DNA of 39,946 nt. Origin: an uncultured Tepidisphaeraceae bacterium. GTDB lineage: Bacteria; Planctomycetota; Phycisphaerae; Tepidisphaerales; Tepidisphaeraceae. Positions 1-39,946 of the stretch are shown one piece after another (positions within the stretch are counted from its first letter, which is position 1; the number at the start of each line of letters is the position of its first letter). The position numbers were made by a program, and so were the translations under genes. The stretch covers positions 1 to 39,946 of the forward strand of contig CAZCKE010000001.1 in assembly GCA_964499005.1 (NCBI GenBank). Direction: 5' to 3'. A model generated the notes under the pieces. The model did not search any database, was not told the origin of the DNA, and saw only the letters and a list, made by a program, of their open reading frames with translations.

Positions 1-3000
1 GGCAGTTATCAGGTCCAGGTTTCCATTCAGGACTTCAATGGCCAAACCAGTCCATTGAGCACAGTGGCTCTGGTCAACTATACCGGCGCCACGGCGCCGA
101 CGGCTCCCACGAACTTCGCCGTCAGCGCCGGCCAGACCAATACGACCTTCTCCTGGAGCGGCGGCAGCGGAACCAACTTTTCCGGTTTCATGGTCTACGG
201 CATTACCAGCTCCAATACCGTGGTTACTTTGGGTACGACGGGCTCTTCGACCCGAAGCCTCACCATTGCCAACTCCTCCATGCCAAGTACGGTCGTGCAG
301 GCCTTTGTGGTCGCCGAGACATCGACCTTTCCTGTCGCTTATTCCCAATACTCCAACATTGCCGCCGTCCGGGTCAACAGCCTTTCTGTTCCCGCCGCGC
401 CGGCCAATCTCGCGGCAACGTTGGCATTAAGCAGCGGTCATGCCGTGGCCAACTTAATCTGGGACAACACCTCCGACGCCGAGCTCGGGTATTACGTGCA
501 GCGGCAGTTGCACAGCAATCCCGGAAGCTGGGCGACCATCGCCACCCTCGCCGCCGACCAAGACTCCTACGCGGACACGATCCCCGATGTCAGCAAAATC
601 TATGACTATCAAATCATCGCGTTCAACAACAAAGGCAATTCCTCGGCATCCAATACCGTGACCGTGTCGTGCCTTCCGACCGTGACGCTGGGATCGATCC
701 CCAGCGCCACCGAAGGCTCGGGCATGACCCTAACCTCCACGACAAGTCCGGCGATCTCCGGGGACAGCCTGAGCTACGCCTGGTCGATCTTCGATCAGAA
801 CGGGAACCCCTACACACCCAGCGGCGTGGCGCTGAATCAATCGAGCTTGACTTTCACGCCCATTGATTCGGGCAATTGGTCCGTCAGCCTGAAGGCAACC
901 GATTCCACGATATCGTCGGGCAGCCAAATCGCCAGCACGACCATAAACAGTGGCAACATTCCCGTGGCTGTGCTTCCGCCGACCGTGACCATCAGTGGCA
1001 GTAGTTCCTATTCCGCAGGCCCCGGTGGTTACAGGCTTAATGTCTCGGCGGTTTATCCCTCCAATGATCCCGATGGCGACAGCATCAGCTCATGGACGGT
1101 CAACTGGGGGGACGGCGTACCGGGCAATCCCGATATCGTGACCTACACCAACATCGTCGATCACATCTACCACCCCTACACCACTCCCAATCCGAATGTC
1201 ACAATCACGGCCTCAGCGACGGATGATGACGGAACATACGCCGCCAACTTGATCAGCTTAACGGTGACGCCGAGCGTCTCTGACTTGAGCGCCACGGCGG
1301 ATACGCATGGGGCGATCAACGTGCGGTGGGTGTATTTCTGGCCGGGCGGGCACTTTGACATTCAGCGATCCACGGACGGCGCCACCTTCACGACCATTTC
1401 CAGCATGTCTGCCGACTCCAGCACCAACGAGCTGCTGTACACGGACACCAGCGGCCAGGCCAATACCCATTACTATTACCGTATTCATGGCACCGATAGT
1501 GCGGGATACAACTTCTATACAAATATCGCCAGCGCCACGACGGCGGCTCCCGGGACTTACGGTGCCGCGCCCCTCGATACCATCGTCGTGCCCGTGGACG
1601 GCAGCAGCGTCGTTTCCAATGTCACGCTCCTTGCCGGCGTCCATTACCTGTTGCAGGCGTCGGGCGCGTTTTTCCTCGGCGGCGATATCGGGCGGGCGGA
1701 TGCCGAATACTCCTATTCCCCCTACAACAACACGGTCATCGCCGATGACGCCAATGTCAACTACGGTGTCGACATTAACGACACTTCAAACGACCTCAAC
1801 AAATCGACATGGTGGGGACCGTACAACACCAGTCATGTGTATACAATTGACTTCATCGGGACCGGACAGCAACTCAGCTTCAACCTTCACGACGACAACT
1901 ACTCCGACAATGTTCAGGACAATAATCCCAGTCCGCTGGAAGTGCAGATATTTGCCGAATATCCGGCGGCGCCCTCCAACCTCACGGCTCAATATAGTGT
2001 GGCAAGCCAGCAAGTGAATTTGAGCTGGACCGACAACGCGGCCACTGAAACCGGCTTCCGCATTGAGCGATCCACCGATGGCCAAAACTTCTCGCTGCTA
2101 CAAACACTGAATTCCCCCAGCTCCGGAATCGGCGGAACGGTGACGGCCGCCGACGCCACCGCCGTCCTCGGTCAGAAGTATTGGTATCGAGTCTTTGCCA
2201 TCGGCCCTAGCGGCTTTGACCCTAACGCCCCGTCCAATGTGGCGGTCCTTTCACTGGCGGGCCCGACCGTTACCTTAGGATCGGTTCCCTCCGCTGCCGA
2301 AGGTTCGTCGATGACGTTGACCTCGACGGCGACGGCGGCCAATTCCAGCGATACGCTCGCCTATGCCTGGTCGATCTTCGATGCAGGGACGCTCTACACG
2401 CCATCGGGCGTTGCTCTGAATCAATCCTCCTTAACTTTCACACCCAACGATCCGGGCAACTGGTGGGCAACGCTAGCCGTGACGGAGACGCAGACAGGCG
2501 CGACCACGACGGCGAGCACGGGAACCTTTGCCGTCGCCAACCTCCCGCCGACGGTCTCCATCAGCGGAGCTTCGACGGTTGCTCAGAGCGTCGCATATAC
2601 CCTAAGTCTTTCCGCCGTCTATCCCTCCAACGACCCCGACGGGGACAGCATCAGCTCATGGCAAATTGACTGGGGGGATGGGACCTCTAGTAACCCGGAT
2701 GTGCAAACCGTTAGCGGCAATCCGTCGAGTGTCACGCATGTTTATCAGGTGCAGCCCGCTTCCGGCGTGATTACCGCGACGGCCACCGACGATGATGGAA
2801 CCTATGCGGCCAATCCACTGCATATCCAGGTGACCGCTCCGCCGGCTGTGACCATTGTCGGCGCTCCTTCCACCAGCCCGGAAGGAACGGCCATCACCCT
2901 TACCGGAACAACGTCGAACTTCCCAACGGCTCCGTCTTTCCTCTGGTCGGTGACCAAAGATGGGCAGGCTTATACTTCGGGTCTTGGCCCGACAAACCAG

Positions 3001-6000
3001 GGGAGTTTCACATTCACACCCAACGATGACGGGGTTTATGTCGTGACGCTGGTGGGAACTGCCGGCAGCGTTCAGGCGAGCAATTCCCAAACGATCAACG
3101 TGACGATGGTGGCGCCGACCGCTTCCATCATCGGATTGACTCAAACGATCACCGAAGGCAACACGGTTTATTTGGCTGCGCAAGCAAGCGACCCCAGTTC
3201 CGTTGATGCCGCGACGCTTCAATATGCCTGGACCGTGACCGCTAACGGCAACGCATTTGCCAGCGGCACCGCACAAAGCTTCTCATTTACACCGACTGAT
3301 GGCTCGGTCTACGACGTGTCTCTGACCGTCACCGATCCGGATGGCCAGTCAACGACCGTGACCGGAAGCACGCAGCCGATCCCCAAAGCGCCGATGACTC
3401 TCATCGCCGAGACAGTCGCCTCCGACACGATCAACCTCCGCTGGCAGGATGAATCGCATATCGAGGACTACTACAAGATCGAGGCTTCCAGCGACAACGG
3501 CAACACCTACGCACAGCTTGGCACAGCTTCCGTGGACATCACGCACTTTCTGGCGACCGGCTTAAATCCCGGCACGAGGTATCTGTTCCGCGTGACCGGC
3601 ATCCGCAACGGTCAAGGCACGAATATCGCCACGGCGATCGCCAGCACCGATCCTGCCGCGCTCACCGGCCTCACGGCCACGGCAGTTGCCAACAGTGATT
3701 CTCAAATTCATCTGACATGGAACGCGCCCAGCGGCTCTATCAACCCAAATATCGAAGCGATCCAGGTCGAGTATCGCTCAAACGAAGACTTCAACTACAC
3801 CCAACTTCAGCCGTTTTCTCCGACAACGACTTCAACAACGTTGACGAATCTCGACCCCAATACCGTCTATTACTTCCGTATCCGTGCCTGGACAACACCA
3901 GGTGCCTACCATGGCCCTGACTACTTGGGCAACAACGATTCAGTTAATCTCTCACCCTATTCCGCGCTCGCGACGGCCACGACAAATAATGTTTTGCCAA
4001 CGGCTCCAACAAATGTTACGGCTTCCGCTACCGGGCTGCCTGGCCAAATCCATGTCACCTGGTCAGGCGACAGCACCTATGCGGATGGATTTAATGTACG
4101 TGTTTCGACGGATGGCGGACAGAGTTTCGATCCGCCCGTGGTCACGCCCGGCCCCACTACATCAATGGTCGATTTGAACTGGTGGGATCCCCGCCAAAGC
4201 TATGTGGTCGAAGTGTCGGCATTTAATAAAGTCGGCGAATCCACATCAACTGTTTCGGGCTCAGTGACCCCTACCGCGATGGGGGCTGTCGGCAGCCTTC
4301 AGGCATCGCCGGTTTCCAATCACCAAATTCAATTGTCATGGGCGTACACACCAGCGCCATCGAGCAATTCATATTTCCCGACATTCATCATCCAAGCGAG
4401 CGTGGAAGGTGGTCCATTTGCAACGATCTGGACAACAAATGGAACCTCGTATAACGATATAAATTTGACCGCGGGGACGAGCTACACCTATCGCGTTCAA
4501 GCTCAGTACAACGGCGGTTTCTCGGACTACTCAGCATCTGCCACCGCCATCACCACCAATGCTCTTCCGTTGGATTTAAGCAATCCGAGTCTTTCCGATA
4601 CGCTCAGTTTTGGCGTCCTCAGTTTTGGCTATACGGCGCCAACGGATCTGAATCGAGACGGCATCAATGTGGAGATTTCCACCGATGGGGTGAACTATGC
4701 CCCCGCAACATTGCCCGTTTCCTTCTTCGGTGCGCCCAATAGTATTGTCGGCCTGGAACCCGGTACAACCTATTACGTCCGAGCGTATGCATACAACAGC
4801 GTGGGACGTTCGGATTATCTGTACTTCAATCCAGTCGCAACGCACGCGGTGACCAGTCCAACGATGATTAGCGCCTCTACGCCCACGGCGTCCATCGGAT
4901 ATCCGCAGGCGAATTCCAACACGCAGCTGGCGCTGCAATGGAATTATTCGCCAACACCGGGCACGAGCGAGCCTCAAAGCTTTGAAATCCAGCAACTTGC
5001 CCAGGGCGACAGCGACTACCATGACGCCGGCACCCTCCAGAACTTTAATCCATCCAACAATATTGTGACCACGCTCATCAAGAATTTAACGCCGGGGGTC
5101 AGCTACCAGTATCGGGTTCGCGCGGTCTACGCCGACTATTACAAGACGAATTGGAGCGATGCTTCGGCGCCGGTGTCAACGACAGCCCTATTGCCTTCCA
5201 TGCCCTCGAACTTGTCAGCAACGCCATCGGGCTCGACACAAGCAATTTTCAATTGGAACAGCTCTTCGCTGGTGACCGATGCCTTTAGCGTCCAGATTTC
5301 CTCCGACGGCACGAACTTCACGGATGCCGGCACAACTTTATTTGTGCCGAACGCGTCCACTTTCGGCATCCCCGTGCAGGGCCTTGCGCCATCGACGACG
5401 TATTTCTTGCGGGTCCAGGCGTTCAACAGCGTCGGCGTCTCGGGATGGACCGATGCCGTGAGCGTCACGACGGGTCCTGCGTCGAGCGGCAATGCGCCCA
5501 TCGTCCCCGTCGCTCCGAGTGCCACGACTCTCGATTCGGCAATCGCCGTGAACCCCGGCGAGATCGATTTACAGTGGACGAGCGTCGACCGGGCCACCGC
5601 CTATCTAGCGGAAATCTCCTCCGACGACACAACATTTACCCCCATCGGCCAAACATCCGGCACGAGCTACGCCGCCCGAGGCCTGACCATCTCAACGCAC
5701 TATTTCTTCCGCGTGATCGCCAGCAACGCCGGTGGCGATGCACCGCCGTCCAATGTGCTCGACGCCACCACGCCACCCTACGCAGCTCCCGCCAATTTGA
5801 CGGCAACGCCAGTCTCGCAAACACAAATCAGCCTGGCGTGGACGGAAACCAATACGGATGAAAGCGGGTTCCGGGTTGAAGAATCCACCGATGGCCTGAC
5901 ATATGCTCCGGTGAATCAGGTGAGTCATCCGCCGACCACAACGCCGTCGGATATGCGGGCCTATTTGGTGCAGGGATTGAATCCGGGCCAATTGTATTAC

Positions 6001-9000
6001 TTCCGCGTCCGTACCGTCGGACCCGGCAATGCATATGTCTCCGATGTCTCCAATGTGGCCAGCGCCGCGCCATTTGCCGTCGCGCAAGCCGCCCAGCCGA
6101 CCGGCCTGACCGTGACCGTTTTATCCAACTCCGAAATCCGCGTCCGATGGAACGACAATGCAAACAACGAGGATCACTACTCGGTCGTGCTCTACTGGAA
6201 TGGCGGGCTGGATATTCCGAACGAAACGGACGGCTCGGAGGAAAACACGATCTATGACATGCGCGAGGTCGCCTCGGACGTGAACGATGTCGTCATCGAC
6301 GACTTGCAGGGGGACACGCTCTATGAAGCGCGCGTGCACGCGACCAACTATGCCGGAGCTTCGGTGGTTTCGGACATGGTGGAAGTGCAAACACTTCCCG
6401 ATCCACCAACCGGTTTAGCCGCCGTCGCGACCTCGCCGACGACGGTTCACGTCAGTTGGAACCAGGTGCTTAGTTCCTCGGGCTATCATCTGCAACGCAG
6501 CCTTGATGGACAAAACTGGACCAGCGTCGGACCGGCGACGATCACAGACACCAGCTACGACGATACGAACGTCGGCGCCAATTACCTCTACCGTATTTCG
6601 ACGACAATGCCGGATGGCGACTCCCCGTTCAGCGCCGCGGCGGCGATATCGGAACCCAGCATTACCGATTTCAGCGCGAATAACGTCACGACGAGCGAAA
6701 TCGACCTGGCATGGACCCCGCTGAGTTCCGCGTCGAGCTACGAAATCGAACGCAGCACGGGCAACAACTTCATGTGGACGCTGCTTGCCACGGTGGATGG
6801 AAGCGCCAGCAGTTACGCCGACACTAATCTGATCACCGGAACGTCTTATTACTATCGCATACGGGCCCGCAACGCGATCGCCAGCTCGGCCTATACCAAC
6901 ATCAGCGCGATCACCATGCTGCCCACCCCGATCAATCTGGCTGGCAGCGTCTCGGCAACTTCCGCCAGCCTCAGTTGGATCAGCAGTGAAAGCGCCGTCA
7001 CTTACCTGATCCAGCAACAGATCAATGGTATCTGGCAAACCGTTTCCAGCGTGTTCAACACAAACCAAGCAACCTTCGGCGGCAGCTTCGCCCCCTCGAC
7101 GGTCTATAATTTTAGAGTCTCCGCGCGATCGGGCGGCGCCAGTTCAGATTTTTCGGATTCGCTCGCGGTCACTTCGCCGGATTTTGCCCCAACGCCGAGC
7201 GGGTTTACCGCCTCCAATCCCTCGTTCACATCGATCGATTTGTCCTGGGCCGCCAGTGCCGGCGCGCAAGATCAATTTATTCTGGAACGATCCAGCAACG
7301 GCGGGGCCTTCTCCACGATTGCTGTCCTGGATGGAAGCACCAGCGCCTTCACGGACAGCGGATTGGCTGACGGGACCTCCTACACGTACCGACTCTCGGC
7401 AAGCAATTCAGCGGGACGATCAGGCTTTACCGTGCTCAGCGCCACCACGGCTTTGGATGTACCCATTCATTTTGCCGCATCTTCCGTTACCTCTTCGGCC
7501 ATTACACTCACCTGGCAGGCGGCCAACGCCAACGCCGCTTACAATCTCTTCCAGTCCACCGATGACATCACCTGGCAGCCGCTGTCTCAACAGTCGCAGT
7601 TTGCCCGCTCGTTTGTGGTTACCGGCGCCTATCCTCCCGGCACGCCGTATTATTTCCGCATTCAAGCGTCGCTGAGCGGAATGCTCTCCGCGACGGTCGA
7701 TTTGTCGGGGACCACCCCTGCGTATCCACAGAAGCCGGCGGGGATTTCCTTAACCAATGTCGGCATGACGGGCGTCAGCATTAGCTGGACGCCCGGCTCG
7801 TCGGACGCCACGCAATTCCAAGTGCAACGCGGCATCTTCGCCAACTTCTGGCAGACGCTGGCCACAGTCGATGGCAGCGTCACATCCTATTTCGACAACT
7901 CGGTCGCTCACAATACCTCGTACAGTTACCGGATCATCGCGGTTAATGCCTTTGGACAATCGATTCCCGGCAATTCAGCCTCCATCGTCACGCCGTTGGT
8001 GGCGCCCGCGGCGCTGGCCGTGACCAGCGTCTCGGGCCATGAAACCGATCTGTCGTGGGCGCTGCCCAGCGAAGCGCTGAGCGGCCTGGATATCTACCGC
8101 TCGACCAGCGCTTCCTCGCTGGGGACGGTCATCGCGTCCATCGGGACAACGGACACCACCTATTCGGATTCAGGTCCGTTCAATTCCAATGCAACGTACT
8201 ACTATACCGTGGTTGCCAAGAGCGGATCGGTGAGCGCTGCGAGCGCGAGCGTCGCCGTCACGACGGGGAATTTCCCCCAGACTCCGACCAACGTCACCCT
8301 CGTCAACGGCAATTCGGAATATCGATTGAATTTGGCCTGGTCCGCCGTCGCGGGCGCGAGCAGTTACACGATCTATCGACGGACGGTGAGCACGCAGTGG
8401 ACCTTCATTAATACCGTCGACGGGTCGGTGCAAAGTCCCGGCTATTCCGATAGCGGGTTGGACCCCGGTCGGGCTTATGAATACCGGATCACGGCCAGCA
8501 ATGCCGCCGGCGAATCGGGATATTCCACGGTGGCGGCTTTGGCAACCTCCCTCATCGATCCGGCATCGCCTGATGGGCTGACCATCACGGCTGATCCGAA
8601 CGATGGCACGGTCCTGAACCTGACGTGGACCAATCACGCCGGCGACCAGAGCGGCTTTGAGGTGCAATCGGCCGAGTGGGGCGCCACAAACTTTGCCATG
8701 AACGATATCTATTCCTCCTCGGTGACGATCGGCCCCAGCGCCACGTCGTATCAAGCGACGGGCCTGGTCAGTGGTCAGACATATTTCTTCCGCGTGCGTG
8801 CGATCCGTCCGGATGGCCCGAGCGACTGGTCCAACGAAGCCTATGGGATCACCGCCGACCCGCAGCAGTTCGGCGGGCAATATGCCGCCGCTCCTGGCAT
8901 CGTCGGCGGCGCGCCCCTTCCCGGACCCAGCGGCTTCCTGCACCAGTACGTCGTCACCGTCAACGGCAACGACGTCTATAACTTTGTCCCGACCGCCGAC

Positions 9001-11241
9001 GTTCCTGTTTCAGGCAAGCTGGTCTTCTCCAGCGCTCCGGTCTGGGCGAGCTCGCCGGAGGATGCGATGCGGCGGGCGCTGGTGGCCGATCAAAGCTCCA
9101 TCGTCCTTCCCTCGGGGGACGGCATGGCCCCGTCGATCAACATCCCCTGGCTCGACCCGCGCTATCTGCGGCTGGAGTTCCTGTCGTTCATCGGCAATCC
9201 CGAAGGGGAATCGGGCGTGGACGCTTCCGGCGAATCCGATCTGGACGGGGCGACGGGGCATTTCCGAACGTACATTTCCTACAACAACGACTACTACAAC
9301 TGGACCATCCACCCCTGTCCGAACATCGACATTTACGAGTATTATGAGGGGACGCATCAGGAGAACGGCGTGTGGGTGCCCGACCCGTATACGCCGGCGC
9401 AGCTCGATAGCTTTACGGCGACGGATGGGAATAATTCGGGGAACAGCGTGACGGCAAGTGATGCGAATCCAGTCACGCTATATATTCCAGTAAATTATGG
9501 AGGTCGAGTATCTATTAACCTGTCTGATCAAGCAATTGCTGCATCAGATGGCGATCTCGATGATGTCTTGTGGGATGCTCGTGGAAGCAATAACGCCGTA
9601 ATTTCGTCAGGTACTTTCTCCTCTGGTCCGACAATTACACTCGATGCACCCAGCGAGGGTGACACTATCACGATTGAGGCCGGCGTCGATAGAAGCGGAA
9701 ACGATAAATTGGAAGGAACTGAAGTCACCCGAACAATCAAGGTAGTCTTTCAAAAGTTGATTCTTGCCTGGAATACTTCCGAACAAGAGAATAGCCAATT
9801 ACACGGTTTCGCTCTCGATATTGGGGGCATAACCTCTACACCGAATGAAGTATTCGACCCAACTTTAGCACTCGGTAACCAATCATTGACGATCGACTGG
9901 GGCGATGGATCGCCGGTTGACGATGGTACTGCGCCGCACTTTTTTGATGATGAAGGAGAATATCAAGTACACATTTCAGGTACGGACCCAACCGGTCGTC
10001 AATTCGTCACGTCTTTTTCAATCGATGTCGCTGATCCTGCCGAGCCTGCTGATCCGGTTGAACAGGCATCGCTCGAAAGCGGAGCACTGAGTTGGGATTC
10101 TATAAATGGGGCTGTCCGTTACGACATCTATCAAGGTGCTGATTCAAGCATTGGAGACATGACTTATGTAACCTCCGTTACTTCACCTGGGTATTCAATT
10201 CCAGACAATGGCGGCAATGGAGTCTTCTATTCCATCGTTGCTATCATGCCCGATAACACACAGCAACCTGCTGGTGACATTTTCGCGTCACCTCCGAGCA
10301 CCGCTCCGTCAAATATTGGACCAGCACCGTCGGTGCCGCCGCCATTATTTACTTATGTCGGGGTGGCAACATCAGCACAAAACGGCGCCGCAATCGCAGC
10401 TTTAAAACTACGATATGCAGCAGATCCATCAAACATCAATAATCTGCTAGTGGGAATACATGATGTGACGATTACCGATATCGGAGCTATAGTCGATTTT
10501 AATGGATCCTTTTCTTCCATTGGCAACATAAAAAAGGATGCCGCTGGAAATTATGTTCGCGAGGGAGGTTATGCAACAGCGAGAGCTTGGATGATTAGCA
10601 TGGCAGGTCACCAGCGCACGAACATACAAGATCTGGGAAACGGGACACTTACCGCTAATCTCCAAGATGGTACCAACGTCAAATTGTCTAAAGATGGGGA
10701 TTGGGGAGACGTCCTTATTACCACTTCTGCAGGAGTAGTTACTCCCGTGACATTTGAGAATCCGGTGCGAGAGACAGATTTTAGATTTGCAGGACCAGGT
10801 CAAGGAGCTCAAGGGAATATTGATGTGACGGACTTCATCAATAGTGTATTGATAGAAGAAAAAGATGCAACGGGTTTATTGAACCCATGGAATCTTAAGA
10901 ACCCGGCTGCGCCTGATCCAAAAGTTGCAGATAAGAAGAAAACGGAATTGGCATGGGCGCAAGAAAAGATTTTTAACGATACAAAAGCGCGTCTGTTAAA
11001 ATTGCAGCGAGCCGGGCAGGTCACCTATGCAGAACCTGGGAAATACGTCGGTCCGGTGACACCCCCAACTATTGATAAATACCAAGCTATAACAAAAGTG
11101 GTAATCCGATTTGTCGGTAATCCAGCCACATATGCTAATTGGTCATTTATTATTATAGCCGGCAACCAAGTTGAAGCACTGAATAATGATCCACAGCTAA
11201 AAGCGTACGGATATACGTTCTCAATCCAATGGCCATTTTAG
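1..11241 (+). CDS. Giant secreted/surface repeat protein (5' partial, more than 3,740 aa visible): FN3 array, PKD/Ig-like domains and a variable C-terminal module
   Basis: Frame 1 has no stop from nt 1 up to the TTG at 55 used by the ORF track, so the gene is cut by the window edge. The translation shows about 22-24 FN3-type modules with recurring Y-x-[YF]-R-[VI]-x-A signatures (YYFRIRA, YTYRVQA, YFFRVIA, YYYRIRA, YEYRITA). PKD-type modules carry SNDPDGDSISSW...WGDG motifs. Stop is TAG at 11239-11241. Confidence 0.95.
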   Translation, partial: GSYQVQVSIQDFNGQTSPLSTVALVNYTGATAPTAPTNFAVSAGQTNTTFSWSGGSGTNFSGFMVYGITSSNTVVTLGTTGSSTRSLTIANSSMPSTVVQAFVVAETSTFPVAYSQYSNIAAVRVNSLSVPAAPANLAATLALSSGHAVANLIWDNTSDAELGYYVQRQLHSNPGSWATIATLAADQDSYADTIPDVSKIYDYQIIAFNNKGNSSASNTVTVSCLPTVTLGSIPSATEGSGMTLTSTTSPAISGDSLSYAWSIFDQNGNPYTPSGVALNQSSLTFTPIDSGNWSVSLKATDSTISSGSQIASTTINSGNIPVAVLPPTVTISGSSSYSAGPGGYRLNVSAVYPSNDPDGDSISSWTVNWGDGVPGNPDIVTYTNIVDHIYHPYTTPNPNVTITASATDDDGTYAANLISLTVTPSVSDLSATADTHGAINVRWVYFWPGGHFDIQRSTDGATFTTISSMSADSSTNELLYTDTSGQANTHYYYRIHGTDSAGYNFYTNIASATTAAPGTYGAAPLDTIVVPVDGSSVVSNVTLLAGVHYLLQASGAFFLGGDIGRADAEYSYSPYNNTVIADDANVNYGVDINDTSNDLNKSTWWGPYNTSHVYTIDFIGTGQQLSFNLHDDNYSDNVQDNNPSPLEVQIFAEYPAAPSNLTAQYSVASQQVNLSWTDNAATETGFRIERSTDGQNFSLLQTLNSPSSGIGGTVTAADATAVLGQKYWYRVFAIGPSGFDPNAPSNVAVLSLAGPTVTLGSVPSAAEGSSMTLTSTATAANSSDTLAYAWSIFDAGTLYTPSGVALNQSSLTFTPNDPGNWWATLAVTETQTGATTTASTGTFAVANLPPTVSISGASTVAQSVAYTLSLSAVYPSNDPDGDSISSWQIDWGDGTSSNPDVQTVSGNPSSVTHVYQVQPASGVITATATDDDGTYAANPLHIQVTAPPAVTIVGAPSTSPEGTAITLTGTTSNFPTAPSFLWSVTKDGQAYTSGLGPTNQGSFTFTPNDDGVYVVTLVGTAGSVQASNSQTINVTMVAPTASIIGLTQTITEGNTVYLAAQASDPSSVDAATLQYAWTVTANGNAFASGTAQSFSFTPTDGSVYDVSLTVTDPDGQSTTVTGSTQPIPKAPMTLIAETVASDTINLRWQDESHIEDYYKIEASSDNGNTYAQLGTASVDITHFLATGLNPGTRYLFRVTGIRNGQGTNIATAIASTDPAALTGLTATAVANSDSQIHLTWNAPSGSINPNIEAIQVEYRSNEDFNYTQLQPFSPTTTSTTLTNLDPNTVYYFRIRAWTTPGAYHGPDYLGNNDSVNLSPYSALATATTNNVLPTAPTNVTASATGLPGQIHVTWSGDSTYADGFNVRVSTDGGQSFDPPVVTPGPTTSMVDLNWWDPRQSYVVEVSAFNKVGESTSTVSGSVTPTAMGAVGSLQASPVSNHQIQLSWAYTPAPSSNSYFPTFIIQASVEGGPFATIWTTNGTSYNDINLTAGTSYTYRVQAQYNGGFSDYSASATAITTNALPLDLSNPSLSDTLSFGVLSFGYTAPTDLNRDGINVEISTDGVNYAPATLPVSFFGAPNSIVGLEPGTTYYVRAYAYNSVGRSDYLYFNPVATHAVTSPTMISASTPTASIGYPQANSNTQLALQWNYSPTPGTSEPQSFEIQQLAQGDSDYHDAGTLQNFNPSNNIVTTLIKNLTPGVSYQYRVRAVYADYYKTNWSDASAPVSTTALLPSMPSNLSATPSGSTQAIFNWNSSSLVTDAFSVQISSDGTNFTDAGTTLFVPNASTFGIPVQGLAPSTTYFLRVQAFNSVGVSGWTDAVSVTTGPASSGNAPIVPVAPSATTLDSAIAVNPGEIDLQWTSVDRATAYLAEISSDDTTFTPIGQTSGTSYAARGLTISTHYFFRVIASNAGGDAPPSNVLDATTPPYAAPANLTATPVSQTQISLAWTETNTDESGFRVEESTDGLTYAPVNQVSHPPTTTPSDMRAYLVQGLNPGQLYYFRVRTVGPGNAYVSDVSNVASAAPFAVAQAAQPTGLTVTVLSNSEIRVRWNDNANNEDHYSVVLYWNGGLDIPNETDGSEENTIYDMREVASDVNDVVIDDLQGDTLYEARVHATNYAGASVVSDMVEVQTLPDPPTGLAAVATSPTTVHVSWNQVLSSSGYHLQRSLDGQNWTSVGPATITDTSYDDTNVGANYLYRISTTMPDGDSPFSAAAAISEPSITDFSANNVTTSEIDLAWTPLSSASSYEIERSTGNNFMWTLLATVDGSASSYADTNLITGTSYYYRIRARNAIASSAYTNISAITMLPTPINLAGSVSATSASLSWISSESAVTYLIQQQINGIWQTVSSVFNTNQATFGGSFAPSTVYNFRVSARSGGASSDFSDSLAVTSPDFAPTPSGFTASNPSFTSIDLSWAASAGAQDQFILERSSNGGAFSTIAVLDGSTSAFTDSGLADGTSYTYRLSASNSAGRSGFTVLSATTALDVPIHFAASSVTSSAITLTWQAANANAAYNLFQSTDDITWQPLSQQSQFARSFVVTGAYPPGTPYYFRIQASLSGMLSATVDLSGTTPAYPQKPAGISLTNVGMTGVSISWTPGSSDATQFQVQRGIFANFWQTLATVDGSVTSYFDNSVAHNTSYSYRIIAVNAFGQSIPGNSASIVTPLVAPAALAVTSVSGHETDLSWALPSEALSGLDIYRSTSASSLGTVIASIGTTDTTYSDSGPFNSNATYYYTVVAKSGSVSAASASVAVTTGNFPQTPTNVTLVNGNSEYRLNLAWSAVAGASSYTIYRRTVSTQWTFINTVDGSVQSPGYSDSGLDPGRAYEYRITASNAAGESGYSTVAALATSLIDPASPDGLTITADPNDGTVLNLTWTNHAGDQSGFEVQSAEWGATNFAMNDIYSSSVTIGPSATSYQATGLVSGQTYFFRVRAIRPDGPSDWSNEAYGITADPQQFGGQYAAAPGIVGGAPLPGPSGFLHQYVVTVNGNDVYNFVPTADVPVSGKLVFSSAPVWASSPEDAMRRALVADQSSIVLPSGDGMAPSINIPWLDPRYLRLEFLSFIGNPEGESGVDASGESDLDGATGHFRTYISYNNDYYNWTIHPCPNIDIYEYYEGTHQENGVWVPDPYTPAQLDSFTATDGNNSGNSVTASDANPVTLYIPVNYGGRVSINLSDQAIAASDGDLDDVLWDARGSNNAVISSGTFSSGPTITLDAPSEGDTITIEAGVDRSGNDKLEGTEVTRTIKVVFQKLILAWNTSEQENSQLHGFALDIGGITSTPNEVFDPTLALGNQSLTIDWGDGSPVDDGTAPHFFDDEGEYQVHISGTDPTGRQFVTSFSIDVADPAEPADPVEQASLESGALSWDSINGAVRYDIYQGADSSIGDMTYVTSVTSPGYSIPDNGGNGVFYSIVAIMPDNTQQPAGDIFASPPSTAPSNIGPAPSVPPPLFTYVGVATSAQNGAAIAALKLRYAADPSNINNLLVGIHDVTITDIGAIVDFNGSFSSIGNIKKDAAGNYVREGGYATARAWMISMAGHQRTNIQDLGNGTLTANLQDGTNVKLSKDGDWGDVLITTSAGVVTPVTFENPVRETDFRFAGPGQGAQGNIDVTDFINSVLIEEKDATGLLNPWNLKNPAAPDPKVADKKKTELAWAQEKIFNDTKARLLKLQRAGQVTYAEPGKYVGPVTPPTIDKYQAITKVVIRFVGNPATYANWSFIIIAGNQVEALNNDPQLKAYGYTFSIQWPF
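670..1269 (+). repeat. Internal segmental duplication, copy A (pair of PKD/Ig-like domains)
   Basis: Encodes LPTVTLGSIPSATEGSGMTLTS...YAWSIFD...ALNQSSLTFTP...PPTVTISG...VYPSNDPDGDSISSWTVNWGDG...ATDDDGTYAAN, collinear with copy B. Shared nucleotide runs include gcctggtcgatcttcgat and gacagcatcagctcatgg. Confidence 0.85.
2260..2832 (+). repeat. Internal segmental duplication, copy B (pair of PKD/Ig-like domains)
   Basis: Encodes GPTVTLGSVPSAAEGSSMTLTS...YAWSIFD...ALNQSSLTFTP...PPTVSISG...VYPSNDPDGDSISSWQIDWGDG...ATDDDGTYAAN, collinear with 670-1269. Confidence 0.85.
3370..8840 (+). repeat. Uninterrupted array of about 20 diverged FN3-type modules (protein-level repeats of roughly 90-100 aa) inside the giant CDS
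   Basis: Each unit has an 'L(T/S)A...(I/L)xLxW' start and a 'Y(Y/F)(F/Y)R(V/I)xAxN..G.S..S' end. Units are diverged at nucleotide level, so this is not a simple tandem DNA repeat. Confidence 0.8.
8950..9047 (+). repeat. Junction segment of the giant gene that recurs at 15333-15430
   Basis: gtcgtcaccgtcaacggcaacgacgtctat...ccggtctgggcg (VVTVNGNDVYNFVPTADVPVSGKLVFSSAPVWA) aligns without gaps to 15333-15430. About four fifths of the bases look identical by eye. Confidence 0.85.
9406..9750 (+). repeat. Conserved roughly 115-aa Ig-like 'pre-tip' module of the giant gene (AT-rich version), homologous to 12183-12518
   Basis: DSFTATDGNNSGNSVTAS...[17 protein letters not shown]...SSGTFSSGPTITL...EAGVDRSGNDKLEGTEVTRTI aligns with the start of the 12117 ORF. 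About half the residues are identical by eye, including long identical runs. Synonymous positions differ strongly (A/T here, G/C there). Confidence 0.85.
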
Positions 11242-11260
11242 ATTTATAAATTTTCTTATT

Positions 11261-11575
11261 ATGTCAATAAGTTTAACCATAAGTTGGGCGGACGGGCGCT
11301 TTGAGCAAATTCCGGTGGCTGGACAGCTATCTGCCAGTACAAGCTGGCGAGACCTTGGACTAGAATTGGGATTAAAATGGTTGCCACTTTTTCACGCTTG
11401 GATACCAGTGGAACCGGAAAATCTGGACGCACTAATCAGCGAGGTAGAAAGATTTCGTGACGCTGCTTCAAAGCGAGGCGACAAATGGAAGTCTATTACA
11501 GAAAGCGCGGATCGACTTACCACAGCATTGCGTGATTTGAAAGATAAAAGCGGCTGGGAAGCATCAATTGGTTGA
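11261..11575 (+). CDS. Small soluble hypothetical protein (104 aa); candidate cognate immunity/antidote for the giant protein's C-terminal tip
   Basis: ATG lies 19 nt after the giant gene's stop on the same strand. It shares the AT-rich composition of the giant gene's tip. No hydrophobic segment and no recognisable motif. Position is the only functional evidence. Confidence 0.6.
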   Translation: MSISLTISWADGRFEQIPVAGQLSASTSWRDLGLELGLKWLPLFHAWIPVEPENLDALISEVERFRDAASKRGDKWKSITESADRLTTALRDLKDKSGWEASIG

Positions 11576-11643
11576 TCACAGTTTATTGGGCCGTGATGCT
11601 TATCGATGTGAAGCGAGTGTGTTGATAAATCTCTTAAAACCCC

Positions 11644-12108
11644 ATGATTACGACCAAGTTACGTAATATCGCGCGATCCTTGGTGAATTTGAGCTTTGGC
11701 ACACTTAGCGCCATATCGCTGTGCATAGTGATAGTGTTGGTTGTTATTCGTCTTAGTGGACGAACATGGACTTACTCGATGCCTCTAGCAACAACTCCGC
11801 AGGCATATCACCTTAACTCGTCCGTAGATGTCGAAGTCAATTATTCTGGCGGTATAGCCATCGAGCAAGATTACCTACCCCACATATTTGGCAGAAGGAT
11901 CCCATATTTCGCGGCTATCGTTTTCACAACAATTGTCCCGATTCTTTACGCGATTTTTTACTGGTATCGCGCGCGCGAGAGAAGATATCGCCTTGCAAGT
12001 AAAGTTTGCGCCATTTGCGGCTACGACCTCCGCGCTACCCCAGACCGCTGTCCGGAATGCGGCGCCATTCCCAAAAGCTCCATCAAGCCATCTCTGCCCA
12101 TGTTTTGA
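11644..12108 (+). CDS. Two-pass membrane protein with C-terminal CxxC...CxxC zinc ribbon ([19 protein letters not shown])
   Basis: Two hydrophobic spans (about aa 14-36 and 86-108) flank a roughly 50-aa loop. A basic stretch (RARERRYR) and a 4-Cys ribbon follow. It has the same architecture as 14693-15328 and a nearly identical C-terminal 30 aa. Confidence 0.75.
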
Positions 12109-12116
12109 TTGGCGGT

Positions 12117-14696
12117 ATGGTAAAAAATCTCATCCGCGCATTGCGGCCAATCCTGAGCGTCGATCTGACGGCGCCAGAGACGGATAGCTTGACGGGAACA
12201 GATAGCACCAATTCAAATAATAGCGTGACGGCGGAAGGAACGCAGGAGCTGTACGTGCTGGTGAATGCCAATGGGAACGCGACGGTGAAGTTCTCGGACA
12301 GTGCGATCGCGGCTTCGGACGGGGACACCGATGACGTGCTGTGGCGCGTATTGCAGGGCAATACGACCATCGGCTCGGGGACGTTCTCCAGCGGGGCGAC
12401 TATCACGCTCAATCCGGCAACCCAGGGAACGGAGTTCATCGCCGAGGCGGGCGTGGACATGTCGGGCAATGACAAGCTGGAAGAGCCGGAGGTGACCGAG
12501 ACGATTCGGATTCACCTCACGCATTTCGGCGGCATCACCGCATTTCGTACCGATGGGAAATTTGGTCAGGCTGTCACACGAGCTATTCAACAGACCAATG
12601 ATCCGACGAAATACGTCGTACTTGTCAACGACAACTTTGACCAAACGCTTGATCAGAGCCAAGCGGACAACGCGTTACCTACAGCACCGATTCAAAATGA
12701 TCAGATGCAACTCGATCAAAACGGTAATCCGCTCGATCCTGACTTTGGACACATTACGCTGCACCAGCTCCCGCAGGGGTTCATTGGCGGAACAGTAACT
12801 TTGCTACTATCCGACCCAAGTGCGGTAAAGCTCTTTGATAAAAATGGCCAGGCGCTCACCTCCGGCGATCTGACCCTCAATCTGTCAAATCCCAGCGGCT
12901 ATCTTGCTGGCCTGTTGTCAGGCGACGTAGATATCTGGTTTGAGGGGATGCACACGAGTCCAGATTTCAGTTTCACGATTTCCTATAATGAGCCTGCGGT
13001 AAGCCAATATTCCCAAGATGTGGTGCATCTGCTCATCGCCGACTGGCAGTTCGTCGGCTCCGATGGCAATCGGCTCACCAACGATGTCTCTACAGTTTCC
13101 GAGGAAACGTTGACGGATGAAGCTAACGGCAATCTGGATTCACCGACTATTCCTAACGAAGACAAGTTCAAAGTTCTTTTAGACGGCTTGCCCAGCACCG
13201 CACTCCAATCGCTTCAATTCAACTCAATATCGGGCCCAACGGACAGCTTCCTAGACACATTTTCGGGGACTTCATCCTCAACCTCATCGAATAATTTCAC
13301 GGTGATGTATGGTGTTCCCGATGGTTTAAGTCAGTTTTCGACGAGCCAGCGGAGCTCCATTTTAAGTGCCCTCGGAGTTAACGCCATTGCCGCGAATACA
13401 GTTCGAGTAATCGCGCAATTGGCGAATGATGTTTTACAACAGGAGATCAAAGCTGACCCCATGCGCGTAACATTTGTCAGCGGAGAAGATCCAACGGATG
13501 GGACTATTGAAACAAGGAGATCAATTGACAATAACGAGCCCTTTTACATGAAGGGCTATATGCTGGAACTGGAAGTCAACAATAAAGTCGGCACTCAGGT
13601 CCAATGGTCATTTCAGAAGATAGGGCATGGCAACCAGGATTTCGGGGCTTTTTATGACGGCCATGATTGGGTGGATTATGCGGATAACCACAAATTGAAC
13701 GCCAAACCGACGGATGGCCTCGTAAATTGGCGATCTGACTTTGATGCTAACGGCGATATCAATGATGAATATTCCATTACGGCCAAATACACCAAGCCGG
13801 ATGGCACGCCGGGATTCTCGACTCTTCATTTAAAGAGCCGGCTTCTGGACCCAAATGACCCCAACGCCAGTGCGAAATACCACACCGACGCGGATATGGC
13901 GCAGAGAGCGCTCATCCAGGATTTCGGCCTCGACAAAGGGCGATTAAGCTCTTATCGCATCGGACAATATGATAAGGGCTCCCAAAATGGCTGGTACGTG
14001 TCGTCGCGGCAGATGAATGTGCGTCAATGGTCCGCTATCGCAGACGAGGTCTCGAATTTCCGCCATTTCGCGCTCAACAAGGCATTTGATCCGACGCTTC
14101 TTCTGGACACAGTTACGGGCATTTGGAATGAGTTTTCCAAGATTCTTGCCGCACCACTCCCTAATAAAGTGGACCAGAATAACGCACAATTCGGAAATTG
14201 GATCACTCAGGCATTAACGGCCAGCGGACTTACGGCACCAAATGGAGCGTCCGTGACCAGTGAACAAATCTTGCGGGCTTTGATCACGCATGAGAGCGGA
14301 GGAACGCATTCCTATGATTTGCAAGCGCCGCTTGCCGCTAACTACATTCAGGTCGGGACACAAAACAACGGAGCTGGGGCCAATTTGCACCAATTAACTG
14401 ACTGGGGGCTTGGCTTCGCGAAAGTCCAACCATATAACGACAATGGCTTGAATCTGTATGACCCCTATCAAAATATCTTACGTGGAGCACAAATGTTCGC
14501 GGCTGCCCTTGCAAACCAGGGAATAAATGAAGTGGGAGACAATAGGATCTGGATGGCCTATTACTACTATAATTCGGGGCACATCGAAAATGGGTCAATA
14601 GATGGCGCGGGAGGAGCTCGTGCAGTAAATAGATTCGGTGCCGCAGATCACGCCGACGCTTTCTTTAGTGCTTTAGGGCTTCAGCCTCCCCAATGA
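12117..14696 (+). CDS. Orphan C-terminal module of the giant-protein family (about 859 aa): conserved Ig-like pre-tip module, unknown middle, lytic-transglycosylase (SLT/lysozyme-like) C-terminus
   Basis: The ORF-track start at 12006 overlaps the preceding gene. The first in-frame ATG after that gene's stop is 12117. The N-terminus has no signal peptide and aligns to aa about 3118-3232 of the giant protein. The C-terminus carries SLT-type motifs in order: LITHESGG (catalytic E-S), [33 protein letters not shown]. The stop overlaps the next start (caATGAac). Confidence 0.8.
12183..12518 (+). repeat. Conserved Ig-like pre-tip module, GC-rich copy (homolog of 9406-9750)
   Basis: [18 protein letters not shown]...[17 protein letters not shown]...[13 protein letters not shown]...[21 protein letters not shown]. 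Similarity to the giant protein stops right after this block. Confidence 0.85.
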
Positions 14697-15328
14697 ACGT
14701 ACCAACGAACCAAAAATGGAAACGACGATTTACGCGAACGGCACTTATTCTCGATATAGTTCTCTTGCTTTCTGCCGTTACAGCTTGGACGATTAGCAAT
14801 TTTTTCGCCTTCGGTATAATACAGCGAGAGTACGAAATATCTGTTGCTAAAAATTCTCTATTCGATGACGATGGCAATGAATTCGTTTCTCGCTATCGCG
14901 GCTTGGATGTCTCCATGGGGGTCATCATATACTTTGTTTACATTGATCGACTGTCATTAACGCACGTTCCGAGCGACACCAAGCTGCAGGTTTCCGGAAC
15001 CCATTTCGTGCTTGATAAAAGACGCAATTCGCCAAGCCTACTCAGAAAAGGCATTTTGGGGATCGAAGTACGTAATGAACCACCGCATCAAGCAGGACAG
15101 CTCGGCAGTATCGGCTCCTCATTATTGATTTGCGTGCCGTTGTGGTTTTTCTGCATTCTTTTTAGCGTGTGGCCATTACGAATTTTGGTCGGGTTCGTGC
15201 GTCGCCGCGACTACGCCGCCATTCGCTGCGAGACTTGCGGTTACGACCTGCGCGCCACTCCTGATCGTTGTCCGGAGTGCGGCGCTGTTCCCGAACATCC
15301 AATCAAACCCTCATCGTCGATAACTTGA
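14693..15328 (+). CDS. Two-pass membrane protein with C-terminal zinc ribbon ([19 protein letters not shown]); candidate immunity partner of the SLT-like orphan module
   Basis: ATGA start/stop overlap with the upstream module. TM1 is about aa 16-42, followed by a roughly 100-aa loop and TM2 at about aa 141-170, then RRRDY and a 4-Cys ribbon. The C-terminal 30 aa nearly match those of 11644-12108 (DNA 15227-15316 versus 12007-12096). Confidence 0.75.
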
Positions 15329-15332
15329 TTGA

Positions 15333-15443
15333 GTCGTGACCGTCAACGGCACCGACGTCTACCACTTCTTCCCCGATGCCACCGTTCCCGTTTCGGGCAC
15401 GCTGGTTTTCTCCAGCGATCCGGTCTGGCGTAGTGTAAAATAA
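15333..15443 (+). pseudogene. Third orphan fragment of the giant-gene junction region, truncated by IS insertion
   Basis: It starts 5 nt after the previous stop and encodes VVTVNGTDVYHFFPDATVPVSGTLVFSSDPVW, homologous to 8950-9047. Homology ends at about 15430, where the sequence runs into tgtaaaataattc (IS end) and a stop at 15441-15443. Confidence 0.8.
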
Positions 15444-16707
15444 TTCATCCGCGTCTCATGCGGCCTCCTTGTAATAGAATTTCAGCAGTCCACCCAACCG
15501 TTCCCGGCACTGCACCGGTCCATCGCGAGGATAATCAGTGTCGGTGAGCGCGGGAAACAGGAGCCGATTCTGCTTACCTTGATGCGGCCGCTCGGAATGG
15601 TAATGCTCGATGTACTGCGTGACGGCGTGGCGCAGGGGCGCTTCGCCGAAGAAGATCATCCGGTCCAGGCACTCCGATTTGATCGAGCGGACAAAACGCT
15701 CCGCGAACGCATTGAGATTGGGACTTTGCGGCGGCAGAGCCAGCGGCTCAATGCCGGCGGCGCGGAAGATCATGTCAAAGCCACTGGAGAATTTCGTATC
15801 CCGGTCGTGCAGAAGATATCGGCAGCGGGAGAGCAGATCGCAGCCGCTCATGGTGAGGTTGCGTGCTGCCTGCTTCATCCACGCGTTGGTGGGATTGGCG
15901 GTGATGCCGCCGAAATAAACTTTGCGGCTGGCGACGTGTATGAAGAACAGGACGTAATACGTGACCAACCCGCAGGCGGTCCAGACTTCGGTGGTGAAAA
16001 AGTCCGTGGCCAGCAGACAATCGGCGTGGGACTTGATGAAGTCGGACCAGTCGGTCTTCCTTTTTCGCATCGGCACCGGGTCGATGCCATGTTCTTCGAG
16101 GATGTTTTTGACGGTCTGATGGCTGAGTCCATGGCCGATGGCAGCCAGCGCGCCGGTGATCCGCCGATAACCCCAAGCTGGATTTTCGTTGGCCAATCGG
16201 AGGACTTGCATCACGGCGGCCGGATCGGTCGGCGGCCGACCGGGGACGGCGGCTGCCCGGCGGTCGGAGGTGTCGAACTTTCGGGCCACGAGTTGCCGAT
16301 GCCAACGAAGGATCGTATCCGGCGTGACGATGGAGGCGACGTCCTGGAGGAGTTTGCGGCCGAGCTTCTTGCCGATCGTGGCCAGTGTGGCGCGTTGGGC
16401 GTCGTTCAATCGCCGTCGGCCGGAGAGTTGATCGCGGAGGATTTTGTTCTCGGCGGTCAGGTATTCGATTTTCAATTGAAGCTGATGGTCAATGCGGCCG
16501 GCGACCCAGGCGAGGATTTTTTCCCAGCCCGTGGAATGGGATTGAGGCATCGGGTGAATGTAACGGTGTCGGCGGGATTCTAAAAAGAGAGATCGGCAGG
16601 AAAACCGCCAAGAGATTTTGGGGCAGATTTGGGGCAAAACGGCCTCCAGAAACAGTCCAGAGGCAGTTCAACGCCAGTTCGCACTCAGTTCATAAGTCCC
16701 GTTTACA
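15431..16707 (-). mobile_element. Insertion sequence with single rve/DDE transposase (IS481-like); boundaries approximate
   Basis: The left boundary is where homology to the giant gene breaks (about 15430), followed by TGTAAA. The proposed right end is the complementary TTTACA at 16702-16707. The terminal inverted repeat is weak beyond 6 nt and I found no target-site duplication. Confidence 0.55.
15456..16550 (-). CDS. DDE transposase / integrase core (rve) domain protein with N-terminal HTH region
   Basis: rve-type landmarks in order: LLATDFF (D), LLHDRDTKF (D), NAFAERFVRSIKSE (E), then YNSERPHQG-like HYHSERPHQG. I prefer the ATG at 16550 (MPQSHSTGWEK). The ORF track extends to 16637 with an implausible Cys/Arg-rich leader. 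Confidence 0.9.
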   Translation of the reverse strand: MPQSHSTGWEKILAWVAGRIDHQLQLKIEYLTAENKILRDQLSGRRRLNDAQRATLATIGKKLGRKLLQDVASIVTPDTILRWHRQLVARKFDTSDRRAAAVPGRPPTDPAAVMQVLRLANENPAWGYRRITGALAAIGHGLSHQTVKNILEEHGIDPVPMRKRKTDWSDFIKSHADCLLATDFFTTEVWTACGLVTYYVLFFIHVASRKVYFGGITANPTNAWMKQAARNLTMSGCDLLSRCRYLLHDRDTKFSSGFDMIFRAAGIEPLALPPQSPNLNAFAERFVRSIKSECLDRMIFFGEAPLRHAVTQYIEHYHSERPHQGKQNRLLFPALTDTDYPRDGPVQCRERLGGLLKFYYKEAA

Positions 16708-16895
16708 AGGGCGTTAAGGCTCGATTTTTAGGTAATAGCGAAGGTTCCGACCTTGGTTCGGGACCAAGAGGTCGTAAAACGATACTCACCATCATCACAC
16801 CGCAATCATTTGCGTAGTTGTCGCGAACGGCCACAAAAGTTGCTGTCATGTGGCCGACCTGGATAGATTCCCTCCACCCATCTGCCAAGGAACAC

Positions 16896-17654
16896 ATGTC
16901 AGACGCAACGAACTCCGTGGCCCGGCGCGCCAAGCCCACCGAACTCCTCTCCCACTGGCCCAAACTGATCGAGAACCTCAGCTTCTCTCCGCAGGAGTTC
17001 TACTCGCGTATCGAAAAAGCCCTGGCCGACCGTCAGGTTCCCGACCTGCAAACCTCACGAGTGGATTGGAAGGAAGGCGGCGTGCTTTCGGCCCGCCGCG
17101 AATACCTGCGCCTCCAGCGCGAGCGGCTGATCTTCGACATCTGCGGCGCTCCCTTCGGCACCGGTTTTTTCGTCTCAATCTGGTGCGGCGAGCGGCCCTT
17201 GAGGCTGGGGCACCTGATCCGAGCCCTGATCTTGGTGGGAAGCGGAGCGGTGACGTGGTTTGGGATACTGCAATTCACGCCCCGCTCCACGTTTTATGAA
17301 ATGCGGCGCATGGGCATCGATCCGGGACATGCGCTCATCGCCATCACGGCCGCCGTCGTCCTGGTGGCCACCTTCCTGATCGTGCTGCTGGGCCCCAGGC
17401 TCGATAACATCCTGATCCACACGCCTGTGATCGGATACTTCTACGAGCGCTACTTCCGAAAACTCACCTACTACCGCGTGGACCGGATGTGCATGTATCA
17501 ACAGGCTGTGCATGCGGCGGTCATGCAAATCATCGACGAGATCACCAAATCCCAGGGCATCCAACCCCTCTCGGAACTGGAACGCCGGCCGATCACCAGA
17601 GAACCGGTCATGAGGGAACTGTTCCAGCAAGCCGGTTCCAATGGGCACGGCTGA
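16896..17654 (+). CDS. Hypothetical membrane protein (about 252 aa from ATG 16896; ORF open from 16818)
   Basis: A soluble N-terminal roughly 100 aa (SFSPQEFYSRIEKALADRQVPDL...) is followed by 2-3 hydrophobic spans (GFFVSIWCG, LILVGSGAVTWFGILQF, ALIAITAAVVLVATFLIVLLGP) and a roughly 90-aa tail. Its stop overlaps the next gene by 14 nt (ATGGGCACGGCTGA). Start codon is uncertain (16818 TTG, 16848 ATG or 16896 ATG). Confidence 0.7.
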   Translation: MSDATNSVARRAKPTELLSHWPKLIENLSFSPQEFYSRIEKALADRQVPDLQTSRVDWKEGGVLSARREYLRLQRERLIFDICGAPFGTGFFVSIWCGERPLRLGHLIRALILVGSGAVTWFGILQFTPRSTFYEMRRMGIDPGHALIAITAAVVLVATFLIVLLGPRLDNILIHTPVIGYFYERYFRKLTYYRVDRMCMYQQAVHAAVMQIIDEITKSQGIQPLSELERRPITREPVMRELFQQAGSNGHG

Positions 17655-20600
17655 ACCTCCGGCAACTTCAGTTCTCTCTCCAGCCCAACAGCTTGCCCAG
17701 CAATTCTATGATTGGGAACTGCGGGGAAGGGGATGGCTAATGTGGGATCGTCCGGTGGAACCGGAGCCGCCCTTTCAACCTTTTTTCGATCATGTCATCG
17801 CGCCCGTCGATGGCGACGACGGCAGGAAACACACCCTCCTCAGCGGTCTGATCGATTGGCTGCACCAAAAGGTCACGGGTCAGGGAAATAATACCTCTGC
17901 ACAGACAATCGAAGAATCGCCAGGGGAATTCGAGCCGATCGAACTCGCCGAGCCTTCCGATTTGGTGGAGCTGAGGATATCGCTTCCCCAGAACCTGGAC
18001 GTATCCCAAGAAGCCGCCGAGCAATTCCTGCTGAGCCTATCGACCGTCCGCCGCCCGGTTGCGTTTGAATTGATCGGATTGCCCGAGACGATGATCGTGC
18101 AATTCGCCTGCGAAGGGGATGATGCCGCTCATCTGGAGCAACAATTGAGAGCCATCTTTCCCGACGTAACCGTCAGTGTCCACGCCGGTCTTCTACAAGA
18201 GTACTGGCAGGAGCCAGAGAATGCCGAAACGGTCATCGCCGAATTCGGCCTCGCCCGCGAATTCATGCTGCCCCTGGCGATGCCCGGATTCTCCGTTGAT
18301 CCACTGACCGGCATCGCCGGCGCCCTGGTGGATGTGCGGGAAGATGAAATCGCCCTCCTGCAAATCCTGTTTCAACCCGTCCGGCACCCTTGGGCCCAAA
18401 GCGTGCTGCGCTCCGTCACGTTCTCCGATGGCACGCCCCTATTCGAGGGCATGCGGGATTTTGTCAAACAGGGCAGAAACAAAGTCTCTCGGCCTCTGTA
18501 CGGCGCGGTCATTCGCGCCTGTTGCCAAAGCCCCGAGGGCAGCCGGACTTGGGATATGGTGCGACATGTCTCAGGAGCACTGTCGGTACTTTCGGACGCC
18601 CAAGGCAATGAACTGATCCCGCTTGATAACGACAATTACGACCCGACCGATCATGAGCACGATGTCCTCTTTCGCCGCAGCCGCCGCTGCGGGATGCTTC
18701 TCAACAGCGAGGAGCTGACCTCACTGGTTCATCTCCCCTCGGCCTCCGTTCGCATTCCCAAGCTGCGCGGACAAGCGAAGAAAACAAAACCCGTCCCGCC
18801 GATGGTCCTGGGCCATCAAACGGTACTGGGGATCAATGAGCATGCCGGACGATCCCAGTCGGTGACAATGAGCCCCGACCAACGCTCGAAGCACCTGCAC
18901 CTCATCGGCGCCTCGGGAACCGGCAAATCCACCCTTCTCTTAAACCTCATTATCCAAGACATCAACAAGGGCGATGGTGTTGCCGTCCTCGATCCCCACG
19001 GTGATCTAGTGGATGCGGTCTTGCAACGAATCCCTCCCCAGCGGAGAGGGGATGTAGTGCTCTTTGATCCGGGGGATGAGGACTATCCGGTCGGGTTCAA
19101 CATCCTCTCCGCCCACTCGGAACTTGAGAAAAATCTGCTCTCCTCCGACCTGGTCGCCGTCTTTCGCCGCTTCTCCACCAGTTGGGGCGACCAAATGAAC
19201 GCCGTCTTGGGCAACGCGATCATCGCTTTCCTGGAAAGCGAGCGGGGAGGGACTTTGGTGGACCTGAGGCGGTTCCTGGTCGAAGCCAAGTTCCGCAAAG
19301 AGTTCCTCTCCAGCGTCCGCGACCCGGAAATCGTCTACTACTGGGCGAAGGAGTTCCCGCTCCTGAGCGGCCGGGCTCAGGCTCCGGTTTTAACCCGCTT
19401 GGATGCCTTCCTGCGCCCCAAGCTGATCCGCTACATGGTGGGCCAAAAGCAGAGCAAGCTGGATTTAGGCCAGGTCATGGACAATGGGGGTATTCTCCTG
19501 GCCCGCCTGTCCCACGGAGCGATCGGCGAAGAAAATGCCCAACTGCTGGGCACGATGCTCGTTTCCAAGCTCCATCAGATGGCACTGGGCCGCCAGCGGA
19601 TTGCGGAGACGGATCGCAAATACTTCTGGCTCTACATCGATGAATTCCAGAACTTCGCGACGCCATCGATGGCGGCGATTCTCACGGGAGCACGGAAGTA
19701 TCGCCTGGGGCTTGTTCCGGCCCATCAGGAGCTTCACCAGTTGACCAGCAAGACACCGGAGGTCGCCAGCGCGGTGATGTCCAACGCTTTCACGCGCGTC
19801 TGCTTCCGGCTGGGGGATGAGGATGCCAAAAAGCTTGCCGGCGGTTTTGCCTCCTTTGAGCCTATTGATTTACAGAACCTCTCGACAGGCGAGGCGATCT
19901 GTCGGGTGGAACGGGCGGAGTTGGACTTTAATCTTCGCACATTGCCTCTGGCGCCAGTCGATGAGCAAACGGCGGCGACCGCGCGACAAGAGGCAATCAC
20001 TGCCTCTCGCCAGAGATATGCCGTCCCGCGCGCCAACGTTGAAGCAGAACTATGCCGCTCGCCCGGGGATGAGGAAGCTGGGGTACAAGAAGCGAAGGTT
20101 TGGGAAAAGCCAGATCAGAATGTGGATATCAAGCTTCCCGAGCCGGTCTTGGCTCCGCCATCTACACCCGTCGGACCCAAGCCCGTCCCTCGTCCGCAAA
20201 AAGTTACCAGCGATGTCATGATCGAGCCGCCACCCCAAGGCCGGGGCGGACCCGAGCACAAATACCTCCAGCAATTGATTAAACAGTATGCCGAGGGCCT
20301 GGGGTTCAAAGCCTCCATCGAGGAAAACATCCTCGGCGGAAAGGGCGTGGATGTTGCTTTGACCAAATGCGACACCTCCATCGCCTGCGAAATCTGCATC
20401 ACGACGGACGATGCTCATGAATTGGGGAATGTGCAGAAGTGCCTCACAGCCGGCTACAAGCATGTTGCGGTCATCAGCCCCAGCGCCAATCGATTGAAGA
20501 GTCTTGAGAAAGCGATTAGCCCCCAATTGGCGGATGACCAGAGATCGCGTGTGAAGTTCTTTGCACCCGAGGAATTGCTGCGGTTCATCCAACAGTTGGA

Positions 20601-20760
20601 AGTCCAGCAATTGACCCAGGAGAAGATCGTGCGGGGCTACAAGATCAAAACCAGCTTCAAGGTCATGGATGAAGCGGACGGGGACATTCGCCGGCAGGCC
20701 GTTTCTCAGACGGTGGCCAAGGCGATCAAGCGTTTGCAGGATCGCAAGGCCAAGAAATAA
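17641..20760 (+). CDS. Large P-loop NTPase of the TraD/VirD4/TraG-HerA/FtsK type (1039 aa) with unknown roughly 400-aa N-domain and possible PD-(D/E)xK-like C-terminal domain
   Basis: Walker A GASGTGKST at 18907-18933. Walker B hhhhDE in FWLYIDEFQNF at about 19624-19653, followed by RKYRLGLVPAHQELHQL (coupling-protein/TraG-D_C-like Q-x-x-x-QL). After a Pro-rich linker comes GRGGPEHKYL...GVDVAL...IACEICITT...NVQKCL (20233-20505), which resembles a restriction-endonuclease-fold core. Confidence 0.85.
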   Translation: MGTAEPPATSVLSPAQQLAQQFYDWELRGRGWLMWDRPVEPEPPFQPFFDHVIAPVDGDDGRKHTLLSGLIDWLHQKVTGQGNNTSAQTIEESPGEFEPIELAEPSDLVELRISLPQNLDVSQEAAEQFLLSLSTVRRPVAFELIGLPETMIVQFACEGDDAAHLEQQLRAIFPDVTVSVHAGLLQEYWQEPENAETVIAEFGLAREFMLPLAMPGFSVDPLTGIAGALVDVREDEIALLQILFQPVRHPWAQSVLRSVTFSDGTPLFEGMRDFVKQGRNKVSRPLYGAVIRACCQSPEGSRTWDMVRHVSGALSVLSDAQGNELIPLDNDNYDPTDHEHDVLFRRSRRCGMLLNSEELTSLVHLPSASVRIPKLRGQAKKTKPVPPMVLGHQTVLGINEHAGRSQSVTMSPDQRSKHLHLIGASGTGKSTLLLNLIIQDINKGDGVAVLDPHGDLVDAVLQRIPPQRRGDVVLFDPGDEDYPVGFNILSAHSELEKNLLSSDLVAVFRRFSTSWGDQMNAVLGNAIIAFLESERGGTLVDLRRFLVEAKFRKEFLSSVRDPEIVYYWAKEFPLLSGRAQAPVLTRLDAFLRPKLIRYMVGQKQSKLDLGQVMDNGGILLARLSHGAIGEENAQLLGTMLVSKLHQMALGRQRIAETDRKYFWLYIDEFQNFATPSMAAILTGARKYRLGLVPAHQELHQLTSKTPEVASAVMSNAFTRVCFRLGDEDAKKLAGGFASFEPIDLQNLSTGEAICRVERAELDFNLRTLPLAPVDEQTAATARQEAITASRQRYAVPRANVEAELCRSPGDEEAGVQEAKVWEKPDQNVDIKLPEPVLAPPSTPVGPKPVPRPQKVTSDVMIEPPPQGRGGPEHKYLQQLIKQYAEGLGFKASIEENILGGKGVDVALTKCDTSIACEICITTDDAHELGNVQKCLTAGYKHVAVISPSANRLKSLEKAISPQLADDQRSRVKFFAPEELLRFIQQLEVQQLTQEKIVRGYKIKTSFKVMDEADGDIRRQAVSQTVAKAIKRLQDRKAKK

Positions 20761-20801
20761 CTTCCTCACCCAATAAAAATTCAAAAGTAGAGAGATTTTG
20801 C

Positions 20802-20853
20802 TGGCATCTGGAATGCCAATCTGCAAAATGGCAACGCAATGGAGGTGTTGCCA
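20802..20853 (+). promoter_or_regulatory. Two adjacent TGGCA/TGCCA inverted repeats immediately upstream of (and touching) the recombinase start codon
   Basis: TGGCAT-ctgga-ATGCCA (20802-20818) and TGGCAAC-gcaatggaggt-GTTGCCA (20829-20853, ending in the ATG). This could be an operator, a recombinase site or a translation-occluding hairpin. The first also has sigma54-like GG/GC spacing. Confidence 0.3.
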
Positions 20854-22652
20854 TGAGGAAAAGCGAATCGATTGCAGTGAAGAAGCCGGTGGGCATCTGG
20901 ATTCGGGTCTCGACGGAGGACCAGGCCAAAGGGGACAGCCCGGAGCATCACGAGCGCCGTGCCCGCTTTTACGCGGAATCCAAAGGATGGGAAGTGGGTG
21001 AGGTCTATCACCTCGATGGCTTTAGCGGCAAAACGGTCTGGGACAATCCCCAAACCCAGCAGATGCTCAAGGACATCAAACAGGGGAAGATCACGGGGCT
21101 GATCTTTTCCAAGCTCGCCCGATTGGCCCGCAATACGCGGGAGCTGCTGGACTTTGCCGACCGATTCCGTGAGGCGGATGCGGATTTGATCTCGTTACAG
21201 GAGTCGATTGATACCTCCACCCCCGCCGGCCGTCTGTTCTACACCATGATCGCGGCGATGGCCCAATGGGAGAGGGAAGAGATCGCGGATCGGGTATCGG
21301 CGTCGATCAACATCCGGGCCAAGCTGGGGAAGCCCCTCAATGGCAAGTCTCCCTTTGGCTATCACTGGGTGGACAAGAGGCTAGTGCCGCATACGCAGGA
21401 AGCTCCGGTTCGGAAGCTAATCTATGACCTCTACCTGGAATACCGCCGCAAGAAGCGGGTGGCCAAGGTTCTCAATGAGCGGGGGTATCGGACACGGGAG
21501 GGGAATCGCTGGAGCGATACGAGTATCGACAGGCTTCTACGCGATCCGACGGCGAAGGGGATGAGACGGGCGAACTTTACGACCAATGGCGATTCCAAGA
21601 TGCTCAAACCCGAAAGTGAATGGATATGGACGGAGGTCGAGCCCATCGTCACGGAGGAGACTTGGGAACAGTGCAATAAGATGCTCGATGAGCGGATGGA
21701 ATCACTGCGGCGGAAGGGAAGGCGGCCGGTACATCTCTTTGCGGGCCTAACCCACTGTTACTGCGGCAACAAGATGTACGTCATCACCAAATCGCCCAAG
21801 TACGTCTGTCAAAAGTGCCGCAACAAGATACCCGTTGTCGATTTGGAAGCGATCTTCTGTGAGCAGCTCAAAGCTTTCTTCCTTTCGCCTGCCGAAGTGG
21901 CAGAGCATCTGAAAAAGGCGGATGAGCATCTGGGGGAAAAGGAAAAGCTCCTTCAAAGCCTCCAGGAGAAGCACTCCCAGCTCCAGGGGGAGATTCAGCG
22001 TGTGTATCAGCTCTATGTGGATAAGAAGATCGATGGGGATGGATTCAGCCAGTTCTATAAGCCTCTGGAGGAGCGGAAGCGGCAGATGGACGAAGAGCTG
22101 CCAAGGCTTCAGGCGGAGGTCGATCTGTTGAAGATCAACCATATCTCCTCGGATCAAGTCCTGACCGAAGCCAAGGATTTGCACTCGCGCTGGCCATCGC
22201 TGACAGTCGAGGAGAAGCAACGGATCGTGGAAAGCGTGACGGAGAAGATTATCATCGGCACAGACGAAGTGAACATAACCCTTTGCCACCTGCCCTCTTC
22301 CGAAGAAGTAACAAAATGGCAACGCAGCCTGCCTGATGGGTTCGCTCCCGCCTCCCTCGGTCTGCGCGTTTCGCATTTTCAAAAACTCGCCCAAACACAT
22401 CCGAACTGCCAGATTCATTCACGACGCGCAAAAGTTCAACTTCCCCAAAACCCACGCCGGCATCTAATGCCAAACCTCTCGCTTCACCTTCCATGCCTCT
22501 CGACCGCGCGCTTATTTTGCGCTCCAGTGCGCTCCCAGTCGCCCGATTCCGTTCAGTTAACACCCCTTTTTCCGACTTCATCACGTGCCCACCCTCGATA
22601 TTCCCCAGAAAACAAGCCCCAAGTTTGTTGGTTTGAAAACAGACCCCATTAA
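20853..22652 (+). CDS. Large serine recombinase (resolvase/invertase N-domain, recombinase domain, zinc ribbon, coiled coil); the last roughly 106 codons are doubtful
   Basis: VGIWIRVSTEDQ holds the catalytic Ser. Also present are LIFSKLARLARN, SLQESIDTSTPAGRLFYTMIAAMAQWERE, Cys pairs CYCGNKMYV...CQKCRNK and a long coiled coil. The family-like sequence ends around ...VNITLCHLPSSEE (about 22330). The remainder to 22652 is Pro/Ser/His-rich low complexity in a G-poor tract. Confidence 0.9.
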   Translation: MRKSESIAVKKPVGIWIRVSTEDQAKGDSPEHHERRARFYAESKGWEVGEVYHLDGFSGKTVWDNPQTQQMLKDIKQGKITGLIFSKLARLARNTRELLDFADRFREADADLISLQESIDTSTPAGRLFYTMIAAMAQWEREEIADRVSASINIRAKLGKPLNGKSPFGYHWVDKRLVPHTQEAPVRKLIYDLYLEYRRKKRVAKVLNERGYRTREGNRWSDTSIDRLLRDPTAKGMRRANFTTNGDSKMLKPESEWIWTEVEPIVTEETWEQCNKMLDERMESLRRKGRRPVHLFAGLTHCYCGNKMYVITKSPKYVCQKCRNKIPVVDLEAIFCEQLKAFFLSPAEVAEHLKKADEHLGEKEKLLQSLQEKHSQLQGEIQRVYQLYVDKKIDGDGFSQFYKPLEERKRQMDEELPRLQAEVDLLKINHISSDQVLTEAKDLHSRWPSLTVEEKQRIVESVTEKIIIGTDEVNITLCHLPSSEEVTKWQRSLPDGFAPASLGLRVSHFQKLAQTHPNCQIHSRRAKVQLPQNPRRHLMPNLSLHLPCLSTARLFCAPVRSQSPDSVQLTPLFPTSSRAHPRYSPENKPQVCWFENRPH

Positions 22653-22837
22653 ACATACTCGCTGCAACTCCCTCGACCGCGAACAGTTACAACGCCATTT
22701 TTCCTCCCATTTCCTGTTCGTTCCTCCGTTTTGAGCTTACCCTCACTTTTTCCCAAAGCTCCCACTCCATTCAATACTTTTCAAACTCCATCACCCCCGT
22801 TGATAAATCAAATTGTTCGCGCATACTCTCCCGCCCA

Positions 22838-23440
22838 ATGGCCGCCGAAAACAAAATCACTCGTGTCTGCGTTTACTGCGCCTCCAGCGCCCATGCCGAT
22901 CCCCTCTACTACCAGCACGCCTACGAACTCGGCCAAATCCTTGCCCGCGAAAAAATCACCCTCGTCTACGGCGGAGGCGGAATCGGCTCCATGGGCAAAC
23001 TCGCCGACGGCGCACTTTCCGAAAACGGAAAAGTCATCGGCGTCATCCCCCATTTCATGGCCCGCCTCGAATGGGGCCACCCCAGACTCACCGAAATGCA
23101 CACCGTCGACGACATGCACGGCCGAAAACGCCTCATGCTCCAAAACGCCGACGCCGTGATTGCCCTCCCCGGCGGCTGCGGTACGCTCGAAGAACTCCTC
23201 GAAGCGATCACCCTCAAACGCCTGGGCCTCTTTCTCGGTCCCATTATTCTTTTGAATACCCGACGCTTTTACGATCATCTGCAAACTCTGATGCAGGCCT
23301 GCATCTCCGAGCGATTCATGAACGAAAAACACCTGACCATGTGGACCATTGTCGAAACTCCTGATCAGGTTCTTCCCGCCATCCGCGCCGCAAAACCCTG
23401 GCCCAAGGATGCCCGCAATTTCGCCGCCGTCACCGGCTGA
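22838..23440 (+). CDS. LOG-family protein (TIGR00730-type; cytokinin riboside 5'-monophosphate phosphoribohydrolase-like)
   Basis: Hallmark motifs VYGGGGIGSMG and ALPGGCGTLEEL at the expected spacing, in a protein of about 200 aa. Confidence 0.9.
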   Translation: MAAENKITRVCVYCASSAHADPLYYQHAYELGQILAREKITLVYGGGGIGSMGKLADGALSENGKVIGVIPHFMARLEWGHPRLTEMHTVDDMHGRKRLMLQNADAVIALPGGCGTLEELLEAITLKRLGLFLGPIILLNTRRFYDHLQTLMQACISERFMNEKHLTMWTIVETPDQVLPAIRAAKPWPKDARNFAAVTG

Positions 23441-23448
23441 GAATCCCT

Positions 23449-24072
23449 ATGCCTCTTCATATCCAACCTTTCACCCTTCAAGGAACTCAGGTCACGTTGC
23501 GCCCCATGGCCCAGGACGATGCCCAGGCCCTCGCCCTGGCCACCTCCGAATCCCGCGAGAATTACAATTGGAGTCCCGTTCCCGATGGCGTTGAGGGCGC
23601 CAAACATTACATCGCCCATGCCCTGCAAATGCGCGATGCCGGCGAACGATTCCCTTTCACCACGATCTTCAATGGCCGCATCGTCGGCAGCACCAGCTAT
23701 TGGGATTTCGAGCCCTGGCGCTGGCCCCCGGGCTCTCCTCTTCAGCGCACCGATCGTCCCGACGTTCTGGAGATCGGCTACACCTGGCTCGCCGCCTCCG
23801 CCCAGCGCACGCGCTGCAACACCGAAGCGAAGTTTCTCATGCTCCGCCACGCGTTCGAGACCTGGCAGGTCCACCGCGTCACCCTGCGCACCGACGAGCG
23901 AAACACCCGCTCGCGCAACGCCATCGCGCGCCTCGGCGCATTATTCGAAGGCATCCGCCGCGCCGACAAGCCCGGCTCCGATGGGACCGTCCGCAATTCC
24001 GCCTTCTTTTCCATCATTCAATCGGAGTGGCCCGCCGTGAAAGCCAGGCTCTCCACCTTGCTCGCATATTGA
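23449..24072 (+). CDS. GNAT-family N-acetyltransferase (RimJ/RimL-like)
   Basis: Starts V(T)LRPM..DDA..L and contains LEIGYTWL...RT..NTEAK.L.L.HAFE...HRV.L.TD..N..SR.AI.RLGA..EG, a typical GNAT fold pattern. Confidence 0.85.
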   Translation: MPLHIQPFTLQGTQVTLRPMAQDDAQALALATSESRENYNWSPVPDGVEGAKHYIAHALQMRDAGERFPFTTIFNGRIVGSTSYWDFEPWRWPPGSPLQRTDRPDVLEIGYTWLAASAQRTRCNTEAKFLMLRHAFETWQVHRVTLRTDERNTRSRNAIARLGALFEGIRRADKPGSDGTVRNSAFFSIIQSEWPAVKARLSTLLAY

Positions 24073-24078
24073 ATTGCC

Positions 24079-24121
24079 AAAAAATTGGAGGCGAAGACCG
24101 TTTGCACGAGTCTTCGCCTCC
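24079..24121 (-). terminator. Intrinsic terminator for the minus-strand beta-helix gene (may also act on the convergent GNAT gene)
   Basis: Perfect 12-bp stem ggaggcgaagac / gtcttcgcctcc (24087-24098, 24110-24121) with an 11-nt loop. On the minus strand it is followed by AATTTTTT (complement of 24079-24086). Confidence 0.65.
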
Positions 24122-24174
24122 GCCTGTGGGTTTCAGCCCGTTGAAATTTTTTTGCCGGCCATCGCCGGCCGTCA

Positions 24175-26127
24175 TTAGCTGATCGTGAATGTCCTGGTCG
24201 TGCCGACCTTGCCGCTCAGCACCGTTACCTTGATGTTTCCCGTGGCAGACGGCACCAAAAGCAGCCCGGTTGCATTGATCCTGTTTAGTCCGGTCACCGA
24301 CCAGATAAACGTTGGCTGGGTCGGCACCGCCAGGTTAAATTGATCCAGCGCCGTTGCGGTCAGTTGAACGCTGGAATTGAGCTTGAACGTCGGAGTCGGA
24401 GCGGCCAGGGTGATGGTGGTCACCATCGACAGCACTGTGATACGCACGCTGCTGGTGATTTTCAGGCCGCCAGTGTCTTTCACCGTGACGGTGAACGTAT
24501 AAACGCCGGAGCGGGTGAAATTCGCCGTCGTGTGGTTGGCCGTGCTCGTGCCATTCACGCTATAAGTCACATTCGCCGGGCCGCTATAAGACCATGTGTA
24601 GGTCAGAGTCTGATGCTGGGCATCGGTGGCGCCCACGCTTAGCGAAACCGTTTTGCCGCCGACCAACGCGCTCGATGACACGGCTGCTTGCGTGATTGTT
24701 GGCGCGGTGTTCACCACCGGTGGCGGCGGGGGCGGTGTCTGTACCGGCGGGGGTGGAGGTGGAGGCGGCGTCACGGTCTTGGGCGGCGGGGGCGCTAGCG
24801 GCGGAGTCGTTATGACCGGCGGCGGAGCCGTCACGGGTATCGAAGGAACCTGCACTGTCGAGCCAAGCTCCAACGCTCCGTCATCGATCCGTGTGGCTCG
24901 CGTGATGCCGGAGAGATCCGTGGTCGGCGCCGATTTTCCGTCAAAAGTCGCAATGCCCCTGCCGATCGCCAAGCTACTGGCCGACAGCTTGTAATCGGAT
25001 GCTTGGGCAAACGTCCCCGAAGCGTCGGTGAACAGTGCGCTGGCCGTGGAGGTCACGCCGGTGGGGAAGCTCCAATCACCCTTGTTGTTGTAGCCGGTTT
25101 CAAGAATATTGTTGCTCCAGGCGGCCGGCGTGCTGGTGGAATCGACCAGCATATCGCCAATGAAGATGTTGTTGAAGAAAATGTTGCCGGAGCTGTTCGT
25201 GTTGTCGTTCAGTGCTGGCCGAGCGCCGCTGGCCATCACGATCGTGTTGTTGGCGACCAGGTTGCCGGTGGAGCCTTCGGAGGCATCGCCGTCATAAAGC
25301 ACCAGCCCGCTGGCGTGGTTGTTGAACAGCAGATTGTTTTCGACGATCGAGTTCTGCAATCCGTCCATGTTGAGCGCGCCACCGCCGCTGACGCCGTTGT
25401 TGTAGATGATGTTGTCGGAGATGTTCATGCCCTGGGAAGTTCCAGGGCCGCCTTGGGAAGCGTCGGCGTTCATCTGAATTCCACCCGAGGCGTTGTCGTG
25501 GCAGATATTGTCAATGATCGTCGAGAATTGAGGCGAATTGGACCAGTAGATGCCATGCTCGCCATTGGAATAGCTGAGGTTGCCCTGCACCAGGGAGTGA
25601 GAAGAAAACGATCCGAAGATGCCGGTCTTGCCGACGCCGTGAACGGTGTTGTCCAGGATCTGGGTGAAGTTTCCGCAATCCTTGATGCCTTCGTTGGAGA
25701 TGGAGCCGTCGCCGTTGACAACGGTGAACCCCTTGATGGTGATGTAATCGCATCCGGGTTCGAGGTCGATCCCATTGGCGGTTTTGCTTTCACGTGAGTT
25801 GACGATGACCGAGCCGGGCGCGGCATTGGGGTCGGCCTGAATCGTGATCTGCGCCGAAGCGGTGCCGGAGATGGCGCCGTAGACGCCCTGCCCCGCCGGG
25901 TCCCATCCGACGATGAAACCGGCGTAGGTTCCGGCTTCGACGTCGAGAGTATCTCCCGCCTGCAATTTGCTGACGGCATATTGAAGGTTGGCGAAGGCCG
26001 CGCCGACGGACGTTCCGGCGTTGTTGTTGTTGCCCGTCGTGGAGACGTAGTACGTGGTGCTTTGAAGCAGACGATTCTCGAGCGGCTCCAACCCACGGCC
26101 GCGGTACTTTTTGTTCCGAATACGCAT
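24175..26127 (-). CDS. Secreted right-handed parallel beta-helix repeat protein with poly-proline linker and C-terminal PKD/Big_2-like Ig domains
   Basis: N-terminus is MRIRNKKYRGRGLEPLENRLLQS. The centre is rich in N/G/I repeats typical of pectate-lyase-fold/NosD-like beta-helices (IIDNICHDNASGGI, ISDNIIYNNG, VENNLLFNNHASG, VANNTIV). The linker is PPPVITTPPLAPPPPKTVTPPPPPPPPVQTPPPPPP. The C-terminal Ig-like units include TLTYTWSYSG and VYTFTVTVKDTGG. Confidence 0.85.
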   Translation of the reverse strand: MRIRNKKYRGRGLEPLENRLLQSTTYYVSTTGNNNNAGTSVGAAFANLQYAVSKLQAGDTLDVEAGTYAGFIVGWDPAGQGVYGAISGTASAQITIQADPNAAPGSVIVNSRESKTANGIDLEPGCDYITIKGFTVVNGDGSISNEGIKDCGNFTQILDNTVHGVGKTGIFGSFSSHSLVQGNLSYSNGEHGIYWSNSPQFSTIIDNICHDNASGGIQMNADASQGGPGTSQGMNISDNIIYNNGVSGGGALNMDGLQNSIVENNLLFNNHASGLVLYDGDASEGSTGNLVANNTIVMASGARPALNDNTNSSGNIFFNNIFIGDMLVDSTSTPAAWSNNILETGYNNKGDWSFPTGVTSTASALFTDASGTFAQASDYKLSASSLAIGRGIATFDGKSAPTTDLSGITRATRIDDGALELGSTVQVPSIPVTAPPPVITTPPLAPPPPKTVTPPPPPPPPVQTPPPPPPVVNTAPTITQAAVSSSALVGGKTVSLSVGATDAQHQTLTYTWSYSGPANVTYSVNGTSTANHTTANFTRSGVYTFTVTVKDTGGLKITSSVRITVLSMVTTITLAAPTPTFKLNSSVQLTATALDQFNLAVPTQPTFIWSVTGLNRINATGLLLVPSATGNIKVTVLSGKVGTTRTFTIS

Positions 26128-26477
26128 TTCTCGACCTCCTCAAAAAGGCCTGGTTCCCATCCCCAGGCAGCAAGTTCATCGGGAATTGTGGTGAGCTTCA
26201 CAAGAGAAGAAGTCTGGGTAGACAGGGATTTTGGGGTAAAATTAATGGGGTTTATGGGGGCAGTGATGGCAGCGCTAGTCGCCCGGAATGTGGGGGCATA
26301 GTGCAACTTATGGGGCCTGGGCAAGCTATATAAGGGTGAGAAACTGGGAATCGGGTCGCTTCATGTCGAAATGTGGTGTATGGTGAGAGTCACGCGTCGG
26401 GACGGGGACAGGCCTGGCCAGTGTCAGGCATATATCCGCTCGATAGCGTCGATTCGCCGAATGGGAGCAATAACCAA

Positions 26478-27788
26478 ATGTCTCTGCCGAGCAAGATTGA
26501 GAAGAACGAAGCGGTCATCGGAGTTATCGGGCTGGGGTACGTGGGGCTTCCCCTGCTCCATGCTTTTCACCGGGCAGGCCTTCGCGTTATCGGGTTCGAC
26601 ATCGACGACCGCAAGATTCAGGCCCTGCGCAAGGGTGAGAACTACCTGAAACACCTGGGACCGGAGATGGTCTCGGACATGGTCAAAAAGGGTCGCTTTG
26701 AGGCCGTAAACGATTTTTCGCGCCTCGGCGAAGCGGATGTGGTGATTAGCTGCGTGCCGACCCCTTTGGGCAAGCACTTGGAACCGGACCTGAGCTACGT
26801 CGAAAAGACAGCGGATGATATTGCCAAGACCCTCCGAAAAGGGCAGCTCGTAGTCCTCGAATCCACCACATATCCGCGAACTACGCGGGAGATCATGCTG
26901 CCTCGATTTGAGGCCAAGGGCCTGAAATGCGGCATCGACTTTTATCTGGCGTTCTCTCCCGAGCGCGAAGATCCAGGCCGCAAGGATCACAATACTCAAA
27001 CCATTCCCAAGCTCGTCGGCGGCATCGACGCCGAGAGCGGCCGTCTGGCGACGATGGTCTATCGCAAAGCCATTCAGCAGGTCATACCGGTCTCATCGGC
27101 GGAAGTCGCCGAAGCGGCAAAATTACTGGAGAACATTTATCGGGCGGTCAACATCGCGCTGGTCAACGAAATGAAAATGGTTTTGACCGCGATGGACATC
27201 GACGTGTGGGAAGTCATCAACGCATCCGCGACCAAACCGTTCGGATTCCAGGCGTTTTACCCCGGTCCCGGACTCGGCGGCCACTGCATCCCGATCGATC
27301 CGTTCTACCTCACATGGAAGGCGCGCGAAGTCGGCATGCAGACCAAGTTCATCGAGCTGGCCGGCGAGATCAATCACGCCATGCCCGACTACGTCGTGAA
27401 GCGCACCGCATTGGCGCTGAACGATCGCGGCAAGTCGATCAAAGGAAGCAAGATTCTCGTCCTGGGCCTGGCCTACAAGCCGGACATCGACGACGTCCGC
27501 GAAAGCCCCAGCTTTGAGTTGATCGAGAAGCTCGATCATCTGGGCGCCCAGGTTGATTACAACGATCCACATGTCGCGGCTACGCATAAGATGCGTCGAC
27601 ACGATTTGCAGATGCACAGCGTGCCGCTTACGCCGCAGAACTTGGCGTCTTATGACTGCGTGCTCATCGCGACCAACCATAGCGTCTATGATTGGCAATT
27701 GATCTCGGACCACTCCAAGCTGGTGGTGGACTCGCGGAACGCTCTGAAGAACGTTAAAGGCCGCCGTGACCACATCGTCCCGGCCTAA
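26478..27788 (+). CDS. Nucleotide-sugar dehydrogenase (UDP-N-acetyl-D-glucosamine / -mannosamine 6-dehydrogenase family, WbpA/WecC/TviB-like)
   Basis: Rossmann motif VIGVIGLGYVGLPL shortly after ATG 26478 (the ORF-track start at 26373 adds an implausible leader). Catalytic-Cys motif GGHCIPIDPFYL. The C-terminal domain contains VLGLAYKPDIDDVRESP. Confidence 0.9.
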   Translation: MSLPSKIEKNEAVIGVIGLGYVGLPLLHAFHRAGLRVIGFDIDDRKIQALRKGENYLKHLGPEMVSDMVKKGRFEAVNDFSRLGEADVVISCVPTPLGKHLEPDLSYVEKTADDIAKTLRKGQLVVLESTTYPRTTREIMLPRFEAKGLKCGIDFYLAFSPEREDPGRKDHNTQTIPKLVGGIDAESGRLATMVYRKAIQQVIPVSSAEVAEAAKLLENIYRAVNIALVNEMKMVLTAMDIDVWEVINASATKPFGFQAFYPGPGLGGHCIPIDPFYLTWKAREVGMQTKFIELAGEINHAMPDYVVKRTALALNDRGKSIKGSKILVLGLAYKPDIDDVRESPSFELIEKLDHLGAQVDYNDPHVAATHKMRRHDLQMHSVPLTPQNLASYDCVLIATNHSVYDWQLISDHSKLVVDSRNALKNVKGRRDHIVPA

Positions 27789-27803
27789 AAATAACGGATT
27801 CCA

Positions 27804-27847
27804 ATCAAAGCCTTGGCCGAACGAAGAGTTACGGTCGAGGCTTTGAT
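27804..27847 (+). terminator. Possible weak intrinsic terminator after the dehydrogenase gene
   Basis: Perfect outer stem atcaaagcc / ggctttgat, extendable inward by about 7 further pairs (two G-U). Only a short T tract (agttt) follows. Confidence 0.3.
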
Positions 27848-28139
27848 AGTTTAAGCCCAAAGGAAAGTTAAATTGCCCAAATTGGATAAGAGGGGGGATT
27901 CCGCCTGAAGATGCGATTGCATTGCGAGCAGGGCAAAATGGGGTTATACATTTACATCAGGAACGCGCAATTCTAGCGGGAATGTGTCGTAGAAAGAGAA
28001 AGTGATCCAGAGGCCGGCGGTATCAGGCCCTCTGTGCAAACCCCGATCGCAATAGAAAGCAAATAGAGGGGCGATACAGGTCGATTTTACCCAAAGCGCC
28101 GCCGATCGCGCGTTCAACGCAGCGACTACGTGAGTTGAG

Positions 28140-29558
28140 ATGAGCAACGAAGCAATCACCAGCCCGATGCAATTACCGATGCGTCCGCGATTCGCGCCGG
28201 GTGTGCCATTGCGGCCTCACGAGTTTGCGCTGGAGCCCGGTGCGGCACCCAGTTCGATGGGGTTTTGGTCTTTCGTCGTGCTGACCGGGGTCTTGCTGCT
28301 TCGGCCGGGCGACATCGCTCCGGAACTGTCCGCAGTGCCGTTCTACTTCATCACCTTGGCGATTTGTGCGGTGCTGCTGGGGGTCCCAACGTTGGCACAG
28401 CTCTATTGGCCGCTGCTCATGCGCCGGCCGATTACCGTCTGCGTGCTGGGGCTCTATCTTGCCGCCGTTTTCTCGGATGTGGCCAATGGACTGACCAGCG
28501 ACGCCAAAGTGGTGGCCGTCGGGTTCGTTCAAATCATTTCGTACTACCTGCTGCTCGTGGCCGCGATCGATTCGACGCGCCGGTTTCGTCAATTCCTGAT
28601 CTGCATGACGGTCTTCATCGTGATCCTTTGCAGCCTGGGGCTGCTGCAATATTACGGATACGCCCACGTCGGCGCCGCCCCATACGTCGAAGGGCAGGAC
28701 TACAACGATCCCGTCACCGGGCAACAGATTTTCATGACTCGCCTCACCAGTATCGGGATGTTTAACAATCCCAACGATCTGGCCCGCGTCATTCTCGTCG
28801 GCGTCATGCTTTGCATCTACTGTTTCGACGATAAAAAATTCGGGCTCTGGCGATATCTTTGGGCGATTCCGCTAAGCATCCTCGGATACGCCATGCATCT
28901 CACGTACTCGCGTGGGGGGTTCGTGGGGATGGTCGCGGGAATCGGCGCGCTGGTGATGACGCGACTGTCGGTCAGGAAACGGATTATCGCGGCGGCGGTG
29001 TTGTTGCCAGTGCTTCTGATCGGCTTTGCCGGTCGATCGACGGATATCGACGCCACATCGGGAACGGGAAAAGAACGAGTCGACCTGTGGCGCGATGCCT
29101 TGGTCGATTTCAAGAGTTCTCCGATTTACGGCATCGGCGTGGGGGAATTCGGCGAAGAGTCCGGGCTCCTCGCCCACAACTCCTTTGTGCAGGCTTATGT
29201 CGAAATGGGCATTATCGGCGGGTCGTTGTTCGCCGGGGTCTTTTTTCTGGCGGCCTGGCTTCCCTACAAGCTCAAGCCGCATTTGGACAACATCGCTGAA
29301 CCGGAACTGCGCAGAATGCGGCCTTACCTGATCGCGATCGTCGTGGGCTCGATCGTCGGCATGTTCACGTCCACGAGAAACCTGCGGATTGATACGTACC
29401 TGCTGCTGGGCATCGTGGCGGTCTATCTGCCGCTGGTGGCGCGTTTCGTGCCTCACGCGGAACAAAAGGTCAATCGAGGCTTATTTTATCGAATTGCCGC
29501 CGTTGGAGTGCTTACGGTCCTCTTGTTCAACTTGTACGTGAAGGTTGCGGCGAATTAA
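28140..29558 (+). CDS. O-antigen ligase / Wzy-type polymerase family membrane protein
   Basis: About 10-12 hydrophobic spans. The Wzy_C/O-antigen-ligase signature region is HLTYSRGGFVGMVAG ... AHNSFVQAYVEMGIIGG. Confidence 0.8.
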   Translation: MSNEAITSPMQLPMRPRFAPGVPLRPHEFALEPGAAPSSMGFWSFVVLTGVLLLRPGDIAPELSAVPFYFITLAICAVLLGVPTLAQLYWPLLMRRPITVCVLGLYLAAVFSDVANGLTSDAKVVAVGFVQIISYYLLLVAAIDSTRRFRQFLICMTVFIVILCSLGLLQYYGYAHVGAAPYVEGQDYNDPVTGQQIFMTRLTSIGMFNNPNDLARVILVGVMLCIYCFDDKKFGLWRYLWAIPLSILGYAMHLTYSRGGFVGMVAGIGALVMTRLSVRKRIIAAAVLLPVLLIGFAGRSTDIDATSGTGKERVDLWRDALVDFKSSPIYGIGVGEFGEESGLLAHNSFVQAYVEMGIIGGSLFAGVFFLAAWLPYKLKPHLDNIAEPELRRMRPYLIAIVVGSIVGMFTSTRNLRIDTYLLLGIVAVYLPLVARFVPHAEQKVNRGLFYRIAAVGVLTVLLFNLYVKVAAN

Positions 29559-31153
29559 TGAACGACACCGTCATGATGAACGACATGGACATCGCCGGTA
29601 TTGCCAGTGAACCGCCCGCGGTAGCGCCGCCGGTCGCGCAGGACGGCGTCGGCAAGGTATCGCCCGCGCGGCGCAGCCTGTTTGCGGCGTCGCATCTGGC
29701 AGCGCAATCCATGATCCTGTTTGTGATTTCGGTGCCGGCGCTGGCTTATATCGTTCGCAGCCTGGGCGCGACCGGATATGGGCAATGGACCGCGGCGGTC
29801 GTGCTGGTTGGGACCGTTGGAATTCTGACCAATCTTGGGCTTCGCGGCGCGTTTGTACGCGCGGTTGCTCGCAAGCCCGAATCCGCGGCGGCGGCCCTGG
29901 CCGAACAATTGGGGGCCCGCTTGCTTCTGTCATTGTTGGCTTGCGGGATGGTGATGGGAGCGTGTTTTCTGCTTTATCCGGCCGTGGTGATTCAATGTGC
30001 CATCGTCGGGTGCGTGGGGATGGTATTGACGACGATCTCCTCGACGCTGTCGGACTTGCTTCAAGGGTTGCACCGCATCAGCGTCTACGCCGGCACCAAT
30101 TTCATCGCGGGCCTGGCACTGACGGGGGCTTCCGTGGCGGCGATGTGGCTGGGATATGGGCCGGTCGGCTTAGCCGTGTCGTATCTGGTCGGACCGATCA
30201 TTTCCACGGCATTGCTGCTGATTTTCGTTCAATCAAAATTCTTTGCCGTCAAGGCACGGGTTCATCCGCGCAAACTTTGGGATCTGCTCGTGGAATCCCG
30301 CTACTTCGCGGCGCAGCAGATTGTCAACACGGTCGGCGGAAACGAAGAATCGCTGATGCTGCCCAAAATCGTCGGGGCGGGCCCGTTCGGGCTGTTCTCC
30401 GGCGGCATGATCCTGGCGTCGCGGCTGGTCATTATTCCCGATAGCCTGGGCTCGGCGTTTTATCCCCAGATTGCCCATGCGCATGCCAAAGATCCGAAAC
30501 TCGCGGCGCGCCAGATGGTGCAATTCATGCTGATGGCTCTGATGGTTTGCCTGCCGATCACGGTGGCCGTTCTCTTTTTCGCCGGTCCCTTGGCGCACGT
30601 GCTATTTAGTAAAAACGCGGAACTTTGCCAGCGTGTGATGTCTGTAACGATTTGGTCGTTGCCAATGCTCGGTGTCGGCAACGTCATGGGGTACGGACTC
30701 AACGCCGTGGGGAAAGATTCCTCGCAGGCCAAGATGACTCTTTATACGACCATACTGAGCCTGGCGTCCGCCGTGGTGCTGGTGACGATGTTCGGGGTGA
30801 TCGGGGCTTGCTGGTCATATTTGCTGAGAATCGCGCTGGGCACGGCGGGGATTGCCTACCTGTTTCTAAAAAACTTCTCGCCTCGTTTGGAGATTTGGCG
30901 TTTTACGCGCATTCTGATCTGCGGATGCGCGATGGCCGGCGCGATGTGGCTGGCCAGGCCCCTGATCGCCAATCTAGGCCTGGGCTTTGTGGAATCATTC
31001 CCGCACAACATTCGGGGGTGGAGTTCCTGGCTGACGACGGCCTTCCTCGAAGGAATGATCGGAATAACCGGATATGTCGTGGCGCTGATGGTGTCACGAA
31101 CGGTGCGACCCGGCGATTTGGCGGGCCTCATTCGCCGCTCGCCAGCGGTATAG
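29558..31153 (+). CDS. Polysaccharide/oligosaccharide flippase (Wzx-like, MOP superfamily)
   Basis: 531 aa, polytopic (about 12-14 spans), with the flippase-typical N-terminal region (SMILFVISVPALAYIVRSLGATGYGQW). TAATG overlap with the upstream gene. Confidence 0.75.
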   Translation: MNDTVMMNDMDIAGIASEPPAVAPPVAQDGVGKVSPARRSLFAASHLAAQSMILFVISVPALAYIVRSLGATGYGQWTAAVVLVGTVGILTNLGLRGAFVRAVARKPESAAAALAEQLGARLLLSLLACGMVMGACFLLYPAVVIQCAIVGCVGMVLTTISSTLSDLLQGLHRISVYAGTNFIAGLALTGASVAAMWLGYGPVGLAVSYLVGPIISTALLLIFVQSKFFAVKARVHPRKLWDLLVESRYFAAQQIVNTVGGNEESLMLPKIVGAGPFGLFSGGMILASRLVIIPDSLGSAFYPQIAHAHAKDPKLAARQMVQFMLMALMVCLPITVAVLFFAGPLAHVLFSKNAELCQRVMSVTIWSLPMLGVGNVMGYGLNAVGKDSSQAKMTLYTTILSLASAVVLVTMFGVIGACWSYLLRIALGTAGIAYLFLKNFSPRLEIWRFTRILICGCAMAGAMWLARPLIANLGLGFVESFPHNIRGWSSWLTTAFLEGMIGITGYVVALMVSRTVRPGDLAGLIRRSPAV

Positions 31154-31167
31154 GGTAAGACTCAATA

Positions 31168-32199
31168 ATGACTGCGGCAACTGAACAACTCCGGCAGGTT
31201 TCAGCGCCCTCCGCGCACCTTGGTAGCGTCGCGGTCGTGATTACTGTTTATAACCGGCTGAATTATCTGGACGCCGCAATCCAATCGGTTTTGTCCCAGA
31301 CGTATCCCATCGTTCAGGCGGTTGTGATTGATGATGGCTCCAAGGTGGATGTCTCCTCAACTCTGGTGAAATACGGGAATCGCGTCGAATTTTACCGGCA
31401 GGAGAATCGTGGCGTCTCCGCGGCACGGAATCTCGGCGTCCAAAAAGCTCGCGCAGAATGGATCTTGTTTTTGGATGACGATGATTTTCTGCAACTCGAC
31501 GCAATTGAAACATTGCTCGGTGCCGTGAAGCGCCAGGGAGCGATGTGGGCGGCCGGATCTTTCTTCTGTGTTGACGAACATGGCGCAAGCCGCGTCATGC
31601 CCCAACGGCGCCGATACGAATCAGGCGACATTTATCCCGCCATGATTCATAACAATCTGATGGGATGCCCGTCGGTCGTATTGGCGCATTCAGATGCGCT
31701 GAACTGCGTCGGAGGATTTGATGAAAATTTTGGCACGGCAGCGGACTATGACCTTTGGCTTTCCCTGGCGGGGCGGTACCCCGTCGCGGTCGCTCAGCAG
31801 GTCGTGACGAATTACAGAATCGCTCCGGGTCAAATGTCGAAGAATTGGCGACAGGCCTACGAAGAAAAAGTGGACGTGCTGGCCAAGCACCGCCAGCAAG
31901 CGCGTCGGGGACATCAAGACGATTTTGATCGGGCCATTTCACAGGCATGCTTGGAATACGGCGACGATCTCTATCTGCATGGGCACCAGCGCGAAGCGCG
32001 AGGCCAATGGCGTCTGGCTTTCGCTCAAGGGCATAAAATCGGAATCAAGGGAAAAGTGTCGCGGCTGGTCAAGAGTTATCTCCCGCAAGGAGTGCTCGCG
32101 GCCGGAAGAAAAATAGCATCGCGCAAACGGGGAATTACGGAAGGTTCTGATCTTCCGCTCGTCATGGGGACGGGGGAATTGAGTTTGAGGGAGAAATAG
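31168..32199 (+). CDS. Glycosyltransferase family 2
   Basis: VAVVITVYNRLNYLDAAIQSVLSQTY, VIDDGS, ENRGVSAARNLG and the DxD region LFLDDDDF. Confidence 0.9.
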   Translation: MTAATEQLRQVSAPSAHLGSVAVVITVYNRLNYLDAAIQSVLSQTYPIVQAVVIDDGSKVDVSSTLVKYGNRVEFYRQENRGVSAARNLGVQKARAEWILFLDDDDFLQLDAIETLLGAVKRQGAMWAAGSFFCVDEHGASRVMPQRRRYESGDIYPAMIHNNLMGCPSVVLAHSDALNCVGGFDENFGTAADYDLWLSLAGRYPVAVAQQVVTNYRIAPGQMSKNWRQAYEEKVDVLAKHRQQARRGHQDDFDRAISQACLEYGDDLYLHGHQREARGQWRLAFAQGHKIGIKGKVSRLVKSYLPQGVLAAGRKIASRKRGITEGSDLPLVMGTGELSLREK

Positions 32200-32201
32200 C
32201 A

Positions 32202-33167
32202 ATGGATACAGCTTTAGTTTCGGCTGTTCTGCCGACTTACAACTACGGTCGATTCGTCGGCGACGCGGTTTCCAGTGTTCTGGCGCAGTCGTATCCTCAC
32301 GTGGAAGTGATCGTGGTGGATGACGGGAGCACCGATGACACGCGCAAGCGCCTGGAGCCGTACATGGGGCGCATCCGGTACATATATCAGAAGAATCAAG
32401 GCCAGCATGCCGCCCGCAATGCCGGCATCCAGGCCGCCAGGGGGCAGTATATCGGCCTGCTGGACTCCGACGACATGTGGCATCCGCGCAAGCTCGAATT
32501 GCAGATGAATTACATTGCGAGGAACCCTGATGCGCGGATCGTGGCGTCGAATTTGATCATCGATCTCAGCCGCGGCTGGCCGAGCGTCAATGCCGCCGAT
32601 GAGATCACGATGCGCAAGATTTCCATCGAGCAATTGGTCGTGTGCGCGCGTTTCGCGCCCAGCGGCGTGATCATTCGCAAAGATTGCTTTGACACGGTCG
32701 GATATTTCCGTCCCAACATCGTCGGCGCAGAAGATCGGGACATGTGGATCCGCCTGGCGTCGCAGTTTGAAATCAACTGGCTCGATGCGCCGCTGATGTT
32801 TTATCGCAATCATGGCGGAAATATTTCGACCGCCGCCACGCGCATGGATCGCGTGGACCGGCTGATGCTCGACGGCGTATTCAAAGACATTCAATCCCTG
32901 CACGGCAGGCCGATCCTGCGGCGAAAGGCGTACAGTTACGCCGCCTGCATGGCGAGCTTCCTGTACACCGCGGGTGACAATCATCGCACGGCGATGGCGA
33001 GGATTCTCCAATCGTTGGTCCTCTGGCCTTTTCCATATGAACGCAAAACGCTCAAGGGCACGACGGCCCGGCTGAAGATGTTGGGCGTCATCTGGTTGCG
33101 AATGCTGGGTTTGAAACGGCCGCACGGAAGCATGGCACTTGAAGGGGCGGGAAGCGCGCATGCCTGA
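32202..33167 (+). CDS. Glycosyltransferase family 2
   Basis: VSAVLPTYNYGRFVGDAVSSVLAQSY, VVDDGSTDDT, NQGQHAARNAGI and LLDSDDMW. Confidence 0.9.
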   Translation: MDTALVSAVLPTYNYGRFVGDAVSSVLAQSYPHVEVIVVDDGSTDDTRKRLEPYMGRIRYIYQKNQGQHAARNAGIQAARGQYIGLLDSDDMWHPRKLELQMNYIARNPDARIVASNLIIDLSRGWPSVNAADEITMRKISIEQLVVCARFAPSGVIIRKDCFDTVGYFRPNIVGAEDRDMWIRLASQFEINWLDAPLMFYRNHGGNISTAATRMDRVDRLMLDGVFKDIQSLHGRPILRRKAYSYAACMASFLYTAGDNHRTAMARILQSLVLWPFPYERKTLKGTTARLKMLGVIWLRMLGLKRPHGSMALEGAGSAHA

Positions 33168-34251
33168 GCCAATGGTGAGCGTTATTGTACCGACCTACAA
33201 CCGCGCGCATTGCGTGACGCGCGCGATTGACAGCGCGCTGGCGCAGCAGCGCGCCAGCGTGGAAATTATCCTGGTGGACGATGGGTCCAAAGACAACACC
33301 CGGGAAGTGATTGCCTCGCGATATCAGAACGATCCTCGCGTGAAGTATTTTGCTCAGGAAAATCAGGGCGTGACCGCCGCGCGGAATTTTGCCCTCAGCC
33401 ACGCCTCGGGAGATTTTATCGCGCTGCTGGATTCAGACGACTATTGGAAGCCCTGGAAGCTCTCGGCGCAACTGGCCTGTATGGCGCGCTGGCCCGATCT
33501 GGTCATGACCTGGACCGACATGGAGGCGGTGAATTCGCAAGGCGCGGTGATCGATCCCAGATATATCCGGCGAATGTACCACTGCTGGAGCCGGTTTTCC
33601 CTGGAAACCATGTTTTCGGATCATTCTCCGCTGGCGGAAGTGATGCCGGATTCGGCCGACCCCTTGAAATCGGCGACCTTTCACATGGGAGACGTTTTTT
33701 CCCAGATGTTCATGGGAAGCCTGGTGCATACGTCCACTGTGATGTTTCGCCGGTCCATTCTGGATCGAATCAAGGGTTTTGATTACCGAATGAAGCGAAG
33801 CGGCGAGGACTATGACTTTCATCTGCGCACCTGCCGCGAAGGGCGCGTCGGCTTCCTCGACGTGCCGAGCATCCAATATCAGATCGGCGTTGAAGACCAG
33901 TTGTCGCACAGCAAATACGAAGTTGAAGGGGCGCACAATTGCCTGCTGACGATCACGCGTGCCTATGAAGAAGACCGCCAGCGAATTCACTTGCCGCCCC
34001 AAGTCATCAGCGGCCGATTCGCCGCAGTGCACGCGTGGCTCGGCGAAGCGCTTCTCAACGACGGCGAGCGCCGGCGTTCGCGCGCGGAGTTCTCCAAATC
34101 GCTGCACTACAAGAGCTGGCAGCCGCGCGTGTACCGATTGATGTCCCTGACATTTCTTCCCAAGTCCCTGAGCGAACGAGCGCGGGCTACCTACCGATTC
34201 ATGAAGAAGCCGCACCTGGCGCTGCGGGCTCTGCGCCATCGTCCGGTATAA
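33160..34251 (+). CDS. Glycosyltransferase family 2
   Basis: VSVIVPTYNRAHCVTRAIDSALAQ, LVDDGSKDNT, NQGVTAARNFAL and LLDSDDYW. I prefer ATG 33160, which gives an ATGCCTGA overlap with the upstream stop; the ORF track starts at 33139. Confidence 0.9.
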   Translation: MPEPMVSVIVPTYNRAHCVTRAIDSALAQQRASVEIILVDDGSKDNTREVIASRYQNDPRVKYFAQENQGVTAARNFALSHASGDFIALLDSDDYWKPWKLSAQLACMARWPDLVMTWTDMEAVNSQGAVIDPRYIRRMYHCWSRFSLETMFSDHSPLAEVMPDSADPLKSATFHMGDVFSQMFMGSLVHTSTVMFRRSILDRIKGFDYRMKRSGEDYDFHLRTCREGRVGFLDVPSIQYQIGVEDQLSHSKYEVEGAHNCLLTITRAYEEDRQRIHLPPQVISGRFAAVHAWLGEALLNDGERRRSRAEFSKSLHYKSWQPRVYRLMSLTFLPKSLSERARATYRFMKKPHLALRALRHRPV

Positions 34252-34254
34252 GCC

Positions 34255-35073
34255 ATGACCGATGAAGCCAAGACAACTCCACCGGCGGAAAAAACCGCCG
34301 GCAAACCTGCTTTGTTCCAGCGGCTCGCCCTGGGAATCGCTCTGGGCGCCGTCATCGGATTCGCCATGGACGAGATGGGACTGGGCGTCGTGCTGTTTGA
34401 GGTTCAACATCTGCTCGTGATCGGCACCGGGCTGGGAATCATGCTGGGGTTCTTGAATCTGAGAAAGACGCTCTGGAGCCTGGCCATTGGTTTATTGATC
34501 GCGACGCTGGCTGTCGCCTATACGCCTCTGGCGCCGGCACTGATGCGGGGAATGGATCGTCGGGATGAAATGGGGCCGGTGGATGCCGTTGTGGTGCTGG
34601 GCGGAGGATTCGTCAACTCCCAGGTGATCGGCGCACAGGCTCAGGATCGGCTCTTAAAAGGGCTGGAATTGCTTCGAGCTGGATATGCGCCACGCTTGGT
34701 ACTCACGAGGCCGGGCAAGGCCGGAGCGGTATGGCCATCCCAGGCGCGAGACGAGATGAAAAAACTAAGACAAGATTTTCCTGTGGATGAGGTCGGTCCG
34801 GTGCAAAATACGCACGATGAAGCACTAGCTGTCGCCGAACTTATTCATCAGCGTGGATGGAAGCGAATAATCCTGGTAACGCACTGGTGGCATATGCGCC
34901 GCGCGGCGGCAACGTTTGGAAAAACGGGTGTCAGCATATTGTGCTCACCTTGCCAGGATTCAACCTGTGACCTTGTTACTTACAACGATCCATCAGATCA
35001 TTTGACCGCTTTTTCCGACTGGCTTCACGAAAATGTGGGATACTGCGTGTACCGCTTCCGTGGCTGGCTTTAA
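34255..35073 (+). CDS. DUF218/YdcF (ElyC/SanA-like) family membrane-anchored protein
   Basis: N-terminal hydrophobic spans are followed by DAVVVLGGG ... LLRAGYAPRLVLT ... HDEALAVAELI...KRIILVTHWWHMRRA, the usual DUF218 pattern. Confidence 0.75.
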   Translation: MTDEAKTTPPAEKTAGKPALFQRLALGIALGAVIGFAMDEMGLGVVLFEVQHLLVIGTGLGIMLGFLNLRKTLWSLAIGLLIATLAVAYTPLAPALMRGMDRRDEMGPVDAVVVLGGGFVNSQVIGAQAQDRLLKGLELLRAGYAPRLVLTRPGKAGAVWPSQARDEMKKLRQDFPVDEVGPVQNTHDEALAVAELIHQRGWKRIILVTHWWHMRRAAATFGKTGVSILCSPCQDSTCDLVTYNDPSDHLTAFSDWLHENVGYCVYRFRGWL

Positions 35074-35108
35074 GTTAATGAACAACTAGGGCGGGCAAGG
35101 AACTGACC

Positions 35109-36428
35109 ATGGGTCCGATAAGCAGTGGTGATGCGCGCACAATGAACAACGACGCCCAATGTACGGTCGAGATCGTGAAGGAACCCGTTCGCTTGGCCGC
35201 GATGCGGCAGGAATGGAACGCCCTTTTTGACGCCAGCCCGACGGCATCAGCTCCGCTGCGCTTCGAATGGATATCGGAGTGGTGGCGCATCTTCGGGTCC
35301 AGTTACGGCCAGGGCGGCAAAGGCCTTCGGATCATCGCTATTCGGCGCGGAACGGCTTTGATCGGCGTCCTGCCTCTCTACGAAGCCGTAACGATTCGTG
35401 GCATGTTCAAGCAGCGAACGCTCCGATTCATCTCGACAGGAATGCAGGATTTCGAAGAAACGTGCGCCGAATACCTCGACCTGCTGCATGCGCCGGATGA
35501 AGCGGCAACCTGCATGAAGCTCATCAGCGAAACGCTCCTCAAATCATCTGAGCTGCGGTGGCATGTGCTGGAATTGTCGGATATGTCCGCCAAGTCGCCG
35601 CTGGTGGAACTGGCTCAATCCTTGTCGGGCAGCCGGCTGAAAGTCGAGTTGGAAGACGGCGGCATCTGCTATCTGGCGGATCTCGCCGGCGGAATGGACC
35701 ACTATATTTCTTCGCTGAGCACAAAGACTGCCAAGAAGGTTCGCAAGACCCTTCGTGAATTGCAGGGGGAAGGCGTGCTTTTTGAAGTGGCGCAAACGCC
35801 TGAGCAGGCCGACGAGTTTTTCGATCAGCTTGTCGATCTGCATCACAAGCGCTGGCAAGCCGAAGGAAAGACCGGCAGCTTCGCGCCGCGTCACGCGGAA
35901 TTTCACAAATCTTTGGCCAAACACTTGGTCCCGCAAGGCGGCGTTGGTTTGTTCCGCCTGACGCATAACGGCCAGCCGCTGGCGTTGAACTACGGCCATC
36001 GCGTGAAGACGAAATTCGACGGATATCAGATGGGTACCGTGCGGCAATCCGATGCGGTGCGTAGCCCGGGGGTCGGCCTTTACCTGGCATTGACCTCTCA
36101 TCTCTCGGATCAAGGGGTTCTGCTCTGCGATCACCTCAAGGGGTTTACTCCCATGAAAGGGGAGTATACCGCGGTTCAGCATCCGCTCTCACGTCTGGTC
36201 GTGACGCGGCCCTCGCTGAGCTACAAAGCATTTCGCGCCGCTGATTTTTTCGTGAGAGCCATGAAGAAGGGATTGAAAAAGCTATCCATCACCAAGGAAT
36301 CCGCGAAAGGCGGCGCCGATCTGCCCAAGGACGATGCCGGCGCCGGAGAATCTGGACATGACGCAAAACCGATCACGTCTTCATCGCCAACCAGCGCGTC
36401 GAATCAATGTTCTCTTCGGGGGATTTAA
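35109..36428 (+). CDS. GNAT/FemAB-like acyltransferase of the CelD/BcsL (Acetyltransf_6-type) family, paralog 1
   Basis: W.ALFD.SP.AS.PLRFEW..EWWR.FG, LRFIS.G...FEETCAEY..LLHAP, FFDQLVDLHH.RW..EGKTGSFAPRHA.FH. It has a Ser/Pro/Gly-rich C-terminal extension that paralog 2 lacks. The start could be 35142 instead. Confidence 0.75.
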   Translation: MGPISSGDARTMNNDAQCTVEIVKEPVRLAAMRQEWNALFDASPTASAPLRFEWISEWWRIFGSSYGQGGKGLRIIAIRRGTALIGVLPLYEAVTIRGMFKQRTLRFISTGMQDFEETCAEYLDLLHAPDEAATCMKLISETLLKSSELRWHVLELSDMSAKSPLVELAQSLSGSRLKVELEDGGICYLADLAGGMDHYISSLSTKTAKKVRKTLRELQGEGVLFEVAQTPEQADEFFDQLVDLHHKRWQAEGKTGSFAPRHAEFHKSLAKHLVPQGGVGLFRLTHNGQPLALNYGHRVKTKFDGYQMGTVRQSDAVRSPGVGLYLALTSHLSDQGVLLCDHLKGFTPMKGEYTAVQHPLSRLVVTRPSLSYKAFRAADFFVRAMKKGLKKLSITKESAKGGADLPKDDAGAGESGHDAKPITSSSPTSASNQCSLRGI

Positions 36429-36431
36429 GCC

Positions 36432-37643
36432 ATGGGCAAGTCGATTGCGACCATTCAAAATGAGAGGGCGTCCTCATTACCTTCGGAATCCGTCGGGAGT
36501 GATGGTGATTTTACGATCATCCGGGACGAGGCCGGTTTGGCTCAACTGGAGGGCGAATGGAAAGCGCTGTTTGATTCGAGTCCGGCCGCTTCGCCGCCAT
36601 TGCGGTTTGAATGGGTTCAGGAATGGTGGCGCGTCTTTGGGCCGATCTATGGAGACGGTCCGCAAGGATTGCGCATCCTCACGATTCGCCGCGACGGCCG
36701 GCTGATCGGGATTCTGCCGCTGTACGCGGCCGCGGCCTCGATCTTCTCGGCGCGTCTGCGCCGCCTGCGGTTCATTTCCAGCGGCGCGGCCGAATTTGAA
36801 GAGACCTGCGCGGAATATCAAAACCTCTTGCACGCCCCCGGTGAAGAATGGCATTGCATTCAATCGCTCACATCGGCACTGCTGGATTCCAGGAAATTGA
36901 ACTGGGACGAGCTTGAGTTGTCGGATGTTCCCGAAAATTCACCGCTGCTTTCTTTAGCGGCCACTCTTCACGCGGCGGGACGCTCGGTCAATGTCGAGTC
37001 CAACATAGTCAGTCATCTCACCAATTTACAGCAGGGTGTTGAGGCGTATGTCGCCGGGCTTTCGGCCACAACCCGCAAGAAGGCCCGCAAGATGCTTCAA
37101 CCGATTGACGAAGCAACGGGCCTGAAATTTGAAATTGCGCGAACCGAAGATGAGGCGGGAGTTTTTTTCGACCAATTGGTGGATTTACATCACGAGCGGT
37201 GGGCGCAAGAGGGGAAAACAGGAAGTTTCGCGCCTCGTCATGCCCAATTTCATAAGGCCATGGTGGCTCGATTGGCCGCCAAAGGGGCGGTGGTTTTGGC
37301 GCGGCTTTCATTCCACGATCAGCCGATTGCATTGATCTATGGCCATCGCGTCGGCAAAAAGTTCGATGCTTACCAGATGGGCGTGAGCCGCGAAAAGACA
37401 GCCACCCAAAGCCCAGGAACCCACACGTTTCTCGCGATGATCGCGGCGCTCAACAGAGATGGCGTTGAAATTTATGACCATTTGCCGGGATCAAATCGTT
37501 TCAAGCAGGACTACGCGAAAGACCAGCGCGTTCTGTTTCGATTGCAAGCCGTTCGACCCACGTATCGCCTGGTCGCTTCCAAGGCGATAAGCTTCGGTTA
37601 TCGAATCGTCCGTAAGAGCTTGGCGATCCTGTTAATGACATGA
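36432..37643 (+). CDS. GNAT/FemAB-like acyltransferase of the CelD/BcsL family, paralog 2 (tandem duplicate)
   Basis: Collinear with 35109-36428 along its whole length. More than half the residues look identical by eye, including FFDQLVDLHHERWAQEGKTGSFAPRHAQFH. Confidence 0.75.
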   Translation: MGKSIATIQNERASSLPSESVGSDGDFTIIRDEAGLAQLEGEWKALFDSSPAASPPLRFEWVQEWWRVFGPIYGDGPQGLRILTIRRDGRLIGILPLYAAAASIFSARLRRLRFISSGAAEFEETCAEYQNLLHAPGEEWHCIQSLTSALLDSRKLNWDELELSDVPENSPLLSLAATLHAAGRSVNVESNIVSHLTNLQQGVEAYVAGLSATTRKKARKMLQPIDEATGLKFEIARTEDEAGVFFDQLVDLHHERWAQEGKTGSFAPRHAQFHKAMVARLAAKGAVVLARLSFHDQPIALIYGHRVGKKFDAYQMGVSREKTATQSPGTHTFLAMIAALNRDGVEIYDHLPGSNRFKQDYAKDQRVLFRLQAVRPTYRLVASKAISFGYRIVRKSLAILLMT

Positions 37644-37709
37644 GACGCCTTGCGGAAGACGAACATTACAGTCGCGAGGTTTTAAGCGGCGGCTAAGGTC
37701 GAGTCCGGC

Positions 37710-37747
37710 CGGGCCGGCTCACATAGAACGGGCCGGCTCACATAGAA
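37710..37747. repeat. Perfect tandem duplication of a 19-bp unit (cgggccggctcacatagaa x2) just upstream of the GT4 gene
   Basis: 37710-37728 and 37729-37747 are identical when read directly. Confidence 0.95.
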
Positions 37748-37764
37748 TTTGATGAGGTCCGCAG

Positions 37765-38937
37765 GTGATCGGGCAAGACAGGAGAGATCAAAGCTTGCAC
37801 GTGGTACATGTCATGTTGTCGTTGGACGTCGGCGGTCTGGAGCGCAATGTGCTCAACCAGGCCCGCTATGCGCCCAAGCTCGGCGAGCGCGTGAGTATTA
37901 TTTGCCTGGAGCGTCCCGGCGCGCTGGCGCCGCAAGTGGAAGCGATGGAGGCACGGATCATTTGTCTGGACAAGAAGCCCGGCATTCGCCTGGGGCTCTT
38001 CGGCCAATTGCGCCGAACGTTTGCTGATCTTCGGCCCGATGTGGTTCATACGCATCAGATTGCGACGCTCTTTTATGCCGGGCCGGCCGCTCACTGGGCG
38101 GGCGTTCCGCTGGTGGTTCACACGGAGCACGGCAAGGAACGTTACACGCAGCGTTTTCGGACCCGCATGCTCGGACGCGTTGCCGGCTGGTTCACAACCA
38201 CATTCTTCTGCCTGACCGACGATATGGCCGCGGCGGTGCGCCACAGCCGAATCGTTCCCGACCGCAAAATTCGCGTGATCTTCAATGGCATTGATACGTC
38301 GCAATTCCTGGTCCCCTGTGACACGGAATCGATCCGCAAATTGCTGGGCATTCCGGACGACGCACCGATCATCGGCACCGTCGGCAGATTGACCGAGGTC
38401 AAACGCCAGGATGTGCTCTTGCGCGGCTTCGCGAAGGCCAGAACGAAATTCCCCGCGGCGCACCTGTTGATTTTGGGCGACGGGCCGTTGCGGAAGGAAT
38501 TGGAAGACCTCGCGGCCGAACTCGGGATTGGTTCGAGCGTTCATTTCGCGGGATACCAATCCCCCACGGCACCGTTCATTCAGGCGATGAATGTCTTTGC
38601 ATTGACCAGCCGATCCGAGGGAATGCCGCAGGCGGCGTTGGAGGCGAGTGTGTGCGGGGTTCCCGCGGTGGCGTCACGCGTCGGAGGATTGCCGGAATTG
38701 ATCGATGACGGCAAGAGCGGCATTTTGTTTCCCGTCGGAGATGATGACGCATTGGCGAGCGCGCTCGGTAAGCTCTTGGCGGAGCCGGCGACGGCCCGGC
38801 AAATGGGGCAGGCTGCCAAAGATCGGGCAATCTCGAAATTCGACATCAGCCGCATGGCGGGGGATTACCACCGCCATTTTCTGGAGTGTCTTCCGGCGGG
38901 TTCCTTGCCGCGCCATGTGACTGTCCAGGCTCGATAA
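37765..38937 (+). CDS. Glycosyltransferase family 4 (GT-B, Glycos_transf_1 type)
   Basis: N-terminus is HVVHVMLSLDVGGLE. The C-terminal motif is SRSEGMPQAALEASVCGVPAVASRVGGLPELIDDGKSGILF (E-x7-E region). Start is uncertain: GTG 37765 or TTG 37795. Confidence 0.9.
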   Translation: MIGQDRRDQSLHVVHVMLSLDVGGLERNVLNQARYAPKLGERVSIICLERPGALAPQVEAMEARIICLDKKPGIRLGLFGQLRRTFADLRPDVVHTHQIATLFYAGPAAHWAGVPLVVHTEHGKERYTQRFRTRMLGRVAGWFTTTFFCLTDDMAAAVRHSRIVPDRKIRVIFNGIDTSQFLVPCDTESIRKLLGIPDDAPIIGTVGRLTEVKRQDVLLRGFAKARTKFPAAHLLILGDGPLRKELEDLAAELGIGSSVHFAGYQSPTAPFIQAMNVFALTSRSEGMPQAALEASVCGVPAVASRVGGLPELIDDGKSGILFPVGDDDALASALGKLLAEPATARQMGQAAKDRAISKFDISRMAGDYHRHFLECLPAGSLPRHVTVQAR

Positions 38938-38998
38938 GATCGGTCGGTGTTGAAACGGCCGCGCCAGAACAACGCGTTCGGAAAGTCAGTGGGATTTT

Positions 38999-39745
38999 AT
39001 GAGCGAAGATTTGGCCATTCCATCCAAGCCAATCAATCCGCGCTATTACAGCCTGGACATCTGGCGTGGTTTGGCATGCCTGATGATCGTATTGTTGCAC
39101 GCCTCGTTCCTGTTCAAGACGGAGACGGCGGCGGAGCATCGGCACGATCCCGCATTTGCGCCGAAAATACTGGCGATTTTCACGCGCATGCAAATCGGCG
39201 TGCCGCTGTTTTTCGTGATCAGCGGCTACTGCATCTCCGCGACGGCCGATGCCAGCCGGCCCAAATCCCGAGCGGGACCGGACTATTTCAAACGCCGCCT
39301 TTGCAGAAACTTTCCGCCTTATTGGGTCGTATTGATCGGGGCGATCCTATTGTATGGGATGATTGCGGCAATGCACCCCAGCGCTGCGTCATCGCCGGGA
39401 GCGTGGTACGAGGGCCGCATCCCCGTCATCGGCCATTTTCTGCCGTCACAGTGGTTTGGCAATTTCACATTGACGGAAATGTGGCGCTATCACGTTGCCG
39501 GGGCCGAGGCGAACATGCTGATGTCCCCCTCGTGGACGCTCTGCTACGAAGAACAGTTCTATGTTGTCTGCGGGCTGATTCTGCTCGCGATGCCCCGGCG
39601 GCTGTTTGGAGGTTTGCTGGTGATCTCGGCGGCCACCGCCGTTACGCTGGGGTTCTCCTTCTATCGGGGAACGTACCTTCCGGGGTTTTTCTTCGACGGT
39701 AGTTGGCTGGAGTTCCCGGCCGGCGGCTTTCTCTATTCTTGCTAG
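38999..39745 (+). CDS. Acyltransferase family 3 (O-acyltransferase) membrane protein, probably 3'-truncated
   Basis: Typical N-terminus YYSLDIWRGLACLMIVLLHA, then VPLFFVISGY and SWTLCYEEQFY. At 248 aa it is about 100+ aa shorter than usual family members. It stops exactly where the composition turns AT-rich (39745). Confidence 0.7.
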   Translation: MSEDLAIPSKPINPRYYSLDIWRGLACLMIVLLHASFLFKTETAAEHRHDPAFAPKILAIFTRMQIGVPLFFVISGYCISATADASRPKSRAGPDYFKRRLCRNFPPYWVVLIGAILLYGMIAAMHPSAASSPGAWYEGRIPVIGHFLPSQWFGNFTLTEMWRYHVAGAEANMLMSPSWTLCYEEQFYVVCGLILLAMPRRLFGGLLVISAATAVTLGFSFYRGTYLPGFFFDGSWLEFPAGGFLYSC

Positions 39746-39854
39746 AATAAAACCTGTAAGGTGGAAGCGTTGAGTTATGCGTCAAGAAGAAATTAATAAG
39801 CTAAATGAGCCGTACACCAATTCTAGAGTTGAAATAGACCGTAGGTTTTATTCT
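39744..39854. repeat. 12-bp perfect inverted repeat (agaataaaacct / aggttttattct) bracketing about 87 bp at the AT-rich junction
   Basis: 39744-39755 and 39843-39854 are exact reverse complements when read directly. Confidence 0.8.
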
Positions 39855-39946
39855 TCTATTGGGGCTGACGTTCCGGGCGCGGGGCATCTGGTCAAGGAAA
39901 TATTTAACGATCTTGACGAAAAATCATTCGGGGTTTCATGGTGGAA
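39777..39946 (+). CDS. Partial hypothetical ORF running off the window (MRQEEINKLNEPYTNSRVEIDRRFYSS...)
   Basis: ATG at 39777 and open to the window end (56 codons). AT-rich codon usage unlike the neighbouring cluster. No motif recognised. Confidence 0.3.
   Translation, partial: MRQEEINKLNEPYTNSRVEIDRRFYSSIGADVPGAGHLVKEIFNDLDEKSFGVSWW

Follow-up and report, generated by a model that had tools for sequence, protein, structure and literature searches.

The 3' end of a giant gene in a 39,946-nt stretch of DNA from an uncultured Tepidisphaeraceae bacterium (hereafter the window) and the genes that follow it probably form a polymorphic effector/immunity cassette array on a giant FN3/PKD stalk, a reading to which we assign a probability of roughly 70%. 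A preliminary description of this DNA had proposed an organisation in cassettes, and the sequence comparisons reported below support it. For this array, we infer that the tips are toxic, that the partner genes confer immunity, that the effect depends on cell contact, and how and in which order the recombination events took place. The features of the locus are compiled in Table 1.

Table 1. Features of the putative cassette array (positions in nucleotides of the window)
Feature	Position	Strand	Remarks
Giant carrier gene	1..11241	+	5' part cut off at the edge of the window; open in frame 1 from nt 1
Domain A, first post-stalk segment of the giant gene	8950..9390	+	GC3 0.82, native composition; conserved in P0008
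Junction (B) module of the giant gene	9391..9750	+	~115-120 aa; ends GVDxSGNDKLExxEV
Tip 1	9751..11238	+	GC3 0.37-0.41; PKD-like ~9884-10000, FN3-like ~10050-10300, terminal ~310 aa
Small gene 1	11261..11575	+	104 aa, soluble, no TM; candidate partner/immunity gene of tip 1
Small gene 2	11644..12108	+	154 aa; TM 12-43, 86-108; C-terminal [19 protein letters not shown] zinc ribbon
Orphan 1 (carries tip 2)	12117..14696	+	Intact 859-aa ORF without signal peptide or stalk
Orphan-1 B module	12168-12521	+	GC3 0.76-0.87
Orphan-1 shared HRTGG...DPTKY...PSGYLAGL...WLEG module	~12534-13460	+	
Orphan-1 Ig-like beta domain	13461-13840	+	
Orphan-1 SLT/lysozyme-like helical domain	13842-14693	+	Invariant Glu at codon 14292-14294
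Small gene 3	14693..15328	+	211 aa; TM 13-43, 137-170; ~90-aa loop; same zinc ribbon as small gene 2
Orphan 2 fragment	15333..15428	+	32 codons like the domain-A start (VVTVNG...PVW); GC3 0.84; IS-truncated
Insertion sequence	15430..16700 (right end approximate)	-	rve_3/HTH_32/HTH_21 transposase ORF 15456-16637; closes the array

The giant gene shares a module with orphan 1. When the giant residues encoded by nt 8500-11238 were compared with the ORF at 12006-14696 by BLASTP, a single significant HSP was obtained, in which 64 of 118 aa (54%) are identical between 9391-9745 of the giant gene and 12168-12521 of orphan 1 (E = 4e-28). It includes all the identical runs listed in the preliminary description ([36 protein letters not shown]). 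The repeat had been placed at 12183-12518, collinear with 9406-9750; it is real, but the homology starts earlier, at 12168 and 9391, respectively. Downstream of the HSP, BLASTP detected nothing significant, in line with the earlier statement that the two proteins become unrelated right after the shared module. The two modules are not recent in-place duplicates because they are anciently diverged yet protein-constrained (pS 0.87, pN 0.33). The B module was found in 59 protein-cluster representatives, usually 200-450 aa from the C-terminus, and the 49 tails sort into about 30 unrelated groups. Among the B-module proteins, P0006, P0009, P0025 and P0013 pass the cut-off of DUF7151 (PF23657; 28-56 bits, cut-off 27.2), in a match confined to the ~22 C-terminal residues of the module; the giant's own copy stays below this cut-off (13.1 bits, E = 0.097), and that of orphan 1 does not score.

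The only full-length homolog of the giant gene that was found, P0008 (4504 aa), is collinear with the giant protein over aa 1121-3270 at 44% identity. It stays at 40-50% as far as aa ~3250-3270 (nt ~9750-9810) and falls to noise beyond, and the two tails share no BLAST similarity. An ankyrin-repeat gene overlaps the P0008 stop codon and takes the place of the small genes of the window. A collapse of identity after the equivalent of 9406-9750, accompanied by other downstream genes, had been predicted, and this one homolog shows both. The P0008-type tip also occurs on the 634-aa protein P0053, with an ankyrin gene downstream of it (two loci in all). A scan of the A and B region against 185,579 species-representative genomes and the JGI metagenomes returned no homolog of the giant gene. 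The layout of main gene, partner gene(s) and an orphan whose 5' part is homologous to the main gene is also seen at two independent metagenome loci, L016 and L017. In L016, the end of the main gene (two B modules and an HExxH tip) is followed by two small genes, an orphan and an ankyrin gene; the orphan starts in the middle of a B module and is 70% identical to the main gene over 223 nt. In L017, a 409-nt block (79%) is the sole part common to main gene and orphan, and this orphan matches gene 1 of L016 over 401 nt at 90% and diverges thereafter.

At least 3,746 aa of the giant protein are visible, with about 15 or more FN3 domains as well as PKD domains, followed by a non-repeat C-terminal region. 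In these 3,746 aa, Pfam returned only fn3/PKD/Ig-type families, which is how the carrier had been read before. Its lack of VENN, Rhs/YD, PAAR, LXG and TPS features was likewise borne out: the visible residues gave no Pfam match to any of the last four, and VENN and DPxGL motifs were looked for in the giant protein and are absent. Neither a TPS domain nor FHA repeats were matched by Pfam in the visible residues or in P0008, a search for a CdiB-like gene within the window found none, and neither a releasing peptidase nor an established pre-toxin motif is present. The protein's own N-terminus lies outside the window, and signal motifs were read from its homologs. A regular expression for the LExRxLL motif matched the N-termini of 12 B-module proteins, including P0008. 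The Pfam profile PF07595 corresponds to a planctomycete cell-surface signal (PMC8567305); among the B-module proteins only P0025 scores against it, and the N-termini of P0008 and of the L017 main gene do not. Since the homologs begin with the planctomycete-specific LExRxLLS/T signal, the giant protein may well be exported by this route, and would then form a long surface stalk.

Profile and structure searches of the two tips, which had been suggested earlier, placed tip 2 remotely among SLT-like domains, but provided neither a fold nor a family for tip 1. The terminal ~310 aa of tip 1 have no detectable relatives and no recognisable fold, and no homolog of this tip was found outside its own population. 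A word-indexed search for homologs of 8950-11238 recovered nothing but the orphan itself, which leaves tip 1 without relatives. For tip 2, the top Foldseek matches of the structure model (pLDDT 77) in the PDB were the lytic transglycosylase MltF at probabilities of 0.96-0.99, with a best E-value of 7e-3 and none at or below 1e-3; a single-sequence AlphaFold model of the whole orphan 1 (pLDDT 33) is not interpretable. Aligned by hhalign with five E. coli SLT domains, the tip-2 family scored 32.2 (P = 6e-4, probability 28%) with ES, DPxxNI and YNxG in register, and 21 reversed or shuffled controls scored 10-16.6; the alignment with Slt70 alone is uninformative (probability 0.5). The glutamate is invariant in 14 family members, and the counterpart of the GLMQ motif is a divergent GLGFAKVQP. 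Pfam and PDB sequences gave no SLT match for tip 2, and searches of PDB sequences, run with both tips and with the family profile, yielded only a PKD match to ColH. These comparisons point to a divergent, remote SLT/lysozyme-like domain at the end of tip 2, and because of this domain, tip 2 most likely cleaves peptidoglycan in the periplasm of a target cell. A likeness of the HRTGG...DPTKY...WLEG module of orphan 1 to the PAD middle domain was also considered, but Pfam does not support it.

The small genes reported to follow tip 1 (11261-11575 and 11644-12108) and tip 2 (14693-15328) were all recovered as ORFs, of 104, 154 and 211 aa, and the ATGA overlap described for the last one is formed by its start and the orphan-1 stop (14694-14696). 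Small gene 1 has no family match, and is found together with tip 1 on three other short contigs. The tip-2 family occurs on three kinds of carrier, with a downstream partner in all 7 loci. In five of these (L008, L010, L011/L012, L014 and L015) the partner belongs to a signal-peptide family of 334-375 aa, and in the window and in L013 it is a 2-TM zinc-ribbon protein. The zinc-ribbon gene of L013 is homologous to that of the window and follows the tip-2 homolog with the same 4-nt overlap; a comparison of the loops of the two partners, whose tips are homologous, detected no similarity. Other tips of B-module proteins contain a DUF900 alpha/beta hydrolase or an HExxH motif, and HEAT, LRR and ankyrin proteins occur as further partners; these are recognised immunity classes, planctomycetes included (PMC3482391). 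Searches of tips and partners against curated toxin/immunity families gave no match. Judged by genomic association, the downstream gene appears to co-vary with the type of tip. The product of small gene 3 is predicted to cross the membrane twice, with its loop on the extracytoplasmic side and its zinc ribbon in the cytoplasm, and would shield the producing cell and its kin.

Several of these features would also suit a modular fibrillar adhesin or a surface enzyme whose exchangeable tips bind ligands or degrade polymers and serve in attachment, feeding or predation. The stalk consists only of adhesin-type domains, Ig, PKD or FN3 sub-domains are found in the tips, known toxin families were not detected, and giant proteins of the PVC group have been proposed to bind and degrade the walls of other cells, also by means of SLT domains (bioRxiv 10.1101/2023.11.21.568195). 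The downstream genes would then be accessory (folding, anchoring, regulation), and the orphans would be spare or independently expressed tips, in agreement with the undisrupted ORF of orphan 1 and its separate start codon. However, an adhesin tip would have no use for a cognate partner in the membrane or periplasm, whereas here each tip type has its own tightly coupled one (4-nt overlaps), from classes used as immunity proteins (ankyrin, HEAT, LRR, signal-peptide and membrane proteins), and tip and partner are displaced as one unit. The tips moreover include enzyme classes of antibacterial effectors (SLT-like, DUF900 alpha/beta hydrolase, HExxH). We thus regard an adhesin or surface enzyme as unlikely.

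The base composition of the array is a mosaic. The GC content at third codon positions (GC3) is 0.70 in the stalk, 0.82 in domain A and 0.84 in orphan 2; it falls from ~0.8 to 0.2-0.45 at ~9455, within the B module of the giant gene, and tip 1 and its genes have values of 0.37-0.52. The B module of orphan 1 is native-like (0.76-0.87), with a drop at ~12520. This pattern fits successive displacement by incoming cassettes. Two independent Logan assemblies are 100% identical to the window, L001 over 10327-12522 (the junction of tip 1, small genes and orphan 1) and L018 over 13141-15809 (the junction of tip 2, small gene, orphan 2 and insertion sequence). They span the break at ~12520, but not that at ~9455. 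The arrangement of the array is not an assembly artefact; the ~9455 junction is without independent coverage.

The second copy of carrier sequence is much shorter. It had been described that 15333-15430 repeats 8950-9047 and is cut by an IS, and the first 96 nt of domain A (8950-9045) do recur at 15333-15428 with 82% nucleotide identity (blastn, E = 2e-23; tblastn, 76% over 34 aa, E = 2e-9). The copy ends at 15428-15430, adjoining the minus-strand transposase ORF, and its remainder resumes nowhere else in the window. The spacing of 8 nt from the preceding stop that had been attributed to this fragment belongs to orphan 1 (ATG at 12117); the fragment begins 4 nt past the stop of small gene 3. 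A promoter/terminator scan of 11000-15600 performed no better than shuffles.

This end of the array invites the view that the downstream copies are merely debris, i.e. remnants of a second, paralogous giant gene wrecked by IS and other mobile elements, without a role in cassette exchange. The 15333 fragment is IS-truncated and the rest of it is missing, and genes for a TraG/VirD4-like ATPase and for a serine recombinase are found directly downstream. The 24 nt at the 5' edge of orphan 1 (12115-12138) are also 79% similar to the IS-proximal 15430-15453; as a relic of an IS end, this stretch was rejected, as its orientation is wrong and the match is within the range of chance, and neither an inverted repeat nor a second copy of it was found. 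Orphan 1, however, is an uninterrupted 2.58-kb ORF whose stop overlaps the next start, the copies begin at domain boundaries in the order of a nested displacement, the composition breaks fall at the shared module, and unrelated loci that lack an IS show this layout too. Debris of this kind is therefore quite improbable. That reads of different organisms were joined at the shared module during metagenome assembly is very improbable: the window appears to derive from a metagenome, since the only exact matches found for its genes are short metagenome contigs, and the sharpest break (~9455) lies inside the repeated module, but L001 and L018 cover the other junctions, the ~12520 break among them, with full identity, the reading frame is kept through 9455, and P0008 is collinear across it to ~9810.

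In the cassette array that we favour, the distal C-terminal tip would be exchangeable by recombination inside handles located just past the stalk, namely domain A (8950-9390) and above all the junction module of ~115 aa (9391-9750). Along with a new tip and the partner gene(s) of that tip, an incoming cassette would bring a further copy of the handle. The tip and partner present before would be shifted downstream and be left there as an orphan that lacks a promoter. Two such events may have shaped the window. In the first, an older tip, left as the 32-codon fragment at 15333, would have been displaced by A, B, tip 2 and the gene at 14693-15328; in the second, the tip-2 cassette would have been displaced from the B module onwards by a low-GC B module, tip 1 and the genes at 11261-11575 and 11644-12108. 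Because its ORF is uninterrupted and starts at a separate ATG, orphan 1 could also be expressed independently instead of being a silent spare.

This organisation resembles that of polymorphic toxin systems (Zhang, Aravind et al. 2012, PMC3482391; CdiA-CT/CdiI, Rhs/WapA, MafB) in its carrier with conserved N-terminal and central parts and a hypervariable C-terminal domain, a break in similarity at a conserved junction, a cognate gene immediately downstream, orphan tip/partner cassettes that are homologous to the main gene at their 5' ends, the foreign base composition of the tips, and the ankyrin, HEAT and LRR classes of partners. It differs in the carrier, which is built of FN3/PKD domains and not of FHA, RHS/YD, MafB_N, LXG or PAAR/VgrG; the catalogue of these systems never mentions FN3 (PMC3482391). 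The junction is a folded module of ~115 aa with a DUF7151-type motif instead of VENN, PT-HINT or DPxGL, the export signal would be the planctomycete-specific LExRxLL, neither the tips nor the 2-TM zinc-ribbon partner match any of the Tox/Imm families in the catalogue, and a releasing peptidase is missing. With CdiA/CdiB/CdiI, the locus shares a very long filamentous (here putative) exoprotein with a C-terminal tip, a (here candidate) immunity gene directly downstream, and displaced orphan CT/immunity pairs that keep some of the pre-toxin region, but no TPS domain, FHA repeats, VENN or CdiB were detected. Rhs/YD-repeat toxins differ by their YD/RHS repeats, for which Pfam gave no match here, and by the DPxGL-type cleavage motif in front of the tip, which is lacking here. 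Peptidoglycan-hydrolase effectors paired with periplasmic immunity proteins are known, e.g. the Tge/Tgi and Tse/Tsi pairs of T6SS. Tip 2 is similar to them in its putative lysozyme/SLT-like domain with a conserved, presumably catalytic Glu and in partners that are predicted to face the periplasm (by a signal peptide or the loop between the TM segments), and different in that there is no T6SS context, the relation to SLT is remote and the partner families are new. Fibrillar and RTX giant adhesins and the giant proteins of the PVC group, for some of which a role in cell wall degradation has been proposed, likewise have an Ig-like-repeat stalk, distal modules and tip shuffling (bioRxiv 10.1101/2023.11.21.568195; PMC10952558). 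Unlike in the window, no tip-specific partner genes or orphan cassettes have been described for them.

A literature search for such a carrier, junction module and partner-gene family found no description. We suggest, with odds somewhat short of even, that the locus represents an undescribed planctomycete type of polymorphic effector: a LExRxLL-exported stalk of dozens of FN3 domains that would bear interchangeable antibacterial tips, with a DUF7151-type exchange module, perhaps a second exchange site in the conserved segment coding for the zinc ribbon at the 3' end of the cassettes, and self-protection by a new family of 2-TM zinc-ribbon proteins, and that would act in a contact-dependent manner without the known secretion-system carriers. 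The junction module is a practical handle for searches, and the ~30 unrelated and unannotated C-terminal domains with their linked partners form a list of candidate toxin/immunity pairs. To our knowledge, interbacterial weapons are almost unstudied in Planctomycetota, a phylum with an unusual cell envelope and secretion biology. If the reading is true, it would add a new type of carrier, the giant FN3 stalk, and a new recombination handle, together with several new effector folds and a new candidate immunity family, and would show that the way in which cassettes displace one another in CdiA, Rhs and MafB loci has evolved on an adhesin-like scaffold.

The giant gene reads through in frame 1 from nt 1 to its stop codon at 11239-11241, which gives at least 3,746 visible aa with the start outside the window. 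All families that Pfam assigned to it are of FN3, PKD or other Ig type. Its C-terminal part runs from the last FN3 domain through a short linker, domain A and junction module B to PKD-like and FN3-like segments and a terminal ~310 aa; relatives of this end of tip 1 were sought, and none were found. The following table lists the array and its neighbourhood together with third-position GC (GC3), calculated by segment.

Features of the cassette array and the adjoining genes
Feature	Position (nt)	Strand	GC3	Remarks
Stalk of giant			0.70
Domain A	8950-9390	+	0.82	follows short linker after last FN3
Junction module B of giant, ~115 aa	9391-9750	+	0.2-0.45 from ~9455	GC3 break inside B, 64 nt past start of orphan-1 homology
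Tip 1	9751-11238	+	0.37-0.52
Soluble protein, 104 aa	11261-11575	+	0.37-0.52	downstream of giant
154-aa protein	11644-12108	+	0.37-0.52	downstream of giant
Orphan 1, intact 859-aa ORF	12117 (ATG)-14696	+	0.76-0.87 in its B; ~0.5 past ~12520
211-aa protein	14693-15328	+		ATGA overlap
Orphan 2, 32-codon fragment	15333-15428	+	0.84
rve-type transposase (IS)	15456-16637	minus
278-aa protein	16818-17654		0.69	two TM segments; directly past IS
1039-aa coupling ATPase	17641-20760		0.69	TraG/TrwB/VirD4-like
Large serine recombinase	20853-22652		0.69
650-aa protein	24175-26127	minus		right-handed beta-helix, PKD
Polysaccharide biosynthesis cluster	26373-37643

The repeats noticed in the preliminary description were confirmed. 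B of the giant is 54% identical to residues 18-135 of orphan 1 (E=4e-28), all identical runs listed there are present, and no significant similarity follows. The start of A recurs in orphan 2 (82% nt identity to 8950-9045; blastn E=2e-23) with no continuation past the IS that cuts it. Run SRR12313480, assembled independently, reproduces 10327-12522 and 13141-15809 at 100% identity; the junctions within these segments are thus not assembly artefacts, while the composition break at ~9455 lies outside both. A terminal inverted repeat was not found for the IS. The 24 nt at 12115-12138, just before the orphan-1 start codon, are 79% identical to 15430-15453, where the IS cuts orphan 2; this stretch may be left over from an IS end, or the match may be due to chance.

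Searching exhaustively with an HMM of the junction alignment yielded 59 cluster representatives, of which only P0008 (4504 aa) is a full-length homolog of the giant. It consists of an N-terminal '...FEILEPRIMLTG' motif, beta-helix repeats, PKD, FN3 repeats, A and B, and is collinear with giant aa 1121 to 3270 (up to nt ~9810) at 44% identity. A collapse of identity after B and different downstream genes had been predicted for homologs; in this one homolog, windowed identity falls from 40-50% across A and B to 10-25% beyond, the two tails have no BLAST similarity, and a 330-aa ankyrin-repeat gene overlaps the stop codon. The N-terminal architectures are not collinear. In the giant, two internal blocks with PKD domains (aa 226-430 and 755-944; window ~676-1290 and ~2263-2832) both match P0008 aa 996-1185, which points to a duplication within the N-terminal portion of the stalk.

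Across the 59 proteins, the last B module usually lies 200-450 aa from the C-terminus, in some cases as one of 2-4 tandem copies. Of their tails, 49 are 100 aa or longer; these sort into about 30 groups unrelated to one another, and no tail has a Pfam assignment. Judged by these sequences, the junction module is a general handle ahead of unrelated tails. Its C-terminal end matches Pfam DUF7151 in family members, weakly so in the window copy. An N-terminal (A/P)LExRxLL motif occurs in 12 of the 59, one of which scores on PF07595, a family described as a planctomycete-specific cell-surface signal (PMC8567305).

Synonymous sites are saturated between the two B modules of the window (pS 0.87; pN 0.33). 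The two copies are thus old and have been maintained independently, and did not arise by local duplication. The GC3 pattern indicates a nested history, for which a two-step displacement is the simplest reading, the order being inferred. A cassette of A, B, tip 2 and partner would first have displaced an older tip whose start persists at 15333; a low-GC cassette of B, tip 1 and two genes would then have recombined in or just before B, displacing B plus tip 2.

The same layout was found at other loci. In L016, a main gene ending in two B modules and an HExxH-containing tip is followed by two small genes (for a HEAT-like signal-peptide protein and a protein with two TM segments), the orphan P0053, which begins mid-B (70% nt identity to the main gene's copy) and carries a P0008-type tip, and an ankyrin gene. 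L017 comprises a complete 628-aa main gene with an N-terminal 'VEALEQRQLLS' motif, a 522-aa signal-peptide protein and the orphan P0006, with stop codons ahead of its start. Similarity of this orphan to its main gene is confined to a 409-nt block (79%); over 401 nt this block matches L016 gene 1 at 90% identity, followed by complete divergence. In a low-GC metagenome locus (L011, 64-10188), a thrombospondin-type-3-like repeat protein precedes a DUF900 alpha/beta hydrolase protein, two paralogous membrane-anchored proteins (344/358 aa), a 657-aa protein ending in a tip-2-type domain and its 334-aa partner; the locus resembles an effector/immunity array, in another lineage.

Tip 2 is composite: B is followed by a ~300-aa module, an Ig-like beta domain and a helical domain. 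The ~300-aa module (12534-13460; 'HRTGG.FG...DPTKY..L.N...DDL..ITL...') is common to P0002-P0005, P0017 and L011 3379-5235, and has no Pfam assignment. Its carriers differ in their N- and C-terminal parts; P0005 ends in DUF2515, and another carrier is followed by a DUF900 alpha/beta hydrolase. This module may represent another type of pre-tip module. A focused profile search added 12 members of the last two domains, with invariant Glu, His, Asp and Gln-Pro positions. Sequence-only searches gave no SLT match. The AlphaFold model built with the family alignment (pLDDT 77, pTM 0.76) has lytic transglycosylase MltF as best PDB matches (probability 0.96-0.99, E only 7e-3), and SLT-domain proteins are also among the matches in the viral library. 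Against a profile of E. coli K-12 Slt70, MltC, MltD, MltE and MltF, tip 2 scored 32.2 (P=6e-4, 130 columns), with catalytic Glu-Ser, DPxxNI and YNxG motifs in register; 21 reversed or column-shuffled controls scored 10-16.6. Given this fold match and a score above the controls, we regard tip 2 as probably a divergent domain that cleaves peptidoglycan, with a remote SLT link. Tip 1 and all of the partner families are without an assignment.

The tip-2 family is carried by the B-module orphan of the window, by P0002, which lacks B, and by poly-serine-linker proteins of L013 and L015. At all loci for which DNA was available, a partner gene follows the domain. It encodes a signal-peptide protein of 334-375 aa, weakly conserved, in L008, L010, L011/L012, L014 and L015, and a 2-TM protein with a C-terminal zinc ribbon in the window and L013, both with a 4-nt tip/partner overlap. 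L015 also encodes a paralog that shares the N-terminus but differs in its C-terminal domain and has an LRR protein as partner. Proteins of the ankyrin, HEAT and LRR types are established as immunity classes, planctomycetes included (PMC3482391). The poly-serine-linker proteins (L015 4761-6869 and 9101-11239, Schlesneria sp. MAG JAYVOX010000541.1; L013 2166-3929) combine a short conserved N-terminus and a 150-330-aa linker with differing C-terminal domains, one of tip-2 type, and each time another partner (LRR, 375-aa signal-peptide or 2-TM zinc-ribbon protein). Apparently they constitute a further type of polymorphic carrier. A planctomycete origin of the window is suggested by its relatives, through planctomycete-type signals and a Schlesneria hit.

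The two zinc-ribbon proteins of the window, which contains no further occurrence of the motif, share only their last ~38 aa (68%). Hydropathy and charge predict an N-in, loop-out, C-in topology for both. Their coding ends (12007-12075 and 15227-15295) are 79.7% identical over 69 nt, the remainder of the genes being unrelated. Each cassette is thus flanked on its 5' side by a conserved module and on its 3' side by a conserved segment, and the latter could be a second recombination handle.

The genes at 16818-22652, of native-like GC3, resemble a portion of an integrative or conjugative element abutting the array. The 650-aa protein is probably another surface protein; P0008 also has beta-helix repeats near its N-terminus. 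The polysaccharide cluster includes a UDP-glucose/GDP-mannose dehydrogenase, a Wzy/O-antigen-ligase-like protein, a Wzx-type flippase, three family-2 glycosyltransferases, a DUF218 protein and two GNAT (Acetyltransf_6) proteins.

The organisation of the window has the structural hallmarks of polymorphic toxin systems, but belongs to neither CDI, Rhs nor the other named carriers. A 2012 catalogue, in which FN3 is not mentioned at all, places planctomycete toxins on carriers of RHS or Sec type (PMC3482391), and our literature search for this FN3 carrier, DUF7151 and zinc-ribbon partners found no description. For giant proteins of the PVC group, a preprint proposes roles in adhesion and in the degradation of cell walls (bioRxiv 10.1101/2023.11.21.568195), without the cassette exchange and immunity that we propose here. 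Architecture and comparative genomics support the cassette array suggested in the preliminary description, and its putative function, as judged from sequence, is likely that of a weapon.

Follow-up and report, generated by a model that had tools for sequence, protein, structure and literature searches.

The window analyzed here is a 39,946-nt stretch of an uncultured Tepidisphaeraceae bacterium (GCA_964499005.1, contig CAZCKE010000001.1, positions 1–39,946, forward strand). The host is a soil planctomycete, and the locus lies at the end of a giant surface-protein gene. Features are on the plus strand unless noted. The ORF of the giant gene is open in frame 1 from the first nucleotide and runs off the 5' contig end, so that its N-terminus and export route lie beyond the contig. 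The gene body (1–9453) had the composition of the host, with a third-position GC content (GC3) of 0.71, and Pfam assigned it fn3 in 20 stretches plus PKD_4. Along it, the FN3/PKD array precedes a conserved pre-tip domain (from about 8947, beginning 'YVVTVNG...'), and the segment closes with the first 21 codons (9391–9453) of a beta-sandwich-type module. The whole module (copy 1, 9391–9744) is followed by the C-terminal tip of the protein, tip 1 (9751–11241), a 104-aa ORF (11261–11575), and a membrane protein with a C-terminal Zn-ribbon tail (11644–12108; [19 protein letters not shown]) that had a sub-threshold DZR match.

Downstream, an orphan ORF (orphan 2) carries a second copy of the module (12168–12512) and a 720-aa putative toxin, tip 2 (12534–14696), whose stop is overlapped by 4 nt by the start of a second membrane/Zn-ribbon ORF of 211 aa in the ORF list (14693–15328). 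Fragment 3 (15333–15428) starts 4 nt past the stop of that ORF, contains the first 32 codons of the pre-tip domain, and is truncated by an insertion sequence (IS; 15429 to at least 16637, minus strand). The two module copies had 54% amino acid identity (E = 3e-28), and judging from the relatives P0011 (four matched stretches), P0033, and P0070, the module appears to be a generic repeat domain.

We located compositional steps as maximum-likelihood change points on the GC3 series, with 2-lnL support intervals and a permutation null, and compared them with a background of the remaining genes of the same 40-kb contig, divided into 354 overlapping 100-codon windows (mean GC3 0.70, sd 0.074, minimum 0.46). 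GC3 in the giant gene was 0.71 over 55–9405 and about 0.38–0.41 from 9406 to the stop. The change point fell at nt 9454 (LLR 110.7 vs a permutation maximum of 8.1), with support of 9445–9478 in the whole gene and 9424–9466 in the last 4 kb. A sequence-only reading had placed an abrupt switch near 9430, and the step we recovered upholds it (combined support 9424–9478). With the plain-GC breakpoint at 9456, these intervals define junction 1 (9424–9478, best 9454–9456) inside the module. Module homology between the giant gene and the orphan was colinear across this step.

Orphan 2 had a GC3 of 0.78 over 12168–12539, including the entire module as that reading had described, and 0.53 beyond. Its change point at 12540 (support 12498–12552; LLR 14.4 vs a null maximum of 7.1) was much softer than the one at 9454. 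It defines junction 2 (12498–12552) at the start of tip 2, where the change point, the beginning of homology to the tip 2 relative P0002, and the end of a GC-rich islet fall together. Both steps coincide with homology boundaries and flank the shared module as proposed, 21 codons into it in the giant gene and 9 codons beyond its end in the orphan, and one and the same module occurs in two codon dialects (GC3 0.78 in the orphan vs 0.41 in the giant gene). The 104-aa ORF and the Zn-ribbon ORF behind tip 1 make up cassette 1 with it, and tip 2 and the second Zn-ribbon ORF make up cassette 2. Every cassette-1 window had a GC3 ≤0.47 (z = −4.3 vs the contig background), while cassette-2 windows ranged from 0.47 to 0.63 (z = −2.3) and overlapped the low tail of the resident genes. 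Cassette 1 (GC3 0.40) was farther from host composition than cassette 2 (0.53; P = 7e-8).

Segmentation on plain GC placed the two strongest breakpoints of the 40-kb stretch at 9456 and 15187. The interval 9456–15186 (GC 0.485 vs 0.58 elsewhere) was the sole large compositional island in the window, interrupted by the GC-rich islet at 12009–12540 (LLR 14.1 vs a null maximum of 9.2). The AT-rich stretches stopped ~100 nt ahead of each Zn-ribbon stop, with a rise in GC at the tails carried chiefly by codon positions 1 and 2. The AT-richness claimed to continue past the giant-gene stop thus did so through 11261–11575 but ended at about 12008, not 12108. Similarly, AT-richness in the orphan region began at 12540 as described and ended at about 15186, not 15328. 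Ahead of their tails, the Zn-ribbon ORFs had GC3 values of 0.47 (11644–12003) and 0.49 (14693–15223), and the tails themselves were 68% identical.

Sequence divergence between the module copies was high. They were 54% identical in DNA, and a synonymous-divergence comparison of the kind previously suggested gave a saturated pS of 0.87 (the saturation lying after 9454) and a dN of 0.42. Before junction 1, third positions agreed at 11/21 codons and the same codon was used at 9/12 identical residues, compared with third-position agreement at 21/94 codons after it. This drop arises partly because composition itself changes, and a maximum-chi-square test on module identity alone was not significant (P = 0.14). 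Four-fold-site usage in the orphan module (G 0.59/C 0.26) did not differ from that in giant 8947–9453 (G 0.53/C 0.38; P = 0.22), as expected if the two were formerly contiguous.

Tip 1 (GC3 0.38) is a portable unit that homology delimits from 'LAWNTSE' onward. It consists of PKD-like and FN3-like domains, a linker, and a putative toxin domain at the C-terminus (about 10522–11238) with the conserved motif E(10771)...D(10822)...ExK(10855–10863). Homology in six relatives (P0005, P0006, P0007, P0013, P0030, and P0043) started at query residue 271–284, and the unit recurred at C-termini on unrelated scaffolds that included FN3/Calx and SdrD-like proteins, among others. The toxin domain alone matched P0003 (59%), P0004, P0008, and P0010, the last an Rhs/YD protein. 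Its AF2 model had a pLDDT of 87, and Foldseek gave no significant PDB match for it. No Pfam toxin or immunity family reached threshold for either the toxin domain or the 104-aa partner. The partner (GC3 0.39) was nevertheless conserved in position: homologues of 102–104 aa with 32–54% identity directly followed the toxin homologue in L001, L002 (twice), and L004, a partial homologue did so in L090, and a 104-aa gene of unknown sequence followed P0010. Because a homologue or a gene of the same size follows the toxin in these five other loci, the 104-aa ORF is probably the cognate immunity gene of tip 1. The portability of the tips and this partner conservation support the earlier description of a tip-plus-immunity cassette, in which the tips would be toxic and the partner protective.

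Tip 2 (GC3 0.53) had a sole database relative, P0002, which was 42% identical along the entire tip in an alignment that began at nt 12534, at the 12540 composition step. Its C-terminal part contained SLT-like motifs (ESGG at 14292 and YNSG at 14568), a resemblance at the motif level given that the best Pfam SLT match had E = 0.071. By its position, the second Zn-ribbon ORF is a candidate for the tip-2 immunity gene; no specific relative of it was found beside a tip-2 homologue, and the Zn-ribbon family returned 1878 matches in unrelated contexts. Fragment 3 is equivalent to giant 8950–9045 (82% DNA and 78% amino acid identity, dS 0.42) and was as GC-rich as anticipated (GC3 0.84). It represents the stump of a third orphan.

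We consider it likely, with a probability of about 0.75, that this stretch forms the variable 3' end of a polymorphic toxin locus whose diversity arose through displacement of C-terminal tips. A giant FN3/PKD-array protein would end in the 'YVVTVNG' domain, the beta-sandwich module, and an exchangeable toxin tip with its immunity gene. A segment in a lower-GC codon dialect would have arrived with the greater part of a homologous module, followed by tip 1, its 104-aa immunity gene, and the Zn-ribbon ORF, and would have crossed over with the resident gene within the module near nt 9454. The prior module, tip 2, and downstream ORF would have been kept and shunted downstream as a promoterless orphan, with the older stump, fragment 3, behind them and truncated by the IS. 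The third-position GC steps would then be scars of these joins. Cassette 1 (0.40) may be the latest arrival and cassette 2 (0.53) older or from another source, compositions that fit the successive acquisitions proposed from the sequence, a model with which every test we ran agreed, although we infer the donors and the order of events. Their direction is likewise deduced, as is the route, which would be a single crossover or a circular intermediate of the type proposed for Rhs. No donor or sister locus was found, and pattern scans of JGI metagenome contigs and GTDB genomes recovered no relative of the pre-tip domain plus module, leaving no alleles to compare across strains.

An unlikely alternative is that toxin/immunity cassettes are AT-shifted by nature, through relaxed codon selection on genes that are seldom expressed, a mutational AT bias without the recombination-linked GC gain seen in core genes, or the AT-richness common to mobile DNA, and that the shift does not mark recent transfer into this genome. 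Cassette GC3 was 0.2–0.3 under the flanks in 3/5 tip-1-family loci (the window, L002, and L004), and mobile DNA usually exceeds its host in AT content, both of which favor such an explanation. However, tip-1 relatives in L090 (GC3 0.86–0.90) and L001 (0.73) equaled their surroundings, giving the family a range of 0.38 to about 0.88–0.90, which shows that AT-rich codon usage is no inherent trait of the tip-1 family. The step was also abrupt and within one single domain, and cassettes 1 and 2 differed mutually at the P value given above. Furthermore, relaxed selection predicts the opposite of what we observed, namely a GC-rich module in the silent orphan (0.78) and an AT-rich one in the expressed gene (0.41).

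We regard as still less probable a metagenome assembly chimera, in which contigs of 2–3 related populations were joined at k-mers common within the module. The source is a metagenomic contig, no independent contig among those matched spanned the breakpoints at 9454 and 12540, and Logan contig L006 ended at 12522, 18 nt short of 12540, as at a graph branch. Against this, independent assemblies (two runs and an NCBI assembly) reproduced 10327–12522, 10512–11614, 10875–11947, and 13141–15809 at 99.8–100% identity. The first and last of these, both at 100%, cover 2/4 composition transitions: one connects tip 1 (AT-rich) with the GC-rich module of the orphan, and the other connects tip 2 (AT-rich) with fragment 3 (GC-rich) and the IS; the fragment 3 junction was seen again in independent assembly L005. 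With a DNA identity of only 54% between them, the module copies cannot be mistaken for one another by an assembler, and a chimera at these points would still mean that the tips are polymorphic in the population at those junctions. Least probable of all is tandem duplication of the 3' end of the gene with in-place divergence and no import of foreign DNA: unequal crossing-over could spread the colinear layout common to both orphan junctions (Zn-ribbon tail, stop, TGATTG, pre-tip domain start, IS end), but the two tips show no sequence relationship to one another, each is closer to relatives in other organisms than to the other tip, and three adjacent differing compositions are left unexplained.

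Tip displacement at this locus is best read as the same kind of event described for Rhs, CDI, and MafB. The Rhs model (Jackson et al. 2009, PMC2935791) combines a conserved core with variable tips whose GC signatures are distinct, and with fragments located downstream; an incoming tip enters by homologous recombination in the core, and displaced tips with variable-length core fragments lie downstream (PMC2935791). The locus shares with Rhs a conserved part with an exchangeable tip of distinct GC and displaced tips with core fragments downstream, and the tip-1 toxin domain occurs elsewhere on a genuine Rhs protein (P0010). Unlike Rhs, the scaffold is an FN3/PKD array without YD repeats or the PxxxxDPxGL boundary motif, the crossover would lie inside a beta-sandwich domain and not at a demarcation motif, and the host is a planctomycete with no T6SS genes among the window ORFs scanned against Pfam. 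CDI systems (cdiA-CT/cdiI) likewise combine a giant surface protein, a polymorphic C-terminal toxin, an immunity gene immediately 3', and IS-cut orphans, and their orphan modules keep varying upstream homology and are often or sometimes IS-interrupted (Poole et al. 2011, PMC3150448). In contrast to CDI, the window had no VENN motif, filamentous-haemagglutinin repeats, or CdiB gene, and the tip-1 unit begins at another conserved string, 'LAW(N/T)xD(D/E)'. Planctomycetes are listed among the lineages with many polymorphic toxin families (Zhang, Aravind et al. 2012, PMC3482391), whose repeat-rich stalk, variable C-terminal toxin, adjacent immunity, and standalone recombining cassettes resemble this locus. 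The lack of Pfam toxin/immunity and PDB matches for tip 1 and its partner noted above sets it apart from those systems. PT-HINT proteins adjoin a relative (L002), and orphan arrays and IS elements likewise occur, together with PT-HINT proteins, on the L002 and P0010 contigs. Tip swapping of this kind has precedents in Rhs and CDI toxin genes, so the pattern here is real but ordinary.

The IS is of the IS481/IS3 type, with a transposase at 15456–16637 that matched rve_3 and HTH_32 above Pfam cut-offs and NCBIfam IS481 at 105 bits, under the cut-off; a search for a terminal inverted repeat detected none. A 45-nt remnant at 12110–12154, which supplies the ATG of the orphan ORF (12117), resembled 15426–15469, where fragment 3 ends and the IS terminus and last transposase codons follow, with a local alignment score of 34 vs a shuffled mean of 24.2 (sd 2.1, maximum 30). 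Its best non-self match in the window falls at the equivalent junction, and this IS-end remnant shows that further rearrangement, a deletion beside an IS, also shaped the orphan.

The giant surface-protein gene is a single very long plus-strand ORF, cut short at its 5' side by the contig end and with its stop at 11241, and its first 2950 residues contain fn3 in 20 stretches along with PKD domains (Pfam). On the same strand, a 104-aa ORF lies directly behind it (11261-11575), followed by a 154-aa membrane protein whose C-terminus is a Zn-ribbon tail (11644-12108) and orphan 2, an 859-aa displaced ORF (ATG 12117, end 14696). A 211-aa membrane/Zn-ribbon ORF (14693-15328, plus strand) overlaps the orphan 2 stop by 4 nt at its start, and precedes fragment 3 (15333-15428, plus strand), a 96-nt stump with 82% identity to giant 8950-9045. 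A DDE transposase is encoded on the minus strand at 15456-16637. Promoter or terminator enrichment and tRNAs were sought, all with negative results.

GC3 in the giant was 0.71 through 9405 and 0.39-0.41 over the rest of the gene. The 104-aa ORF had a GC3 of 0.39, the module in orphan 2 0.78, the orphan tip about 0.53-0.54, and fragment 3 0.84, while the remaining window genes ranged from 0.49 to 0.77 with the majority at 0.6-0.77. Likelihood change-point analysis of GC3 placed the first step at nt 9454 (support 9424-9478; LLR 110.7 vs a permutation maximum of 8.1) and the second at nt 12540 (support 12498-12552; LLR 14.4 vs 7.1). The switches in codon usage described in the sequence-only reading are thus real, both exceeding the null maxima. 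With plain GC across the whole 40 kb, the two strongest breakpoints were 9456 and 15187, and the best GC-rich islet inside them was 12009-12540. The AT-rich runs that the same reading had extended through the ends of the cassettes are also present, but they end ~100 nt ahead of each Zn-ribbon stop codon and not at it; the final GC rise is mainly in codon positions 1 and 2 and therefore carries little information on dialect. Against a background of 354 overlapping 100-codon windows from the window's other genes (mean GC3 0.70, sd 0.074, minimum 0.46), cassette 1 (with tip 1) fell entirely beyond this distribution or at its margin, and cassette 2 (with tip 2) occupied the lower tail. The two cassettes also differed from each other (0.40 vs 0.53, P = 7e-8). 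Composition also differs, though less strongly, ahead of the main step: at four-fold sites, 8947-9453, which begins with the conserved pre-tip domain, favors G over C (0.53/0.38), and the FN3 array at 55-8946 favors C (0.43/0.35; P = 0.02).

The module shared by the giant (9391-9744) and orphan 2 (12168-12512) is colinear with 54% amino acid identity (E = 3e-28). Synonymous divergence between the copies, a comparison suggested in the sequence-only reading, proved saturated over the full length (pS 0.87, inflated by the opposite compositional biases of the pair; dN 0.42). Within module codons 1-21 (9391-9453), 9/12 identical residues use the same codon, and beyond 9454 almost none do. A maximum-chi-square scan of the pair peaked at 9456, but this result alone did not reach significance (P = 0.14). 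Four-fold usage in the orphan module (G 0.59/C 0.26) was similar to that in giant 8947-9453 (G 0.53/C 0.38, P = 0.22) and closer to it than to the FN3 array or other genes, as expected if both once formed one continuous stretch.

Both orphan junctions are colinear, consisting of a Zn-ribbon tail, stop, TGATTG, pre-tip start, and IS end. The pre-tip piece is nearly all deleted in orphan 2. At the 5' edge of this ORF, a remnant of ~45 nt (12110-12154) that supplies its ATG aligns with 15426-15469, which takes in the end of fragment 3, the IS terminus, and the closing codons of the transposase gene (score 34 vs a shuffle maximum of 30). Orphan 2 therefore appears to have been trimmed by IS insertion and an adjacent deletion, and the remnant implies that an IS had inserted here before and that a deletion then followed. 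The transposase matched rve_3 and HTH_32 above Pfam cut-offs and NCBIfam IS481 at 105 bits (cut-off 224), and a search for IS terminal inverted repeats found none. In a protein from another organism (P0089), a transposase fragment and a pre-tip homologue are joined within one ORF at the same 'QYVVxVNG' position, another IS beside the pre-tip domain boundary.

The AT-richness of cassette 1 could be a foreign signature or arise in place through relaxed selection. Tip or toxin GC3 was below host composition in 3/5 loci with tip-1 relatives: the window (0.38 vs 0.71), L004 (0.69 vs 0.955), and L002 (0.59 vs 0.80-0.93, with the step 28 residues ahead of the tip). Values were 0.73 vs 0.67 in L001 and 0.86-0.87 in L090, where the flank was residues 1-284 of the same gene (0.90). 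The tip-1 family is thus without an intrinsic AT bias. Our analysis favors import with subsequent amelioration rather than relaxed selection because the step falls within one domain whose silent paralogue is GC-rich. That the mosaic is an assembly chimera is unlikely, since 10327-12522 and 13141-15809 are matched exactly by independent assemblies, though none of these spans 9454 or 12540. The independent Logan contig of the same organism that covers the first of these stretches stops at 12522, 18 nt short of the 12540 change point, and its end could mean an assembly-graph branch, for example alternative tips behind one module in the population. No sister locus or donor was recovered by protein search, by JGI metagenome scans, or by a GTDB genome scan; queried with the pre-tip region and module together, neither JGI nor GTDB gave a match.

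Giant 8905-11238 was searched with HMMER against 1.84 billion representative proteins; the sole match in a word-indexed protein search with the same region was the window's own orphan. The tip-1 unit, from nt 9751 ('LAWNTSE...') to the stop, is C-terminal in the otherwise unrelated proteins P0005, P0006, P0007, P0013, P0030, and P0043. Carriers of the unit or its toxin domain include FN3/Calx (P0005), SdrD-like (P0007), Rhs (P0010), and other proteins. The last ~200-240 residues also stand alone in P0003 (59% identity), P0004, P0008, and P0012, and occur on the Rhs/YD protein P0010. Homologues of ORF 11261-11575 (102-104 aa, 32-54% identity) were found behind the toxin in L001, L002 (twice), and L004, with a partial homologue in L090. 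P0010 is followed by a gene of 104 aa, and its contig has the form of a classical Rhs orphan array in which IS elements also occur. L002 contains an additional toxin stump (88 aa) with its own immunity copy, plus a PT-HINT protein. Because the gene contexts of these relatives pair the toxin with a 102-104-aa protein, tip 1 and ORF 11261-11575 are predicted to be a portable toxin/immunity pair. No Pfam family matched either the toxin or its 104-aa partner. The unit always opens with (L/V)(A/S/T)W(N/T/S/D)xD(D/E) (9751-9771 in the window, and in all six of the C-terminal carriers), which by analogy to VENN or DPxGL could be a demarcation motif.

For the tip-1 toxin domain (10522-11238), AF2 modeling from an alignment gave a confident structure (pLDDT 87, pTM 0.80). 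The conserved NPxxE...NIDxxD...EEK motif maps to consecutive strands 98-104 and 109-114 of the model, and its E...D...ExK residues (nt 10771, 10822, and 10855-10863) are on adjacent strands. This arrangement suggests a PD-(D/E)xK nuclease, as a lead only, because Foldseek gave no significant PDB match: nothing was found at E <= 0.001, and the CdiA-CT/CdiI entry 4g6u reached just E = 0.32. From the model, the domain may have a toxin fold not seen before, or it may be a PD-(D/E)xK nuclease that has diverged very far.

Tip 2 had one database relative, P0002 (42% identity over 736 aligned positions, 720 of them tip residues), in which it is located behind a different N-terminus. The alignment opens at orphan residue 140, nt 12534, coinciding with the change point. 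The C-terminal part of tip 2 has ESGG, GFAKVQ, and YYYNSG in SLT order, with a match to PF01464 (SLT) of 13.1 bits (E = 0.071), below the cut-off of 21.3. Its C-terminal domain modeled at a pLDDT of just 32 in AF2. Tip 2 had no PDB sequence match. When the PDB was searched with the sequences of both tips and with a two-sequence profile, a PKD-like match to ColH was the only useful result, and a JGI metagenome scan with the tip-2 alignment returned nothing. By position only, given the 4-nt overlap, ORF 14693-15328 is an unconfirmed candidate for the tip-2 immunity gene. An immunity role for ORF 11644-12108 is unsupported: a search on the Zn-ribbon ORFs gave a family with 1878 hits in unrelated gene neighborhoods. 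The small membrane proteins that share the C-terminal Zn-ribbon motif (11980-12108 and 15200-15328) form a very large family, one match of which is named suggestively of a Planctomycetes soil bin (BH10PLA1). The two tails have GC3 values of 0.66 and 0.51 over 35 codons each, with saturated synonymous sites between them. On these grounds, and because their extra GC is mostly in codon positions 1 and 2, we set aside the idea that the tails carry the resident dialect and anchor recombination on the 3' side.

In the published Rhs model, conserved and variable parts differ in their GC signatures, downstream tips retain core fragments of variable lengths, and an exogenous tip enters via crossover in the core, with a circular intermediate that would shunt the incumbent tip downstream without deletion (PMC2935791). 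CDI orphan modules behave likewise, with frequent IS interruption (PMC3150448), and planctomycetes are listed among the lineages with many polymorphic-toxin families by Zhang et al. (PMC3482391). The window matches the Rhs pattern, which supports the proposal of the sequence-only reading that tips were acquired horizontally and older ones displaced downstream. Under this mechanism, an exogenous tip would enter by crossover in the conserved part and the incumbent would be shunted downstream, as in Rhs. Like the polymorphic toxin systems of Zhang and Aravind, the locus has a variable C-terminal domain behind a conserved upstream region, with the same domain on different scaffolds. A small, co-varying downstream gene is the predicted immunity partner for tip 1, and the ORF behind tip 2 is a candidate by position. 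Orphan 2 and fragment 3 keep a piece of the conserved region, as do orphan cassettes in such systems and in L002. Unlike Rhs/YD toxins, the giant has no RHS_repeat or TEN_YD-shell (Pfam) and no DPxG[LM] or YDxxG[RN], and in contrast to CdiA/CdiB the window has no VENN and no hemagglutinin or PT-VENN Pfam match. No CdiB-like ORF was found downstream of the giant (the upstream side is off the contig). Since YD repeats, DPxGL, and VENN are absent, the locus is a member of neither Rhs nor CdiA.

The phenomenon is therefore supported as the known C-terminal displacement of polymorphic toxins; tip exchange is textbook for these toxins and so is no surprise to a specialist. New here are the host lineage, the FN3/PKD scaffold, and the toxin/immunity pair outside Pfam. 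To our knowledge, no contact-dependent antagonism system has been characterized in Planctomycetota. We assign a probability of roughly 0.3 to a joint reading in which the Phycisphaerae FN3/PKD-array giant would be a previously undescribed scaffold for interbacterial toxin delivery, with a new toxin fold, a dedicated 104-aa immunity family common to Rhs proteins, and cassettes framed by conserved DNA, namely the beta-sandwich module on the 5' side and the Zn-ribbon tail plus fixed junction on the 3' side. If true, this two-sided framing would permit both stacking and replacement of tips. Independently of that reading, the locus extends Rhs/CDI-style tip exchange, with its GC scars, to a soil planctomycete (Tepidisphaeraceae) and to an FN3 and PKD stalk. 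The locus also offers a candidate toxin/immunity pair outside Pfam, with a confident model for the toxin domain and the same pair on Rhs and other scaffolds elsewhere, and the GC3 steps give exact coordinates for excising the exchangeable units.

Just behind the toxin array and IS, 16818-22652 contains an uncharacterized 278-aa ORF, then a TrwB/TraD-type coupling ATPase (17641-20760), then a large serine recombinase (20853-22652). The toxin array may thus adjoin an integrative or conjugative element. A 650-aa beta-helix and PKD protein (24175-26127, minus strand) separates the recombinase from a polysaccharide cluster (26373-39702 and 39728-39946) with UDP-glucose dehydrogenase, Wzy_C, a flippase, several GT2 and GT4 transferases, and a GNAT protein. 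The UDP-glucose dehydrogenase reaches 83% identity to Tepidisphaeraceae MAGs, which places the organism in the Phycisphaerae (Planctomycetota). GC3 is uneven within this cluster (0.49 at 38947-39702 and ~0.6 for the genes at 31168 and 34255), and the final 219 nt of the contig have a GC content of 0.41.

Follow-up and report, generated by a model that had tools for sequence, protein, structure and literature searches.

The genes ZnR1 and ZnR2 lie in a window of 39,946 nt, the whole stretch of DNA analysed, from an uncultured Tepidisphaeraceae bacterium, and both are components of exchangeable low-GC cassettes made up of a variable tip and the downstream gene or genes. Judged from their sequences, both encode members of a very large, uncharacterised, Phycisphaerae-centred family of small inner-membrane proteins, and genes of this family recur next to the tip-2 domain in a small sample of independent loci. 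The interpretation advanced here, tentatively and with somewhat less than even confidence, is that ZnR1 and ZnR2 may be periplasm-facing cognate partners of the adjacent tips, probably with a protective role. Coordinates of all features are collected in Table 1.

Composition and spacing set the cassettes apart. GC3 drops from ~0.8 to ~0.3 at roughly 9440-9480, within the junction domain of the giant protein, and a low-GC3 block (0.3-0.5) then extends from ~9450 to ~12000 across tip 1, p104 and most of ZnR1, flanked by GC3 of 0.8 in the giant-gene body and in the orphan-1 junction. In the second cassette, GC3 of the N-terminal part of ZnR2 (0.35-0.57) is at or slightly below that of tip 2 (~0.4-0.68); the stub that follows has 0.73. 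Only 2.6% of 115 family members lie as far below the GC of their locus as ZnR1 and ZnR2. The tight spacing described in an earlier sequence-only reading holds, with 8 nt between the ZnR1 stop (12106-12108) and the orphan-1 ATG (12117). Past the ZnR2 stop (15326-15328) the similarity to the giant protein picks up again at 15333 and a GTG lies at 15336, leaving a gap of 4-7 nt. The start codon of ZnR2 and the stop codon of orphan 1 share nucleotides (ATGA, 14693-14696), and no plus-strand terminator-like site was found. The array is truncated by an IS insertion, past which no continuation of the third orphan is present in the window. Orphan 1 has a single close homolog (P0238), which is 42% identical. 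The C-terminal part of the giant protein constitutes the first variable tip, and its N-terminus lies at the contig edge.

Table 1. Features of the giant-protein locus and its two cassettes (positions in the window).
Feature	Position	Strand	Description
Giant FN3/PKD-repeat protein	55..11241	+	3,728 aa; PKD matches, FN3-type repeats visible in translation
Giant-gene segment	8950..9045	+	96-nt direct repeat, 82% identical to 15333-15428 (stub)
Junction domain	9391..9745	+	118 aa; 54% aa identity to orphan 1, BLASTP E 4e-28
Tip 1	9746..11241	+	one PKD-like unit, then ~330 aa without match; GC 0.46, GC3 0.39
p104	11261..11575	+	small soluble protein, no TM segment, GC3 0.39; between tip 1 and ZnR1
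ZnR1	11644..12108	+	154-aa ORF
ZnR1 TM1	11677..11754
ZnR1 loop	11755..11898
ZnR1 TM2	11899..11967
ZnR1 basic linker	11968..12006
ZnR1 zinc ribbon	12007..12063		followed by tail up to stop
Orphan 1	12117..14696	+	859 aa, own ATG; junction 12168-12512 (high GC3), then tip 2
FYMKGYML motif	13542..13565	+	start of ~400-aa terminal module, conserved in relatives
Tip-2 terminal domain	13795..14693	+	orphan-1 aa 560-859, weakly SLT/lysozyme-like
Tip-2 HES motif	14283..14303	+
Tip-2 11-residue motif	14397..14429	+
Tip-2 YYNSG motif	14562..14579	+
ZnR2	14693..15328	+	211-aa ORF
ZnR2 TM1	14729..14821
ZnR2 loop	14822..15100
ZnR2 TM2	15101..15202
ZnR2 linker	15203..15226
ZnR2 zinc ribbon	15227..15283		followed by tail up to stop
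Third orphan stub (VVTVNGTDVYHFFPDATVPVSGTLVFSSDPVW...)	15333..15443	+	breaks off after 15428
IS transposase	15456..16637	-	rve_3/HTH_32; Pfam rve_3 3.1e-13

Little can be garnered from database comparison of the other cassette parts. Beyond PKD, tip 1 has no match in Pfam, PDB, PHROG or PADLOC. p104 resembles no family or structure in the databases, whether by PDB sequence searches, by profiles or otherwise; it lies in the same low-GC block as ZnR1 and is a second candidate partner of tip 1. A metagenome scan with the junction domain was empty, and the cassette genes match no defence-system or phage family in PHROG or PADLOC. A phage origin was considered and rejected, only 3 weak matches being present among 2.9 million viral contigs.

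ZnR1 and ZnR2 share one topology, as had been proposed: a TM segment, a loop, a second TM segment, a basic patch and a ribbon. Hydrophobic segments (Kyte-Doolittle) cover aa 12-43 and 86-108 of ZnR1 and aa 13-43 and 137-170 of ZnR2. An excess of K/R residues in the N-terminal region and after TM2 predicts, by the positive-inside rule, that both proteins are N-in/C-in. The C-termini, described earlier as almost identical, do align (26 of 38 aa identical, BLASTP E 4e-17), and the loops, ~48 aa long in ZnR1 and ~93 aa in ZnR2, are unrelated: BLASTP similarity is confined to the C-terminal 38 aa, with no pairwise similarity outside them. None of 1,811 matches is a close homolog of the ZnR2 loop; ZnR2 also occurs on the contig L081, whose sequence agrees with the window at 100% identity. 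The AlphaFold model of ZnR1 places helices at 2-37 and 88-119, with pLDDT of 81-91 in the helices, 85-88 in the ribbon and ~50 in the loop, and Foldseek of this model against the PDB gave zero matches. The source-database call of ZnR1 (P0001) is a 109-aa protein starting at M46, without TM1; family alignment and profile favour the 154-aa form.

The family to which both proteins are assigned comprises more than 7,148 protein clusters, mostly from Phycisphaerae/Tepidisphaerales, and among its best 80 genome loci 78 are labelled Planctomycetota (74 of the 80 being Phycisphaerae), consistent with the earlier statement that the CGYDLR ribbon is common in planctomycetes. With dozens of paralogs per Phycisphaerae genome, it ranks among the largest lineage-specific protein families of that group. 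Neither a publication nor a curated model could be found that describes it: Pfam and NCBIfam give nothing over threshold, CGYDLRG is absent from the literature text searched, and GYDLR was found only in three irrelevant papers. Family-wide conservation covers TM1, the ribbon and a TM2 of the vPyW type, the loops being hypervariable; the best-matching relatives have an identical ribbon as well as the TM1 and TM2 motifs common to ZnR1 and ZnR2. N-terminal positive charge with TM1, a vPyW...P TM2 and an Arg/Lys-rich linker are all found in ZnR1 and ZnR2. Against a family profile lacking the ribbon, ZnR1 scores 18.4 bits and ZnR2 28.5 bits (shuffle maximum 8.8), mostly from TM2 (13.5 and 19.5 bits) and to a lesser extent from TM1 (6.5 and 7.6). 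Among 975 other ORFs only three reach 25 bits with this profile, all three within family arrays. When the family profile is applied to the two loops by themselves, the scores are -1.3 and -2.0 bits, bearing out the variable exposed loop that had been claimed, and most loops of the family (102 of 141) are singletons, without significant match to any other.

The ribbon pattern CxxCGYDLR(A/G)xPxRCPECG is present in both proteins, and the 40-kb window has no third ribbon motif. Two in this length are more than chance would give; the background in related genomes is about one extra family cluster per 190 kb. An alignment of 19 sequences, the best-matching relatives, has 16 invariant positions among the 19 of the ribbon and a nearly invariant Gly in CGYDL; the two remaining positions are the xx of the first CxxC. 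Weak DZR/generic zinc-ribbon matches cover exactly this ribbon (DZR, PF12773: 19.4 and 18.4 bits for ZnR1 and ZnR2, under the 27.3-bit cut-off). Such models have the two CxxC knuckles in common with ZnR proteins and are silent on the membrane part and on function. The DNA homology reported between 12007-12096 and 15227-15316 is present, at 81% identity over the 57-nt ribbon and 61% over the following 33 nt. It had further been proposed that the 3' ribbon-coding DNA is retained as a downstream arm for cassette exchange. The right edge of the cassette-1 low-GC3 block does lie near the ZnR1 ribbon, and within ZnR1 GC3 goes from 0.47 N-terminally to 0.68 over the 34 codons of ribbon and tail. However, in ZnR2 the ribbon and tail taken together show no such step in GC3, the longest exact match between the two genes is only 8 nt, and a ribbon identity of 81% is the family norm, ordinary across unrelated genomes (mean 74%, with 15% of random pairs reaching 81%). 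The 19 differing codons, 12 synonymous and 7 non-synonymous, point to protein-level selection. A recombination arm is thus extremely improbable.

Genome-wide, neighbours at the 80 family loci are housekeeping genes, e.g. DHODH, MsrA/B, YchF and MFS. The survey suggested earlier, of whether ribbon genes are enriched near giant-protein tips, reveals no such association: no giant protein or tip homolog lies beside family genes at the 80 genome loci or beside two close ZnR1-like homologs, and effector-domain and secreted-partner profiles give no match over the 80 loci. Because these loci are dispersed or in tandem among housekeeping genes and unlinked to giant proteins, the notion of a family devoted to tip immunity in general is not supported. 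The polymorphic immunity or receptor family put forward by the sequence-only reading therefore fails as a family-wide rule; locally, the shared low GC3 and the recurrence of ZnR genes with tip-2 domains speak for it. The value of these negative results, and of those on the ribbon DNA, is in arguing that the family overall is not tip-linked immunity and that the ribbon DNA is not a recombination arm. The dispersal among housekeeping genes, without a conserved neighbourhood, would also suit ZnR1 and ZnR2 being bystander paralogs, i.e. ordinary copies of a dispersed, duplicated family with an unrelated role, carried along with moving DNA. Tandem duplication is common in the family (arrays at 24 of the 80 loci), which favours the same explanation.

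The terminal domain of tip 2 has 36 relatives at E<1e-10. Almost without exception they form the very end of proteins of 224-2,159 aa, in N-terminal contexts that include FN3, dockerin and TSP3. By its distribution, tip 2 behaves as a putative effector module shuffled across different N-terminal architectures. The invariant columns of the relatives are E, TDxGxG..Q and Y..G, most members reading TDxGxGFxKVQ and YNxG; the invariant E is that of the HES motif (orphan-1 aa 726). SLT enzymes are marked by a catalytic Glu and by G-L-x-Q and Y-N-x-G motifs. SLT (PF01464) appears below threshold in 11 of 20 relatives (best 7.9e-5) and is the sole recurring Pfam family; orphan 1 itself matches it with 12.5 bits and E 0.11 (gathering cut-off 21.3). 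PDB sequence and profile searches with tip 2 gave no match beyond PKD, a metagenome scan for relatives was empty, and a regex search of the collected loci for canonical SLT proteins found none. The AF2 model of the domain (pLDDT 33) is unusable.

Six genes with a tip-2 domain, the window included, have a sequenced downstream slot; two further slots, coding for proteins of 236 and 195 aa, lie outside these six. In three of the six (the window, L094 and L097) a ZnR-family gene follows directly, which by the family background would be expected for at most about 1% of slots. On the ribbon-less family profile the L094 and L097 genes score 29.6 and 35.0 bits, although neither contig reaches as far as the ribbon and it is uncertain at which codon the L094 ORF starts; the L097 ATG lies 2 nt past the stop of the tip-2-domain gene. 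The other three slots (L092, L095, L096) hold mutually homologous signal-peptide proteins (30% identity, E 1e-38). With three ZnR-family and three secreted proteins among the six, the sequenced tip-2 slots thus always encode a periplasm-exposed protein. Domains with ZnR partners interleave with those having secreted partners, and P0241 and P0242, 51% identical, have different partner types. No similarity was found between ZnR loops or p104 and the secreted partner family, and the loops of the three tip-2-adjacent ZnR proteins have no mutual similarity (z 0.3-2.4).

The lack of loop similarity among tip-2-associated members is in line with bystander paralogs. Against that explanation stand the three of six independent loci with a family member right after the tip-2-domain gene, the translational coupling of ZnR2 to orphan 1 through the ATGA overlap, and a ZnR composition that matches the tips and is atypical for the family; overall it is considered unlikely. 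Since the family recurs beside a cell-wall-enzyme-like module in other organisms, ZnR proteins are plausible protective partners, and the predicted immunity-like role of ZnR2 gains support from the independent loci L094 and L097.

Under the preferred interpretation, that of a cognate and probably protective partner, each ZnR protein would face the periplasm and protect its producer from the adjacent tip. The terminal domain of tip 2 would be a divergent SLT/lysozyme-like enzyme acting on periplasmic peptidoglycan, and the ZnR2 loop may bind or block it. The conserved ribbon probably has a family-wide function, e.g. docking of a cytoplasmic partner, localisation or signalling, and is unlikely to set toxin specificity. 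Several points weigh against a protective role: a pure immunity protein is not expected to carry an invariant cytoplasmic ribbon, most family members are unconnected with tips, partner types interleave among the tip-2 domains, the ZnR loops beside these domains are dissimilar, the SLT similarity lies under the Pfam cut-off, cassette 1 offers p104 as another candidate, and the independent loci are few. If the interpretation is true, the function of the family becomes testable via a concrete pair, the SLT-like domain of tip 2 and ZnR2, and polymorphic effector cassettes extend to giant FN3/PKD surface proteins of planctomycetes, in which interbacterial antagonism is barely explored. The design of immunity would then be unusual, in that one effector domain is countered by two kinds of protein, the first secreted into the periplasm, the second membrane-bound and equipped with a cytoplasmic module that is conserved.

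The invariant ribbon could alternatively belong to a sensor or transducer, in which the loop senses a periplasmic ligand (the tip or an incoming effector) and the ribbon relays to one conserved partner, much as in a membrane-bound anti-sigma factor or a repertoire of receptors. A hypervariable exposed part joined to an invariant cytoplasmic part across thousands of members, together with dozens of paralogs per genome, would fit such a device. ZAS anti-sigma factors, which have an N-terminal HxxxCxxC, one TM and a gene beside that of an ECF sigma factor, similarly join a cytoplasmic zinc-binding module via a TM to a variable periplasmic part. Unlike these, ZnR proteins have a C-terminal CxxC-11-CxxC ribbon and two TMs; the ZAS motif (HxxxCxxC) is absent from ZnR1 and ZnR2, and no sigma-factor family is among the recurrent neighbours (82 neighbour proteins). 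More generally, no ECF sigma, kinase or other regulator recurs beside family genes, the ribbon is without a known partner, and the replacement of ZnR by a secreted soluble protein in half of the tip-2 loci would be left unexplained. Sensing is accordingly judged quite unlikely. A broader proposal, decidedly unlikely, is that the whole family forms a set of binders, anchored in the membrane and facing the periplasm, that intercept incoming effectors of the cell wall or envelope, each member with a hypervariable loop of its own and all of them wired via the invariant ribbon to a common partner; if true, this would be a receptor-like immunity arsenal and not a set of simple one-to-one antitoxins.

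An assembly or anchoring accessory, whose loop docks or restrains the tip of its own giant protein, e.g. an SLT-like domain opening the wall for export, would account for an SLT-like domain on a surface protein without a recognised toxin-trafficking domain and for a partner that is always periplasm-exposed. Orphans, low-GC cassettes and domain shuffling, however, are a signature of polymorphic effectors and not of dedicated assembly factors, which makes such an accessory very unlikely.

The proposed protective pairing has parallels in known systems. Tse3-Tsi3 and Tge-Tgi are peptidoglycan-hydrolase effectors of type VI secretion with their periplasmic immunity proteins. The likeness consists in a lysozyme/SLT-like effector (here sub-threshold SLT) with a periplasm-exposed protector, and the secreted partners of L092, L095 and L096 directly fit this pattern. 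ZnR proteins differ in being anchored by two TM helices and carrying a cytoplasmic ribbon, and the window has no T6SS genes. Imm-CdiI and the immunity proteins of pore-forming colicins, which protect against membrane-active toxins through their TM segments, are like ZnR in being small inner-membrane proteins encoded directly after the toxin module. Unlike ZnR, they have short loops and no zinc ribbon, and there is no sequence relationship.

The locus as a whole resembles the polymorphic toxin systems of CDI/Rhs type (PMC3482391) in having a large surface protein whose conserved junction leads into a variable C-terminal module, displaced orphans that keep junction homology, low-GC cassettes, a tightly coupled small downstream gene, a terminal domain reused on different N-termini, and one (here putative) toxin family with several partner families. 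The last has listed precedent, as have two-TM immunity proteins (Imm-CdiI, EC93 type), in the 2012 survey of such toxins, which lists no two-TM zinc-ribbon immunity family (PMC3482391). Unlike CDI/Rhs-type systems, the tips here are large (~500-720 aa) and their toxicity is putative, and no recognised trafficking or pre-toxin domain is present: Pfam/NCBIfam searches covering the C-terminal 800 aa of both the giant protein and orphan 1 found no Rhs, FilH/VENN, PAAR, LXG or MafB-N domain, only PKD. The partner also differs, with its invariant cytoplasmic zinc ribbon and its membership of a huge family mostly unlinked to toxins.

An additional arrangement is seen on the contig of the closest tip-2 homolog. 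The 236-aa protein downstream of that homolog is not among the top ZnR2 matches listed, which weighs against the pairing; in its favour, a 167-aa gene with a weak DZR match closes a second cassette on the contig.

Both ZnR1 and ZnR2, the two small TM-loop-TM-zinc-ribbon proteins, belong to a two-TM CGYDLR zinc-ribbon family, each consisting of a two-TM hairpin and a ribbon that is predicted to be cytoplasmic. By composition and position they are also parts of the tip cassettes, the tips being the variable C-terminal modules of the giant FN3/PKD protein (tip 1) and of orphan 1 (tip 2). As the sequence-only reading had it, both are ORFs with two hydrophobic segments, a loop between these and a C-terminal ribbon in common; they are alignable over the last 38 residues only (26/38 identical, E 4e-17). 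Lys and Arg are clustered at the N-terminus and behind the second segment in each, thus, by the positive-inside rule, the loop is predicted to be periplasmic and the ribbon cytoplasmic. An AlphaFold model of ZnR1, using a 19-sequence alignment, displays a pair of long helices plus a compactly folded ribbon (pLDDT 81-91) with an unstructured loop (pLDDT about 50), and has no match in the PDB by Foldseek. ZnR1 is given in its source database as 109 aa starting at Met46, a form in which 11644-11778, and with it TM1, is missing; both the alignment and the profile of the family favour a start at 11644 and thus a length of 154 aa.

Spacings within the array are as reported from the sequence alone, with an 8-nt gap between ZnR1 and orphan 1 and homology to the giant gene restarting 4 nt past the ZnR2 stop. 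The end of orphan 1 and the start of ZnR2 are joined by an ATGA overlap. A third orphan module is interrupted after 32 homologous codons by the IS element (IS region 15429-16700); the rest of this module was looked for in the window and not found. The same TTGATTG context (TGATTG past the stop) is seen at both ZnR stops before the next module (12106-12116, 15326-15336), and may be chance. Between the contig edge and the giant ORF there are 54 nt; at the first start codon of this ORF no signal peptide is recognisable (55-140).

Table. Features of the window and of homologous loci (coordinates are those of the window unless a locus is named)
Feature	Position	Strand	Remarks
Giant FN3/PKD-repeat ORF, 3,728 aa	55-11241	+	
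p104, soluble protein, 104 aa	11261-11575	+	same strand as giant ORF
ZnR1	11644-12108	+	
Orphan 1, 859 aa	12117-14696	+	ORF with its own ATG
ZnR2	14693-15328	+	
37-codon stub	15333-15443	+	
IS transposase	15456-16637	-	rve_3/HTH_32
Two-TM protein, 278 aa	within 16818-22652		
TrwB/TraD/HerA-like ATPase, 1,039 aa	within 16818-22652		Pfam TrwB_AAD_bind 6.4e-11; PADLOC mad8 4.7e-19
Large serine recombinase	within 16818-22652		Resolvase + Recombinase
Polysaccharide cluster	within 24175-37643		UDP-glucose dehydrogenase, Wzy-like ligase, flippase, three GT2 glycosyltransferases, DUF218 protein, GNAT acetyltransferase
Signal-peptide slot protein, L092	5725-6696		no Pfam entry on record
Signal-peptide slot protein, L095	1608-2408		no Pfam entry on record
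Signal-peptide slot protein, L096	1408-2511		no Pfam entry on record

Protein searches return at least 7,148 significant clusters among 8,000 scored for ZnR1 and 1,811 clusters for ZnR2, nearly all without Pfam domain or name. The members have one architecture in common: a positively charged N-terminus followed by TM1 (consensus MRRxxRxLFNxxAxxSLLL), a loop of median 81 aa, TM2 with vPyW in front and a conserved Pro inside, an Arg-rich linker, and the ribbon. In an alignment of the best matches, 16 of the 19 ribbon positions never vary and the Gly of CGYDL hardly does. The loops are hypervariable, 102 of 141 having no significant match to any other loop. A family profile of 208 relatives, with ribbon and linker taken out, scores 18.4 bits for ZnR1 and 28.5 bits for ZnR2 (best of 400 shuffles, 8.8 bits); this signal sits in TM2 and TM1, and the two loops by themselves score below zero. 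It is a specific profile: among 975 other ORFs just 3 score 25 bits or more, all within family arrays. The family is without a curated model: Pfam DZR gives 19.4 and 18.4 bits for the pair, under its 27.3 cut-off, and neither protein has a match in NCBIfam, PHROGs or PADLOC. The literature search found the ribbon motif in no paper. Some members (P0003, P0004, P0006) carry two complete TM-loop-TM-ribbon modules in a single chain.

At least 513 family loci were found in a one-genome-per-species scan; Planctomycetota is the label of 78 of the 80 best loci, and 74 of the 78 fall within Phycisphaerae, mostly Tepidisphaerales. Viral contigs contain hardly any members. Across these 80 loci the genes are scattered, with tandem arrays of 2-4 copies in 24. 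Upstream same-strand neighbours include dihydroorotate dehydrogenase, MsrA/B, semialdehyde dehydrogenase, YchF, an MFS transporter, CotH and HEAT/VWA proteins, among others, and downstream neighbours are just as mixed. Relatives of tip 1, tip 2, p104 or the ZnR loops are found in none of the 80. Of the two full-length proteins most similar to ZnR1, one is encoded in a small integrase/resolvase islet, the other between rpmI-rplT and an ABC-F gene. A family-wide association with immunity or variable tips, which the sequence-only reading proposed and itself staked on genomic neighbourhood, is thus not borne out. In the most far-reaching reading, which is rather unlikely, all members together would form a repertoire of receptor-like immunity proteins that feed into a single cytoplasmic partner. 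Given such miscellaneous surroundings ZnR1 and ZnR2 could also be bystander paralogs, an unlikely reading; the local ZnR-tip link, unlike the family-wide one, is real. In the tandem arrays (L009, L021, L038, L061) up to four copies occur, with loops differing between copies.

The conserved 3' end had also been put forward as a possible homology arm for cassette exchange. The 57-nt ribbon segments of ZnR1 and ZnR2 have 81% DNA identity, near the family norm: 115 ribbons from unrelated genomes average 74%, with 81% attained in 15% of random pairs. No exact run exceeds the longest one of 8 nt, and 12 of 19 differing codons are synonymous. The proposal fails on these figures, the ribbon similarity pointing to protein-level conservation rather than maintained DNA identity, and a recombination arm is highly improbable. 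The sole unusually similar part is the 33 nt 3' of the ribbon (61% identical, a level reached by only 1.5% of random pairs), which suggests that the two are somewhat closer paralogs.

Base composition ties the ZnR genes to the tips. GC3 is about 0.8 in the giant-gene body, drops to about 0.3 at roughly 9440-9480, stays at 0.3-0.5 across tip 1 and p104 as well as most of ZnR1, climbs back to 0.8-0.85 in the orphan-1 junction domain, and is lower again (0.35-0.6) in tip 2 and towards the N-terminus of ZnR2; the stub is at 0.73. The junction domain, common to both proteins 5' of each tip, is at about 0.3-0.45 in the giant gene (9391-9745) versus 0.8-0.85 in orphan 1 (12168-12512). ZnR1 and ZnR2 each lie 8 GC points under the window average, and only 2.6% of 115 family members depart so far from their own locus; the ZnR genes therefore travel with the tips. 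The pattern suggests that a low-GC block (about 9450-12000) of junction domain, tip 1, p104 and ZnR1 was inserted, and that it pushed the older junction to orphan status together with tip 2 and ZnR2.

With the 300 C-terminal residues of orphan 1 as query, a full HMMER search (E<1e-10) gives 36 relatives of the tip-2 domain, in proteins of 224-2,159 aa, nearly all with the domain at the extreme C-terminus; recognisable N-terminal parts are FN3, dockerin or TSP3 repeats. Invariant columns are the Glu of an HES motif, T-D-x-G-x-G plus a Gln five positions further on, and Y-x-x-G, usually as TDxGxGFxKVQ and YNxG. Pfam SLT is the only recurring family (11 of 20 relatives, best E 7.9e-5; orphan 1 itself 0.11), a below-threshold match that hints at a lytic-transglycosylase or lysozyme-like fold of divergent sequence. 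PDB searches and a structure model of the domain yielded nothing. Some 80 aa ahead of the SLT-like domain there is a (F/Y)(M/L)KGYML motif (13542-13565, orphan 1 aa 476-483), which relatives also conserve. The gene calls of many short homologs start at or just before it, as expected of orphan modules; the L097 ORF runs further upstream, via a Ser/Pro-rich linker.

The slot directly after the tip-2 domain is readable in six loci and can be grouped into two categories, its product being predicted as periplasm-exposed in all six. Group one, encoding the ZnR family, includes the window (ZnR2), L094 (NCBI MAG contig) and L097 (JGI). The L094 plus-strand ORF scores 29.6 bits against the ribbon-less profile and carries RRLPLKRFFAFAFVLC...WAYSY and IVIPFWMLLLPFAL...KLRTGR, beyond which the contig ends. 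Over this region (3197-3926) the gene caller set a 176-aa minus-strand ORF; with the nearest canonical start, ATG 3197, which is tentative, the plus-strand ORF would share 95 nt with the 3' end of the effector gene. In L097 a called gene, cut by the contig end, starts 2 nt past the stop (35.0 bits). The family thus recurs directly behind the tip-2 domain in other loci. Its background, one further cluster in every 190 kb or so, equals roughly 1% of slots, therefore two independent matches in five loci are unlikely by chance (order of 1e-3). Group two, encoding mutually homologous 267-368 aa proteins with an N-terminal signal peptide, includes the metagenome contigs L092, L095 and L096 (L092 vs L095, 30% identity over 262 aa, E 1e-38). 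This family, absent from the window, is a likely periplasmic immunity family for tip-2-type domains. In two closer orphan-1 relatives the next gene encodes 236 and 195 aa, respectively; on the contig of the former a 167-aa gene with a weak DZR match ends a second cassette.

The tip-2 domain is a putative wall-cleaving enzyme acting in the periplasm, where the ZnR2 loop, or the secreted partner in other loci, would bind or block it and so protect the producer; ZnR1 or p104, or both, would do the same for tip 1, and the ribbon would serve a function common to the entire family. This mechanism as a whole is put forward tentatively, at slightly less than an even chance. Pairing of a single toxin family with more than one immunity family has precedent, as do two-TM immunity proteins (PMC3482391). 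Counting against the mechanism, related effector domains are mixed with respect to partner type (the tip-2 proteins P0241 and P0242 are 51% identical and their partners differ), and the three ZnR loops adjoining tip-2 domains are mutually dissimilar. Ribbon invariance is likewise not accounted for by immunity; a sensor with a conserved cytoplasmic output is another reading, judged rather unlikely. No trafficking domain was found by Pfam/NCBIfam scans of the last 800 aa of the giant protein and orphan 1, which also counts against protection from an effector; that the ZnR proteins are assembly or anchoring accessories is very unlikely.

The locus would work like polymorphic effector-immunity arrays, orphan modules included. 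It differs from all named toxin/immunity families, whose defining trafficking domains were not found here, and its partner family is without a curated model. Functionally the nearest counterparts are the periplasmic proteins that confer immunity to peptidoglycan-hydrolase effectors, and small membrane-bound immunity proteins, e.g. of the two-TM CdiI type. What is new is that a very large uncharacterised family, combining a hypervariable loop with an invariant cytoplasmic ribbon, is recruited to a putative immunity slot, and that at other loci a secreted protein takes its place as partner of the same effector domain.

Adjoining the cassette array is a small mobile-element-like unit (16818-22652). 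Further on, 24175-37643 holds a beta-helix/PKD protein on the minus strand, followed by a polysaccharide biosynthesis cluster.

Follow-up and report, generated by a model that had tools for sequence, protein, structure and literature searches.

The window, that is, the whole stretch of 39,946 nucleotides analysed here from an uncultured Tepidisphaeraceae bacterium, opens with a gene for a giant repeat protein. Behind it lies an array of C-terminal cassettes and small membrane-protein genes that is broken off by an insertion sequence.

55..11241, + strand: main gene, presumed carrier, encoding a 3728-aa protein (Pfam fn3, E = 3.8e-118; PKD_4, E = 6.5e-19)
9391..9744, + strand: pre-tip segment of the main gene (aa 3113-3230), shared with the orphan start (BLASTP, tblastn)
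11644..12108, + strand: partner-like two-span membrane protein of 154 aa (spans 17-35 and 86-104), after the main gene's own tip
12117..14696, + strand: orphan cassette ORF, 859 aa from its ATG; the frame is open from 12006 (896 codons) and the stop lies at 14694-14696
12165..12512, + strand: pre-tip homology region of the orphan (ORF aa 55-169; tblastn against main-gene aa 3112-3230)
14693..15328, + strand: 211-aa partner gene, encoding a candidate immunity protein; its start overlaps the tip stop by 4 nt (ATGA)
15333..15434, + strand: first part of a third cassette, with homology to main-gene aa 2966-2999 (82% DNA identity over 96 nt; 76% over 34 aa)
15456..16637, - strand: transposase of the insertion sequence truncating the array (Pfam rve_3, HTH_32, HTH_21)

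FN3 repeats, at least 14 of them, and PKD are the only domains recognised in the main gene, and neither the window nor any of ten homologous carriers yielded a known trafficking or secretion domain. The orphan ORF encodes an alternative C-terminus of 727 aa with a GH23-like domain at its end. Its pre-tip region and that of the main gene are about 54% identical over 118-119 aa (E = 6e-27), with no similarity after that point, and the DNA identity between the two copies is too low for detection by blastn. The first-pass annotation of this DNA had called the ORF an "orphan tip", and the name is apt. Its start is homologous to the upstream 3728-aa protein, the divergence that follows is complete, and a third cassette comes next, which is cut off by the insertion sequence and has no continuation past it. 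A start shared with the carrier that gives way to a divergent C-terminus, together with standalone cassettes (12117-14696 and the fragment at 15333-15434), is the arrangement by which polymorphic toxins are recognised. The GC content drops from about 58% to 45-49% across 10-15 kb, and a TraG/TrwB-like ATPase and a serine recombinase (Pfam) are found 3-6 kb downstream. Searches of the whole window, with the ORF and main gene included, and of ten homologues gave no Rhs/YD, PAAR, VgrG, Hcp-fusion or MIX/FIX marker and no T6SS gene. With nothing of this kind found there, nor any known trafficking domain, the link to T6SS/Rhs effectors drawn in that annotation stays an analogy.

The orphan ATG lies 9 nt past the upstream stop codon, and the ORF may be expressed from its present position. 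The product of the ATG at 12117 is 100% identical to a public entry of 859 aa (P0002), and run SRR12313480 carries the identical locus. A hydrophobic-span scan of the sequence revealed no signal peptide or hydrophobic segment in this product. A marginal similarity of ORF aa 170-485 to the carrier found in Vecturithrix (E = 0.041) was not used.

The GH23-like core and its catalytic motifs

Four features of the orphan cassette are needed to follow its enzymatic part.

13461..13838, + strand: Ig-like beta-sandwich opening the ~425-aa module (ORF aa 486-611; module limits by phmmer)
14031..14693, + strand: helical N-lobe and GH23 (SLT/goose-lysozyme-like) catalytic core (ORF aa 676-896)
14292..14294, + strand: codon of E763 (GAG) in the HES motif, predicted general-acid catalytic Glu (conservation, profile alignment, model)
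14400..14429, + strand: D799-x-G-x-G-F-x-x-x-Q808, GLMQ-equivalent strand (D in 33/35 and Q, in the KVQ motif, in 33/34 relatives covering the column)

The conserved terminal module, as delimited by phmmer, spans ~425 aa and runs from the Ig-like sandwich through the helical lobe to the GH23 core. The sandwich (pLDDT 78 in the AF2 model) has no Pfam family, and Foldseek relates it to Ig-like folds only (CopC, Ig V-set, Siglec; E about 4e-3). On window coordinates, the conserved module begins near 13458 and the helical lobe near 14031. The earlier reading had placed a transglycosylase/lysozyme-like domain at 14170-14696, in the last ~170 aa, and had based it on four SLT-type motifs. All four are present in the order proposed, in frame at 14169-14693 and inside the ORF (12006/12117-14696). 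The core motifs do fall within the proposed span and within the last ~170 aa, but the span starts one base off frame, with the codon beginning at 14169, and the domain itself starts well upstream, in a functional unit much larger than 170 aa.

A word-indexed homology search returned one fragment for the domain and three proteins for its profile. The family was recovered only by an exhaustive HMMER scan, which gave 36 relatives among 1.84 billion cluster representatives, and it is present in only two of 185,579 species genomes. Fourteen of 24 aligned members match Pfam SLT (best E = 5.1e-5), every other family being matched at most once. The window protein scores 9.6-14.5 bits (E = 0.027 at 14.5 bits, over profile positions 55-100 only) and thus stays below the gathering threshold of 21.3 bits for SLT (PF01464). 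The entry P0004 reaches 20.8 bits over profile positions 14-98, and only a distant Ca. Vecturithrix relative passes Pfam (SLT, 24.4 bits; PG_binding_1, 25.3 bits). Since the window protein lies under the SLT threshold, its place in the superfamily rests on profile-profile, transitive and fold evidence. With hhalign, the family profile aligns to the Ca. Vecturithrix relative at 97.7% (E = 1.4e-12) and to GH23 references (E. coli Slt70/MltC/D/E/F and goose lysozyme) at 89.9% (E = 1.7e-6). Sequence searches of the PDB with the domain (phmmer) and with the 24-member profile (hmmsearch) gave nothing at E up to 10; PHROGs gave no match at E below 0.4, and NCBIfam nothing for the orphan ORF or its neighbours.

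The lobe and core are modelled by AF2 with a pLDDT of 86 and a pTM of 0.85, in what is predicted to be the lysozyme-like alpha+beta fold of the GH23 superfamily. In a Foldseek search of the PDB, ranks 1-31 are all lytic transglycosylases (best E = 5e-3), including MltF, phiKZ gp144, Slt, LtgA, T7 gp16 and MltE, with probabilities mostly of 0.95-1.0 and of 0.5-0.75 for gp144 and MltE. Against BFVD, phage tail/virion transglycosylases match best (E = 3.2e-4), and nearly all of the top ~30 matches are labelled SLT, LT_GEWL, transglycosylase or tail lysin, the remainder having no name. In both searches E-values are modest and TM-scores are low (0.33-0.44), the latter because of the extra lobe and insertion. 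We conclude that the domain is a real but highly divergent GH23 (SLT/goose-lysozyme-like) member. The HMM search that had been proposed as a check gave a divided answer, with the window protein alone below the SLT threshold and 14 of 24 relatives and the profile-profile comparison in favour, while the proposed comparison of folds put lytic transglycosylases on top in both databases. Taken with hhalign and the Pfam-positive Ca. Vecturithrix link, these two fold searches uphold the SLT/lysozyme-like assignment.

Hallmarks of the GH23 site are found in a Glu-Ser at a helix end and, further on, in the D-P-x-x-N-I-x-x-G and A-Y-N-x-G motifs. The E763 column holds Glu in 34 of the 34 relatives covering it, E763-S764 lies at the end of model helix 92-104 (AF2), and hhalign sets E763 on the catalytic Glu-Ser of Slt70, MltE, MltC, MltD, MltF and goose lysozyme. 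G-L-G-F-A-K-V-Q stands in the place of GLMQ, at a distance from the Glu that is ~23 residues longer than in the references. D799, which precedes it, falls on goose-lysozyme D86 in only one of the two registers in which the strand can be aligned; the alignment with goose lysozyme alone (itself not significant) and that with the SLT-rich profile differ here by 2 residues. Further on, both Pfam (profile positions 55-100) and hhalign align the P-x-x-N-type helix motif and YYYNSG with the reference motifs, and these positions are nearly invariant among the relatives covering them (Pro 29/32 and Asn 31/32; Tyr 31/31 and Gly 30/30 of Y-N-x-G). H768, T798 and D799 are further near-invariant residues of the family. 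P0034 is the sole member with a degenerate site, and the orphan ORF keeps every conserved catalytic-motif residue. Family members, so far named as hypothetical proteins for which no Pfam family passes its threshold, can now be given the fold of peptidoglycan-cleaving enzymes, and the assignment names one specific residue as catalytic.

Partner genes and related loci

Each tip in the window is followed by a small gene (11644-12108 and 14693-15328). The product of the second had been described as a two-pass membrane protein with a loop of ~100 aa. Indeed, the 211-aa protein has two hydrophobic spans (13-31 and 144-162), a Lys/Arg-rich N-terminus (5 in the first 16 aa) and a ~100-aa loop that is predicted to face the periplasm, with a zinc ribbon on the cytoplasmic side in the same predicted topology. 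The 154-aa protein also carries a C-terminal DZR-type zinc ribbon, and 26 of 38 residues of its tail are identical to that of the 211-aa protein. In a word-indexed search, the first 170 aa of the 211-aa protein found no homologue but itself, and only the ribbon tail has relatives; its candidate role in immunity therefore rests on position, overlap and topology. Its comparison with the partners that form a family in the other, more distant loci gave no convincing resemblance. In the closest relatives P0003 and P0004 (JGI samples 3300047160 and 3300056388), the downstream genes are of 195 aa and 236 aa. A second contig encoding the 211-aa protein belongs to the same genome (100% identical over 2669 nt) and was not counted as extra evidence.

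In related loci, the module is located at or near the C-terminus of unrelated carriers, which are FN3/dockerin-like, TSP3 or Ser-rich proteins or bear a signal peptide only; several homologues are plain signal-peptide proteins. Exported partner genes occur in five of these loci. A homologous, signal-peptide-bearing partner lies directly downstream in four loci, and all partners seen have an N-terminal hydrophobic signal-like segment or membrane spans. The consistent presence of exported or membrane partners fits a periplasmic target. The Schlesneria locus contains two paralogues that are alike in their Ser-rich N-terminus and unlike at the C-terminus, and a distinct exported protein is encoded behind each. 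In the Vecturithrix locus, the main gene and a partner are followed by an orphan (52% identical) and then by another partner (41% identical).

A putative wall-cutting toxin and the alternatives

A divergent GH23 domain on a swappable end-piece, with a small membrane protein after it, makes a cell-wall-degrading weapon with its antidote the most likely explanation, rather than a housekeeping enzyme. In this explanation, the core ends the ~425-aa module of a replaceable 727-aa C-terminal cassette, which belongs to the upstream FN3/PKD protein and is probably a cell-wall-cutting toxin with its antidote encoded behind it. The toxin-immunity relationship is suggested by the arrangement of the cassettes, the local drop in GC, the 4 nt that the tip shares with the gene of the two-pass membrane protein and the exported partners in five loci. 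The evidence on the other side consists of the SLT score of the window protein below threshold, the empty PDB sequence searches, the modest Foldseek values, the failure to find trafficking domains or T6SS genes in the window and ten homologues, an orphan product with no signal peptide that may go unexpressed, a 211-aa partner with no homologues, and the plain signal-peptide homologues, which would equally suit an enzyme acting on its own wall.

If so, the domain would bind a glycan strand of peptidoglycan in the periplasm of a target cell and would use E763 as general acid to cut its MurNAc-beta-1,4-GlcNAc bond. This may yield 1,6-anhydroMurNAc, as in lytic transglycosylase chemistry, or a hydrolysed end, the latter if the near-invariant D799 holds a water molecule in place in the manner of goose-lysozyme D86 or D97. 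Protection of the producer would come from the 211-aa inner-membrane protein, made in translational coupling with the tip, which may block the enzyme with its periplasmic loop. Recombination within the pre-tip segment common to both could put the cassette in place of the tip that the main gene now has. A bolder version, which is possible but doubtful, would be a T6SS-independent contact weapon in which giant FN3 surface proteins carry the pre-tip domain, the Ig-like sandwich and the GH23 core into the periplasm of a neighbour. In that version the core would be a previously unrecognised subfamily, which the 23-aa insertion and the His/Thr/Asp residues could make hydrolytic in the manner of goose lysozyme, and the conserved zinc-ribbon tail of immunity proteins anchored in the membrane would mark the 3' border for the exchange of cassettes.

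Specialised transglycosylases such as those of the VirB1, EtgA and FlgJ type open the wall of their own cell. An enzyme of this sort, opening the producer's peptidoglycan for the assembly or export of the giant surface protein or of another envelope structure, with the membrane protein as its regulator or inhibitor, would agree with the lack of delivery machinery in the window and ten homologues, with the several short homologues that bear a signal peptide only, and with the housekeeping MltF, Slt and MltE among the structural neighbours. We nevertheless consider it unlikely, as a self-directed role predicts neither interchangeable C-terminal cassettes with orphan copies nor the GC dip, nor does it predict diversifying partners (41% identical beside 52% identical tips) or the great rarity of the family (36 clusters, two species genomes). 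It is also decidedly unlikely that the orphan is a silent or decaying spare part, unexpressed here as a relic or reservoir of a former tip, with its intact ORF incidental. Its product lacks a signal or carrier region, its pre-tip DNA is too unlike that of the main gene for detection by blastn and the next cassette has already been destroyed by the insertion sequence, yet its 896 codons are uninterrupted with all catalytic-motif residues kept, its ATG is 9 nt past the upstream stop, and it still overlaps an intact partner gene. Even as a silent reservoir, the orphan would fit the toxin-cassette model.

A wall-binding domain is a frequent ending of large surface proteins, and the Vecturithrix relative also has PG_binding_1, as would suit a non-catalytic anchor in which the lysozyme-like fold serves solely to attach the giant protein to the wall. 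However, descendants that only bind usually lose the Glu, which is found here in all covering relatives (34/34), along with near-invariant substrate-groove motifs and a degenerate site in P0034 only; an anchor is therefore very improbable. That the domain is a lysin derived from a phage or mobile element and lying here by chance appears extremely improbable. The phage tail/virion transglycosylases at the head of the BFVD matches and the nearby TraG/TrwB-like ATPase and serine recombinase would speak for it, but PHROGs gave no match at E below 0.4, the window has no phage structural genes, and all full-length relatives have the domain on a cellular carrier of the FN3, TSP3 or Ser-rich type.

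The weapon-and-antidote reading, if true, would add GH23 enzymes outside T6SS to the tips of polymorphic toxins and would make the wall a target of competition among Planctomycetota, whose peptidoglycan was accepted only about a decade ago. Arrays of this kind are found in Planctomycetota and Moduliflexota, two phyla in which, to our knowledge, interbacterial antagonism has hardly been studied. They also make the problem of delivery concrete, with a repeat-rich surface protein, a 700-aa tip and an outer membrane to cross.

Comparison with known systems

The core resembles the family 1 lytic transglycosylases (PF01464, GH23; Slt70, MltC, MltD, MltE and MltF of E. coli, MltF and Slt of P. aeruginosa), which are its top structural matches, in fold, in the Glu(-Ser) at a helix end and in the order of the P-x-x-N-[IL] and Y-N-x-G motifs. 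It differs in having G-[LI]-G-F-x-x-[VI]-Q-P for GLMQ and the extra residues H768, T798 and D799. The spacing from Glu to Gln is 45 residues here versus 18-22 in Slt70, MltE and goose lysozyme, which reflects an insertion of ~23 aa. Moreover, the known enzymes are lipoprotein or periplasmic housekeeping proteins, whereas the domain is placed here behind an Ig-like domain on toxin-like carriers. Hydrolytic goose-type lysozyme (153L) shares the E-S and Y-N-x-G motifs, and in the register chosen by hhalign D-x-G-x-G-F-x-x-x-Q corresponds at every position to D86-R-G-N-G-F-G-L-M-Q95, in an alignment of goose lysozyme alone with the family profile that is not significant (probability 1.5%, E = 0.034). 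Unlike goose lysozyme, the core has no evident D97 equivalent, and the possible equivalence of D799 and D86, read from this alignment, is only a lead.

Peptidoglycan glycosidase effectors of the T6SS include Tse3 of P. aeruginosa, which is paired with the periplasmic immunity protein Tsi3 (PMC3792639), and Tse4 of A. baumannii (bioRxiv 10.1101/2021.03.04.433973; PMC11796386). The orphan cassette is similar to them in combining a lysozyme/transglycosylase-like enzyme, of predicted activity here, with an adjacent gene for a periplasm-exposed product, and Tse3 is among the weak structural matches (4m5e, Foldseek E = 3.2). In contrast to Tse3 and Tse4, it has no T6SS genes or adaptor domains around it, its enzymatic domain forms the C-terminal end of a giant, polymorphic FN3 protein that has orphan cassettes, and its candidate for immunity is predicted to span the membrane twice and to bear a zinc ribbon in the cytoplasm.

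Finally, standalone C-terminal cassettes are known from polymorphic toxin systems such as the Rhs and CdiA orphan arrays (Zhang et al. 2012, PMC3482391). In that survey glucosaminidase (PF01832) is the only glycan-cleaving tip, and the word "transglycosylase" is absent from its text. Unlike the Rhs and CdiA proteins, the carrier described here has none of the trafficking modules listed there (Rhs/YD, filamentous haemagglutinin, LXG, PAAR and others), and its tip is unusually long, with 727 aa and several domains. As in those arrays, however, a conserved carrier with a variable tip is followed by promoter-less cassettes that open with a carrier-homologous stretch, each tip has its own small gene after it, and the GC content is lower in the tip region.

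Architecture of the cassette array

The orphan open reading frame belongs to a gene array that follows a giant FN3/PKD gene (the main gene). The features of the window that concern it are the following.

55-11241 (+): main gene, 3728 aa, at least 14 FN3 repeats and a PKD domain
11261-11575: 104-aa gene of no family, directly after the main gene
11644-12108 (+): 154-aa gene
12006-14696 (+): orphan frame, 896 codons, stop at 14694-14696, GH23-like domain at its 3' end; candidate start ATG at 12117
14292-14294 (+): codon of E763, the candidate catalytic Glu of the HES motif
14693-15328 (+): 211-aa gene, candidate immunity partner of the orphan
15435-16700: insertion sequence, with an rve-family transposase at 15456-16637 (-)
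17641-22652: immediately beyond the array, a TrwB/TraG-like coupling-protein ATPase of 1039 aa and a large serine recombinase of 599 aa
24175-39702: cell-surface polysaccharide cluster (UDP-glucose dehydrogenase, Wzy-like polymerase or ligase, flippase, three GT2 glycosyltransferases, two GNAT-like proteins), with a beta-helix/PKD protein also there

The order after the main gene is thus 104-aa gene, 154-aa gene, orphan and 211-aa gene. Residues 3113-3230 of the main protein are 54% identical to residues 55-169 of the orphan (E 6e-27), and beyond this common stretch of ~118 aa the two proteins are unrelated, a pattern of shared pre-tip region and full divergence that agrees with the earlier description of the orphan as a detached tip. 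The candidate ATG lies 9 bases past the stop of the preceding gene and yields an 859-aa product, a form found with 100% identity in a public protein library (P0002). The ATG of the 211-aa gene overlaps the TGA of the orphan (ATGA), and 5 bases past its own stop starts a third cassette, which has 82% DNA identity to main-gene positions 8950-9045 and is broken after 34 codons by the insertion sequence. The junction between the two is identical in an independent Logan assembly of SRR12313480 (L011). GC content drops from ~58% to 45-49% across 10-15 kb, where tips and partner genes lie, and then recovers, which fits horizontally exchanged cassettes. This array is organised like a polymorphic toxin locus with standalone cassettes in the sense of Zhang et al. 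(PMC3482391). The main gene's own C-terminal tip of ~500 aa (residues 3231-3728; 9745-11238) is unrelated to that of the orphan and has no Pfam match, and may for these reasons be a second toxin domain. Besides the insertion sequence and the polysaccharide-synthesis genes, the rest of the window holds the coupling-protein ATPase and the serine recombinase, whose position just downstream suggests that the array region lies beside an integrative mobile element or forms part of one.

Assignment of the C-terminal domain to GH23

The first-pass annotation had placed a lytic-transglycosylase/lysozyme-like domain at the end of the orphan. Each of its four SLT-type motif strings was recovered in the stated order ([32 protein letters not shown] and AYYYYNSGH), although the proposed domain start, 14170, misses the reading frame by one base, the codon starting at 14169. 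The orphan taken alone stays under the Pfam SLT (PF01464) cut-off of 21.3 bits, with 9.6 bits for the whole protein and 14.5 bits (E 0.027, profile positions 55-100 only) for its last 175 aa, and PDB sequence searches, PHROGs and NCBIfam gave no useful match. A word-indexed search of 5.8 billion proteins matched one fragment, and an exhaustive HMMER scan of 1.84 billion cluster representatives returned 36 relatives, 31 of them with E < 1e-10. We aligned 24 of these (A1) and later all 36, counting conservation over the sequences that cover each column. The Glu of the HES motif is conserved in 34/34, the His five residues after it in 34/35, the Thr and Asp of the T-D pair preceding GLGF in 35/35 and 33/35, the Gln of KVQ in 33/34, the Pro and Asn of P-x-x-N in 29/32 and 31/32, and the Tyr and Gly of Y-N-x-G in 31/31 and 30/30.

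The link between this family and GH23 comes from four independent tests, which bear out the proposed SLT/lysozyme-like domain. Pfam SLT is matched individually by 14 of the 24 A1 members (best E 5.1e-5; 20.8 bits over profile positions 14-98 for the close relative P0004); any other Pfam family is matched by at most one of the 24. When A1 was compared by hhalign with a reference alignment (A2) of the SLT domains annotated in E. coli K-12 Slt70, MltE, MltC, MltD and MltF plus goose lysozyme (sequence checked identical to PDB 153L), the probability was 89.9% (E 1.7e-6, 99 columns). The family Glu coincides there with the Glu-Ser of the catalytic site, and P-x-x-N and Y-N-x-G are aligned as well. 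A bridge is provided by a Ca. Vecturithrix protein (L005), the only distant relative among 185,579 species genomes, which matches A1 (hhalign 97.7%, E 1.4e-12) and exceeds the Pfam cut-offs for both SLT (24.4 bits) and PG_binding_1 (25.3 bits). Finally, the last 236 aa were modelled by AlphaFold2 from A1 (pLDDT 86, pTM 0.85), and this model retrieved lytic transglycosylases at PDB ranks 1-31, among them P. aeruginosa MltF (best E 5e-3), phiKZ gp144, Slt, LtgA and T7 gp16, with probabilities mostly of 0.95-1.0 (0.75 for phiKZ gp144). E. coli MltE, one of the enzymes proposed earlier for structural comparison, comes at rank 39 (probability 0.51), amid GH19 chitinases, GH124 and Tse3. Among viral models (best E 3.2e-4), almost all of the first ~30 matches go by the name of SLT, LT_GEWL, transglycosylase or tail lysin, the remainder carrying no name. 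E-values are modest and TM-scores reach 0.33-0.44, but the matches are unanimous. From sequence and model together, the C-terminal domain very probably belongs to the GH23 superfamily, with E763 as predicted catalytic acid.

The family nevertheless departs from known GH23 enzymes. Its Glu-to-Gln spacing is 45 residues, compared with 18-22 in Slt70, MltE and goose lysozyme, and the extra ~23 residues (HSY...PLA..SV.VGE...H.YTD) are modelled as additional strand elements. The GLMQ of known enzymes is replaced by G-[LI]-G-F-x-x-[VI]-Q-P and, in hhalign's goose-lysozyme register, D799-x-G-x-G-F-x-x-x-Q808 corresponds residue by residue to D86-R-G-N-G-F-G-L-M-Q95 of that enzyme. Since the goose-lysozyme match is not significant alone (probability 1.5%) and the SLT-rich profile sets a register 2 residues away, the domain could be either a lytic transglycosylase or a hydrolytic lysozyme. 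The Vecturithrix branch, unlike the orphan family, has neither the insertion nor the Asp.

Carriers of the module and their partner genes

Homology among the relatives spans ~425 aa, i.e. orphan residues ~485-896. In its model (pLDDT 78), the first part of this module (alignment A3) forms an Ig-like beta-sandwich and then helices; the Ig-like part has no Pfam family, and its structural neighbours are generic Ig, CopC and Siglec-like folds only. The proteins that carry the module, at their C-terminus or close to it, are unrelated: an FN3/dockerin-like protein of 2159 aa (P0003), a TSP3-repeat protein (P0012), a Ser-rich protein of a Schlesneria MAG (L004), and several that have no more than a signal-like N-terminus (P0006, P0009, P0018, P0034). 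The module is not always terminal, as P0006 carries a CarboxypepD_reg-like domain after the GH23 domain and P0009 continues for ~95 aa without Pfam match. P0034 (553 aa) keeps the catalytic Glu and has Phe at the conserved Asp and Leu at the conserved Gln, substitutions by which it is probably inactive. P0001, on a 1093-nt JGI contig, is 64% identical to the module only as far as '...GLGFAKVQP', after which an unrelated sequence resembling alpha/beta-hydrolases follows; the fragment is an assembly chimera or else a natural recombinant broken inside the catalytic domain. Upstream of the module, orphan residues 170-470 are common only to the closest relatives, P0003 and P0004, in which the '(D)[10 protein letters not shown]'-containing region (12513-13460) recurs. 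Its similarity to the Vecturithrix carrier (L005 ~7560-7680) is marginal (E 0.041), and it may represent a conserved pre-toxin domain.

The 154-aa and 211-aa proteins each have a Lys/Arg-rich N-terminus, two hydrophobic spans and a terminal C[18 protein letters not shown] zinc ribbon behind an Arg-rich stretch. These features predict an N-in/C-in topology with outward-facing loops of ~50 and ~100 aa, respectively, the latter in keeping with the two-pass membrane protein and loop first noticed downstream of the orphan. They have in common only the ribbon tail (26/38 residues; DNA 79.7% over 69 nt). Its two DNA copies (12007-12075 and 15227-15295) each lie just upstream of the next cassette's homology region, and the tail could be a 3' recombination joint for cassette exchange. 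The ribbon motif occurs in Planctomycetota proteins and, together with the Schlesneria relative, suggests a source in that phylum. Ribbon tail apart, the 211-aa protein has no homologue detectable by word-indexed search with its first 170 aa and is unrelated to the partner family of other loci. That family (~270-356 aa, signal-like N-terminus) occupies the position directly downstream in L001, L002/L003, L004 and L012 (L001 vs L012, E 4e-39; L004 vs L001, E 2e-6), and genes of 195 and 236 aa follow P0003 and P0004. The Vecturithrix genes run in the order main gene (1585 aa), partner (321 aa), orphan and partner (325 aa); the orphan has 52% identity to the final 326 aa of the main gene, and the two partners are 41% identical. 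At the Schlesneria locus, a paralogue has the same Ser-rich N-terminus and a different C-terminus, and each of the two Ser-rich paralogues is followed by a different exported protein. This paralogue (L004 4233-7095; 702 aa) ends in a domain without Pfam family and precedes a 246-aa leucine-rich-repeat-like protein with a signal-like N-terminus; the two may be a further toxin-immunity pair of the same array.

A putative toxin tip and its relation to known systems

We lean towards reading the orphan as a toxin tip that cleaves the glycan strands of peptidoglycan. It would be a spare cassette of a giant, polymorphic surface protein, and the 211-aa membrane protein would be its immunity factor. 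The tip would be expressed and delivered, its enzyme activity would make it toxic, and its partner would neutralise it. Every partner observed is predicted to be exported or membrane-anchored, which fits a toxin acting in the periplasm. A self-acting wall-remodelling enzyme with a regulator is an unlikely, though not negligible, account of the same genes, and it is rather improbable that the orphan is a silent relic, an idea partly compatible with a toxin tip. That the domain serves as a non-catalytic anchor seems very unlikely, and descent from a phage lysin is scarcely credible.

The first-pass comparison with T6SS/Rhs-type effectors holds as an analogy of function and not as membership, because Rhs/YD, PAAR, VgrG, Hcp, LXG and other trafficking domains are absent from the orphan, the main gene, the rest of the window and ten homologues, and no signal peptide was found in the orphan product. 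This kind of system is already known, as Tse3-Tsi3 (PMC3792639) and Tse4 (PMC11796386) are established T6SS lysozyme-/transglycosylase-like effectors with periplasmic immunity proteins. Among glycan-cleaving tips, the polymorphic-toxin survey of 2012 (PMC3482391) names only a glucosaminidase. What is new here is the GH23-like family itself, rare, unannotated, under the Pfam threshold and marked by its insertion and conserved His, Thr and Asp, as well as its deployment as a tip by cassette arrays outside the T6SS that have FN3-type carriers, and its occurrence in Planctomycetota and Moduliflexota.

Follow-up and report, generated by a model that had tools for sequence, protein, structure and literature searches.

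A widespread gene pair of a small membrane protein and a conjugation-type motor ATPase with a predicted nuclease domain, beside a serine recombinase: a candidate DNA-handling module of integrative islands

What does a motor ATPase of the conjugation type do in DNA that holds no other transfer genes? The question is raised by two overlapping genes on the forward strand of the window, by which we mean the whole stretch of 39,946 nucleotides analysed here. The small gene (16818..17654) reads as 278 aa from a TTG, its likely start being the later ATG at 16896 that the gene caller chose (252 aa, P0121), while the large gene (17641..20760) encodes 1039 aa, and here too the gene caller placed the start later (M34, 1006 aa, P0001). 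Since homologues of the large protein align from about residue 18, at the motif FYxWExRGRGW, and no further in-frame start exists from 17641 up to that motif, the overlapping ATG is the likely start of the large gene. The 14-nt overlap, ATGGGCACGGCTGA, is as a sequence-only reading of this DNA had given it; in 63 other loci the two genes are most frequently -4, -1 or +3 nt apart. That reading had named conserved co-occurrence as a check, and the genes indeed form a syntenic unit: in 76 of 78 genomic loci the small gene lies immediately upstream of the large one on the same strand, and with loci from many phyla this pairing goes well past chance.

The large protein had been divided into three parts, a division that stands. 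At its centre (residues about 406-770, nt 18856..19950, + strand) lies a TrwB/TraD-class P-loop ATPase core, found with Pfam, NCBIfam, PADLOC, PDB and hhalign. It carries the Walker A motif GASGTGKST (nt 18907-18933), the Walker B motif YIDEF (D667/E668, nt 19639-19644) and the AHQELHQL motif, all as previously read, and K429, D667, E668, R685, K686 and R719 are invariant in 83 homologues. TrwB_AAD_bind (E 6e-11) and TraG-D_C both exceed their Pfam cut-offs, SXT_TraD of NCBIfam matches at E 1.6e-12, far under its cut-off, and TrwB in the PDB at E 7e-7, and hhalign to a VirB4 alignment pairs residues 401-741 with TrwK 427-728 (E 5e-5). The earlier description of the core as coupling-protein-like was right, TrwB/TraD profiles scoring at E 1e-11 to 1e-12. 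HerA-type defence systems were rejected as closest relatives, the PADLOC HerA profile being marginal (E 8e-4) against 5e-19 for mad8. Such systems (SIR2-HerA, DUF4297-HerA, HerA-NurA) share with the large protein a hexameric FtsK/HerA-superfamily motor and a nuclease-type effector, but their effector is separate rather than fused, and the core studied here belongs to the VirD4/VirB4 branch.

Could this then be an ordinary coupling protein belonging to a complete conjugative element with distant T4SS genes, or a decaying remnant of such an element? The name 'type IV secretion system DNA-binding domain-containing protein' is given to homologues by their sources, the two Pfam matches above pass their cut-offs, and an IS lies immediately upstream in the window. 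T4CPs (TrwB/VirD4/TraD) have a homologous core and likewise reside on mobile elements. However, the NCBIfam T4CP models stay far under their cut-offs (46.7 vs 366 bits), and the N-terminal TM domain that anchors T4CPs is missing: a hydrophobic-segment scan of the large protein found no membrane segment, its place being taken by the separate 2-TM protein, and an N-domain of 400 aa is added. Both genes are, moreover, intact and conserved. The surroundings argue in the same direction. Relaxase, T4SS, pilus and replication genes are absent from the whole 40-kb window, as had been noticed before, so that the 16.8 kb before the pair and the 19 kb after it are free of transfer genes, and other loci show housekeeping genes within 10 kb upstream. 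Embedding in complete conjugation gene sets, which the sequence-only reading took as the mark of an ordinary coupling protein, was not seen: our comparison of neighbourhoods, covering +/-10 kb, gave no recurrent cluster of T4SS-like ORFs, the families listed for 225 non-redundant upstream ORFs include none of a T4SS, and PLSDB plasmids hold no full-length copy. We consider an ordinary coupling protein or its remnant the least probable of the readings weighed here, and a very improbable one.

The N-domain (residues 1-405, nt 17641..18855, +) had been called unassignable, which does not hold: it has a precomputed match to Pfam DUF8128 (PF26449), a domain for which our literature search gave no paper using the name, and a VirB4-N-domain-like fold. 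Its AF2 model (pLDDT 82) has TrwK/VirB4 of R388 as top PDB folds (E 2.5e-5, TMq 0.36-0.41, ~370 columns), a moderate likeness (TM about 0.4) below which FAD-linked oxidases score only slightly lower, and sequence-profile searches between the N-domain and VirB4 gave no signal. The top viral fold matches are proteins of Bacillus phage Slash and gp156 of phage G (E 4e-16). The small protein is, as had been supposed, membrane-like: in the numbering of the 278-aa ORF, residues 133-151 and 165-200 are hydrophobic. Conservation is poor in this 2-TM hairpin (about nt 17214-17270 and 17310-17417, +), but high in the soluble N-terminal and C-terminal segments that frame it. The protein has 530 homologues; Pfam and PDB sequence searches gave no match, and no similarity to VirB3/TrwM was detected.

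The arrangement recalls VirB3-VirB4, where VirB3 holds VirB4 at the membrane via two TM helices (PMC12624023): a small 2-TM gene lies directly upstream of, and overlaps, a large ATPase gene, and an N-domain of ~400 aa precedes a TrwB-like ATPase domain that begins at about residue 400-430. On the other hand, sequence similarity to the VirB counterpart is lacking for the N-domain and for the small protein alike. With its conserved soluble segments the small protein is also twice as large as VirB3, the scores of VirB4 profiles stay far under their cut-offs, the large protein adds a nuclease domain, and the pair stands without other MPF genes. Taken to its end, the analogy would make the pair a self-sufficient minimal transfer machine, in which a VirB3-like anchor and a VirB4/VirD4-like motor would move island DNA without a helper T4SS, in the manner of Streptomyces TraB or the archaeal Ced system. 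While the VirB4-like fold, the upstream 2-TM partner and the lack of a recurrent T4SS gene family in 80 loci would agree with such a machine, almost all hosts that the genome records name belong to diderm phyla (Acidobacteriota, Verrucomicrobiota, Planctomycetota, Bacteroidota and Gemmatimonadota), and we know of no precedent for two proteins crossing two membranes plus the envelope of a recipient. Conserved pilin, VirB6-, VirB8-, VirB9- and VirB10-like partners are absent as well, and we regard a stand-alone machine as highly unlikely.

Beyond a Pro-rich linker (residues about 771-865, nt 19951..20235, +), which varies in length and sequence among homologues, lies the extra C-terminal domain that had been noticed earlier, and fold searches now identify it as a PD-(D/E)xK nuclease followed by a basic helical tail (residues about 866-960 for the nuclease; nt 20236..20757, +). 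The domain is confidently modelled as such: the AF2 model (pLDDT 87) has the topology alpha-beta-beta-beta-alpha-beta, and its fold neighbours are the R.BspD6I small subunit, Bax1, EcoT38I and Can2 (E 1e-3 to 1e-2, with a probability of at least 0.99 for the best matches). Of 83 homologues, all keep H873, E894 and D904, while E927 is kept in 82, E917 in 81 and K933 in 79. A motor with an associated PD-(D/E)xK nuclease is also found in CloDF13 MobB with the MOBC relaxase MobC (PMC12857230), but here the nuclease is fused, and hhalign of the C-terminal domain to Replic_Relax, or to the phage protein ORF200 considered below, detected no specific sequence relation.

As first read, the pair is flanked by an IS to its left and by a large serine recombinase to its right, of which the latter is not incidental but marks the end of a family of integrative islands that includes the pair. 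The IS transposase (rve_3, HTH_32; 15456..16637, -) lies outside the module and sets the leftmost possible island limit in the window; to its left, an orphan piece of a giant surface-protein gene ends at 15428. The recombinase (20853..22652, +), with Resolvase and Recombinase domains, is CcrB/CcrC/XisF-like and forms the right end of the island. In the C-terminal alignment its homology to relatives ends at about residue 505 (nt about 22367), and its final ~95 codons read as run-on translation into flanking DNA. The right junction (att) would lie at 22330..22400, placed by the end of recombinase homology only, where no tRNA, Rfam or comM feature was found. The remaining genes of the window encode a 3728-aa FN3 surface protein, LOG, GNAT and exopolysaccharide functions.

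Across many phyla the large-protein family comprises about 2,900 clusters at 50% identity with constant architecture, and a recombinase lies no more than 10 kb away in 40/73 loci. Where present, the pair is the gene set nearest to the recombinase; the two share a strand and are separated by a median of 90 nt, whereas variable cargo, type I R-M for example, is found upstream of the pair. In sister islands (same recombinase clade) without the pair, cargo abuts the recombinase directly. A pair that adjoins the recombinase with cargo outside follows the pattern of a backbone gene, not of cargo. Furthermore, the ATPase is by far the most frequent non-recombinase family, clustering in 33 of 80 recombinase-anchored loci, and its pairwise identities co-vary with those of the recombinase (Spearman 0.43, Mantel p 0.001). 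Members of this recombinase clade insert site-specifically into comM, ahead of CPCG codons in more than 50 related loci, and relatives lie directly against a tRNA or a fragment of comM that ends ...MNP. SCC-type and comM-targeting islands resemble ours in their CcrB/CcrC/XisF-like recombinase at the island end and in site-specific insertion, but in the window the insertion has occurred neither in comM nor in a tRNA. The module carried by SCC elements is a helicase/primase, not a T4CP-like motor-nuclease.

Defence against incoming DNA is the main rival explanation; the sequence-only reading had proposed it side by side with DNA translocation. The tethered motor would load on DNA of phages, plasmids or competing islands, which six fused restriction-type nuclease domains would destroy, the pair acting alone. 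The best-scoring PADLOC profile of the core is mad8 (E 4.7e-19), a gene needed for defence by the anti-phage system MADS (bioRxiv 10.1101/2023.03.30.534895), and DptH of the Dnd restriction system is among the weak PDB matches. The nearest nuclease folds are those of restriction enzymes and the CRISPR-ancillary nuclease Can2, type I/II/III R-M genes hold the equivalent position in sister islands, and close relatives have among their neighbours an OLD-like ATPase, type I R-M and a nuclease of the PLD family. Two proteins holding all the required activities would also fit persistence in islands as tiny as that of the window. Nevertheless, although Mad8 and DptH (DndFGH) are T4CP-like motors serving defence, the likeness ends at the ATPase core: neither has DUF8128, a fused nuclease or a membrane partner, the pair is accompanied neither by dptFG nor by the other seven mad genes, which the window as a whole lacks, and beyond the mad8 core PADLOC gave no significant match and no model for the small protein. 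Nor is there consistent linkage to a methyltransferase or other self/non-self partner. The fixed place and orientation beside the recombinase, with cargo farther upstream, speak against defence, as do the invariant architecture and scarce domain shuffling across the family. Defence effectors are usually more variable. On balance, we find a defence or exclusion role unlikely, if still the strongest competitor.

Distant relatives offer a further point of comparison. Putative translocases of the DUF87/ORF201 type share part of the N-domain and the ATPase with the large protein (residues 192-804, 22% identity, blastp E 7.5e-27; Foldseek E 4e-16). On a Bacillus plasmid a replication-relaxation gene comes directly after that of the DUF87 protein, with Tcp-like T4SS genes beyond it, and in phage 0305phi8-36 ORF201 is followed by ORF200, which weakly matches Replic_Relax at E 6e-5 (23.6 bits, just short of the Pfam cut-off of 25.3) and was tied to CloDF13 MobC by HHpred at E 4e-22 (PMC3357382). 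MOBC relaxases are established PD-(D/E)xK enzymes (PMC12857230). The gene order of these relatives, ATPase and then a PD-(D/E)xK relaxase of the MOBC/Replic_Relax family, matches the domain order of the large protein; TM segments are absent from both. The relatives differ in having a separate nuclease gene with an N-terminal wHTH, in sharing only about 22% identity, in lacking an adjacent small 2-TM homologue, and in their hosts, which are Bacillota and their phages. That lytic Bacillus phages, which do not conjugate, have such relatives counts in favour of defence; deletion of the 'DNA translocation operon' of 0305phi8-36 had no laboratory phenotype.

We tentatively prefer to see the pair as the backbone DNA-handling module of a small, helper-dependent integrative island with the serine recombinase as its right end, a possible role suggested by sequence and gene order. 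The 2-TM protein would hold the motor at the inner membrane by way of its N-domain, much as VirB3 does with VirB4. After excision by the recombinase, the fused nuclease may cut or nick the island DNA, filling the role of the separate restriction-fold relaxase beside the distant relatives, and the motor may then pass the DNA to a transfer channel from a co-resident conjugative element. The constant architecture and strong conservation of both active sites count for this backbone role, as do the co-inheritance of ATPase and recombinase, the frequency of the ATPase in recombinase loci, and the relaxase-family gene of the relatives with its MOBC precedent. AlpA/excisionase-type HTH domains fused to some homologues and three diverged copies within one MAG add to this, and so do conjugation-associated genes in related islands (ArdC, RadC, primase and a core-only T4CP-like paralogue adjoining Replic_Relax), of which at least one occurs in 30/73 loci. 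In 10 loci the paralogue, small and large genes form an operon. Several observations count against the backbone role: the pair also occurs in islands that own such an ATPase and Replic_Relax, where it would be redundant, the nuclease domain has generic restriction-type enzymes as fold neighbours and no specific sequence relation to Replic_Relax/ORF200, the moderate VirB4-like fold stands without sequence support beside a small protein unlike VirB3, and no conserved oriT-like feature was found in our search. The pair is missing from about 60% of sister islands and is therefore dispensable for integration, and an antisense HTH gene between the large gene and the recombinase in verrucomicrobial loci means that these two are not generally co-transcribed.

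If the backbone role is correct, the three genes together would make up a minimal mobilisable ('hitcher') island. The pair itself is widespread and has not been described before: a small putative membrane anchor, together with a conjugation-type motor ATPase fused to a predicted nuclease of the restriction type.

The 1039-aa protein is a soluble motor of the VirD4/VirB4 class with intact ATPase motifs, fused to a restriction-fold nuclease whose acidic residues are likewise intact, and its gene, together with that of an obligatory 2-TM partner, is found in site-specific integrative islands, at the end that holds the recombinase; these islands carry no T4SS. An ORF scan places the small gene at 16818..17654 and the large gene at 17641..20760, both on the + strand. 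The 14-nt overlap between them (ATGGGCACGGCTGA) that the sequence-only reading had described is indeed present in the window, as are the motifs it quoted from the large protein. The gene caller places both starts later, at ATG 16896 for the small gene and at M34 for the large one. Since homologues of the large protein align from around residue 18, with an invariant motif FYxWExRGRGW, and the window holds no in-frame start before this motif other than the overlapping ATG, the large gene likely starts at that ATG. The gap between the two genes at 63 other loci is most often -4, -1 or +3 nt.

The ATPase core (residues ~406-770, + strand) is of the TrwB/TraD class, matching Pfam TrwB_AAD_bind with 42.2 bits (cut-off 20.5) and TraG-D_C with 25.8 bits (cut-off 22). 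A PDB search with the core returned TrwB at E 7e-7, and DotL, DptH and HerA more weakly. The NCBIfam T4CP models stay far under their cut-offs (SXT_TraD 46.7 vs 366 bits, TraD_Ftype 17.5 vs 521 bits), and the best-scoring profile overall is Mad8 of the MADS defence system, at E 4.7e-19. Residues K429, D667, E668, R685, K686 and R719 are 100% conserved in 83 full-length homologues. What the large protein has in common with type IV coupling proteins is the TrwB-homologous nucleotide-binding domain with its Walker A and B motifs. Coupling proteins, however, have an N-terminal TM anchor of their own, whereas the 1039-aa protein has no hydrophobic segment and hence no such anchor in the same polypeptide. 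Furthermore, they are encoded with a relaxase, with or without a T4SS, and the lack of relaxase, T4SS, pilus and replication genes noted in the sequence-only reading holds across the 40-kb window. An ordinary or decayed coupling protein, with a core of the right class and both anchor and companion genes missing, is to us the least probable of the readings weighed here, even though the database name of the protein is ‘type IV secretion system DNA-binding domain-containing protein’.

The N-domain (residues 1-405, + strand), which had been called unassignable, could be assigned: for homologues it is recorded as Pfam DUF8128 (PF26449). In an AlphaFold2 model (pLDDT 82), its top Foldseek matches in the PDB are TrwK/VirB4 chains of the R388 type IV secretion system, at E 2.5e-5 over ~370 aligned columns with a TMq of 0.36-0.41, and FAD-linked oxidase folds score nearly equally against the same model. 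As the query was free of the ATPase, and neither an entry with only the VirB4 C-terminal domain nor any other P-loop motor appears among the top 50 matches, the fold match would be to the VirB4 N-domain. Profile-profile comparison by hhalign, using alignments A4 and A1 (the latter of large-protein homologues) against TrwK alone and against a 17-member VirB4 alignment, gave nothing for the N-domain; in these runs the ATPase cores alone align. The modelled likeness to the VirB4 N-domain is thus suggestive only. Proteins of Bacillus phages Slash, G and JL share this fold, and match it with far better scores (E 4e-16). No papers were found in the literature that mention DUF8128 or an architecture of this N-domain with motor and nuclease.

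Two hydrophobic segments are seen in the small protein. Its detectable homologues number 530; it matches no Pfam domain and none of the PDB sequences, and as such has no solved relative. In its alignment, the N-terminal and C-terminal segments are conserved while the 2-TM hairpin between them is poorly so, a pattern suggestive of a cytoplasmic domain with a membrane hairpin inserted in it. VirB4 has a small partner in VirB3, which tethers it (PMC12624023); here the 2-TM protein is encoded upstream with an overlap, yet is without sequence similarity to VirB3/TrwM. By analogy to VirB3 and VirB4, the small protein may tether the motor to the inner membrane via DUF8128, and the motor-nuclease would then act on DNA at the membrane. 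The cores of the large protein and of VirB4 align over residues 401-741 and TrwK 427-728 (E 5e-5), so that the motor begins at the same place in both. In contrast, the large protein scores 15.8 vs 643 bits on the VirB4 model TIGR00929 and has no match to Pfam CagE_TrbE_VirB. VirB4 also co-occurs with mating-pair-formation genes, whereas none are present in the window and none recur in 80 loci with homologues. A helper-independent minimal translocation machine, consisting of a VirB3/VirB4-like core and its own restriction-fold ‘relaxase’, is a reading that we consider highly improbable. If true, the pair and the serine recombinase would form a three-gene self-transmissible island, and phyla of soil and sediment would share a new, very small class of mobile element.

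Downstream of the core, the homologue alignment shows a Pro-rich variable linker, followed on the same + strand by a C-terminal domain at residues ~866-960. Its AlphaFold2 model (pLDDT 87) has an alpha-beta-beta-beta-alpha-beta topology, and its fold neighbours in Foldseek are the R.BspD6I small subunit, EcoT38I, PaqCI, Bax1 and Can2, with a probability of 0.99-1.0 for R.BspD6I, Bax1, EcoT38I and Can2. The R.BspD6I small subunit, EcoT38I and PaqCI are restriction endonucleases, and Can2 is a CRISPR-ancillary nuclease. H873, E894 and D904 are invariant, E917 is present in 81 of 83 homologues, and E927 and K933 are nearly invariant. The model thus predicts a member of the PD-(D/E)xK nuclease superfamily, with its acidic residues on strands 2 and 3. 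Some homologous proteins (P0032, P0070, P0088, P0095, P0117 and P0118) contain an AlpA/excisionase-type HTH_17, which in P0088 takes the place of the C-terminal tail after the nuclease domain. All parts of the large protein come from known superfamilies.

The large protein has more than 4,300 matches at 50-61% identity, nearly all of 1,000-1,090 aa, and the DUF8128 profile retrieves 2,902 clusters at 50% identity, the top 150 of which are practically uniform in architecture. Scanning a single genome for each species gave 80 loci, from Acidobacteriota, Verrucomicrobiota, Planctomycetota, Bacteroidota, Gemmatimonadota, Desulfobacterota, Binatia, Eisenbacteria and others. The proposal that the two genes form a conserved pair is borne out by ORF clustering, which finds the small gene directly 5’ of the large one on the same strand in 76 of 78 loci. 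Stricter ORF selection left 73 loci with a full-length large gene, and in 23 of these a serine recombinase lies directly 3’ of it (median gap 90 nt). Some recombinase is found within 10 kb in 40/73 loci, and no T4SS-like cluster recurs in the 80 loci, which answers the question of whether the pair is embedded in conjugation gene sets elsewhere. RadC, ArdC, primase or Replic_Relax genes occur in 18/73. A core-only ATPase paralogue (~400-500 aa) is present in 21/73 loci, and forms a paralogue-small-large operon in ten. This T4CP-like paralogue (loci L015, L019, L024, L034 and L065, in the upstream 10 kb, and L016, L027, L037, L038, L044, L046, L052, L058, L061 and L074) lies either beside Replic_Relax (MOBC-like) with primase, ArdC and RadC, or directly 5’ of the small gene as a three-gene operon.

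A Pfam scan of 225 non-redundant upstream ORFs returned mixed cargo (methyltransferases, MmeI, AbiEii-like, IrrE-like) and housekeeping genes; since the latter are already among the upstream ORFs, some islands must be small. Verrucomicrobial loci carry a conserved antisense HTH gene of 77-84 aa between the large gene and the recombinase (- strand; L014 10730-10963, L015 13061-13297, L025 6381-6635, also L035, L064 and L079), so that in these loci the three genes do not form a single operon; its product is likely a local regulator. In L105 and L107 an opposite-strand 238-aa ORF appears to split the large gene into ORFs of 659 and 391 aa, probably an insertion. One MAG, Bacteroidetes bacterium 46-16, has three copies of the large gene (L023, L048 and L066) with a mutual identity of 75-90%. 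A plasmid origin is unlikely given zero full-length copies in PLSDB, as is a phage origin given two full-length copies in 2.9 million IMG/VR contigs; phage genomes otherwise have partial matches only, at ~20-24% identity.

The IS and the large serine recombinase that the sequence-only reading named as left and right neighbours are confirmed by domain matches to an rve-type transposase and to PF00239 (E 4.5e-33), PF07508 (E 2.4e-21) and, weakly, Zn_ribbon_recom, with the catalytic motif RVSTEDQ. In relatives, the recombinase ORF stops a few codons past a QxxL motif, where it meets a fragment of comM (Mg-chelatase-like). At more than 50 loci this fragment always ends in ...MNP, right before the CPCG codons, a point in comM that, going by these junctions, is a precise insertion site common to several phyla. 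Such junctions are seen in L001, L002, L018, L035, L046, L050, L100, L105 and more than 40 further loci, and in L054, L020, L042 and L070 the C-terminal comM fragment is on the recombinase side, which means that the island has the opposite orientation. In L015 (13379-14881) and L079 (13391-14929), the sequence GWDSNPR at the C-terminus of the recombinase is the translation of an antisense tRNA T-arm, and these islands are predicted to sit in tRNA genes. From the comM junctions and the T-arm C-termini it follows that the recombinase gene abuts the att site. In the window, homology of the recombinase (annotated as 599 aa) to its relatives ends at ~residue 505 (nt ~22367) and the ORF runs on by chance for ~95 codons (22368-22652), so that the product is probably a true protein of ~505 aa plus read-through. 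No comM fragment, tRNA or Rfam match was found at this island end, and the insertion target in the window is neither comM nor a tRNA gene. No convincing terminal inverted repeats were found in the window, nor was an excisionase-like small ORF between the large gene and the recombinase.

At 15428, where the IS starts, an orphan fragment of a giant surface-protein gene comes to an end, and this places the left limit of the island between 15428 and 16896. The window island may hold hardly anything besides the three genes, and close relatives are alike: ahead of the pair and the recombinase they have a PLD-family gene or a 615-aa gene. The window also contains a 97-nt direct repeat (8950-9045 and 15333-15428, 83.5% identical), both copies of which encode the in-frame peptide VVTVNG.DVY..VPVSG.LVFSS..PVW. 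One copy lies inside the gene for a 3728-aa FN3 surface protein, and the other just past a gene for a 211-aa membrane protein with a C-terminal zinc ribbon (14693-15328), where it is cut off by the IS. The 211-aa gene overlaps by 4 nt that of an 896-aa protein without Pfam match (12006-14696), located downstream of the giant gene in a stretch where GC falls from 0.63 to 0.45-0.55 (between ~9 and 15 kb). It looks like the C-terminal cassette of the giant gene was replaced, leaving an orphan module behind. Outside the IS, the pair and the recombinase, the window as a whole encodes the FN3 surface protein, two proteins without assignment, LOG, GNAT and a gene cluster for exopolysaccharide. Phased 11-bp direct repeats (TYCNNNNNCAG), four to five in number, separate the IS from the small gene (16645-16699; period-11 self-matches 22/33 vs <=17 in shuffles). 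They could be part of the IS end or a protein-binding array, but are not conserved at 75 other loci, where none were found ahead of the small gene.

A second scan was anchored on the recombinase instead of the pair, and yielded 80 metagenome loci at 57-70% identity. By far the commonest non-recombinase gene is the ATPase family, with clusters in 33/80 of these loci, and it lies directly 5’ of the recombinase in ~40% of those having enough upstream DNA. Where the pair is absent, the recombinase-adjacent genes are mostly on the opposite strand and a good share is restriction-modification (type I/II/III methyltransferases, ResIII), with Peptidase_M78 and ligase seen as well; where it is present, such cargo is found upstream of the pair. 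Identities of ATPase and recombinase co-vary (Spearman 0.43, Mantel p 0.001), to which shared host phylogeny could contribute. The pair is dispensable for integration, and these data fit better with a backbone module than with cargo.

The main rival to our preferred reading is that of a defence or exclusion module, which we regard as somewhat less likely. MADS is an eight-gene mad1-8 operon including a methylase, a kinase and a specificity subunit, whereas here the Mad8-like ATPase core is alone, with no methylase or kinase in the window. As for the HerA-effector systems SIR2-HerA and DUF4297-HerA, the PADLOC HerA profile reaches E 7.7e-4 over 50 residues, and there is no SIR2 or DUF4297 neighbour gene. 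Actinomycete TraB has an FtsK_SpoIIIE motor, to which the window protein gives no match; the earlier remark that the pair fits neither the HerA-effector nor the TraB template exactly stands. Defence is nevertheless favored by the Mad8 likeness of the core, mad8 being required for MADS defence (bioRxiv 10.1101/2023.03.30.534895), by the restriction-like nuclease domain, by restriction-modification genes at the equivalent position in sister islands (of the same recombinase clade, without the pair), and by the self-sufficiency of the two proteins.

Distant relatives count in favour of mobilisation. A 913-aa DUF87 protein without TM segment, from a 65-kb Bacillus subtilis plasmid, aligns to residues 192-804 (E 7.5e-27), and its gene has a ‘replication-relaxation’ gene directly behind it, after which come TcpE-like and VirB4-like conjugation genes. 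ORF201 of phage 0305phi8-36 is a similar distant relative, followed with an overlap by ORF200, which matches Replic_Relax weakly (E 6e-5, 23.6 bits, just below the Pfam cut-off of 25.3 bits). Pathria et al. tied ORF200 to MobC, the CloDF13 relaxase of the MOBC class (HHpred E 4e-22), and called these laboratory-non-essential genes a ‘DNA translocation operon’ (PMC3357382). MOBC relaxases are PD-(D/E)xK enzymes for which a covalent DNA intermediate was never observed (PMC12857230), and as such, the motor-then-PD-(D/E)xK gene order of these relatives equals the domain order of the window protein. The C-terminal domain gave nothing by hmmsearch and hhalign against ORF200, six-frame CloDF13 and the Replic_Relax proteins of the loci, and has no match to Pfam Replic_Relax PF13814; agreement with MOBC/Replic_Relax is limited to fold class and gene/domain order. 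We tentatively prefer, as possible rather than probable, a helper-dependent mobilisation module in which the fused nuclease would stand in for a MOBC-type relaxase. What probability remains beyond the four readings belongs to other roles.

We found no description in the literature of T4CP-nuclease fusions or of comM/serine-recombinase islands, and the recombinase clade is here documented as targeting one precise comM site. For most genomic islands no means of transfer is known, and of the phyla concerned here (Acidobacteriota, Verrucomicrobiota, Planctomycetota, Gemmatimonadota and Bacteroidota) most are poorly studied. A conserved two-gene module beside the recombinase of thousands of islands is a concrete candidate under either mobilisation or defence, and either would provide a function-level lead for Pfam DUF8128. 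If the pair serves defence, it would represent a motor-nuclease system of a new kind, tethered to the membrane and driven by an engine derived from conjugation. If it serves mobilisation, coupling ATPase and restriction-fold nuclease would make up a one-polypeptide mobilisation device, which would explain the spread of three-to-five-gene islands between phyla. The pair is widespread and strongly conserved, and bears on how small genomic islands move.
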